In this document: piece after piece, positions 1 to 64,000 of the stretch
Numbering within the stretch: position 1 is the first letter of the stretch
Layout: every line of letters starts with the position of its first letter
Assembly: GCF_964355755.1 (NCBI RefSeq)
Contig: NC_092672.1
Span: 8,308,001-8,372,000 of the forward strand
Length of the DNA stretch: 64,000 nt
DNA from: Antedon mediterranea
Lineage: Eukaryota; Animalia; Echinodermata
Reading direction: 5' to 3'
Position numbers and translations under genes: made by a program
Notes under the pieces: model-generated
What the model was told of the DNA's origin: nothing
The model's database searches: none
The model's input: only the letters and a program-made list of their open reading frames with translations

Positions 1-3000
1 AGATGAGGGCTGAGTAAACGGGACCAGTGGTCCCACTCTAACTTATACTGGACAACTAAGGAGGTACCTTAGTATAATCCCACCAAGTGACTCCCAGGAA
101 CAATCCGCCATTTTCTCACAAATACAGTATCAATTTTCACTATATTTTAAAAATGTTATCGTAATTGAGTTACACTAAAATTTAAAAGATGAGGGCTTAG
201 TAAACGGGACCAGTGGTCCCACTCTAACTTATACTGGATGATTAAAAAGTTTCCCTAGTATAATCCCACCAAGTGACTCTCAGGAACAATCCGCCCTTTT
301 CTCACAAATACAGTATCAAATTTCACTATATTTTAAAAATCGTAAATGAGATACACTCAAATTTTAAAGATGAGGGCTGAGTAAACGGGACCAGTGGTCC
401 CATTCTAACTTATACTGGACGACTAAGGGGGTACCCTAGTATAATCCCACCAAGTGACTCCCAGGAACAATCCGCCATTTTCTCACAAATACAGTATCAA
501 ATTTCACTATATTTTAAATTATTAATCGTAATTGAGTTACACTCAAATTTTAAAGATGAGGGCTGAGTAAACGGGGCAAGTGGTCCCACTCTAACTTATA
601 CTGGACGACTAAGGAGGCACCCTAGTATAATCCCACCAAGTGACTCTCAGGAACAATCCGCCGTTTTCTCACAAATACAGTATCAAATTTCACTATATTT
701 TAAAAATCGTAAATGAGTTACACTGAAATTTGAAAGATGATGGCTGAGTAAACGGGACCAGTGGACCCACTCTAACTTATACTGGACGACTAAGGGGGTA
801 CCCTAGTATAATCCCACCAAGTGACTCTCATGAACAATCCGCCGTTTTCTCACAAATACAGTATCAAATTTCACTATATTTTAAAAATCGTAAATGAGTT
901 ACACTCAAATCTTAAAGATGAGGGCTGAGTAAACGGGACCAGTGGTCCCACTCTAACTTATACTGGACAACTAAGGAGGTACCCTTGTATAATCCCACCA
1001 AGTGACTCCCAGGAACAATCCGCCATTTTCTCACAAATACAGTATCAAATTTCACTATATTTTTAAAATCGTAAATGAGTTACACTCAAATTTTAAAGAT
1101 GAGGGCTGAGTAAACGGTACCAGTGGTCCCACTCTAACTTCTACTGTACGACTAAAGAGGTACCCTAGTATAATCCCACCAAGTGACTCTCAGGAACAAT
1201 CCGCCGTTTTCTTACAATAACAGTATCAAATTTCACTATATTTTAAAAATCGTAAATGAGTTACACTCAAATTTAAAAGATGAGGGCTGAGTAAACGGGA
1301 CCAGTGGTCCCACTCTAACTTATACTGGACGACTAAGGAGGTACCCTAGTATAATCCCACCAAGTGACTCCCAGGAACAATCCGCCATTTTTTCACAAAT
1401 ACAGTATCCAATTTCACTATACTTTAAAAATCGTAAATGAGTTACACTCAAATTTTAAAGATGAGGGCTGAGTAAACGGAACCAGTGGTCCCACTCTAAC
1501 TTATACTGGACGACTAAGGGGGTACCCTAGTATAATCCCACCAAGTGACTGCCAGGAACAATCCGCCATTTTCTCACAAATACAGTATCAAATTTCACTA
1601 TATTTTAAAATATTAATCGTAATTGAGTTACACTCAAATTTTAAAGATAAGGGCTGAGTAAACGGGACCAGTGGTCCCACTCTAACTTAAACTGGACAAC
1701 TAAGGAGGTACCCTAGTATAATCCCACCAAGTGACTCCCGGGAACAATCCGCCATTTTCTCACAAATACAGTATCAAATTTCACTATATTTTAAAATATT
1801 AATCGTAATTGAGTTACACTCAAACGTTAAAGATGAGGGCTGAGTAAACGGGACCAGTGGTCCCACTCTAAATTTACCTGGACGACTAAGGGGGTACCCT
1901 AGTATAATCCCACCAAGTGACTCCCAGGAACAATCCGCCATTTTCTCACAAATACAGTATCAATTTTCACTATATTTTAAATTTTTTTATCGTAATTGAG
2001 TTACACTCAAATTTAAAAGATGAGGGCTGAGTAAACGGAACCAGTGATCCCACTCTAACTTATACTGGACAACTAAGGAGGTATCCTAGTATAATCCCAC
2101 CAAGTGACACTCAGGAACAATCCGCCGTTTTCTCACAATTACAGTATCAATTTTCACTATATTTTAAAAATCGTAAATGAGTTACACTCAAATTTAAAAG
2201 ATGAGGGCTGAGTAAACGGGACCAGTGGTCCCACTCTAACTTATACTGGACAACTAAGGGGGTACCCTAGTATAATCCCACCAAGTGACTCTAAGGAACA
2301 ATCCGCCGTTTTCTCACAAATACAGTATCAAATTTCACTATATTTTAAAAATCGTAAATGAGTTACACTCAAATTTTAAAGATGAGGGCTGAGTAAACGG
2401 GACCAGTGGTCCCACTCTAACTTATACTGGACAACTAAGGAGGTACCCTAGTATAATCCCACCAAGTGACTCCTCCCAGGAACAATCCGCCATTTTCTCA
2501 CAAATACAGTATCAAATTTCACTATATTTTTTAAATCGTAAATGAGTTACACTCAAATTTAAAGGATGAGGGCTGAGTAAACGGTACCAGTGGTCCCACT
2601 CTAACTTATACTGTACGACTAAGGAGGTACCCTAGTATAATACCACCAAGCGATTCCCAGGAACAATCCGCCATTTTCTCACCAATACAGTTTCAAATTT
2701 AACTATATTTTAAAAATTGTAATTGAGTTACACTCAAATTTTAAAGATGAGGGCTGAGTAAACGGGACCAGTGGTCGCACTCTAACTTATACTGGACAAC
2801 TAAGGGGGTACCCTAGTATAATCCCACCAAGTGAATCCCAGGAACAATCCGCCATTTTCTCACAAATACAGTATCAATTTTCACTATATTTTAAATTTTT
2901 TTATCGTAATTGAGTTACACTCAAATTTAAAAGATGAGGGCTGAGTAAACGGAAACAGTGGTCCCACTCTAACTTATACTGGACAACTAAGGAGGTACCC

Positions 3001-4884
3001 TAGTATAATCCCACCAAGTGACACTCAGGAACAATCCGCCGTTTTCTTACAAATACAGTATCAAATTTCCCTATATTTTAAAAATCGTAAATGAGTTACA
3101 CTCAAATTTAAAAGATGAGGGCTGAGTAAACGGGACCAGTGGTCCCACTCTAACTTATACTGGACGACTAAGGGGGTACCCTAGTATAATCCCACCAAGT
3201 GACTCTAAGGAACAATCCGCCGTTTTCTCACAAATACAGTATCAAATTTCACTATATTTTAAAAATCGTAAATGAGTTACACTCAAATTTTAAAGATGAG
3301 GGCTGAGTAAACGGGACCAGTGGTCCCACTCTAACTTATACTGGACAACTAAGGAGGTACCCTAGTATAATCCCACCAAGTGACTCCCAGGAACAATCCG
3401 CCATTTTCTCACAAATACAGTATCCAATTTCACTATACTTTAAAAATCGTAAATGAGTTACACTCAAATGTTAAAGATGAGGGCTGAGTAAACGGAACCA
3501 GTGGCCCCACTCTAACTTATACTGGACGACTAAGGGGGTACCCTAGTATAATCCCACCAAGTGACTGCCAGGAAAAATCCGCCATTTTCTCACAAATACA
3601 GTATCAAATTTCACTATATTTTAAAATATTAATCGTAATTGAGTTACACTCAAATTTTAAAGATAAGGGCTGAGTAAACGGGACCAGTGGTCCCACTCTA
3701 ACTTAAACTGGACAACTAAGGAGGTACCCTAGTATAATCCCACCAAGTGACTCCCGGGAACAATCCGCCATTTTCTCACAAATACAGTATCAAATTTCAC
3801 TATATTTTAAAATATTAATCGTAATTGAGTTACACTCAAACGTTAAAGATGAGGGCTGAGTAAACGGGACCAGTGGTCCCACTCTAAATTCTACTGGACA
3901 ACTAAGGGGGTACCCTAGTATAATCCTACCAAGTGACTCCCAGGAACAATCCGCCATTTTCTCACAAATACAGTATCAATTTTCACTATATTTTAAATTT
4001 TTTTATCGTAATTGAGTTACACTCAAATTTAAAAGATGAGGGCTGAGTAAACGGAACCAGTGGTCCCACTCTAACTTATACTGGACAACTAAGGAGGTAC
4101 CCTAGTATAATCCCACCAAGTGACACTCAGGAACAATCCGCCGTTTTCTCACAAATACAGTATCAAATTTCCCTATATTTTAAAAATCGTAAATGAGTTA
4201 CACTCAAATTTAAAAGATAAGGGCTGAGTAAACGGGACCAGTGGTCCCACTCTAACTTATACTGGACGACTAAGGGGGTACCCTAGTATAATCCCACCAA
4301 GTGACTCTAAGGAACAATCCGCCGTTTTCTCACAAATACAGTATCAAATTTCACTATATTTTAAAAATCGTAAATGAGTTACACTCAAATTTTAAAGATG
4401 AGGGCTGAGTAAACGGGACCAGTGGTCCTACTCTAACTTATACTGGACAACTAAGGAGGTACCCTAGTATAATCCCACCAAGTGACTCCCAGGAACAATC
4501 CGCCATTTTCTCAAAAATACAGTATAAAATTTCACTATATTTTTTAAATCGTAAATGAGTTACACTCAAATTTAAAAGATGAGGGCTGAGTAAACGGTAC
4601 CAGTGGTCCCACTCTAACTTATACTGTACGACTAAGGAGGTACCCTAGTATAATACCACCAAGCGATTCCCAGGAACAATCCGCCATTTTCTCACAAATA
4701 CAGTTTCAAATTTTTAACTATATTTTAAAAATCGTAATTGAGTTACACTCAAATTTTAAAGATGAGGGCTGAGTAAACGGGACCAGTGGTCCCACTCTAA
4801 CTTATACTGGACGACTAAGGGGGTACCCTAGTATATTCCCACCAAGTGAATCCCAGGAACAATCCGCCGTTTTTCTCACAAATA
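1..4884. repeat. Satellite DNA array, 181/186-bp monomer, ~27 copies (continues beyond window start)
   Basis: AGATGAGGGCTGAGTAAACGGGACCAGTGGTCCC recurs at 1, 187, 368, 554, 735, 916 ... ~4760. There are two length variants (AAAAATCGTAAATGAG vs AAATATTAATCGTAATTGAG). The array ends abruptly at ~4884. Confidence 0.98.
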
Positions 4885-5083
4885 TTTAATTCCTAATACC
4901 ATAAAAGCCATAAGTAACAATGAAAATGTAAAGAATGCACAAACGGCGTTTCATAGTTATTGTTGGCTGGAAAAAATAAAAGTGGGCTGGCTTATTGTTG
5001 GCTGGCTTATTGTTGGCTAGCTTGACACAAGCATGTGCGAGTTCGTCAAATCTTACTGAGAAAACAAAAATTGAAGCATAAAA

Positions 5084-9332
<4,249 letters not shown>

Positions 9333-12300
9333 AAGAAAATAATCTGCATTTGAAAACTGTTTTTGTTGTGTATCGTTTAATGGTAATCCGTACAATCCTA
9401 TATTTTACAACCGACCTGTATAGGTATGTGTATATCGACATTTACATTGCATTGTGAGTAGATCATGAGATGACTCCAAGAAGATCAAAAGAAGAATGGC
9501 AGATTTAACATTGATGTAATAAAGCCAATGATAATGTTAGTTCAAGGCCGTAATGAGAGGTTAAAAACAGATGAGGCAAAGATGCTTTAAATATAATTAT
9601 TAATATAAATTATGACGATTTGTGCTGGGAAATTAGGGTGGGTGGTGAATTATAGTATCAGACGAGGCAAGCGCCTCATGCTGGCTATGGCACTGTAGTT
9701 ATGTCTATCACTGTTCTGTTACTCGTTGTGTTCATAAGTTACCTTTACACCAAATTTTGACCTTATTTGAGCAAGTAAAAACTCGGAAATAGTTAAATTA
9801 TTCAAGTTAAATCCATCCAAATTTTATATAATATGATGTTAAAATTATTGATATTGTAATAATACAATTTTAGTGTCCAATTACCGGACCGGACTGGATC
9901 TGACTTGATGTGAATGTAGCTGTATGCTGTATTTCTCTTTGGAATGCGTTGCCTATTGACATCCGGCCGTCAGGCAACTTCCACCAGTGTCTTCAAATCT
10001 CCCCAAAACCCACCTTTTGAATTTTTAATTTTCTAAATGTAAAGCGCATTGAGCCTTTCAGCATAATGCGCTATATCAAGTACCAGTTATTAATATTATG
10101 CTGGCAACTGTATATTAATGATTGATGAGAAACAAATATTTATTGGGAGAACATAAAAATATTTTGTGTGCATTTTATTATTCAAATATGGACACTGTCA
10201 TACAGTGCCAAGTCAATTAAAATAGATAAATTTAATACATCAAAGCTAGGCCATACTAGAATTTCCTCAAGTTTGTAGTTATTGTCTTTGTTATGTTAGT
10301 CCACCAGTCATTGTTTCAGGTTTTTTGTCTTAACCCAAGTTTGTAGTTATTGTTTTCTTATTTTAGTCAACCAGTCGGCGTTTCAATTTTTGTCTGAATG
10401 TGAGCTCAAGTATTATACATATGGAACGCCATATGTGCCAAAATATTTATCTTTTTACTAATTTCGGTCTGGAACCTAGACTATGCTAATACTTTTGTAC
10501 AGTATAATATACTTTATAAAAACATTTGATAATAAGCAACATTAAAAGTCCAGCTTCTATTTAGTACTTATTATTTAAATATATTCAGAGAATAATGGTA
10601 ACTGATATCAGTTCTGGTATCTCTTTTTCGGGATCTTTTTCATTTATTTTAATAACAAGAGATATTATCATTATGAAGTCAAATAAAAGTATAAACATCT
10701 CGATGCTCATCCTGATCAAAGGCAACACACAACTTGCAATCTCTAACAATGTCAAGAAGTACAGTGCAAATCTGAACCGTAGAAAAAATCCAGCAACTAT
10801 GAAAAAAAAGAACAAACAAAAATCAATCATTTATTACAGCTACAGCTTACAACTGATAGACGCGTTTTTTTTCGTACATTAGTTGGGGAATTCTAATGTG
10901 AAAACCCAACTTATGTTCGAAAAAATATCGCCATCAAGCGTGGTTCCCACTAGCGATGCAACGTTACGCAACGTAAGGAAATGCCCTTCCAATCATTGTG
11001 TTTGCCCCCGCCTGCGTAAAGTCAAACCTGCTATGTTTCCAGCACTGCCTGTTGCGTCGTCGGTTCCCACTTGTGATTACGCAATACAGCACTTTGCGTC
11101 GATACGTCGTCTAGTGGGAACCACGCCTTAGGACGCAACGCAAGTACATAAGCAGCAGTGCAAGTAATTTGATCAATCACAACGTGATGGATCATCTTCC
11201 ATGCCGTTGTAATTGCTCAAATTACTTGCGTTGCGCTTACGTCTTTGCGCCGCATTCTGAGAACCAAGCTAAATGGATTAAAGAAAGGAGGCTTCCGGCC
11301 GGTTGTTTTCAATCATGATTATTGAGTCAATATTTTGTTAGGTCCAATTTTTTTTATCTAACCTAAGTAAATAGCTGTTATGTGATGTTAAAATAGCCTA
11401 TTCAACAAAATAGTTTTTGTTCAATTATTTCTTCGAGAGGACAATATATTTATATATATATATATCTTTTTGAAATAAATATAAATAATTCAACTTACGA
11501 ATACCAAATACTCTGCTTAAATTAGCACCTGTAAAAAAAAATAAAAGTCTTGATTTTGGATACCGTGATCCTAAAACTATATACATAACAGTAGAACGTG
11601 ATTAGTGCCTTCTACTTCAGTAATTGGACCAATCACGACGCTAGGTTGCGTCCAAACAGGCTATATCAATAATTAGATATTTGCAAAGACAATTTAACAA
11701 CACTCAGCTCGCCTTGCCACTTAACAGTCCGTTGATCTTATGTCGTCTGGCTGCGACAAATACCAATAGTAGGACTATTACGTACATATTCTCCGCGGCG
11801 CGGCAAACAAGTACCTGTTTATTATTTTACACAGAAACTCAATGTTCTACCTACATTTGAAAAAATTTACTGGATCACTTTTTGGTGTCTTCTTTTTTGT
11901 GATCCTTTCAACTGGGAAAGAAAATAATAAAAAACAATCTGTAAGTGTTGATTGCGTGTTTGTTTACGTAAAGGCCAATGTACAAGGACAATCGGTAAGC
12001 GGAAACTCACGTAGGCCTATCTATCCCCAGCGGAAACCGCCCGTCCGCTCTCCGTATTGTGTGTAAATGGTAATAGGGAATAACATAGATATTCTATTGT
12101 ATAACCGTTACCACTCGTCATGAGACAGTCATACGACGGGCGGCGGTGTCTTGTTTTTTTTTATAGTCCCTCTCTGTGTTTCCACTTGCATATAGATATG
12201 GAAATAATTTTACCGCGAAATCTAAATCGCGCCTGTCACCTAATTCTCCTGCCCCCCTTTTCCGGTTTTATGTCTAGACAAACCCGATACATAGTTATTT

Positions 12301-14223
12301 TTTTATCTGTGGTGGTGTGGGCGTCTATTTGCCTTCCCCTACGAAAGTCCCCAAAGTACAATTTGACAATACTTTTACATCTTACAGTGGTACTTCCCCA
12401 TAGAGATAATTAAAAACCGGAAATTGTTTTTTTAATGTTGATTGTTTAAGTTAATGTAATTTCTTAATCATAGACACACATTAGAAACCGGATATACATT
12501 CGATCGGTGATTTGAAGAAGAAATGAAAAGACAAAAAGGTATAAAATGCGCGTACATCACCGGAGCAAACTTTCAACCAATCAGAGGAGACCATGAGTGA
12601 CAACTCTATCCACAGAATAGAGAAACCGGTTAAGTGAACATAGGCCCATTTTCCTAGAGCCAAACTGTTTTAACCTTGCATCAAAAAGTTGCCTTGCTCC
12701 AAGTTTGTAGTTATTGTCTTTTTTATGTTAGTTCATCGAGCTCATGTATTATACGTATGAAACGCCATATGTGCCAAAACATTTACTACAAAACGTTCAA
12801 AATCATCGTTATTATTACTACTTATGCACCTACCTTCTTGTGGTTCTTCGATATTGCGTAAACAGCTGCAAGCTTAACAAAAATAATAACTTTTGTTAAA
12901 ATTGTGATATTGTTGAACAAAGCAAAATATATCACAGATATAATTACTAATACTGATCTAGATAGAAAAATGACATAAACACTCTCCTTATCAAACTGAT
13001 TTGGCTGGAGCCAAAGAAGAGACGAATTTCAACTACTTGCAATAATCAAATTTGACCAGTGTTGAAGTACCTATACGGACAGACATATAACTATATACAT
13101 AACTTAGCCTAGTTGACTCCGACAAACGTTGTTTACAAAATTGAGCAAACTATGAGTTTGTCAAAGTTAAGAACATTTTTCCAAAGTTAGCTAGTGTAGA
13201 CCAGTTGAAAAACGTCAGCAAAAACTTGTTTAGAAGTTTATACTGAAGTATGAATTTGCAAATTAAACACAAATCAAAAATATGATAACGTTTGCTAGTG
13301 TAGACAAGGCTTATTGTGCTTAACATACGCCTTGTATGATGACGTATTTAGCGGTATGTGAAAATTAGGTCATTATTATTTGTATAAGGCTATCTAGTTT
13401 GTATACAACAGATATCATCAGTCGACTCTTCTTTCAATTCATGATAAAGAATTGTGTCTTTCGATCTTGTCTGGTCTGAATTGGGTTATAAAAACAACAT
13501 AGGTCTATGGAAAGTATGACCCCTACACAGGAGAACGTTTAAAAGGTGACATTTACATTTTTAATTGAAGAGGTATTGTCTCCTAAAAACATGACAATGA
13601 AGATTAATAAAATCAGACTTTGAATAGCCCACTTTGTAATTTTAATAAAGTGAATCACTAAAAAAACACGAACAGATAATGTTTCCACACTTATAAAATC
13701 ACAAAATAAACGGTTAAATTCAGCCAAAAACACATTGACTATAATTGCAGCCAATTTGACTATTTTTTCCTTTAAATTACAGTTTTTTCAGGTAAATAAC
13801 ATTTTTTATCGATCCAATATTTGGTCAAGGTGAACATGTGACATTAAAATGGCATATTTAAAAAAATGTAATTTGGTTATAAAATCAGCAGCATTTTTCA
13901 TATCTAATTTTACGCCCATAAGCGAACTAAATGCCCATTTCATGCCTCATCCGTGAGTATTAATTATTAGCCAGAAAAACTTTAGACATCACACGCCAAT
14001 GCAGTAACTAGACAATCATCGGGAATTGAACATGTTTACTGTTGTTCTGAATGATTGTTAGAGTATATTGTCGGTGCGACACACGTCGACAGAGAAAAAT
14101 GGAAATTAATAATAAGGCCGTCTCAGTGGAACGGTAAACAGGTTTCCATCAACCAAAAGAGAGAGAGTGTGTTACAGACAAGCACAGGAAAGTTTGATAA
14201 TAAAAAAGAAGTTACGTGTAGGC

Positions 14224-14475
14224 TTACCCTTCTTTCCCAGGCCAGCAGAAAAAGAGCATTACAAATGATGCTATACCGGCGAGAAGCGTGATTGATGTAC
14301 CTATTTTAGTTAAGTCATTTGCACATGTATCAGTGTGGTTTGATTCAAAGTGCCAATCCTCCCTTGGTTCAGAACATTCTGATAGACCAGCTATAGCAAT
14401 AGACGACCCAATGCAACTGACACCCAATATAACAATGAATATTGAGAAGTAAGTCTTTTCTGCTTCTGATGCCAT
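14224..14475 (-). CDS. Candidate small two-TM membrane protein (83 aa), or first coding exon of a larger membrane protein
   Basis: ATG in a strong context (AAAACAATGG). Two hydrophobic helices (YFSIFIVILGVSCIGSSIAIAGL; IGTSITLLAGIASFVMLFFCW) flank a polar loop with two Cys and an N-H-T sequon. The stop overlaps a possible donor (GG|GTAAGC). No homology recognised. Confidence 0.45.
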   Translation of the reverse strand: MASEAEKTYFSIFIVILGVSCIGSSIAIAGLSECSEPREDWHFESNHTDTCANDLTKIGTSITLLAGIASFVMLFFCWPGKEG

Positions 14476-16798
14476 TGTTTTTCTTATAAGTTAGATTTCG
14501 AGAGTTTAGTGAAATGTGTGACACTTCTCTCAGAGCTGGTTGAAATGTTTCGCGTGTTGTATCAAACAAAGTCTCCGCAACACCTCTTATTCTCAGATCT
14601 TTAATTAGCGTTAAATTATATCGAATTTGCGAGACATACACTTCAGATTCAGTTGATGTGCAGTTGATTTACAGGGGTTTATAGCGAAATCTGTGGCACT
14701 TTAGAACTTCTCAGGTCTAGCTGAATGTGTAACGCATAACAGCACTGTCCGTGGAACTCTGCTCTTCAATTCTGTGATCAAGATGATTTTTGTTTAAGCG
14801 TTTCATAAAATGGATACAATAGGGCCTATCACTTTTCAGTTTTGAATTTGTAACGCGTTTTGTTGAAATGTGCTGAACTACCGTAGGCCTACCGTGACGT
14901 TTTTTCAAATCTGAATTTATTTTTGTAACGTTTGAAGGTTCTTCCCGTGTCACCATGCACCACTTTTTCAAATCCAGTTCAATGTGAAGTTTTCTATCGA
15001 AGCCTGCAGAACTATTTCTTAAATCTGGTAGAATGTGTAACGTTTTATAGGCCTGCAGAGTGTGACGTAATTGTTGAAGTTTCTTCCCGTCATAGTTACG
15101 ATAAAGGAACGCAGGTGCCAGGCCCTTCTAGTCTAGAGATAGCAAATTGATAATCGTGTTTGGAAGATCGAACAAAATGCATTCTTGTGAAAACGGATGT
15201 CTACTTAAGAACAAACAAGAGTTTAAAAAGTACCTAAAACGTCATAAACTTTGACCCGCCCTTCCAAATGAATGAACTTTGGCCACAGAAACCCATCTAT
15301 ATGAATGTATTATAATCAAATCAATTAGAAGATAATGTTATTTTGATATTATTTATCCTTTATATCTTTTATAGTTCATTTAACTTTTCAAAATCAATTC
15401 AAAATGTGGTTTTAGTGTCTGATAGTCCTATATCCGGGGATATTTGTTTGGTCCCGAAGGTGAGCCCATGGTTTTCTTCATTTGATTTGATGAGTCGATA
15501 TTATATATTCATTTCCTACCAAATAAACGACATACAGGAGGTGGGCACACAACTAAGGAACACGTTCTTATTATACCTAAAAGGTTTTGACTGCCCTTTA
15601 ATATGGCATATGGATTACAACAAGAAAAAATAACAATTATTAAACCTATATAATTTTTTAATCTTTCTATGCAATTTTTATTTAGTGAAGTTCCAGAAAG
15701 AGATGTGTGGGTTGCTAAAATTGCACACTTATCGATGGAGAATTACGAATATGAATTGAGTGATTGTTAAATGGCGGGAAGGGCACTAACAATATAAGTG
15801 AGTTACAACGTGCTAATTGAATGGATAGAGTGGGGAAATCCTTTCTTTGATTGAAGAGAAAGATTTGAAGTAGGCCCTAAAGTCTGTCCCAAAACATCTA
15901 GGACAGTGGTGTTTTGTAGGAAGATGGGAAGTATTTCGGACGGCGCATTGGCGGCGTCTATACTGTTTGAGTTAAAATGTATAAAGCCGATTTTCCACTC
16001 ATGTTTCCATCTTCCGAAACCCTCTCTCTACGCATTCGTATAAGCTGACGCTTTCGGAGTTATTTAGGATGTCCGCATTTTGTTTTTACTTCGGATGCGG
16101 TTCATTTAAAATTATTGTCATCATCGGAAAGGTCAGCCAAGAAGATTAGATACATAAATCGCTAGGCCTGTGTGTTTAAATGCATTATTTTCTATTCTGG
16201 TGCATTATAAAAAGCAATACAATCCAGCTTATCCATTTTAAAATGTTTATATTAACTATTGAATATCCCTTGACTAATTCCACAGGACAAAATTACTGAA
16301 AGGTCCCGTGAAATTCTCTCTCAAAGTAGGCACTATTACAATCAGGGAAGAGTGAAATTACTGATTAAAATGACAGGTTTCATAACTAATAGGCCTACTG
16401 TAATTAGTCAGTTAAAGTGCATTTGTTTTATTTTGTATCTAGTTCGATACATGTTTAATTTGATTTGATCAAAGCAATATTCTTCTTATTCCTGTCGTTA
16501 TTGTAATGCTTTGATAGTTTATTCTAATCTGTGTGTTGTTTGTCTATTCTTTTTGTGAGATTTGGTTCGATGTGGACTTAGCTATGGAGATCAGTCTTCA
16601 TCAAATATCATCAAATAATAAGATATTATTGATAATAGTCGGAAAGATCGAATTTTATCGTAGTTTTAACAATATTCATGATGATTTATTTTTTCGGTTG
16701 TGCGCCCTCTACATTTGATTGGAGGCAGAGAGAGAGAGAGCAGCAGACGATTCCGTGTTTTTTTTGTGAGTTGTATAAATTTTTTGGTTCTAAAAAAA

Positions 16799-19700
16799 AT
16801 GGCTGATTATGAGAGTGTTCTGTGTGTAAAACCAGAAGCATTTGTCTACAAAATTCCACCAAGAGCCACAAATAGAGGTTACAGGTAATATGGCATATTT
16901 TTTAAAGAAATAGTATTGCATTTTTTGACATAATAAGTAAAGGCCGGTGCTAGGCTAGGTAGGCTGCGAGTGAAATGTTGACCGAATTACGTGGACCCGT
17001 AGTGCAGGTGGGAGGGTATTTATATGGAGGAATTAGTCGCCTAGGCTAGGCTGGATGTTTTTTTTGTTGACAAAGTGAATTAGGTAAGTCTAATTGGCCT
17101 ATTAACCATACCTAGTTAATGTTTATATGGTTAAGCCTAGTAGGCTAGCTGTGTTTAAAACTAAAAATCAATTTAATTTATATTATTGTTTGTTTTAATA
17201 CCATTTTCAAGAAATAAAATCTTGTTTACTTGTTTACTGAATTCAGGTCTCCTGCGTATAACCTATAGGTCTAGGCCTAGGGGCCAACCAAGCATAAATG
17301 CTTATAGGCCCATCGTGAAAAAAGACATTATCTATACATTACTAATCTTCCTGAAAGTTTGAAGAATATTCCCCTTCTGTCTACGGTACAGGTACTGTAG
17401 GTAAATTTAAAGCTATTAATCTGGTTTCATATGGCAAATGTTTAAACTCTAAAAACATGCAAGTAGCACGTTGCTGCACTTTTCTAGAATTCTTTTTTTA
17501 ATTTGAAGGAGTAAACTATGTTACAGTATTCAAGAGGAGGCCTTATAATTGCCTTCAATATAACTTCACCATCCCTTTTGTCTTTAAAAAATATAACAAT
17601 CTGTTGATCTAAGCTTTTGGTAACATCAGCAAGATGAGCAACAAAATTCAACTCTGGATCAAAGGTTATTAACAACTGCTCCCTGCTTTGAGTTCAATGT
17701 TGTTCATGTAAAATATTGGAAATCAGGATTACGCCTGCCATAATGGATAAATTTACATTTAACTTTGTTAAAAGGCATCCCTGCCATTTTTTCGACCATG
17801 CAGACAACGCGTCAATATCAACTTGAAAGTTTATCTTCATCCTAATTTACGATTCTAAAAAGCTTTCTATCATCGGCGCACAATTTAACATCGGAAGAAG
17901 TAACCATCAATAAATCATTGATAAAGGCTAAGAAAAGGATAGGCCTGAGAACACATCAGATTTAGAAGAAAGGTGACCATTGCAGTAACTTTTTTGAGAT
18001 CTTCCAGAAAGATAGGCACTAATCTAGTTCAACAGACCTCCACTGATCCCAAAACTAGCAAATTTGACTAAAAGATGTTGATGGGGCACAGAGTCAAAAT
18101 CATTAAAAACAAGCACGAATGTGCAATACTCGGGGTACAGCAAAAGAAGCTGTAATGACGTCATAAGACCGGATGTAACGTCACATACACATCAATAACC
18201 GCGCTAACAAATACTGCTATACGGTACCATCTTCGAGACGTCATATGGCTGCATCCGGTATGAAATTAAAAAATCCGGCTCTATAGCTTTGAGGACATGT
18301 CCCTGTAGTATATTCATGCTAAATTCGAGCTCAATAGGCCTACTACAACGAATAAGGGAGGAGTAGTACTTTATAAATCGCACTTTTTGCTCAATAGTGT
18401 CCGGATGGAAGAAGAAGAGGAAAAGATGTCCAAGACTCAGGTACCCCGAGTAATAAAACGAGATATACTCTACCGTATATCATTTTACGTATACAGTAAT
18501 AGTATATTTCACCATAAAGTTAAAGAAAAATAGGTTTCGCTAGGGCTCGAACCGGGACCTTCTGCGTGATAAGCAGACTTGACAACCACTACACTACGAA
18601 ACCTCTTACATTAAAAATGTGGGTTACAGAAAGTTTTTTAATCCATTTAAATTACAAATAAATGGTAATAAGCACAAAGCAAAATAAACATGTGTAAAAG
18701 TGATAATTACCGATTACACAAAATAAGTATTTAAAAAAATAATAAAAATAAGATATACTCTGTATAATTATCATATTGCGTATACAGTACTTTTCACCAT
18801 AAAGTTAAAAAAAAAGGTTTCGTCCGGGCTCGAACCAGGTACCTTCTGCGTGTTAAGCAAACGTGATAACCACTACGCCAAGAATCCGCATATAACCATA
18901 TAACTACATAACGCTGTGGTGTGTGTCACACATTGTGGCTTCTTAATTAAACAAATTAATTAACAAAAAATTAAAAATCCGGCTCTATAGCTTTGAGGAC
19001 ATGTCCCTGTAGTATGTTCATGCCAAATCCCAGCTCAATACTATAACGAATAAGGGAGGAGTAGTACTTTAAAAATCGCGCTTTTTACTCAATAGTGTCC
19101 AGATGGAGGAAGAGAAGGAGAAAATGAGTAAGTACTAGACTCGGGTACCCCGAGTAAAAATTGATATGTAGGCCTTCATGCTGTTAGAGAACAGACGTCA
19201 ACTGCTTTGTGATTGGTCCTCACATGAACGTAAACATCAATAATTGAGGAGATCCGGCCTCCCTCTTGCCCTCGTAAACTTAAAAAAACATCCCTCTAAG
19301 AAAATGATACGTAAAGACGATGATGAGTAAAAAATTGTTAAAATCCCACAAAAAAGTATAAAAAACCCTTGGGGCCATAGGCTCATCACTATACCACCAA
19401 GCCATCCAGCTCGTCAATCGAATTGGGTTTTACTTTGTATATGGATGAATAAGCTTGGTTCCCACTAGGACAAAATTCAAGAACGTACAGTAAGTGCAAT
19501 GCAACCGAATTGACCATTGACAAAAGACTTAAATAATCTTGAAAAATAAAGTTACTTTAGGCCTATGCTAGTAATAGTTTGGGCTAATTATCACTGACAA
19601 TTCTTAGACCACACTACTTCAGCTACTACTACTAGCTAAGGCCTACCTAGTATGTGGTGTACAGTATACTTCGAAGAGGCCGATTTTATGTAAACGCATA

Positions 19701-22700
19701 CTGTGTAAATAAATATTTTTTTTTTTCCATTTTTATTTTTCCACTGATAATTATGACATGACATGAACTAGGCCTACTGCATAGTAACTGCTTTCATAAA
19801 AATCCTAATCTTGTAGGTCGTACTGTAGTTGGTAGTACTTCTGGCAAAGCCATTATATAGTCTTAAAATAACATTTGGATTGGTAGCTTTACAGTGCAAT
19901 TCTCACCCTGATTTTTGTTTATATATGCATAATACAAATACTTGCTGTCAATGTATTGTTACTAGTTAGTACAAACTAAAATTCATAGCTAATTATCCCA
20001 GTAGAGGATACAGTGGGCCTACTCTAAAGAAAGAAAGACTTGTGTTGTAAAATTCACATGGTTTAAGTTACAGAACAGGAATATTGTGTTAAAATTGTAA
20101 AGTCACTTCCTGAAGTTTGTGGTTGAAGTCTCTAATAAAAGTAATTTGAATTATTGTTCCATATGATGACCTCTAACCTAATGCAATGATCAATTTGTTA
20201 CAATCACAATTTCTGCTTTCCAACAAACATGATGACAATTTTGCAACATCCATTAATGTATAAATTTTTTTGAAGAAAAACAACATTTTGTTACTAACAT
20301 GTCTATAATTACAAAAATTGAATAAAATTAACAAATTGATTTAATTATATTACATCAAATAAATAATTCATTTATAAGTATAAATATTATATTAATAAAT
20401 AAATAATTTCTTTTAAAAAAATCTCATAACATACGCCTTCTCACAAACAATTTCTTTAATATAATACAATCATCTTAACTGTTTTTGATTTTTAATGAAT
20501 TCATTTATTTTCGGTATTCAGTATCTGTTTAAAATTTCTTCTGTGCCTGTAAATTTTATAAATTAAAAAGTTTTCTTATTTTAATACGTTTATTAGAATT
20601 CAATTTACTGTGAAAAAGATAACTGTACAATGATGATGAAGTATACCATGAAGTTCCTCCTTTTTTTGCTTAAATAGTGACAATGTTTTTTTTTTAAATT
20701 ACATTAAATTAATTTGTTATTGTAGTTACCTTGATTGTTATTACTGTATGATTTTGCAATTGAAATGAATGGTTAAAGAATAATGTGTATTTTAAATATT
20801 CTCACCCAGTGTTTTTTCAATAACAAATTCAATGTTGATTTTTAGAGCTGCAGACTGGAAGCTTGATGCGCCTGACTGGACAGGGAGGTTAAAGGTCATT
20901 GCAAAAGGAAAATCATGTTTTGTAAGGTTAGAAGACAAAACATCAGGTAACATTGATTTATTTATAATTATTAAATACACATTATTTTGAGAAATCTAAT
21001 ATGCATCTAAAGCCTAAAGTATAGACTATATATCAATCTATTGACAAACAAAAGTGTGATGTGTCCATATATGGCAGTGATATGATGTCATCGTATCCAT
21101 ATATGGGTACATCAAATTTATAGTTTGATAGTGTAGCCAGAGCTTGAAGCCTAGTAGTATACTATCAAACAAGTTTGACATAAAAGTGTGATGTGCCCAT
21201 ATATGGCAGTGATATGATGTCATCGTATCCATATATGGGTACATCAAATTTATAGTTTGATAGTGTAGCCAGAGCTTGAAGCCTAGTAGTATACTATCAA
21301 ACAAGTTTGACATAAAAGTGTGATGTGTCCATATATGGCAGTGATATGATGTCATCGTATCCATATATGGGTACATCAAATTTATAGTTTGATAGTGTAG
21401 CCAGAGCTTTAAGCCTAGTAGTATACTATCAAACAAGTTTGACATAAAAGTGGGATGTGTCCATATATGGCAGTGATATGATGTCATCGTATCCATATAT
21501 GGGTACATCAAATTTATAGTTTGATAGTGTAGCCAGAGCTTTAAGCCTAGTAGTATACTATCAAACAAGTTTGACATAAAAGTGTGATGTGCCCATATAT
21601 GGCAGTGATATGATGTCATCGTATCCATATATGGGTACATCAAATTTATAGTTTGATAGTGTAGCCAGAGCTTTAAGCCTAGTAGTATACTATCAAACAA
21701 GTTTGACATAAAAGTGTGATGTGTCCATATATGGCAGTGATATGATGTCATCGTATCCATATATGGGTACATCAAATTTATAGTTTGATGGTGTAGCCAG
21801 AGCTTTAAGCCTAGTAGTATACTATCAAACAAGTTTGACATAAAAGTGGGATGTGCCCATATATGGCAGTGATATGATGTCATCGTATCCATATATGGGT
21901 ACATCAAATTTATAGTTTGATGGTGTAGCCAGAGCTTTAAGCCTAGTAGTATACTATCAAACAAGTTTGACATAAAAGTGTGATGTGCCCATATATGGCA
22001 GTGATATGATGTCATCGTATCCATATATGGGTACATCAAATTTATAGTTTGATAGTGTAGCCAGAGCTTTAAGCCTAGTAGTATACTATCAAACAAGTTT
22101 GACATAAAAGTGGGATGTGTCCAAATATGGTACAGTAGTTGGTATGACATCATCATGTCCTTATATGGGCACATCATATTTTTTGTCACATTAAGTTTGA
22201 TAGTGTAGACAGAACTTGAAATGATTGAATATGAACATTAATACACTTTTGTTTATTAAGGCGAGCTGTTTGCTGAGTGCCCGGTAGATAGTCATCCTGG
22301 TGTGGCTGTTGAAGGCGTTATGGATTCTAGTCGATACTTTGTGCTTAGAATTGAGGATGGCAATGGTAGGTAGTGGTGAATGGTATAAAGCCAAAGATGG
22401 GGAGGGGCAAGAAAGAGGCGCGTGTTTGTAGGGACTTTCATGTTTGAGAAAATGTCATATTGGATCAATTTTGCAGCATGGCTTAAGTGTAACAATAGTG
22501 ATTCTGTAGCAGCTAATATGTTGACAGTCCTTGTAGGTATACTGTCATGATATGAGTGCTTTTCCTTAATAAATGGCATGGTATTTCTAGGCCTAGGTCA
22601 CCTTAACATGATGCTGAAGTCCTTGTAGGGAATAGGTATACTGTCATGATATAAGTGCTTTTCCTTAATAAATGACATGGTATTTCTAGGCCTAGCTCAC

Positions 22701-25700
22701 CTTAACATGATGCTGAAGACAGCTCTGTTTCTTCTGAAAGGAAAATAGCATTGTAAAATAAACTGTTATTCCTATGTTAATTCTAGATTTAAATATTCTT
22801 TTTTGACATTGTAGATACTGTAGATTGATTTACAGATTCATAAATAATAGTTACAAGTAATTTACAAATTCTTATCAAGCGAGTCAATTATTATTTCTTA
22901 AGTTAACTTCCAAAATGCATTATTATTTTTGTAGGTAGGAAAGCATTTATTGGTGTTGGGTTTGCAGACAGAGGTGACTCTTTTGATTTTAATGTTGCAC
23001 TCCAAGATCATTTCAAGTAAGGCATTAATATGCATATACATTTTAGGAATACTCTCTGAAGCTCTCTATCTAAACTTTATGTGACAAAAAAAATGTGAAA
23101 TGCCCATATATGGACACCTTGACTATCACTACCATATTTGGGCACATCACACTTTTTTTGTCAAACTTGTTTGATAGTGTAGACAGAGCTGAGGCTCTTA
23201 ATATCAGTCTATAAATTGGATTCTGTGCATTGCTGTATCTTAACACTTTGACTGCCAAACACGAAGATCTTCGTTTTTGGAAACACAACGCTTGACTGCC
23301 AAAAACGAAGATCTTCGTTTTTCGCGTTTTTTTACGAAATCCGGTAGATAGGTTAATTATTGGTATATACTATAAATATGAACACTATATTCGGTCCGGA
23401 CCGTCAACTTTTTACAATTTGAAAGTAACTAATCTGGTTACGAACGACTGTCAAAATGGTACCTGTCGAAATAACAAACACCGCGCATCACAGTAGCGCG
23501 TAGAGCAATGGCTTGGCGCATTGTGTATCGGTCGCGCGCTAGCTATGCCGCCGAAGCATTACAAAGGTTTTTGTGGATTGACATGTTTGTTGGTTATCTG
23601 AATAAAAAATAATGGAGTCATTTTCAATATGAAGTCTTTAATTTTATTATTGTATGTATACCCTAATTGTTTTGGTGTTTTACTGAAAGTGACCGAGTTT
23701 CACGCCACAAACTTGTTTTGAAATGGTATGGTTATTATCATCAGTTTACTATCTCCTAGCTAGCTAGGCCTAAGCTAGTAGTACTAGGCTAGCCTAGCCC
23801 TAGTCGTAAAACGGTTCCGGACCAACTTTAGGCCTGGTTAACTAGGCCTGGTGTCTTTACTATGTGGATTTTGGCGAAACATTGATGTAAGATTTATGAT
23901 TTATAAAATGTAATACATTTTTCGATAGTGATAACTTGTTTTTATAGGCCTATCGGTGCCGTGTAAATAACTTTTTCGTTGTTTGTTGATCTCACCGGGC
24001 GATATTTTCATATTGTGATGTCTTGCACAAAATCGCGAATATCTCGACTTTCTTGCGCGAAACTACGAAAAATTCAAAAAGTGGGTTACTTTCATTTTAC
24101 TATTACGATTTACATATTGCGATTTAAAAATCGTTCTTGGTACCATTGTAAAGCTAAAATCTTTATGATTATTTTAGTCTAAATTATATATAAATCAGAT
24201 CACATACATGGTTTCAATCAGCTTTAATAAAAACATCGAATTGGGCTAAAAACGCTGGCGGTGGCAGTTTCTAACTGGAAAAACCTCTGGCAGTCAAAGT
24301 GTTAATCAACATTATTTTGTTTATTAATTTCACCACAAAAAACTGGTATTCTATTAGATATTTGTGATAATAAAAGATACTATTGTTAATTTTGTTTGAT
24401 AGATGGATTAAACAAGAGAAGAAGATTGAGGATGAACAAAAACAGGCAGCATTAGACCCAGCACCGAAATTGGATTTAGGGTTTAAAGAAGGACAAACGA
24501 TCACCATCAATATAGGAGGTGGCGCAGTAAGTTAATCAGCACATTAGTAATAGGTTTTCCTTATAAGGGATGAGATGACATGATCTTTTTAAGCTCTGTC
24601 TACACTATAAACTTTATGTGACAAAAAAATGTGATGTGCCCATATATGGACATGATGATGTCACTATCATATTTGGGCACACCACTAGTTTTATAGTGTA
24701 GACAGAGCTTTACATTAAGGGTTTCTCCCGCCAGGCTAAAGACTGTTTTGATACGCTCTCCATTTAGCTTAATCTTATCTAGCAGCAACCTAAGAAACTT
24801 CTTCTTTTGGCCACTCAATAAATTACAATTATGTGTGCCAAAAAAAGTTGATAAAAAGATATTTACATTAGTGTTTAGGGTGGATAGTAAGTTAAAATTA
24901 AGGGCAGAAGACCATAAAATTAGCTTGTGGCTTTGGGTGGAATACCATAAAGGGCCAATTTACACAGAACGGTAATCAGTAAGTGGAAAACTGCATTGCT
25001 TGTCCCACATAGATTGTGTATCTATCCTAAGCGGAAACCACTCATCGCGTAGTGTGTAAATGGTCATAAGGAATAAAAACATAGATTATGTCATGTCCTT
25101 ATATGGGCACATCATTTTTTGTCACATTAAGTTTGATAGTGTAGACAGAACTTGAAATGATTGAATATGAACAAGTTTATGACAAAGAAACCCTTTATGT
25201 CTGTGTAAATTGGCCTTTAGGCTTTCCCATCATGTACACTGCACAACTAAATACATTGCCGGGAGTCATTACAAAATGGAAAAGCAATCTCGCATGTTTA
25301 CCCATAAATTTATATTTTGAATCTTAATATTTTTCAGAACAAAAAATCAGCAGCCAGGCCCAGATCGGGTCCTGGAGGAGCACCTGGTCTCTTGCCACCA
25401 CCACCTGGGGCCAAGGCTGGTTTTATAGCACCACCACCATCTAGGCCTACAGAACAACCCAGTCAACCAGTACCACAGCAGCAGCAACAGCAACAGTTTA
25501 ACCAACCAGATTTATTAGGTAGGATCTTCATTTCAAGAGTCTTCATTTTCCATATATATATATATCTATTTTCCATTTTCTATATGCTACTTATATACTG
25601 TATATGTACAGTATTTGATCCAAATCATGACATCATTAACATAATTATTTTATATGGAAAAAAATTGCAAGATAGCTTTAATGCATACTGTAGTAAGTAT

Positions 25701-27037
25701 AAAGATAGAAAATTTTGCGCGCATTAATTTTGAAGTGATTAAAATTTGCAAAAGTTTGATGCCGCAAATAATTTTCAGGAAATTTTAACACGAGGGTTGC
25801 GCATACGATGATGGACGCTATTTTGTTACTACAATACATAACTATGAAAAAAACGTCCTGTAACATTAAGGTCACGGCCATGATGGATTGACGAGACAGT
25901 ATTTACTTACTTATTTACTTTATTTACATACATAGCGCTGCGCTCCTGATCTTAATTTATGTAATTATTGTCATGCGTTATGCATGATTTCTGGCTTAAC
26001 AATTAACATGTTGAGAAAAAAAATAAATACCTGCACTTAATGTGTTTTTTCTCATTGTACATTAAATATATTAAATTGTTTGTTAGGAGGATTTGCATCC
26101 GCTTTTTCACAACCAAGTAGACCAAACCCAAACATTGACCTTCTTGGGGGAGTAAGTTCAACGACCCAACAACAGAATTCAGATTGGGGCGACTTCACCA
26201 GTGCAAACACTCAGTAAGTATTGTTTAGTTTATTAGTTTATTCTGGTTTATTAAAAACAAAGACATGGCAGTACAAAACTGAATTGCGTCCAGTAACATA
26301 AACATAAAAAATATATCAAAAACGAGCAAGATTTACAAAAACATCCAATATAAAAATATATATATATATATATATAAAAAATGCATTAAAAAAAATAAAG
26401 AATATACAATTACAAATTTACAAAGATATATATCAAAAACGAGCAAAATTACACAACCATCTAATATAAAAATATATATATATACACATAAATTCATGTG
26501 TATTGCATCCATCAAATGATCAATGTTTGTCCAATTTAAAATCCTATTTAAATTGTTTATTGGCACTATATAATTCATTAATCCAAGTACAGTTTACAAA
26601 TATTTTGTCTTCACCTTCCTATTTTAAATTTTATCAGACATGTATTATATTTGTGATATACTGGCCAATTTACACAGATGAGCAGTGATGGTAATAAAAA
26701 TATAGAATCTATGTTATTTTTTTATGGACATTTACAAAAAGCTTGAACCGAACAGGCCATTTCTACTGATGCTATGGGATGGTTTTTTCGCTTATCGCTA
26801 CCACTTGGCTGTGTAAATTTTCCTTATTCATTGGTTATTTGGAGTGACCAAGAAAATGTTTCTTCCATCACAATTTGACAGGCCAGTCATTATTATAATA
26901 TTTATATTATTATCGATATTAATATGTGACAATAAATTACTTTCCATGTACAAAACCGATCTTATAACTATTTTACCACCATTTCTATAATCAGACCAGC
27001 TTCCAATACCAATCAAACAGGATGGGTCCAGTTCTGA
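16799..27037 (+). CDS. NECAP: Adaptin ear-binding coat-associated protein (NECAP1/2 orthologue); exons 16799-16884, 20846-20946, 22261-22365, 22935-23016, 24403-24526, 25338-25518, 26087-26213, 26995-27037
   Basis: [44 protein letters not shown].../[78 protein letters not shown]/ Pro-rich LLPPPP / DWGDF / terminal GWVQF-stop. This is the PHear domain plus the WxxF motifs; all GT-AG phases are consistent. Confidence 0.96.
17480..17965 (-). mobile_element. Degenerate CR1/L2-clade LINE reverse-transcriptase fragment
   Basis: The minus-strand translation gives [44 protein letters not shown] and [14 protein letters not shown]. These match the GPILFLIFINDL..LFADDTK, FNxxKCKxxHxG and VRPxLEY motifs of CR1-type RT; frames are disrupted. 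Confidence 0.8.
18532..18603 (-). pseudogene. tRNA-Val-derived pseudogene (anticodon mutated AAC->ATC)
   Basis: Reverse complement GGTTTCGTAGTGTAGTGGTTGTCAAGTCTGCTTATCACGCAGAAGGTCCCGGTTCGAGCCCTAGCGAAACC. Acceptor and anticodon stems are intact, A/B boxes are present, D and T stems are broken, and a T-run follows. Confidence 0.75.
18815..18887 (-). tRNA. tRNA-Val(AAC)-like gene, probably a pseudogene
   Basis: Reverse complement GGATTCTTGGCGTAGTGGTTATCACGTTTGCTTAACACGCAGAAGGTACCTGGTTCGAGCCCGGACGAAACC. Anticodon loop TTAACAC, B box GGTTCGAGCC and an oligo-T terminator are present; there are two acceptor-stem mismatches. Confidence 0.6.
21038..22216. repeat. 132-bp tandem array (~9 units) derived from MITE family A, in NECAP intron 2
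   Basis: ACTATCAAACAAGTTTGACA recurs at 21161, 21293, 21425, 21557, 21689, 21821, 21953 and 22085. The unit contains the MITE core (GTGTGATGTGCCCATATATGG..GTTTGATAGTGTAG.CAGAGCTT). Confidence 0.95.
22527..22718. repeat. ~100-bp direct tandem duplication in NECAP intron 3
   Basis: GTCCTTGTAGG..TATACTGTCATGATAT.AGTGCTTTTCCTTAATAAATG.CATGGTATTTCTAGGCCTAG.TCACCTTAACATGATGCTGAAG occurs twice. Confidence 0.85.
23244..24301. mobile_element. Non-autonomous piggyBac-like element
   Basis: TTAA-CACTTTGACTGCCA ... TGGCAGTCAAAGTG-TTAA: a 14-bp perfect TIR with TTAA TSDs at 23240-23243 and 24302-24305. No transposase ORF. Confidence 0.85.
24949..25219. mobile_element. Short TIR MITE (related partial copy at ~11969-12110)
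   Basis: AAAGGGCCAATTTACACAGA / TCTGTGTAAATTGGCCTTT inverted ends. The internal GCGGAAAC..GTGTGTAAATGGT.ATA.GGAATAA segment is shared with the ~12.0 kb copy. Confidence 0.6.
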
Positions 27038-29111
27038 ACTTGTTTCCTAAGCAACGAAGCGGCAAATATTCCGATGGGGCTAAAACGACCGTAGCCTCAG
27101 TAAGTAGATCATTCCATTGTAGATTAAAACTGTAACAGGTCGAAGGTTGAATAAAATGAATATTCATGTCAAAGGTTAAAGGTTACAATCATGGTGATTT
27201 GCAAATTTCACTAATGACCTTTGATATTTTTGTATAATCTAATTGACATTGAATGTGGGGTTTCTTTGTAATCCTTTTACTTGATGCTAATGAGAAAGTA
27301 GTTCAATTATCTTATGAAGTGATATACAATAAAAATAAATGAAGAGGTTTTTTGCAATAAATGATCATGTTAATACTAGTGAAGTGAACCTCTGCTTAAA
27401 TCCCCTTTATGTACTAGATATGTTCCTAATGCACATAAAATAATATTATATAAATACTGTATGTAGTTTAAGAAGTTTAAGAAAAAAATATTTTAGCTAT
27501 CGAATATCCAAGTGCTGAGTGTTTCCAACTAAGTGGATAGAATTACAAATAAAGTACATTAGTAGGCACACTGTGACTTGCCTGGACTGACGGAAAAAGG
27601 ATGATTTTTAAAATGTACTACAATATAGTATGGTTATAATTATATATCAGAAAATCGCACGACTTTCAGGCCTACTGTATCATGTCACATTCATTTTTAA
27701 TAAGGCCGTTTACTGTAATAGTGTATTATTGACTGGCGTTGTTTATTTTATCAGGAATTGTATAACTATGGCCAGTTTACCAATATGAATTAAACGAATG
27801 TGATTATGATGTGAATGCGCATTGTCAATGGGAAAACTTGCTTTGAAAATAAATTACAAAATAGTCTTCTATGGGAGGGAGTTGGATATTTTTGCTTGTG
27901 CTTAATTTTTGCTATTGATTTATTTCCATGCTAATTAAGGACGTGCAAAAATATATGACATTATTCATTTTGTAATATTTTTTCATGCTTCAATGATTAT
28001 TCATGTTTAGCTTTTCTTTCATTGGTTGAGTTATATACGGTACATTAATTTATATCTTTAAACATCCATGTGCATGTGGTTGAAAAGTGTAAAATCTACA
28101 GCGGCACAAGAAATGATCATTGAAATGTCGCTATAACAATTATTTTTTATGATCATTTTAAAAACTGAATTGAACAATGTATGTTTTTTGTTGCTTTAAA
28201 ATATTTCAAATGTACAATAAGTTTCTGTTAAAACATGTTGGTAGTACTGTTCATTATTTTACAAACAGCAATTTCAATAACACTGTAAATACTTAGTAAT
28301 TGACCTATCCTACATATTAAACTTCCAGGTTAAAAAAGTAACTACATAACATGCCATCAGATGTGTCTAGGTGGTCCACTTGCTTGTGTATTTTTATGTT
28401 TCTTTAAAATAAATAATTCATGTTTAAAGTTGAAACATAGTACAGTAGTAGTACAGTATTTAAAATGGCACTTCTTACCTCTATGTTAAAACTTACTAGT
28501 TCCCTATCCTAAGCCAAGAACTGACGCAGCTAAACCACTAGATATTCCAGACTGTTTAATATTTTTACATTTTTTGTGCTTGAATATCTAAATAGTATTA
28601 TAAAAAAACAGCTTTTTTTCCATTTCCCTGTATTGATGAATAACGTTTGATTTGAATTTTTTTTAATTTATTAAAGAATTTGGATTATGAAATTATTTAA
28701 GAGAGTAAATTAGTAATTAAAACTAAAGTTTATGTTTTGATTGATATAATATAAACTATTTTATTAAATTATTACAATGTTATATTAATGAAATTCCTAA
28801 ATACATTTTTTCCAATAGTCATTGACACATGTAAAAATGAATGAAAGTCAGTTTGATCATTGTATTCTACATTGTCATCATGAATGTTGTAAAGGATTTT
28901 GTCATGAGTTCAAAATTCATTATAATATAGATATATTTTATGATATACTGAAATGTAGGTCCTTGTAGGTTGTATATAAACTCATTCCACCTGATATACT
29001 GATTTGTGTTATTTATTTGTGTATGATAATCTACTAACCAACCGAAGGTAACCGTATCATGTTGGGAAAATGCTGTTTTCTCAATTGAGAACTCTACAGT
29101 TTAAGTCAGAG

Positions 29112-29302
29112 CAAGGCAATCAATCAACAGGACACTGAGCTCGCCTTGCCAAGATAGGAACTCGTAACAGTCCTTTGATCTTATGTCTGGCTGCAACAAA
29201 TACAGCAGACACTATGTACATATATTTTTTGCGGCACGGTTAAGGGGCTAGAATGAACAGGTAAACCCTTTGATCTCCGGAGCTCAGTATTCTGTTGCCT
29301 TG
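29112..29302. mobile_element. P-superfamily-like MITE with 7-bp TSD (family B)
   Basis: CAAGGCAA...TTGCCTTG termini with TSD GTCAGAG on both sides. Related copies lie at ~11686-11800, ~39748-39955 and 60180-60411. Confidence 0.75.
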
Positions 29303-30634
29303 GTCAGAGTAGCCCTCGACACACCTCAGTTTCACTATGCATAGTGTAGTAGTAATATTATCCGGTGGTGCCTGAAAATAATAACAAATACGGTAAACAC
29401 AGAAAATAAATGACAACAAAACAACCTGTTGTTTATAGAATTCAAATATTTTATTTTGAAACATAAACACATGAATGCATCATAATCATATCCAGGTTTT
29501 ATAGGCAAAATATTCTAAATACACTGTATACATACAACTATTTAAAGAATACTTTTAAAACATCACATTTGTATTGCTTGTAATACTGTAGTTTGACAAA
29601 AAAAAGTGTGATATGCCCAAATATGGCAGTGATATGACATCATCATGTCCATATATGGGCACATCACATAAAATTTGATAGTGTAAACAGAGCTTAATCC
29701 AGAGTGTAATGTAAATGTGTGACGGTGAATACAAATTTAACAGACACACCCCTTCTCGACCTCTTGACAAATATGGTATAAAACCATGTACCGTATAACC
29801 CCCATAGAACACAACATTGGGCTAACTTCTGGGGGTGAGACTATACCCGAGAAAAACCGGGTTCAGGAAAAAAAGTAAGCATTTCTTTCTGGCTAGAGAG
29901 GCCTACAGCCAGACCAAGTCAATACTGGGACTATACCCGGGGATATGCCAGTTTGTGAAATAAGACTGGGATTATATCCGAAGATATACAGTAATATACA
30001 GTTTTGCAATTGAATTCAATAAAGGTGCAGCTTCGTATTTGAATAAATGCTTTAGTGCTGGGAAAAAATCGTTAATTATTTAAAATAGAAATCTTTCAAT
30101 TTGTGACATTCTAGGACGTTAAATTACGCATTTGTAGGATCGTGTTTCCGCAGCCAAAACTAAATTATTATCGGTTAATTTTTTAAGGAATCAGGTAATT
30201 AATTAAACAATAAAGTGCGGATGATCAGTAATTACCAAACAACCAGGTGCCCAATCACAACGAAACAATTTTTCCTTTAGGTAATATGTTAAAAAATATC
30301 GCATTCATCCAATAATTCATTAATTATAAATTTTTCTCAAATGGAATTGCTTAAACCCTGTTTATCGGTTAATTATCGGTTAATTTTTAGCTGCGGAAAC
30401 ACGGCCTAAGAAAAGGTTCCAATATGTCCATGATAAATCTAGAGTCAACCAAATTGTGTTGGACAACTTTACAAACATTGCTAAAAAAATTGACAGCTGC
30501 CTGGCCAGAAAAAAATACTTTTTCAAACACGATTCTGGTGCAAAATATAACTTATGTGATAAAAACAAATGGTATCTGATGCATCTTATTCAAGTATTAG
30601 TACACTGGTTACTGTAGATTCGTAAACTACAAAT

Positions 30635-33116
30635 CTATGTCATGTTGCCTTTTGCTGTTTGCATTGAAACACGATGACTTATATACCGCCCTCGATTTGC
30701 AGTAATATACAGCCCAATACAAACGCCTACCATCATAATCATTATAATAAAAAATGTGTACACTGTAACATTAACAAGAATCGGTTCGTCCATTTGCCTT
30801 AGGTGGAGCTCTGCTTGGTGGAGGCCTGGATTCAGTTCTAGCGCGTGACGAAAATGACTGGATGCTTCGCTGACGTTACCCATTGCCATATGTATTTCAC
30901 CGAGTGTGTAGTGTTGCAACCAAACGTTACGATCTGATCCTTTGCACGATTTCAGTTCTAACGACTGTTGCGCTATTGTATACGATGAATTCAGATAGTT
31001 AAGGTTGTAAAAGACACGTGCCAAGTTTAAAAGAATATCAGGATTCTGTGGGGAAACATATAGTGCTTTCCTAAAACATTCTATGGCAAATCTCGTATTT
31101 CCTTTTATTCTCCAAAAATTACCTACTTGGTTTAAAACTGAAAGAGAATCTGGATTCTGCAAAAAATAAAAACATTAACAAAAAGTGAGACTTTAATTGA
31201 TAGAGAATGAGAAAAATAAAAAAATAAGCTACATCAAATTGGTGGTCAAAAGTGGGAAATATATAACAATTTTACCATGGTTATGTGCTGTACTATGTTT
31301 GTCAAAAGTAAATGATTTAGTGTTTTTCTTTGTTCTTACACGTACAGTAATTTATAATTCATACAGCCAGCAATATCTTCTTATATCATGGAAGAGTGTG
31401 TAATAAATATATATATTCCCTACTTAATGTCATAAATAATTTATTGTTGTTAATCGGACCATCATATGTTAAAAGGCTGACTGTTTGTTGTTTTGCCGTT
31501 TTACCTACAATATAAACAAAATTTGATGCCAGGGTGGTTCCAAGTTTTCTTAAACAATGCGGGGCTAACATATACGGTAATATTTTTGTTCTTGTAATCT
31601 TTTTCTTTCATTTATCATATATATCATTGTTATTTTGCCAATATTGAAATTAATAATAAATGTTCTTGAAATGAAATATAAAAATAGATATTAAGGGCCC
31701 AGTTATTGTTATAACTGAATAAATGTGCATGAAGGAATGAATGAATGAAGTAGTTTGTAATTTCACCTGTGGATACTACAGTACATAGATTTTAGTTGAC
31801 GCAGGCATCCAATCTGAAGCCGATTTTCCTCTAGGCGAATTTGTTCACACGAATCAAAAGCGCCAGCTTATACGCATGCGTATTCATGTTTCTATCTTCC
31901 AAATCCATCTCTGCGCATGCGTATAACCTGACACTTTCGATTCATGCGAACAAATTCGCCTAGTTGAAAATAAGCTTTAGAAATGAAGCCTGTTTATAAC
32001 TTTGTTTGCAGTAACTAATGTATTGGAATCTCATTACAGTACTCTTAACTTGCTGACACCCTAAGCTTCTTAAAAACCTATCCTTGAACTATTATTACTA
32101 AAGTAGTTCCATAAAATAAACTAAATTCCAGAAAATAACTAACATTTGTGATTAATTCCCTCAAATTTTTTTCTAAAGTGTTAACATCAATTTCTTCTCC
32201 TTCGGTTTTTTTGAAAATCATAGCAACATCTGGCTCGGGACTCGCTACATGGCTATTACGTTTTACTATTCCATCCAGGTGATCAACTTCTGTCGTGTTA
32301 GTGTGCGGTGTGCAAAATAAAGGGTCATCAGGTTCCTGAAAAATTCTGAAAAATAGATCAATTTAACAACATTAAATTAAATAAAGGTAAAGGAAATGTG
32401 AAATGCTTGAGTAGAAGTAGAACGTTTTTTTTGTTATCATGTTTTACTTCAAAACAGGAAATATACTCTGAATTATATAAAACAATTATCTTTTCCTGTT
32501 GCAATAAGACACATATGGACGGGTTGAATATACATTACACTGTAAAACGGTACTAACTACTATATTACCTACTTATACTACAGTACTAGTAAGTAAGTAA
32601 TTTATATACACTTTAATTCTTATGGCAATCTGTTGGATTTAAAACTTATTTAATATAATTATTATTAAAGTTGGAGATACAAACAAAGTAGTTAAAACTA
32701 ATTTAATTAATAAATAAATAGTTAATTTATACACTATTATATTTTAGATAATATAATATTTAATAAAAAATTACACAAACAGGAATTTAATTTAGAACAT
32801 CTGAAATAAAAATAGAAAAGAAACGGCCAAAACAAAAGACACATTATTACTTATTGCGCTCGTGTGTCTCTTCACATGATACACATTCAGCCCGTTCAGT
32901 CGCCTCACCAAACCCATATTTCTGGGCCAAGATACTCAAAACGGGGTCCTCACTGTTTACGCTCATCGGGGCTTCGTCAGTCACAGGCTCGACAAGTGCC
33001 ACACCATCTCGATTTACTAATCTCCAGTGAGTCGCAGATCTTGTATTTGTTGATATTATTGAGGAAGAAAGAATATAAAGAGCTAAGTAAGTAACGCAAG
33101 GGAGATCACATCCCAT
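30635..33116 (-). CDS. TTC17-related TPR protein (~329 aa) with signal peptide and C-terminal TM; exons 33116-32851, 32345-32144, 31156-30635
   Basis: A signal peptide is followed by ATHW, as in the TTC17 N-terminus. Exon 2 encodes FCTPHTNTTEVDHLDGIVKR..PEPDVAMIF. Exon 3 encodes NFWRIKGNTRFAIECFRKALYVSP..ILLNLARVF..HYTLGEIHMAMG..ALELNP, matching the TTC17 module YWRVKG..AIDCLRQALHYAP..NHFTLGNVYVAM. Splice phases (2, 0) are consistent. Confidence 0.85.
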
Positions 33117-34045
33117 GGTTGATGTTTTTCACAACCTATTTTACACCATAAAACACTGTTTACAAAAAACAACAACTATACTCCAACGAATCAATACTTG
33201 AACTATGACCACTGACCTGGAGATAATTACATACCAGGTCATTTTCTATTTCCTTTTATGGATAGACTAGATTGTGAATAGATCTGAATTTATGACAGAA
33301 GAACAAATAAGGGAAACAATAGAAATGACCAGGCATTTTCCAAAATAATGTGGATTAATCGTTGGGGGACAATGAATGCAACGTTTAAATTAAAATTGGG
33401 GGAAATTACTTAGTCTAGTATTAGAATTTTATAAATTTAATTTTATACCTCCCGTGGTAATAATATTATACTGACTGTATGTAAGCTATCATTTCAATTA
33501 AAAAAACAACAAAAAACAAAAAATATGAAGAAAAAAAAGATTAGAATAAATAATCAAAAGAAAAAAAAATGCTTTATAAAAGAATTATATGGATAATAAT
33601 AAACGTTGGACATCGGAACTTGTATTTAATAAACAAATTTGTTTATTTTAATTTATTTTTGGCAGACATTTGGATTTACAGAAGGATTATACTTGTAAGG
33701 TATAAAGAAAAAAATAATAATTTAAAAGTTATTGTTTTGGTGTAAATGCGGGAGGTAAGTGAACACAAAAGTTGATACTGGTCCACGTTGGCTGTATCTG
33801 ATTGGCTTATGGAGATAAAGCGCCATTATACTCATGCGAAATATAGTTCATTTTATTTGTAAATGTACACTCATGAGTCATATTGTAATATTTTATTATA
33901 ATACAAAAAAAAATTCGAGTTGCAAAACAACTTTTTAAATTCTGTATTTTAAAAGAAAAACTCAATTAATATTCAGACCCAAATTACGGCCTCATTACAT
34001 TTGACATCATTAACAATATCCTTCCTCTGAAACTCTGGGTCAAGC
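33117..34045. promoter_or_regulatory. Probable bidirectional promoter region between the TTC17-like gene and DDOST
   Basis: The divergent ATGs are ~930 bp apart, and a reverse CCAAT box (CTGATTGGCT) lies at ~33798-33807. Confidence 0.55.
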
Positions 34046-37000
34046 ATGGCGGTGGGAGTATTTTTGGTGTTAGTCTCTGCTCTTGGGCTACTTTCCACTG
34101 TTCAAGGCAGTGGAAAAACTCTAATTTTGTTAGATTCTATGGCAATAAAGGAGTCTCATTCCATCTTCTTTAAATCGTTACAAGGTGGGTAATATTTACA
34201 ATCATTTTACCGTGTTTACGCTGAGGGCCGGTAGCCCTCTAACGAATCAACAACAATGCAACGTCACCAAACTTCAACCAGGGCCGGCGCGGCCCAGAAT
34301 GTGGTCCTTCCCCTTTTGAAGGATAACCTACACAGGCCGGCCTAGCCTAGCTAGTTCTATGAATTTAAATAGTGACTTAAGCTACAGTAAATACTATATA
34401 ATAAGCTTATACTAATACTTACGAGCTAGAATTTTTAACCTGTATTTTTCTTAATTTTTTCCAGCATTCTTTTTTATTGTTAAAATAAATCATATTCATG
34501 TGACTCTTCATGCTTCACCAGGCCCAGTCCTCATCCTGGCATATGGATATGGCCCAAGCCTGCTAATCTGAATAAAAACTAAAAATGAGGCTTCACCTAT
34601 GTATGAAAGATAACAATTTAAGAGAAAAAAATCAAATGCTGTTCTAAATTATAATTTAAATATGTGGTTAAATATTTTTCTTTCTATAATTTCAGATAGA
34701 GGTTATGAGCTGACTTTTAAAACTGCTGATGATTCTAATTTAAAACTCACCAGCTATGGAGAGTATCTTTATGAGCATCTTGTTCTATTTTGCCCTTCAG
34801 TTGAAGGTACAGTACACAGCATACAGACGAATTACTGCACCAAACTACACCGAACCCAATGAACCACACAGTGAACTATAGTAAACACATGGCTTTACTC
34901 ACCATCATCTTGTTCTAGAAGGGTGGTTGTTTAGATTTTGAGGTTCAAGGCCCGAACTCTTAATATAGGGTGATTGTCGTAAGCATGACTCCTTGTATGA
35001 TGCGGTTCATTGGGGTACGGTGTGTTTCATCATTGGGGTTTGATGTAGTTCATATAGCGTTTGACGTGATTGTGGACTGCTGTACATGAGAATTGAGATA
35101 GGCTATTTTAATTGTATTTGTTTTATTATAATAAATTTAGAATGATACTACCATTAACTTATTCTATTATAATATATCAATGGTATTCTGACATTTAATG
35201 CTGTTGACTTTTTTCTTATAGAATTTGGAGGCAGCATTGGAGAAGAATCAGTTTTAGATTTTATTGATGGCGGTGGAAATGTGTTAATCGCTGCTGGCTC
35301 AAGTATAGGTATAGGTTTTGTTACTATAACATGGAACTACTCTTAGATAGTGGGCCATTGCATTTTCATTAACATACCCATATATGGACACAATGACATA
35401 TCACTACCATGTTTGGGCACATCACACTTTTTTTTTGTAAAACTAGTTTGATACTGTAGACAGAGCTTTAGTATAAGGCTTTGTTTCCCACAATTTGTGC
35501 ACCATTTACAGTACCTTCCCTGCTTCAAAAATTCTGAAAACAGAAAACAATCACATTTGAAAACCATTACCACTATAAACATAATCAAAACTGTAGATCA
35601 ATTTTATTCACAATCACAATATTTGTTTTTAATATATTTATTATTTCTTAATCATCTCTGTACAGGTGAACCCATAAGGGAAATTGGAAGTAATTGTGGT
35701 GTTGAATTTGATGAAGAAAATACCGCTGTAATAGATCATCTAAACTTTGATGTGAAAGATGAGGGAATGGTAAGTGTCTTTGGTATCCTTTTTTGTGACT
35801 TAAATTATTAGGCAAGATTTGGACCCAAGACCCTGGGATTATGAGACAGTCATCAAGAACCACAAAGAGGTTGACTATATTCTACATACATTGACATTAA
35901 GTACCTGCGAGTGGCCGAGTAGTTAAGACAGTGGAACCATAATTCTGTAGCTATACCATTGGAAAGGGTTCAAGGCTCACTTGCTCCAAGGTTCTGGTGG
36001 TAGAACGAGTCTTCTTGGATAATGACTATAAACTGTAGGTCCTGTGTACACATCTAGCTCATGTGCACTTTAAAGAACTTAGTACATCTTTCAAAACAAG
36101 TAGGGAGTTACCCCAGTGTACTAGTACATCACAGCCACTGATCGTGACTGGGCCCTCTGGGAGACCAGTCTTTTACTAAAGAGGTCACCCGGTATAAATA
36201 AAATATTTAAATGTAAGTAAGCAATTGCAAAAAAAATATATATATGTAAAGCATTTCAATTCTAATCGTATATGTTTTTCTTTATATTTCTAGCACACAT
36301 TGATTGTAGCAGATCCAGCTAATATTATTGATTCTAAAATCATTGTAGGAGATAGGAAGTTAAATCCAATTTTATTTAAGGGTGTTGGGTAAGTAAACCA
36401 GTCACCAACAAATACTGTAGTTGTTGATTAAATTCCTTTCACGACTAATCTAGTGTTGAAGACAATATGCACAATTATAAACAAGGGTATATGGCTCTGT
36501 CTACACTATCAAACTTTATGTAACCATTGTACCCATATATGGACATGATGTTGTCATATCACTACTATATTTGAGTAAATCACACTAGTTTAATAGTGTA
36601 GGCATAGCTTTTTTTCTGTCACATAAAAGAGCTTTAGGATAAATAAGATTTCATGGCCATGGGAAATAGGTTACATTGCTGCCCATTTGTAATGTCTCGC
36701 ATTTATTTTTGGTGTTCTCGAGAAAAAAATATGAGATATGACCATGTGTAGTCCCATACCCATCAAGTATAAACCACTAATTTTTTTAGATGGTCTTTGG
36801 ATACTGTAAAACCTTGAAAAGAAGCCTACTGGGCTTCTGTTTAATGTTTTATTGTATCCAAGTATATTCCCATCACTTACTCCAAATGTTGTATCTTTTC
36901 TATCTCAGTTCGTACAATGCTTTGTTTATCTAAATTATTTCCCCTTTTTTATACCATGTTCAAGTACCCTTCATTGATATATATTCAAATGTAAAATTGT

Positions 37001-40000
37001 TTAATTTCTAGAATGACTGCTGACCCAGAGAATCCACTTGTTATGGATATTTTACACGGAACATCATCATCATACTCCCATAACCCCAACGATGATGTTA
37101 CCGAATATCCACATGCTGTCGGTAAGAACACTCAGTTCATCACAGCGCTGCAGGCACGTAACAATGCCCGTGTCATGTTTTCTGGTTCCTTGGATTTCTT
37201 CAGTGATGCCTACTTCCAGTCGGCTGTGCAAAAAGCACTTCAAGGCTCTCAGAAGTAAGTACATTGCACGTTAAAGAAGGCAGTACACTCTTAAGCTCTG
37301 TCCACACTATCAAACTTATGTGACAAAAGAAATGTGATGTTCCCATATATAGACATGATGACATATCACTACCATATTTGGGCACATCACAATTGCTTGT
37401 CAAACTAGTTTTATTGTATTGCTCAAGCTTTAGAAAAGAGTAGGAGATTGTCTTGTAGTGTACTGCAATTAAATTCACCACCAGGAGGACCCTACTGGAG
37501 ACAAGTCGAAGCTCTGTCTACACTATCAAACTAGTTTGACAAAACAATGTATGATGTGCCTAAAAATGGTAGTGATATGACAAATATTCTGCTTTAAAGT
37601 GTACTTCTACTTTCTTGAACTGTACTGTTTACTCTGATTCTGTTTTGTATTTTAGGTTTGCTAAATCTGGCAACCAAGATCTAGCATTTGCCCTATCTCA
37701 GTGGGTATTTAAAGAGAAGGGTGTTCTGCGTGTCACCGGTGTTACTCATCACATTGTGGGAGAAAAGACACCCCCAGCAGCCTACACAATTGAAGATCAA
37801 GTGGTAAGGATTATATTTGTATGCTTCTGTGTTTATTAGTGTAAATTATTTTATTTAAAATAGAAATAAGCTTTTGGGCTATCCTGGAAAATCTTTTATA
37901 ATGTATTTATTTGTAATGTAATGTCAGTAAATTATGTTATCACTTTGTATGTATTTTTATGATGAATTTCCTTATAAATTCATCATCCTATTAACATGAT
38001 GGTACTCATTTTGATGTACCTTGTTTAATAGTTATGCATGGTTTACTTTTAACTATCTAGCTCAGAGAGATCGGTAAATGATTTTCAAATTTTTTGAGAA
38101 GCTTTCTTATTTAGTAAATTAAAATAAAACATGGAACTCGCCTAACAAGTGAGCTCCACTGTTAAATTTGCCTTCACTGAATAAGAAACCTTTTCAACAA
38201 ATATTTTGCAAATGAGATACTAATATTCAAATATTGATTATCATATCATTTATTTTGGCAAATTTCAAATACAGTAAAACAGTAAATGAGGCAGAATCAT
38301 CTAAAATGTATAAATAACAAGGCCATATACATGGATGGCCCAGTTGCGTGTTCAAATTTGAGTTGTTTACCGACCGACCGACATAGTAAGCTAAAAATAA
38401 CCGTCGATGGCAACACAATTTTGTAATTTTACAGTCTTTATAATTAACTCACTAACCATCCTTAAAATAAACTGCTATATCATGAATCGCTAGTAATGGT
38501 CTTGTACAGGAGCTTGCAATAAGTGTAATGTGAATGATCTTGTTTTTATTTTAGGAATATGGTATCTCAATTGAGCAGCTTGTTTCTGGAAAGTGGAAAG
38601 CTTTTGATGCTAACGATGTACAACTTGAATTTGTCCGTATTGATCCATTCGTTCGCTCCAAGCTCAAAGGCAAAAGTATGTAATCAATGTTATATTCGTT
38701 TTTAGATTAAAATAAGTCACTGTAATAACAATTATTATGAAGGTATATCATGGTCATATCTCCTAGTTTCTTAGTCTATTGACACAATTCACAATTAAAA
38801 TAACAATAGGCACCAAAAGCGGGTGCTTGTAAAATTTACACACAGACCAGAGAACATTTAGGAACAAAGACACAAACAAATCTAAATAAAATATTTACAT
38901 AATCAAACACAACCCGTCCGCACCTCCGAAAGAGTGTCACCTTGTTGACACTCTCTTTCCAACACGATAAAATTTGGCCATCGAAAACTACCAGTGGTTG
39001 GTTGAACCTTTTATTTCTCTGAGTTTATTCACCCAGATTGCATTTTTTCAAGCCCAAACTAACACTACACAACTGAAGCTGTTTCAACAGCCCACCTGTA
39101 AAAGGAAGACTCTTGGATGTGCGATTGTTTGTTAGTATACACACATTTAGCCTGTTTATTGATTGTTAAATTGATTGTTATCCGTAGATGGACGATTTTC
39201 TTCAAAATTTAAACTTCCTGACGTTTATGGCGTGTTCCAGTTTAAAGTTGATTACAATAGAATTGGCTATACACATTTGTACAGTACTACACAGGTGAGA
39301 GTTTGTGAATAATTTATTCCTCATGTGTTTGAAAATGATTTGAATTTGAAAGGAGTCCATGTTGCCTTTTTGGTAAACAGGCTCATAACCAGAATTAATA
39401 ATAATATATCTTTATAGAAATTATTGCACATTCACATTATTACCCCGGTCATGTCAAACACGTTGGAAACATACTCCCATAATGCAGCTAGTAATCAGCA
39501 CAAACTTTTGTCTTGATTAAACCGGATACCCATTTATACACCTGGGTGGAGAGAGGCAACATAAGTGTCTTGCCTGATACAAGCAATGCAGGGGGTGTTG
39601 GATTCGAACTCACAATCAGTTATCCCACGTCCAACACACTGCACCACATGCCCTTAGAGTGTATATGTGACATTGTTGAATGCATGGGAGAGTCCTAAGA
39701 GTCAATACAATATGACTATGTCTGTAATGTTACTGTATATGAATTTAAAGGCAATCTAACAACAGGACACTCGAGCTCGCCTTGCCAAGATAGGAACTCA
39801 TAACAGTCCTTTGATCTTATGTCTGGCTGCGACATATACCAACAATACTATGTACATGTTTTCCACGTTGTTTGTTAAGGGGCATGGAACTGATCGTGTT
39901 GCAACCACAGATAAACCCTTTAGTCTCTCGAGCAAAGCATCCTGTTGTTAGATTTCTTCGGTTTCACTGAAAAGGATTTTTTTCACATGCTTTTAATTGG

Positions 40001-40246
40001 TATAAGACCTTTATAAATTTTCCACACACCTTCATAAATCCATGTTGTTGAAATATTTTTAGTACAATAACTTTTGTTTTGTTTTACTAGGTGTCTGTTC
40101 GACCATTTGAGCATACTCAGTTTGAGCGTTTTATCCCGTCAGCATACCCATACTATACTAGTGCATTTTCTATGATGGTTGGTCTATTCCTATTCAGCCT
40201 TGTATTTCTACACCACAAGGAAGAAACAAAAGACAAAAAGGAGTAG
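34046..40246 (+). CDS. DDOST: Oligosaccharyltransferase 48 kDa subunit (OST48/WBP1); exons 34046-34184, 34696-34806, 35222-35308, 35666-35769, 36294-36388, 37012-37254, 37656-37803, 38555-38675, 39188-39294, 40091-40246
   Basis: Signal peptide then [61 protein letters not shown]/..AVIDHLNFD/..[21 protein letters not shown]/..[11 protein letters not shown]/..[14 protein letters not shown]/..[44 protein letters not shown], a TM helix and a dilysine tail KDKKE-stop. Confidence 0.97.
35907..36205 (+). mobile_element. tRNA-derived SINE with Deu/Nin-type central domain
   Basis: A box TGGCCGAGTAGTTAAG and B box GGTTCAAGGC, then the core GACTATAAAC.GTAGGTCC..GCACTTTAAAGAAC..AGTAGGGAGTTACCCC.GTGTACTAG, resembling the DeuSINE core. 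A second copy lies at 54.5 kb. Confidence 0.8.
39395..39655 (-). mobile_element. tRNA-derived SINE with Meta-domain-like core
   Basis: The + strand reads TACCCATTTATACACCTGGGTGGAGAGAGGCA..AAGTGTCTTGCC..GGATTCGAACTC, the typical MetaSINE core plus B box in antisense orientation. Confidence 0.7.
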
Positions 40247-40664
40247 ATAGTTTTTTTTCTTTTACAAATGCATATTTTTTTTCTCAACTTTATTCTTCGT
40301 TTCTTTTTTTTTTTTGGAAGACAATTTCCTTTTTAATTTTATTCCTGTCTTTCTAACCACTTGAAATTTAAAATAAATTGCTTCGTAAATGTATTTAGTT
40401 CTGGACATTCTGTATTTAATCATGGAAGGAATCCATTAAAATGTTATACCAATCCCGTCAATGTTATTAATTCAGCCAGAAAAAAAAGTCCTACTTAAAT
40501 ATTTAAACTGGTGAAATTTTTATTAAAAAGTTCAATTTGTAAAACATGCTGTAATAAATTGTATAGTGTGAAAACACTAAATAAAAGAGATAGGGAACAA
40601 TTTGTTTCTTACAAGTAATTGTGTTTTATTGTGTCATGGTTATATTGTTTATGATGTAAGTAAG

Positions 40665-40895
40665 TGGAAGTGGGCTGGACAGTAGGAAAACAGACAATAG
40701 ATGGACTTTGCTAATGACATCATGGAGACCTATAGATGGGAGCAGAAATAGAGGAATACAAAGAGTGAGATGGCGAGATGAAATAGGGGGTATTGGGGAA
40801 CAGTGCAGTGGCAAGGAGCAGCTAGAGATCGTTCACTATGGCAGGAACATGCTGAGGCTTTCGTCCAACAGTGGACTGACGACGGCTAATGATAT
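40665..40895 (+). mobile_element. 3' end fragment of an RTE-clade LINE
   Basis: Translation WAG..RKTDNRWTLLMTSWRPIDGSRNRGIQRVRWRDEI matches the RTE ORF C-terminus (WAGHxxRxxDxRW..WxPxxGKRxRGRPxxRWxDxI). Confidence 0.8.
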
Positions 40896-41207
40896 ATTGT
40901 TTATGTCATCCAAGCCTGGTGTCCGCGGGAGTTCGAAGATTCAAATAAACCCACTTTAAGCGCCCTTATGTGCTTATCACGATTTTTGTCCCTTTAATGG
41001 AAAAAGATATAAGATAAACAAATAAGAGTGTATTGTACCTTATATTAAATCACCAATGTCTACTATCTGATGTGCGCGCTCTTTCCTGGCTCTTTCTCCA
41101 AGTCATGCAGATAATCATTCACTCGATACAAAATAAGCCTTACCAAATTTCCCTAGAAAGAATATTATTATCTATATAAACAGGACTGGATTAAAGATCT
41201 GTCTATA

Positions 41208-42913
41208 CGTATCCGGATATTCACCCCCTGGACATTTACCCCCCGGACAACTACCCCCCGGACAACCACCACCTGGACCACTACCCCCTTAGGACAACTA
41301 CCCCTTTAGGACAACTACCCCCCGGACAAATACCCCCCGGACAACTACCTCCTGGACAACTACCCCCCGGACAATTACCCCCTAGGAACAATTACCCCCC
41401 GGACAATTACCCCCCGGACAATTACCACCCAGAAAACTATCCCTTTAGAACACCCTAACCACCCAGACCATTCAACAACCTGACTCTGCAACAGTGTATA
41501 ATAGGAATTAATAACTATATTTTAATGACGAATTACTATTCATTATTGTAAACAAAAGTAAAAGATTGAACATAAATATAGCCTGGTATAAACTGAAGAT
41601 TGTCACACATGATCATAGGATAGTCGAACGTATTATATAGTACTCCCTGTATTTACTGTAAAGACTGGGTTCGCTAATAATAATAATAATTTTTGCGTCA
41701 GGACAATGCTTCGATAACCACTGGTCTTAAAAGAATTAATTTTTGTCTCAAATTTGTCATATATGTATTTTTGTACACTTGAAGAATAATATCACTTTTG
41801 ATATTTGACCTCAATGTTCACTCACCGAATAAACGTCGATCTTTAAATAAATTCCCCTCAAATAAACGGTGACCATGTCACTCCCATGAAACATCATATG
41901 GAATAATCGGCGTCTATTTCCATTAGATTATACCCCTCCCATTGAATAAACAACTTTCTTCCAATAAATGTCCACCTAAAAACCACCTAAACAATAAACA
42001 GCCCAGGCCGTTTTTTCAATAAATACGGTACTTTAAATCTAGCACATCTAGGGTCTAGCGTGCTGTTAAACAGAATAATCGGTTAAAAAGGGGTGTTTCG
42101 AAACTAGAGACCCGAGACCAGAGACCAGAGACCCGAGACCCAATACGAAAAGGGAGACCTAAATATACGAAAAGGGAGACCCACGTACGAAAAGGGAGAC
42201 CCCACTATACGAAAAGGGAGACCCCACTATACGAAAAGGGAGACCCCACTATACGAAAAGGGAGACCCTAATATACGAAAAGGGAGACCTAAATATACGA
42301 AAAGGGAGACCCAATTATACGAAAGGGAGACCCAAATATACAAAATGGGAAACCCAAATATACGAAAAGGGAGACCCACTATAAGAAAAGGGAGACCCAC
42401 TATAAGAAAAGGGAGACCCCACTATACGAAAAGAGAGACCACACTATACGAAAAGGGAGACCCTAATATACGAAAAGGGAGACCCAAATATAGGTCTCCC
42501 TTTTCGTATTGGGTCTCGTGTCAGGTCTCTGGTCTCGGGTCTCTAGTTTCGAAACACCCGTTAAAAACAGATGATTTCATTTTTACAGAAACCGGTCCTA
42601 TATATTTGTCTACTTTTGGATGGGGGGGGGGGTAGTTGACCGGGGGGTAGTTGACCGGGGGGTAGTTGACCGGGGGGTAGTTGACCGAGGGGTAGTTGAC
42701 CGGGGGGTAGTTATCCTAAGGGGGTAGTTGTCCTAAGGGGGTGGTTGTCCGGGGGGTAGTTGTCCGGGGGGTTGTTATCCTAAGGGGGTAGTTGTCCTAA
42801 GGGGGTAGTTGTCCGGGGGGTAGTTGTCCGGGGGGTAGTTGTCCTAAGGGGGTAGTTGTCCGGGTGGTAAACATCCGGGGGGTAACTGTCTAGGGGGTAG
42901 GTGTCCTAGAACC
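41208..42913. mobile_element. MULE-like non-autonomous element with long inverted arrays of a 15-bp GGACAACTACCCCCC unit; 9-bp TSD
   Basis: A C-rich array at ~41215-41450 is mirrored by a G-rich array at ~42620-42910. CTGTCTATA is duplicated at 41199-41207 and 42914-42922, and the insertion splits the TIR of a family-A MITE. Confidence 0.8.
42090..42559. mobile_element. Nested TIR element with internal 21-22-bp tandem array
   Basis: TIR GGGTGTTTCGAAACTAGAGACCCGAGACCAGAGACC and its reverse complement; GTTAAAAA on both flanks; internal repeats of TATACGAAAAGGGAGACCC. Confidence 0.85.
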
Positions 42914-44175
42914 CTGTCTATACTATCAAACTAGTTTGACAACAAAAGTGTGATGTGCCCAAATATGGTAGTGATATGACATCATCATGTCCATATATGG
43001 GCACATTAACATTTTTTGTCACACAAAGTTTGATAGTGTAAACAGAGCTTTATAAATGAAATAAAAGATCTGCTCTAATCAGTCTTTGTTATAAACCCTC
43101 TGTCAATAAGAAAAATAAGCCATTGATTTTTAATGTGTACTTATTCATCATGTCAGTGTCAACATTCTGATGCCATTGCTGTTGATAGAAAACAATTAAA
43201 TGCACAGGGTATGCTATATATCTTTTTTATTCCATATTGAAAAAAATGGTATGAGTAGAAAAAATACTTATATTTCGTCATGAAATTAGAATTCCAATTT
43301 TGCATACATTATTAATTTTATTATTCATTTTTAATATTCATTATTTATGAAAAAAATGAAATGATATGTATTCTGTCGTAATATTAGTATTCATGAATGT
43401 TGTGTTACCCAACACCACCACCTGTAGTTCGGATTTCCCAATTTCCGGTATTTTACACGACCATGAAAATGGAATTTCCACAGCAAGCACCGAATAGAGT
43501 ACACTGTACGTGACGTGTGTAATAAAGTTGACGTTTATATTTCACAAAAGAGTCAATTTCTAAACACTATATAGAAACACACTTTCGTTGAAATACTGAA
43601 ACGGTTATATGTACGACACTGCTCAATTTCTTTAAGGTAATATATACATATGTCAATACTTTATTTGAAAATACTGTACTTCTTTAGACTAATTATAGCT
43701 AGGCCTAGGCCAAGTTGCTCTAGCAAGGAGGTGTCGGGCGTGATGTGAAAAGCACGTGGTGAATACCATCACAAAAGTGGTCCCAGAATGCCCATTCGTT
43801 GATAAACATGGGCCTACAGGCTATCTATAGACTTATTAACTATACCTTATTAGGCCTAGCCTCTAGACAGACTTGTTTGTTTATAATAATGTGTTTGTGT
43901 GTTTAATTAGTTTGTGCAGGGAGTTTACAACTCCCTGGTTTGTGTGATGTAATCTGCAAATTTGTTTTTGTCAGACATGTATTTTTTTATAAAAGAGGGT
44001 TGGCGGGGCCGGGGGCGGCCGGGGAGGAGGTTGAGGTCCTTATTTTTGCTTGATGAAAAAATGACGCACATGTAGTCGACCCCTCCATTTTGTCTTCAAA
44101 TTCACCCTACTCTCATCTTGTACAGTAATACATTGATTCTATTTTGTCCATCAGTTGTCACGCGTGCATTTGAAG

Positions 44176-47100
44176 ATGTTTTATGATGACGACGATGATA
44201 CAATTCTGCCATTTCTGTCTCTCGGACCGTATTTGATGAGACGAAAAATACAAGAAGAAATGAACAAGAAAGAAGTAGGCCGAGTTTATATTCTAGTTTT
44301 AATTAGTTTACTTTTAGCTTAAATCATAATGTAGCAGTTCCGCAACCAAGATAATTAAAGTGGTGCAGTATTCCCCCTGTGTGGGTCACAGGGTTGTCAA
44401 AAGTCTCTGTTAAAAAGTGGTCATGGTGAAACCTTACCTGTACGAATTTTACTGGTGGCTGTGTCCGGTGTAGTATTTTGAATACATGTTTGTTATTAAG
44501 GGCCTGTTTCTATAGAGCAGAGAATACGGTTTTGAATACCGTTCTTTTCAAGAACCGTTTTTTCTTGCCAGCAGAAATGGGTCCCCACAAAAAACCACAA
44601 AAAAGAACCGATCTTAAAAACGGTTTCAAAAACCCCAATTGATTGCGGTCTCGATCGCAAAGAACCGTTCTGAAACCGGTTTCCGCGGAGCAATTTTTAG
44701 CTGCAACACAATCGCGGTCTCAATTTGACCCCAAAAACTGAACTCTGCAGTCTGCTGCACTGGGATGATTGCGGTCATCTCGCAGTCAAACTCGCGCGAT
44801 AGGACCTAGGCCTAAGTCATTTTTATTTCTCTAGATAGTGAGTATTTTATTTAACTAAAAAATGTTGACCGATGCCATTACGAGGTTCGTAAAAAATATG
44901 TGAAGGAAAGAAGATGAGGGGACTTGTCGGGAGTCGGAAGAAAGACTCACGTATAGGCCTACATGTTTTTAAGAATATTGTAAAGCGTGTGAAAAATAGA
45001 CGAGTTCAACTTGACAATATCAGAGGGTGCGACGTACCTATACTTTAACCAAGGACCACAATAACGTTTCAGGTAATAATTCCCCTTCTATGATGAAATG
45101 GATGCTATTTCTTGGGGATCGCGCTATGCGAAAAAAAGTAAACATGACCTCGATCAAATCGCGCTTCCGCCTAACGAACTGCATTGTGGTGTATATAATG
45201 ACGTCATTCATAACGAACGCACATGGACGGAACCGGTTTTATTGGAGTAAAAATTGAGCTGCAACGCGATCTTTATTTATTAAACAACAGCCGAAACCGG
45301 TTTCCAAAAAACCGTTCTTTTTTTATTTTTCAATAGAAACAGGCCCTAAGTGTTTTATAATAATAGTCCTCAAATGAAATACAATATCCCACAAACGACT
45401 GAAAAAATGTAAACGCTATAGTGCTGCCATGAGTCTTTATGATCAGAGTTCATCTATCAGTATTATTTTATTTCTTGGTCCCTTTTAGTTAGATAAACCA
45501 TGGAGGAAAAAATAATAATAATAAATTAATAATAATAAACAAAACAATCTCAAATAATTATCATTATACACTCAGGAAGAAGAAGCATCAACGAGCAGGA
45601 AGATGAAGAATAAGCCGACTGATTCTATTGTAATTAAAGTTGGTGTGTCAATGGGGAGATTCTTTAATAAAAAGGAGCTGAGTGATGTCAAGTTAAAGGT
45701 AAGTATATGCATTAGTTCTCCAGTAAGTTAAACAATAACAATGTATTTAAGAACACTCACTTCGTTGCTTAACAAAACGTTAATAAATTCCATTTTATGC
45801 CAGACTAAAAATGATTGTGGTCACAGTAGCGAGCTTCCGTGTCGATACTGTAGATGAAAGAGAAGGAATGAATGGAACAACGGTTGAATTATTGTCCATT
45901 AAGGTACCCTTATATCGACATGTAACTCAACTGTGTCGACGTAAGCGCTCCAAGCAACTGAACGCAACTGACAGGCACACAAAAAATGTCAACATAAGCT
46001 TAGTTGCTTTCTGTCGCCCATGTTCTACTTTTCCGGAACTGAAAACTTTGAATCGAGTCACGTGCAGTGTAGGTAACCGCGACCAGTTTGATTTTACCAA
46101 AAAAAACGTTCACGCATACTGATTCCTCTATACAACTACATTGCGCTGTAAGTTAACCACAATTAGTTACAATCAGTTCCAGTGTCGGCATAAGCACTTG
46201 CACACTGGTTCCTTTCAGTTGAGTTCCATGTGGACATAAAGGGCCCCTTAAGTCAAAGTGATTTATTATGATTATTTAATATGTATTGCATACCACTTAA
46301 AAGAATGATTCTATTGTATCTGGATAAGTAGTAGCAAGAGCGATATTCAGTAGACCTTAACTCCCAATGTTTCTCATAATGTATTGTATGTATTTTTTAA
46401 AGGTTGGTGATAAAGTCTTTGATGCACACAAGATAGTTGTAGTGTCTGCAAGCGACGTCTTTGAAGCAATGCTGATGAATGAAAAATGGCAGGAGGCAAG
46501 CAAGCAAGAGATTGAACTGCAAGATGACAACGCTGAAGACTTTGCAATGGTTCTTAAGTTCCTTTACACTGGAAGGATATGTCTTCACATCAAAAAGATC
46601 ATGTCTGTGTATCACATAGCTGATAAATACAATCTAAAAGTACTAAAGCTGGCTCTATGCAAATTCCTTCATAAATTTGTGACTCAACGTAAGCAGCAGG
46701 GAAAACTCACCTGCCCAGAAGCCATTGCAATTTGCAACGCATTTGAATCCGACACGCTGATGCATCCTGGGTTGAAATCTGTCATACAGTGGATTGGAAC
46801 AAATTTCAACAATTTCATAAAGAGTAGTGAATGGGAAAGCCTTCCGAGAAGAACCATTCTGATGATTCTGCAAAAAGATGAAATTGGTGACAATGAGCAG
46901 AAGATCTTCGCAGCAGCAAAGAGGTGGTTGCAGTACGATGACTCGCGTACTGAAACACCAGAACTCATCTTCGAAGTACTGCAGCACGTTCGACTGACGA
47001 TTCTCTCTGCGAGGGACTTGTATACTATAGAAAACGACCCTATCGTAATAAGATGCCCTCAGATGGTGAAACTTGTTTCCGACACTATACGGCGAAAGTT

Positions 47101-47281
47101 TTATGAAGGTGTGCCCAACTTTATAGGTGAAAGTGTAAAACCAAAATGGCTGAAGCGTCGTGAAAGAAATTACTCCAACCCCCCCTCATGCGAAGTGTCA
47201 TTCTCTTATGGCTGTTACTATGGTGATGATGATGACTACTTTGATGATGAAGACGAAGACTACTCCGATAACGAATGGTAA
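44176..47281 (+). CDS. BTB/POZ-BACK domain protein without Kelch repeats (~366 aa); exons 44176-44274, 45576-45698, 46403-47281
   Basis: FNKKELSDVKLK/VGDKVFDAHKIVVVSASDVFEAML..W.EASKQEIEL.D..F..VLKFLYTG..ADKYNL is the BTB domain. NFNNFIKSSEWESL..IL..D..EQKIFAAAKRWLQYD..VLQHVRL is the BACK domain; an acidic tail follows. The first exon is inferred from phase-0 splice compatibility; the alternative start is ATG 45603. Confidence 0.85.
44500..45346. mobile_element. PIF/Harbinger-like non-autonomous element
   Basis: TAA-GGGCCTGTTTCTAT ... ATAGAAACAGGCCC-TAA: a 14-bp TIR with a 3-bp TAA TSD and subterminal AACCG(G)TT repeats. Confidence 0.85.
45903..46247. mobile_element. Diverged TIR MITE flanked by TTAA
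   Basis: GGTACCCTTATATCGACATGTAACTCAACTG compared with the reverse complement of the right end, GGGGCCCTTTATGTCCACATGGAACTCAACTG; TTAA on both flanks. Confidence 0.65.
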
Positions 47282-47932
47282 TAGGCCTAGTTAGTAGACT
47301 GCTACCAAATTATCCTACCATAGTGATTGCACTATAACGACTCCCAATAATGTCCATGCAGTATCATACCCAAATTCTGTAATACAGTGTTAAATGTGAC
47401 ATCTGTATCATAGGCCCTAACCTTAACATGCTGTAATACAGGTATCATATGTGATACCGTATGTCACTGTATTACAGAATTTGCATATGATACAGGATGT
47501 ATTATCCCGAATACAGAGAATCGATGAAATATTGCCTTTTGTTGTTACGTTATACTCTTTGTACATAGCCTACTTAAAATGCTATGTAAGTATCTTTTAG
47601 TTATCTATTATTGGTTATCTTTTTATTATCTATTTTTACGCAAATTCATGATTTTTACTGTCTGTTTAAAGAGAGATGTGATTTCAGACATGTTTTAAAG
47701 TAACTTTCTTACATTAAATATATAATCCAAATTCTACCAAGTATCACATTATTGTCCATAAGAAATTAATGTATTTGAATTGAGCCAACTGTTGTTATTC
47801 TGCCTACCTTGGTATCACAAAAAAACTATTATCACAATAATTATAATAAACTATAACACATTGTTTTACAAGATGTGCATATTTGATCAGGTTTGTATTT
47901 TAAACCTGAGTAACACTTGGCCTAAGCGTGTA

Positions 47933-48113
47933 AGGCTTGGTTCCCACTAGAACGTAATGCAAGGACGTAAACGCAACGCAAGCGTTTTAACCAATGACAA
48001 GCGAAGTTATAGACAGTTAGCAATCACAAGCGAATAAGCCATCGCTTGTGATTAGTCAATTCACTTGCGTTGCGTTACGTCCTTGTATTACGTCGCTAGT
48101 GGGAACCAAGCAT
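47933..48113. mobile_element. ~180-bp foldback MITE (family C)
   Basis: GCTTGGTTCCCACTAG ... CTAGTGGGAACCAAGC TIRs. Related pieces lie at ~10935-11270 and ~19451-19520. Confidence 0.75.
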
Positions 48114-49189
48114 TACTGTCATAGTATAATGTGCATGACAATATTCTGTAATATATTTTAAGTAAACTATAATTTTCATATAATCTACTTCAAATTTAAA
48201 AACAATAATTTTCGTAGCTGTGAAAAATAAAATACTATTTATAATAGTATGGAGTTGACTAGATTTCACATTTTATTGTAGCTTTAATTTTGTTTCTGTA
48301 GTACTAAAAAAAAATTTGTTTATGTATTAAACCTACAAATCCTTTTTGTTTGTAATTTAAAGTTGTATTTAGAAGTGTTAATAAAAGAAAAGTTGTTTGT
48401 TTTAATCTTGGTGTATTTGTTTTTTGTTTTCAAGCCCATCCAAATATATTTCGTGATTGATTCAAGTTCAAATCAAATGTTGACCAAAAGTTGATTGTTC
48501 ATCTTTTACGATATTATAATTCTGAAGAAAAAGGAACTCCAATGATATTATGTACCATCTCAGTGGCTGTAAACCCAAGTCTTGATTATTTTAAATGTGA
48601 ATTCATTGTAGATACAGATTTTTGTTTTTATTTATTCAGGTATAACAATTTTACAAAAAGTAGACAAAGGTCTGAAGATATGTTATTACAAAGATTAAAA
48701 CATTAAATTGACGGATCAAAAGTAGACAAATTCACATCAAAACTACAAAATAAAATTGAAAAAAAAAACATTAAAATGTAACAATATTGCAAGGTTATTA
48801 AATTACTTATACCTTTCCCACATATTGATCTTAATTTTTTAATTAAATTATATATTTTTAATAGATTTTTAAGATGAATGATTATGATGAATTTCATCGC
48901 AGTAGATCAAGCAGTTACAAGACGTTTATTAATGGTTTAAACTACGATATGCTATACACAAAATAATGACACAAAGTTTGAAAATTTAATTTATAGATAA
49001 CATGAAAATTGAACTGAAAATTAATTGATAGGCCTACCAAAAATACGGAAGTGCATTTCATTTAAGTATTAATTACCAGTTATTAATTTCAAGTTGGTTC
49101 TCAAATTACTGTTCCACTTTTATATAATGTTGAAAGAAAAGTGTGTGTTCATTTACTAACTTTGGATCGTTTTGGTATCATCTCTCATT

Positions 49190-50179
49190 ATGTCGTATGT
49201 TAATGTCTTCTGTTATGTCTTACTTTTATCAAGGATGTGCTCGAGTACAGGTAGTGCAGGGTTTAATATTATGTATCCTGCCCCAATTAATGATATCTCC
49301 AGTAGGCCTACCAAAACGTTAAACGGTGATGAACTCTTGACTCCAGAGAAATTGGACAAGCGAATGTTTCCAGAGGCATTAAATACACGTATGTATCCAG
49401 AGGCGTTATTAAATAAACGCATGTATCCAGAAGCATTAAATAAACGCATGTTTCCAGAGGCGTTATCGGACAAACGCATGTTTCCAGAGGCTTTCTTGGA
49501 TAAACGCATGTATCCAGAGGCGTTATTGGACAAACGAATGTTTCCAGAGGCGTTATTGGAATTGGATAAACGCATGTTTCCAGAGGCGTTTTTGGATAAA
49601 CTCATGTATCCAGAGGCATTAACTAAACGCATGTATCCAGAGGCATTATTGGATAAACGCATGTTTCCAGAGGCTTTATTGGATAAACGCATGTATCCAG
49701 AGGCGTTATCGGATAAACGCATGTTTCCAGAGGCGTTATCGGACAAACGCATGTTTCCAGAGGCGTTATTAAATAAACGCATGTTTCCAGAGGCGTTATT
49801 AGATAAACGCATGTTTCCAGAGGCGTTATTGGACAAACGCATGTTTCCAGAGGCGTTATTAAATAAACGCATGTTTCCAGAGGCGTTATTAGATAAACGC
49901 ATGTTTCCAGAGGCGTTATTGGACAAACGCATGTTTCCAGAGGCGTTATTGGACAAACGCATGTTTCCAGAGGCGTTATTAAATAAACGCATGTTTCCAG
50001 AGGCGTTATTAGATAAACGCATGTTTCCAGAGGCGTTATTGGACAAACGCATGTTTCCAGAGGCGTTATTGGACAAACGCATGTTTCCAGAGGCGTTATT
50101 GGACAAACACATATTATTTCCAGAAGCGTCATTGGACAAACGAATGTTTCCAGAGGCCTTAAATAATGAACAATCGTGA
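49190..50179 (+). CDS. Secreted multi-copy peptide precursor (neuropeptide/pheromone-like prepropeptide, 329 aa) with 27 M(F/Y)PEAL-type units
   Basis: First ATG at 49190 (the ORF track starts at an upstream TTG). An N-terminal hydrophobic stretch VNVFCYVLLL..CSS and a ~40-aa pro-region precede 27 units, mostly bounded by KR. TATATAA lies at ~49121 and AATAAA at 50312. Many inter-repeat differences are synonymous in this frame. Confidence 0.85.
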   Translation: MSYVNVFCYVLLLSRMCSSTGSAGFNIMYPAPINDISSRPTKTLNGDELLTPEKLDKRMFPEALNTRMYPEALLNKRMYPEALNKRMFPEALSDKRMFPEAFLDKRMYPEALLDKRMFPEALLELDKRMFPEAFLDKLMYPEALTKRMYPEALLDKRMFPEALLDKRMYPEALSDKRMFPEALSDKRMFPEALLNKRMFPEALLDKRMFPEALLDKRMFPEALLNKRMFPEALLDKRMFPEALLDKRMFPEALLDKRMFPEALLNKRMFPEALLDKRMFPEALLDKRMFPEALLDKRMFPEALLDKHILFPEASLDKRMFPEALNNEQS

Positions 50180-50399
50180 ATTTTTGTACAATTGTGTTGA
50201 CTGAACATTCTCATTAGAAGTATTCTTTAATCGTACTTAATTTATTATCTTACCATTTGCTCACTATCGCGTGCCTCTATAATGAAGGTGTAATGTTCAA
50301 CTAATGAAATGAATAAAAATAAAATCAATAGTTAAGTAACATTTTTATTTCATTTACCGTAATTTTTTATAATTATTTACTTTTATTTTTTGCCCGTGA

Positions 50400-50588
50400 C
50401 GACATGCATGACCAATCAAGACACGCGCTAACTATCTGCAATAATACACTACCACCACCACCACTGTAAAAAAATAACTATATAGCGCCACCTATCACAC
50501 ACAAACTTTTTTAAGCAGACGACTTTGTGAAACATGTGTTCATTGTTGGCATTTTGTCTGAGATTCATTCATTTATGTATTAAAACAG
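50400..50588 (+). promoter_or_regulatory. Probable promoter and non-coding first exon of a further gene extending to the window end
   Basis: CCAAT at 50412, GCGCCACCT at 50485 and donor CAG|GTAATA at 50588/9, followed directly by a dense CTAG/TAGGCCTA tract like those in the first introns of the other genes here. Confidence 0.4.
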
Positions 50589-50663
50589 GTAATAATCTGA
50601 CTAGGAAGATTCAGTATTAGTTAAGAAAGTATGTATTCTACAGTAGAATTAAGATCTACAGTA

Positions 50664-51110
50664 CTAGGCTAGGCCTAGGCCTACTAGGCACATGCGTAAA
50701 TAGGACTAGCCTAGCTAGTAGTAGGCCTACTACTAGAGGCTAGGCCTAGCTAGGCCTACTAGGCTAGGCCTCTAGCTAGCTTGGTCCAGCAGGAGCAGCC
50801 TCTAGCTAGGCCTAGTTTATTTTAGGCCTAGCTAGGCCTACGCCTGTGAGTGTCTAACTAACTACTAAGACTAAAAGGCCTAACTAGGCCTAGGCCTACC
50901 TCTCTCTAGTAGGCCTCTAACTAGAGAAGAGAGGCCCACCCAGCAGGCCTAGGCCTAGCCGAATACAGCACAGAACTCAGTGGTGGGCCATCATTACGAT
51001 GACGCCTACCCCGGGCCCTGCTATAGTATAGACCTAACCTACTACTACTACTAGCTAGCTAGGGCCTACCTAGCCTATACAGGCATCTCTTTCTAGGTCT
51101 CTACTAGCCT
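50664..51110. repeat. Low-complexity tract of CTAG / TAGGCCTA palindromes
   Basis: Dozens of CTAG, AGGCCT and TAGGCCTAG words in ~450 bp. Confidence 0.85.
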
Positions 51111-51445
51111 AGCTGCGCCAGGCAGGTTATTAAGGCCAAATATGGTACGAAAAATAGCCTGGATGCAACTGTGTTGTGTTTATCAATCGATTATCATACT
51201 AAATTGACTTGTGTCTGAACTTTGAACATTTTTGTTAAAATCATTGCAGAAATACATAGGCCTAGGCCTAGATCAAAATTCATTATTTTTGTAATGTGTG
51301 AAAATATCATGAGCATGATGTTAGGCTGGTAGACAAGCCTAAAATATGTGAGTCTCTTGATGCAACTTTAATTCATCATTATTCATGTGATCATGGTAGC
51401 TGCTGCAGAGTAAGGATCGTCTCCCAATAATGTGATCATGGTAGT

Positions 51446-52540
51446 GGGGTGTCACGAAACCTAAGACCACGAAAGCTAAGACCCCCTAAGACCTAAAAGA
51501 TCACAAAAGCTAAGACCCAACACTAAGATTACAAATATTTATCTTTCGCACCTGCCTTGTATTTTAACTCCAAACATTTATTCTGAATAACACACCTTAG
51601 AATTGGCACTTTCATGAAAAAGAATCACATAAAAAGTAACAAATACATTTTTAAATTGATGATTTTACAGACGTTTTTCTCGCACACAAACTGACTAGCC
51701 TACAGTACAGGGTGGACCCAGTACAGTAGGCCTACCCCATGTTCAATGTTTTTGTTTCTATGGAACGTCAAAAGAGCAAACATTATATAGAGGGCTGGAA
51801 ACTCTGTGGAGTCCATCTACAGTGTGGATGGAACAATGTAAAATTAAAATTGTAATGATAATAGTATAATCATGCAAGTACGAAGAAATAAATACTGGCA
51901 AATAAATTTTAATTTAAAAATCATAAGTTTTTTTGTTTCGTTTTCTTTCTGTTTTTATACTTGTACTATTATTGTTGCTCTTTTGGCGCTCTATAGAAAC
52001 AAAAACATTGAGCATGGAGCTCGAGGAGTTACATTACAGTATACAAAGAAACACATCTGTAAAATCATCAATTTAAAGGATTTATTTATTTGTTATTAAT
52101 AAATTATGTGTTTCTCCTTCTGAAAGTACTTATAAGTCCTAATTTTAAAGTGTGGTGTTCAGGATAAAGTTAGTCAATAAATTTGGAGTCAAAATACAAG
52201 AAAGGCAGGTGCGTAAGAAAAACATCCTCTGAACCAACACAATGGAGTAAATATATACCAACAAACAACCCGTCAAGTTTGTTTGTTGTAAAGAAAAAAT
52301 ATACATTTACTCAACGGGCGAAAATAATGTGAGTTTATCTATGTTTTGCGGTAGTATTAAATTATATTTATGGTAATAAATTAAACCTACTGTGTTTAAA
52401 ATTATGTATGGATAAACAAGTATTCTTTTTAAGCTGTAGCATATCTTAGTATTTGTAATCTTAGGTGTTGGGTCTTAGCTTTCGTGATCTTAGGTCTTAG
52501 GGGGTCTTAGCTTTCGTGGTCTTAGGTTTCGTGACACCCC
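51446..52540. mobile_element. 1.1-kb foldback non-autonomous DNA transposon, 8-bp TSD
   Basis: ~95-bp TIR starting GGGGTGTCACGAAACCTAAGACCACGAAAGCTAAGACC; TSD ATGGTAGT (51438-51445, 52541-52548). Further internal inverted blocks occur (51738-51780 vs 51975-52017). Confidence 0.9.
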
Positions 52541-54504
52541 ATGGTAGTGGTGCTGCAGAGTAAGGGATTGGGTCTTGGTATAGTGTCCTTCACTACCAAG
52601 ACGGTTTTTCCACTATAAAGCATTGATGAAGACGCGAACATAATAATATTTTTCCAGCTGTATTTTTAATTTTGAATATGTGCAGAAAATGTCAACATTT
52701 TTGTGTGAATGGCAGATGCTTTATCAATTCCAACCAATCGTTTGCTTTGTTTTTCATGATTACAATTTTCCGGTCTTTCTCTGCATATTTTCTCAGCAGA
52801 TGTGGACAAATTGAACTCGCGTGCCCCTACCCCTCAGGCTCATCAAATTCCAATGATTGTTATTGATTTGTTTCTGAAGCAATGAACCAAAAAATTGGGG
52901 GGGATTAAAAAATGCTTGCTTGATAATTCTACTTGTAAAAGCCTGGAGCATTATTTAACCTATAGAGATATCAATGTAATCAGTAGATCACCTTACCTGT
53001 AATTGTAGTACAAAGGAGCTTAGTATTATTGAAATGTCACTGCAAGAGCAGCTGCAAGTGGCACAAAACAATTAGTTTATTTCTGGAGGAGGGTTAGTCT
53101 ACACCTCTGATCTCCATCGTTAAAATTGTTTGTATGGTATAAAACTCTTAATTCATTTAGTTTATTGGGACAAGTGTTGTCACTATCACTATGGATGAAT
53201 ATTTTGAAGCAAGTGAAAGACCGTATATCCATTCATATAGCAGGTAATAATTATTTTGACAGATTACTTTATTTTTTATGGTCCTGTTTCTGCTACGAAA
53301 AAATAACTGGTTCTTAACCCGATATGTGAATTAACCATGAATAAGTTAACCCCAATTTCTTTGGGCAGCAGAAACAGGAGAAATTTTCAATAACTGGTTA
53401 AATGGTAGCGGTTAAAAACAGTCAATCGATTCGGTGTTAGAACGCCATTTAACCCAGTTGTTTCTATGCAACTTTTAGCTGAATACACAAAATAAATGTT
53501 ATTTGATTGACAGCTGCTGACCTTGGTTTGAATTGACTGCCAAAACCCATTGCATCTAGCCAAATGCATAGTATTTTGTGAAGTTCCTTGATTAATGTTT
53601 ACATCTTGACTTGATACATTTTAGTACTTGTGTGTTTTTTTTTATAAATAAAACATTTATAAAGTTTTTACTTTAACAATTTGTATTGATGTAACATTTT
53701 AAGTACAATTACTGTATACACAGACAATTGTACTTAATTAATGAAAAAAGAAATAATTGTTGTGAAGAAACGCAATGAAGGTAACACATGTTTCGTTATT
53801 GATTTGATTGTAAAACACCTTTGACTGCATGGATCACTGACTTTACCATGAATATACCAAGTCGTTATAGCAGTATCTAATAGTCATTTGTTATGAGTGA
53901 GCGAAGCCTGTTGTAACGGATTCGTTGTACACTGTATTGTTGTTAAGTCGGCAGGTTGCCTTATTGTTTATAAACTGATTTATTAATACAGGTATGTTGC
54001 TGGATTGTAGTATATCATTTTCAAATTTATTTGTCACAACTGTTCTTTCATTATAATATATTAAATACTAGTAATAGTATATTATTTAATAGTATTACTG
54101 TACTGTATTTAATTAATGAAATGAGTTTGGAAATACCAATAATCATCTTGGAAATACCAGGCTATTATGTACTTTGTATACTGATTTTCGTTATTCATTA
54201 AATTTAATAATGGATTGCTTGCTTCCCCATTTGAGTAATTTTTATATAGTACAGTAGGTAGGTGCCAAATGTATAGTACGTCTTTAGCAGAAAGTTATCA
54301 TACAGCCTTCAGTAAATAATGTCCACACTGTACCCGTTTATGTTCATGATTTTATTATTGATTTAAATGAATAATGTGAAACTGCAAAGTACTGTACTGT
54401 TATCTTAGATCTTGAATAGAACTTTTACATATCATTATCAAGCAGAAGGTTCCCAGTTGGAATGGCTCTTTCTCATTCTTATAGACTTCCTCATCTTTAT
54501 GAGT

Positions 54505-54912
54505 GAGTGAGTGTGGCCGAGCGGTTAAGACAGTTGAACCTTAATCCATAGCCATAACATCGGCAAGGGTTCGAGGCTCACTCGCTCCATGGTTCTGGTG
54601 GTAGAACAAGTCTTCTAGGATGAGGACTATAAACCGTAGGTCCAGTGTACATCTGGCTCATGTGCACTTTAAAGAACCTAGTACATCTTTCGAGACGAGT
54701 AGGGAGTTACCCCGGTGTACTAGTTCATACATACACACTGTCGTGGACAGACGTAATGGCGCCGTAGTTGGCTGCCGATGACACGATGTGACTCTTAGGG
54801 GAGAAGAATGTTGTTGAAAAGAAGTAACAGTCCACAACGCCTTTGATCACTAATTGTTGCTTGAATTGGCGCTTTACAAATTCGTATATATATGTATTAT
54901 TGTTATTATTTA
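54505..54912 (+). mobile_element. tRNA-derived Deu/Nin-domain SINE, second copy with a different 3' tail
   Basis: A box TGGCCGAGCGGTTAAG and B box GGTTCGAGGC; the core is shared with 35907-36125; the tail ends GGCGCTTTACAAAT..TATTATT. Confidence 0.8.
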
Positions 54913-57900
54913 TCACTTCTTTATATTAATTAATTTTCAGTAGTATTGTAGGCCTACAGTATATGAACTAGTGGTTAATAATTTGTTCTGTGCCTGTTAT
55001 GTTAATTTGGATAGAACTTCTAATAGATTAACTACCTGTATGACTACTCTGTAAAAAGATAGCCAAGTTGGTTTATATTTTATTATAATAATAGCCAATA
55101 AGATTAATTGATGTGAATTTGTTCTAATGCTTATTGTGATCAAGCTACGCATGGGTGTATTTGTTCCCTTTGGTCCTTTGTTGTCACATGCCTTTTTAAC
55201 CTACTGTAATTCCTGTTTTCGAAACCTTAGTTGTGAATGACTTTATAACATTGTCAACTGGCAATGCCATAGTTTATTTTGGTAACTGTCTACTTGACTC
55301 CATCTTAAGTTATTGTCATGTAAATAACTCAATATAAAGAAATGTTTGTGAACTTTATAATAAATCATATAATTTTGAAATTTTCCAAATTATTAGATTT
55401 AAAAACAAACACAACCACCCCTACCCCAACAAAGTGTGCAAAACCGGGGAAAATTTTCTTTTAAAGAAATTAGCCATAACTAATGCTCAATCTGAATTTG
55501 GATTACGTTAGAAAACATACTAGTTTTATAATTGAAATGTTTTTTTCTATATCACCATTCTACATCACAATGAGGTGCAATAAGGTAATATTGTGTAGCA
55601 TTTGGCTATGCTACACAGGCTAAAACGTTCTTTGTACATTCTTTTCAAAGCATGTTTTCCACTAGACGTGAACATATTCGCGCGAAACAAACATTCCTGA
55701 GTTTTTTTTGCGCATTTTTTCACGTCACAAAAATTAGATGAAAAAATATGCATGTACTAAAGTAAGTCAAATTACACTTTTTGATTCGCCTTGTGGACAA
55801 AAACTAGTCTTTAGTGAGTTGTGTTGGACTTTCCAGAATGAGTTTTTTTGTTTACCATTCTGATATTATTATTATCCAAATTATTTTGAAAGTACAGTTT
55901 TGTCTAACGGTATGTGTTTTAATTTTCTGAAACTAGAAAAACAGCTGATTGTAAATGGTGAATGAATTTGGCATGTGTTTATTGTGTGGGCAACACACAG
56001 CTTGACATCTCAACCCCCAGTGGCAACAACCTACCTAGTTCAACTGTTTACATCTGTTTATTGTACAGAGCTTGTTTGTTGAGTGTAAACATGACTCTGT
56101 GTTAAAGTCATCATATGCAACAAAGACAAGTTCGTACCTTTTGTTCAACAATGCTTTGATCCTGGTCTCAAATATATTGTAACTTTTTATCAAGTAGGCT
56201 TTGTTTGTATGTAACTACAGAAGGAATAAAGGGAATTGCAATAGTGGAACTTTGAGGTTTTAGAGGGGATTTGATCAAGTCAAAGGTAAATGTACTAGGG
56301 TATTAGTAATCAGTCAGTATACCTTGCATGGTTATAGTTTGAACTGGATTCCGTTATCGGTATAACTGCATTGGTACTGTTGAGATCAAGATAAGATGTA
56401 TGTACATTTAATTGAGTTTCATAAGTTGTAAGAAAATATATAGTAAGTCTGTTACAATACTAATTCGAACTTCTCCGTCATCCAGCTAAGTTTCGGGAGA
56501 CTGTAATTGAGAGCTCTCCCCCATTCATTTACCCACCAAAAAGTTTGAACGTTTAGCAGGTAATCAAATCTTTTTGATATAGCCTAATTTCTGGCTTTTA
56601 ATTATCTATTTTTCTCTATTTAAATTAGTAGACCTACTGTTAGTTTTTTTTTCTTCTTAATGGAGTTGAGTTTTCTTGTATAAAGTTTTTATTTTTGTTA
56701 TTTTTTCCTTTGGATGGTGGGGTGAGGGGGAGGGGGAAGATTCGGATGAAAAGAAAGTATGTTTTAATTAAGTATTAAGTATGATCATCTTTCTCAAATC
56801 TGTATTATTACTTGGGTATCTTTTTATGATACATAAAAATGTACAATGATAACAAAAATATGCAATAAGGTTTATTGCAGGTAAATGAAAAGAGAGATGC
56901 ATGATGGGAAGGAAATGGGGAAACATTATTGATTTGTTGATTTCTTCCCATCATGCATTGTGCAACGATGCTTTCTCACGATCGCAAGCTACAGTATCTG
57001 TTGTGATAAACCTTATGCTTCTGCTTCTAGACTTTTTGAAATTATGATAACCATTTCTACATTCAATGATGATTTTAAATCTGCAATTATCATCTCAATT
57101 TTCATATTTGATATCTGATTACGCGTATCATGAGAGATATTCTGCTTAGACGCTTAGATGCCAATAATAAACAAAAAAATGATCGATAACGACTGAACAT
57201 GATCCATTGGCCAATCGTATTTGATAGAGCGTATTTATTACAAGCTGCGTAATTGATCTAGCCGCTATTAAATGACTCTTTCAAAGAAATATATTTACTT
57301 ATGTATGTTGGCTCCATGGCCTAATTTCAGATGCCATATGTTATAGATATGAATTGTATTGTTATTGGAACAAGCTAATTTAATTTATGATATTTCATGC
57401 TCTTGGTAAATATTTATAATTCTGCATAATTAATTAACTTTTCTTGGTTAATTGAACATAAACAATTCTCCATGAAATATTTATTATCAAAATATAATTT
57501 AATTTCAAATTGTTAATGTTGTTACGGTAAGTAATTATTGGAAACTTCACTTTCATAAACAGTGGCACACTTGCACATTACTTTTGTGCGTACATTGTAT
57601 TCAAAACAAAATATCAAAAAATATATAGTACTGTTATATTATCCCCATAAACATCAGAAATGAAGATTTATAAAATCATGAGACTTCAATTTTGCAGTTT
57701 AATCACTCAAAAATAATGATTTCACTTATAAAAGGACAAAATAAATGGTTAAACAGAACATTTACTTTTTTCGAATTACAGTTTTTTAGGTAAATAATTT
57801 TAGTGGATACAGTAACTATTAAACAATGATATCTTTAAGTTTAACAACTTTGTATTTAGTGTAATACCGGTATTCAAAATGACGTAAAATTTCCCAATTC

Positions 57901-60179
57901 CAATATATTGTACAGTATGTGGGAAATTTTACAGTGACGATTTTTATTGCATAGTACATCAAGCATTGTGTGTAGCTTTTAAAATAAACAATGATTCTAA
58001 ATTTTTGTAAAATGTACCTTTTTTTCTGAAAGATTCTTCGTGGGCATTCTTTTGAATCAATCCTATTAATATTTTTGTCAATTTTCTGGTCTATTAAGCT
58101 AGTATCACTTAGTGACTCAGATCATAATCACCATCATACCAATGATTTGAGAAATACAGAAGGCCATTAGAATTACAATATTAAAACTACTCAATCAGAA
58201 GAAAAATTAGTAACTTCACATGAAACTAGTTTATTCAATTTAAAAATTCTTTTACATGTGTTTTCTTTTCAAAGAAAATTTGTTTTCATAAATAATAACC
58301 AATTTATTGATGTATCGAACTTAAGTTAAAAACAAGATGCAGTTTAATTAGTAAGGTTTTAAGTATATAATTTTAGTTCAGTATAATTGATTTATAATTT
58401 TTATTGCATTAGAAGGAATTTAAAAAAATCATTTTAAGTTGATAAAAATGAATTTATTGAAGCATAGATTTTGTTCTTCTTTGTGGCATATTTTATTTTA
58501 TATATTTTAGGAGGAAGTTGAATGATAAAACACAATTCATTGAAGATTTTGTAGGATTGTTATATTTTTTTTATATAATGAAAAATGTTTAGGATAGCAA
58601 AAATTGTCTTTAAATACAAGTCTATTTAAATACATACAAATGTACACTATTTGTAAAGTGTAGAAGAATAATAGTATTAGAGTGTTGCAATATGGCTTGG
58701 CATTTTGAAAATATTGACAGAAATACATTTTTTTTGGCTTGCTTGATATGAAATTTACAAATTAACATAATTACATTCATCCATCTGTTGTTTTTATTAA
58801 TGTTGTTTCTTTATGTAAAGATCTGTGATTGGCTAGCTGAAAACCTTATTACCATACATTATATGCGCTGTGTTTTAGTTAGACACACTTAAACATACAT
58901 TGCACGATTTGATAGATACTCGATTGTTATACAATGGAGCTATGAGTAATACTTTAAAGTTAAGTTCTTCGCTGAGTAAATAAAATACACGGTGTGAACA
59001 AACATTACACATTTAGAGGAGGTCATTGCACTATTGAACTAATCATTTTAATCATTTATTAATTTAATATAATAATATTAAAATTGAATTGATAGTATTG
59101 AAAAATTAATTAATTCAGATAATAACATTTTGCCTAAGTGTGACACTGAACATTGAGGAACACTGAAATACTGTAGGCCCTCTTATTACAAAAGATATAT
59201 AGCAAATAACGAAAAGAGATTATTAGAGGTGCAAATTCAGTTTATTTAGGAGTTGGTATGTTTGGCTGTGCATTTATTTATTCAGTTCCAACAAATTAAG
59301 GTTCCATCCAAAAGATGATATCAATGCGGAAATAAAGCATCTTATCTTACCCAAAGAAATATAACATTGTATGGCAGTCAGGTCTGAATTGAACTCATAT
59401 GGAGTTTTGACACCATTGCGCCATCTCACTCTCGCACATGTCCAAAAGAACAGTATAGATTAATTTAGCTTCTGTGTATAATCACCACATGTAAAATAAT
59501 GTTAATTGTTAGTATTGCCTTTGGCGTACATATGTTTAATGAAGATTGAACATTTGATTTTCAGTTTTTTTTTCGATATTTTTTAGCCTGTTTTGTTTAT
59601 GTTCAATTTGTAGATGTGTCATTCATCTTTCCACACATAGAAAACAGAAAATCAGTTGTTTTGTCAACAGGATTGAGAATAGAGTCAACAATCCCAATAC
59701 GGACACCCTCGGGCTGGCCTGGTTTTCCAACGTTTTGGATCAAGAAAAGTCTGGTTTTGGGAGAATTTCCGTTTATGAGAGTCTGATATTGAGAGATTCA
59801 ACTGTATTTGGTTCTCAAAGAAATTTTATAACAGGAAATATTTTAGCGACATTTTGTATTAGATAGAATGTAAAATCATGTATTTTTAGTCAAAAGTGTT
59901 CAATACGAGTTATCATAACTTATGTCTTTCATAATACATTAACGTCACTGTACTTTTCTTTCATTATTATCTATATGATATATTTTCTGAGTGCACTTTC
60001 ACTTCTGTTTGTTTTTTAATTGCCGACATAAACTGATATGCTTGTTTTAAACTCTCACTTCCTCAAGATTTTGTTTGTGTCTAGTACACCTATCAAATTA
60101 GTAGAAAAACCTTGTTTTATTTGAATTCACAGGATAGGTTAAGCTACAGAAAATTCCAGAAAAAAAACTATAGTATAAT

Positions 60180-60411
60180 CAAGGCAATCTAACAACAGGA
60201 TTCTGAGCTCCGGAGATCAAAGGATTGATCTGTGGCTGCAACAAGATGTTCCACACCCCTTAACAGACACCACACTGTGGAAAATATGTTGATAGTATAG
60301 TACAGTATTGTTGGTATTTGTCGCAGCCAGACATAAGATCAAAGTGACTGTTAGTTACAAGTTCCTATCTTAGCAAGGCAAGCTCAGTGTCCTGTTGTTA
60401 GATTTGCCTTG
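60180..60411. mobile_element. P-superfamily-like MITE (family B), opposite orientation to the 29.1 kb copy
   Basis: CAAGGCAATCTAACAACAGGA ... TCCTGTTGTTAGATTTGCCTTG, with 7-bp TSD GTATAAT on both sides. Confidence 0.8.
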
Positions 60412-61316
60412 GTATAATCATCTGTATCAAAATAATAAGTTTTGCATGTGAAACCTTTGCTAAATGAAAAGCAAGATTTTCACGAAAGGTTACTCAGTTA
60501 GAGGAAAAATGGCAAAAATCAGCAATGTAGTCATGTTACAAGTATTGTCAAAACAATATAGATTATCTGATAAAAATCCTAGAAAGTAGGAAATCGTTTG
60601 CCATTTTTCCCCTGACTGTACTGGAGAATATTAACCCATTTTGAAAATATAAAATACATGCAAGATATCGATGTGTGTGATACAGTTGTGTCTTTGAGTG
60701 TTTGTGAATAGCTATTAAATTACTCATTTTGATTATCAAGCTAGTTGCGGTATGCATTGTTGACACTTTTCTATTGCTAGTAGGCCTACTATCTTCTTAT
60801 CATTTCATATCTTCTTATCATATCATATGGTTCTGAGATATGTATTTGAAAAAGTTGGTTGTTAATTGTTTATCAAGTTCAAGAGGTTTAAAAGTGAAAT
60901 TTCAATGATGATAACTGATATTCAAAGTGTGTTCTTTATATTCAAAATGTGTTGTTTATAATCAAAATGTTAATTTTTAACCCATGATGTAAATTTGAAT
61001 TTATCTAAAATAATAAAAATAGTAAGTTAAGGAAATCTGTTAATCAGATTATGATCTCTGATTCTGAATTATGTAAATTTATTTAAATTTGTGTCCATAT
61101 GAAGTGAACCAATGATATGCCTGCAAGTCAAAGATGAGTCATGCATCACTGGTTTGTGGCTACAGCATGGTAAATAATGATAATAAAAACAAAACATTGC
61201 TGCAAGCTACTGTACGTGTATGCATCTCAGAATTGCTTTGGTATTACAGCTATCAGTTGTGATTATTGTTACTCTGTCATTGCTTAATATTTATTCAATA
61301 TTATCGTCTTTTTCAG

Positions 61317-61371
61317 TAGTTTGGCGATACATTCTTGTCCCCAAGATCAAGAACTGTTGGATTATGATAAG
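61317..61371 (+). other. Possible small internal exon of the downstream gene
   Basis: Pyrimidine tract and CAG acceptor at 61316, and a perfect AAG|GTAAGT donor at 61371/2. One frame reads LAIHSCPQDQELLDYDK; no homology recognised. Confidence 0.3.
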
Positions 61372-63156
61372 GTAAGTTATAATATTTTTTTTACAAATTA
61401 TGTTATTAGTGACATGGGATGGGGGAAAGGAGGAGTGGCCATGATTATTCATTAACTATACTTATATACCCTTAGCCAGACATTTTACTCTTAACGTTAT
61501 ATGGTTCTGCTGCTATGCTGAATATAAGGCAATTTAAGGTTTGCCACTTTACGCTATATTCATAAATTCAACATTTTTTGACAGGAATATTTATCAAATG
61601 TATGTAGTTAAAGTGTGCACTTTCTTTACAAACACAGGTTCTGAGAAAAAAAAATGTTCATATACACACGTACGCAACAGCTTGTTTGAATTCATGTCAT
61701 GTTCAAACATTATTGATTGTGAATGTTTATTGTTTGTATCAAAGTTTTTAAATGCTTGTCCTCTTTACATAAACACAAATTAAATACATTAAAACAGTAT
61801 TTCATTGCATGCCTTCTCTCTGATAAATTGTCCCCCTACATCTGTAATCAGGGGGAAATGTTTTTCACTTTGTGGATTCCAAATAGACATCCAATTTTAC
61901 TCTACAGTCAGTGTTTTATCAATAGAAATCAAGTCGGGAAAATTAAGCAAAGTACCAAATTATTGGTATACTATAAGATGTAACTACAGTAATTCTACTT
62001 ACTATAGTAATAGTATCCAAAAAAGTAAAATAATATTGTACATTTGTTTATTTAATTAACAAAATATAAGCTTTGATTGCTCCTGGTCTATTTAATCAAA
62101 TAGCTAGGCCTAAAAACCTACCACTCCTGATAAGTGTTTATATTTGATGTATAATATAAATATAATAATATTACACCATTTTTTAATACCGATTGCAGCC
62201 AATTTATTCCGACAAATCTTGCTGGTAAAACCTGCTTCGAGAGAACAAAGTATAATTTTATTTTATGCACTTAGTACAGTAGTATAATCCCATGACCGGT
62301 AAATGTATTCTACCATACAGAGTTGCTATTAATTAATGCGATTGTGACCGAGCCGTAAGATTCACTTGATATGCCAATACGGTAAGGAGCGGAAAATTAG
62401 CGATTAAACCTCAAGGGATAGACGTATTGTAAGCTTTCAAAATTAGCTCTTGGAATCGTGGTCGCCATAGCATGGTGATTGAAATTAGACACATTCTCGA
62501 ACTTGTAAATTAATGTTAAAGTTAGAGTGAAAGCTGAATAATAAATGAGGAATTTCATGATAATTATACTATCACTCTGCCTAATGTAACCGAGCCATTA
62601 ACATAATGTTTTAGTTTTCATACTATATGAATAATGAATCCTTGTCGATAGAATTTAAAGTTCTTATTGATGTTCTTGTTTGCAGCCATAATGATCATTT
62701 CCTGACGATAACGCAGATTTAAAGTTTTAATGCTACAGGGCTTGTGTTAAGAAATAAAATTGACAATAAGTCTCATTTGTACAATAGAGGGATTTCTGTT
62801 AAACGACTTTAATCATTATTGGGTAAAGTTTCTTGTCTCATGCAAGTTGCCAAAGAAAAAGATAACATTATATTAGCAGACTGTAAAGAAGTTCCAATGA
62901 GTGTATTTTATTACCACTCTCCTAGCTTAATAATATTTATCATGTGACCCACAATCGTCAAACAATCAATGTTTCTAAGTGCTTTACAAACAAAAGTGAT
63001 AAAATATCCTAAAATAACCAAAAAATGAAAAAAAGCAAAGGAACCATTTACACAGCTCTGTTCTCCAGCACTTTGAAGCTCATGTATGAGAGAAACACCG
63101 AAACAGAAGTGAAAAAGGCATCTCTCTATCCTATCCTACCAAAATATACCACAGCA

Positions 63157-63228
63157 CTACTACTACTACTGTACTACTACTACTGTACTACTACTACTGT
63201 ACTACTACTACTGTACTACTACTACTGT
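63157..63228. repeat. (TAC)n/ACTGT compound microsatellite
   Basis: CTACTACTACTACTGTA-type unit repeated about 4 times. Confidence 0.85.
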
Positions 63229-64000
63229 AGGATAATTTAGAATGCTTTATAGTACACTGTGTACCAAACCATACCATTTTGATACTGAAATCAAAAAGTA
63301 GTATTTAAACAAAAGAATGTTTTTTAACATGGGATATTCCTATTTCACAAAGATACAATTAGCATATTTTACGAATAAATTAACTTGACTGTGAATTTGT
63401 AGATGTTGTAAACAAGTCAAGGATAGGAAGATTACAGTTAATTGCGATGATGCATTAGTGATGTACACTGTATAGAATTTATCTAATCTCTGCCACTGTT
63501 TGATGCTACCTTTCAAATTATGGTAAAACCAGAGTTAATATTATGATTATCGAATGCAGTATAATTTAAATTAACAGAAAGAAAAATGAAATGAATTAAT
63601 TAAGTCATATTGCTGATTTCAACTAACAATATTCTACATTACAGTACATTTGTATTCATAATGTACATATTTTTTCAAATATGGAATATTCTATTTTGCA
63701 TTATAATTTATTCAACCTTTTTAATGTTAATTGGTTAATGACTTTAATAAAATAATCAATTTTGAAACGGAAATTGACAAGATTTTCCTTCGATAATGAA
63801 GGTAGATGGTTTCTGTCACAATCAAACAGTGTAAATGGAATGTTTATAATTAGGAGGAGTGTTACTGTATTTTCTTCAGGGATGTTACACATCCTGTGTG
63901 CTGACTTCTTCATAAGTCAATCATGTTGAAATAATGAGATCTAGCGGTAAGTCTAGAGGAATCCAAACAAACATAGTCACCTTAGCAAATACAGTATTCC

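Follow-up and report, generated by a model that had tools for sequence, protein, structure and literature searches.

Does a repeat-built open reading frame in the feather star Antedon mediterranea encode the precursor of a signalling peptide, and does that peptide belong to a described family? In the 64,000-nucleotide stretch analysed here (the window), an ORF scan identified an open frame at 49190-50179 on the forward strand that encodes 329 amino acids plus a stop codon; the same frame is closed upstream by a stop at 49157. An earlier note on this DNA had read a 329-residue frame with 27 tandem units, and both counts were reproduced; translation also returned the nine copies of MFPEALLD flanked by Lys-Arg (KR) that it had listed. 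The frame contains 24 KR sites. If every KR were cut, 20 peptides would be freed singly (Table 1); the broken sites TR, KL and KH leave six units joined as three doubles, and the remaining unit is the C-terminal one, an 11-mer. As the note had claimed, Gly precedes KR at none of the sites. The computed masses of the peptides are about 0.84-1.18 kDa and their computed pI is near 4.

The units are 30 nt (21 units), 27 nt (three), 33 nt (one) or 36 nt (two) long, one of the two 36-nt units being the last, stop codon included. TRF described the same region as a 30-bp array at 49351-50161 with 27 copies and 86% matches. The 3' half of the array is a higher-order repeat of groups of three or four units and is recent. 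All 27 units carry Pro-Glu-Ala, and position 2 is occupied by Phe in 21 of them and by Tyr in the other 6; such invariance, together with the constant Phe/Tyr, is also expected from homogenisation of the array. The Lys of KR is invariant in 24 of the 25 scored units. At the end of the pro-segment lies a decayed in-frame 28th unit; its alignment to the repeat unit agrees in 24 of 34 columns, and 6 of 2000 shuffles score as well. In three DNA runs from one sample the locus stands at about single-copy depth; array depth in these runs is 2-3 times that of the flanks and is unusable for copy number. No second copy of the array was found inside the 64-kb window.

Table 1. Positions of the features of the frame and of its neighbourhood within the window.
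Feature	Positions	Strand	Remarks
Upstream ORF, 10 codons	49127-49159	+	same frame; within RNA-covered leader
Likely signal peptide, aa 1 to ~23	49190-49258	+	predicted from hydropathy
Pro-segment, aa 24-56	49259-49357	+	varies between animals: F25L, P32A, D35Y
Decayed in-frame 28th repeat unit	49332-49362	+	pro-segment end
Tandem units, 27	49364-50176	+	27-36 nt each, KR-separated, three sites broken
Singly freed units, several copies			MFPEALLD x9; MFPEALLN x3; MFPEALSD x2; MYPEALLD x2
Singly freed units, one copy each			MYPEALN; MFPEAFLD; MFPEALLELD; MYPEALSD
Stretch covered by run X1	49100-50100	unstranded	one contig 49100-49464 plus array pieces
Allele changes in run X1			C8C, F25L, P32A, D35Y, T66K, M68L
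Shadow ORF, 333 aa	49213-50214	-	stop-free over array; no sign of selection
AATAAA hexamers, two	50312-50323	+	possible poly(A) signal; outside RNA contigs
181-bp satellite	1-4884		~27 copies
NSUN5-type 28S rRNA methyltransferase gene	5084-9332	+	six coding exons; matches P0003
Exon, DUF1681 match	16685-16885	+	weak match
132-bp array	21050-22130		8 copies, 98% alike; its 379-aa minus-strand ORF is repeat-made
Exons, TPR protein match	30638-31174	-
OST48 match	34614-37255	+
15-bp GC-rich unit arrays, inverted	41223-41452; 42627-42906		surround the 22-bp array; may be a foldback or miniature transposon
22-bp array	42143-42492
BTB/BACK gene	43437-48350	+	annotated kelch-like protein 7, though kelch repeats are absent
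BTB 5' exon	43437-43636	+	added by X1, as is the 3' UTR to ~48350
Repeat-derived stretch in BTB intron	44497-45346		850 bp; a contig of DNA run X3 bridges it, hence perhaps a polymorphic insertion

The frame begins about 1.9 kb behind the stop codon of a BTB gene on the same strand. The BTB gene (46403-47281) is 100% identical to an Antedon mediterranea protein and 75% identical to one of Anneissia japonica, and a methyltransferase exon (8805-9332) gave 100% and 70%, respectively, which identifies the window as feather star DNA. The other neighbours are housekeeping genes. No receptor or peptide family was matched by the 119 of 159 stop-free stretches of at least 60 aa that were scanned, big repeats excluded.

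Five sequencing runs hold the locus, none of them recorded as RNA. One of the five, run X1, holds spliced RNA: a contig joins 43437-43634 to 46397-47961 with a GT donor and an AG acceptor, and the 239 letters between the joined segments fit two small BTB exons. The X1 data come from one study and from another animal than the reference, and the contigs carry no strand. Over the frame, X1 provides a single unspliced contig (49100-49464) at depth 6.7 and at least six further pieces over parts of the array, as far as 50100. No reads lie at 48900-49009 or at 50110-50659, and the cover does not extend to the stop codon and 3' UTR. Background patches in introns and intergenic DNA have depths of 2.8-4.5 and the BTB gene has 53. 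The X1 cover lends weak support to a separate transcript starting near 49100.

The X1 contig also provides a second allele of the 5' part of the frame. Six of 275 coding bases (2.2%) differ from the window, five of them non-synonymously; none of the six creates a stop, and the sole change in the leader (C8C) is silent. T66K gives KR at the first of the sites that are broken in the reference. Depth arithmetic places three missing letters within 49230-49339, which, if adjacent, would most simply be the loss of one codon. The divergence resembles that of non-coding patches (0-2.9%), unlike that of the BTB gene (0.13%). Pro-segments of peptide precursors are often unconstrained, so this high divergence is indecisive for coding.

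The short hydrophobic leader that the earlier note had seen is present, but it is only marginal as a signal peptide: its core comprises eight hydrophobic residues (V6-L13), the best 9-residue hydropathy is 2.56, and a basic residue before the core is absent. Small residues mark candidate cut sites at S19, G21 and A23. A separate upstream exon supplying a signal peptide was considered and rejected, the X1 contig running unspliced through all candidate acceptors. The flanking motifs once listed in support of a gene proved uninformative. AATAAA does occur downstream, at 50312 and 50318, as it does in 87 of 319 bins of 200 nt; the X1 contig, which starts at 49100, takes in the TATA-like hexamer at 49121, and such hexamers occupy 107 of 639 bins of 100 nt in this AT-rich window. 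The same contig places the 10-codon upstream ORF in the leader of the transcript, a point against the precursor reading.

Searches of proteins, Pfam and the literature placed the peptide in no described family, which bears out the note on this point. From 2705 candidates of 180-576 aa a word-indexed protein search returned a single match, to a pentapeptide-repeat protein that is unrelated, and the exact protein sequence of the frame was absent from the protein collection. A phmmer search of 1.84 billion representatives gave 436 matches at E<=0.001. The motif occurred in none of the best 150 of these, 11 of which had at least five KR-bounded short segments; such precursor-like matches appear to be unrelated peptides aligned through their KR spacing. 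All seven Pfam matches to the frame were repeat artefacts. DUF1660 was rejected on inspection: it exceeded the cut-off only through summed weak pieces, with no single significant stretch. The PDB sequence search returned no match, and 36 pattern matches in metagenome contigs yielded no confirmed case. In a language-model search all eight listed clusters were multi-peptide or peptide-hormone precursors, the best score of 0.88 lying below the threshold of 0.9 and thus counting as a lead only. No orthologue was found in collections holding Antedon and Anneissia proteins, and for this reason the precursor gene is probably unannotated in the reference.

The literature searched, which left subscription journals, figures and bioRxiv supplements outside, did not contain the octapeptide. 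The motif was likewise absent from the accessible text of the 2022 crinoid neuropeptide catalogue (PMC9793003) and its seven supplementary files, sequences given only in figures lying outside the search, from the six supplementary files of PMC5627052, and from the one short, probably sequence-free file of PMC11868395; the portion of PMC4772807 available to us gave no motif match. Predicted precursors restricted to one lineage are common, and the crinoid catalogue already lists 20.

What kind of gene would this be? The earlier note had recognised the architecture of a neuropeptide precursor; its KR-bounded repeats, with 20 singly freed units, stand, and the signal peptide is the marginal element. 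We favour, and consider somewhat probable, a secreted precursor from which prohormone convertases release acidic, non-amidated 7-10-mers that act on a G-protein-coupled receptor. Routed into the secretory pathway by its leader, the precursor would be cleaved by the convertases behind each KR; carboxypeptidase E would then remove the basic residues, and each molecule would yield about 20 acidic peptides of 7-10 residues with free carboxyl ends, nine of them MFPEALLD. The Pro-Glu-Ala core and the aromatic residue at position 2 would form the likely recognition face. To judge from the class, the source would be neuronal or neuroendocrine and the peptides would serve as a local signal through their receptor. 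Pro3 would stall aminopeptidase trimming after loss of Met1 and would not shield the whole N-terminus. The array itself grew by tandem amplification of a 30-nt unit: its two ends hold old, decayed units, whereas those of the 3' half are young and identical. The frame is probably a real, as yet undescribed multi-copy peptide precursor of this feather star, a new peptide from a well-known kind of gene.

Several known systems share this layout. The crinoid F-type SALMFamide precursor also consists of tandem near-identical KR-delimited peptides. Its products end in Gly-Lys-Arg and are amidated, whereas the C-terminal Gly before a dibasic site, following an aromatic residue or Leu, is found nowhere in the present frame; the last SALMFamide peptide scores 17 against MFPEALLD with 4 of 8 identities in a shifted register, which is chance level. 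The N-terminal Ala-Asn of AN peptides is absent, the units here starting with Met-Phe or Met-Tyr. The crinoid predicted precursors of PMC9793003 likewise combine a leader with dibasic-bounded peptides and mostly have no relatives in other taxa; PCNP1 alone among them has a comparable copy number, and its peptides start with Ala-Asn.

A protein of Elysia marginata, GFR64901.1 (P0177), was the best precursor-like match among the 150 listed in the profile search. As in the present frame, it places non-amidated 7-8-mers ending in Asp or Asn between KR sites. Its identity of 26% derives mostly from DKR spacing, its peptides start with F-[MI]-x-G-L and its N-terminus cannot be aligned with ours, and we would read the likeness as convergence. 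Though named a Fam-a protein, GFR64901.1 is a multi-copy precursor: it has 36 KR sites, and most of its F-[MI]-x-G-L peptides are non-amidated. In another record, MEE4245177.1 (P0174), a hydrophobic leader is followed by 11 identical QFGDAAD units between KR sites; the layout is that of an animal precursor, although the protein is labelled as that of a Kangiellaceae bacterium.

The comparison with the pedal peptide/orcokinin family requires more care. The note had set the peptides apart from this family, which is right for membership but does not extend to descent. Echinoderm members are characterised, according to PMC9793003, by an N-terminal Phe, an Asp-Pro/Thr-Leu core and a C-terminal aromatic residue. 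The present units have the first of these, through the Phe (21 of 27) or Tyr (6 of 27) at position 2. They have no core of the Asp-Pro/Thr-Leu or (D/E)-P-(L/M) type, Asp being the last residue before KR and Glu-Ala-Leu the only acid-x-Leu sequence. An aromatic residue after position 2 is absent from 25 of 27 units, and in the other two Phe occupies position 6. Two of three features thus fail; the KR-x-[FY]-P start and an alignment with 5 of 8 identities keep descent in play.

The crinoid pedal peptide/orcokinin precursor (AnjapPPLNP and its Florometra orthologue) is also multi-copy, KR-delimited and of similar length (379 aa). As here, x-[FY]-P follows KR directly in its peptides, F and Y alternate in the same way and Met comes first in some of them, and the N-termini of both precursors fit M-x-Y-x-x-x-F. 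One Florometra pedal peptide starts with GFPNAGLD, which is identical to MFPEALLD at 5 of 8 positions, ungapped and in register. Of 2436 post-dibasic 8-mers from database proteins, two score as high as this pair (BLOSUM62 score 20), as do 5e-5 of simulated ones, the pair having been picked post hoc from about 70 precursors. The two precursors differ in peptide length (7-10 residues here, 16-18 in crinoid pedal peptides), in the Gly before KR, which is present in crinoid pedal peptides and absent here, and in gene structure, the Anneissia gene having an intron after codon 30 and the present frame showing none in its first 275 coding bases. A further likeness, between the end of our pro-segment and a pedal peptide spacer (hand score 20 in one of three species, 14 in the others), was dropped because this segment is the decayed repeat unit; an unrelated crinoid cystine-knot precursor has six residues identical to the same segment. 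Three short motifs found no pedal peptide exon in the window.

In the Florometra GFPNAGLD peptide, the core Asp lies ten codons from the Asp that precedes KR, and one slippage event would thus yield a 30-nt unit of the present form. Provided that the gene is real, its origin from a pedal peptide/orcokinin precursor by truncation is possible but less likely than not. The accessible text of PMC9793003 reports the Antedon pedal peptide precursor as not found. In supplementary file 2 of that paper, AmedPCNP4 is left unassigned; by eye it aligns end to end with the Florometra and Anneissia pedal peptide precursors, with which it shares the first peptide. It looks like a partial Antedon orthologue, in which case the present gene could only be a paralogue. 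In the same file, FserPCNP8 is identical in sequence to the Florometra PrRP/sNPF-type precursor.

Echinoderm neuropeptides can be active without amidation: the starfish peptide SMP, a member of this family, is active with a free carboxyl end and needs no amide (PMC5069636). Pedal peptide/orcokinin receptors were described as unidentified as of 2017 in the accessible text of PMC5656890, and the titles of the later papers found announce none. A bolder version of the truncation reading would be a newborn system: a duplicated pedal peptide/orcokinin gene in which slippage between the two Asp codons, with their ten-codon spacing, multiplied only the N-terminal half of a single peptide into 27 half-length copies lacking the residues for family activity, the shortened ligand acting as an antagonist or on a different receptor. 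We hold this to be unlikely.

The precursor reading has its most serious competitor in a non-functional array: a minisatellite, or the decaying pseudogene of a precursor, picked up by weak background transcription or by read-through from the BTB gene in front of it and giving no functional peptide. We think it improbable, and the evidence bears on it from both sides. The open frame alone says little, because the antisense strand is also stop-free over the array, and random 30-nt units drawn from the window have a mean of 3.1 open frames of 6. Of random units, a fraction of 0.108 has KR in an open frame; 0.011 of random flanks offer an in-frame Met together with a hydrophobic stretch, and a stop turns up within six codons at a frequency of 0.32. 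Multiplied, these three chances give about 4e-4 per minisatellite array, and with perhaps 10^4 arrays per genome (extrapolated) a few chance look-alikes are possible. The X1 depth near background in unstranded contigs, the neutral-looking allele divergence in the 5' part, the three broken KR sites and the absence of the frame from the annotated proteins all suit a non-functional array.

Against these points stands the length of the units: every one is a multiple of three, after at least three separate length changes, and frame was kept even in the oldest, decayed units. Such frame-keeping would lower the chance about 25-fold, the antisense frame being kept too. In the KR frame, 7 of 16 changes are synonymous where 4.2 are expected (P 0.08, uncorrected for six frames); the open antisense frame has 5 where 4.8 are expected, and an excess appears only in the KR frame. 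Counted by codon, 8 of 18 changes are synonymous, with P of 0.012 under a flat null and 0.07 under a transition-aware null, again uncorrected for six frames. These tests are suggestive of coding in the KR frame. Also unfavourable to the minisatellite are the single-copy depth of the locus, unlike that of satellite families, and an RNA cover that begins just before the ATG and leaves a gap towards the BTB 3' UTR.

If the precursor is real and processed by convertases, its products need not be neural. They could be a high-dose secretion of epidermis, saccules or gonad, a pheromone or a deterrent, in which many copies raise the yield. Many copies of near-identical peptides are what such a role would call for; rapid divergence, with no orthologue found, suits recognition or defence products, and the low level in X1 would suit a stage- or tissue-limited gene. 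The peptides are, however, acidic (pI ~4), whereas typical antimicrobial peptides are cationic, and known crinoid neuropeptide precursors share the multi-copy layout, which leaves a non-neural secretion quite unlikely. An uncut secreted repeat protein of a matrix or an adhesive, with the 10-residue unit as a short helix and KR in a structural role, is very improbable: AlphaFold does draw a helix of 5-6 residues per unit, but in a low-confidence, single-sequence model (mean pLDDT 47, pTM 0.28) unfit for a fold search, convertases would have access to dibasic pairs that recur at ten-residue intervals in a secretory protein, and no PDB or Pfam relative above the cut-off made sense.

The convertase-cut signalling precursor is the reading that we favour, and it lends itself to a direct test: a short, unmodified peptide is cheap to make, and an arm-muscle assay exists for Antedon mediterranea (PMC9793003). 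Crinoids form the sister group of all other echinoderms, and the catalogue of their peptide signals dates only from 2022. A 27-copy precursor that is absent from that catalogue and from the searched protein collections means that repeat-rich precursors are still being missed. If it is merely a lineage-specific precursor, its importance is modest, the kind being well known. Descent from a pedal peptide/orcokinin gene by truncation, if borne out, would make it one of the rare cases in which the rise of a new peptide family can be followed, and would provide a natural tool for probing a bilaterian peptide family that is still an orphan.
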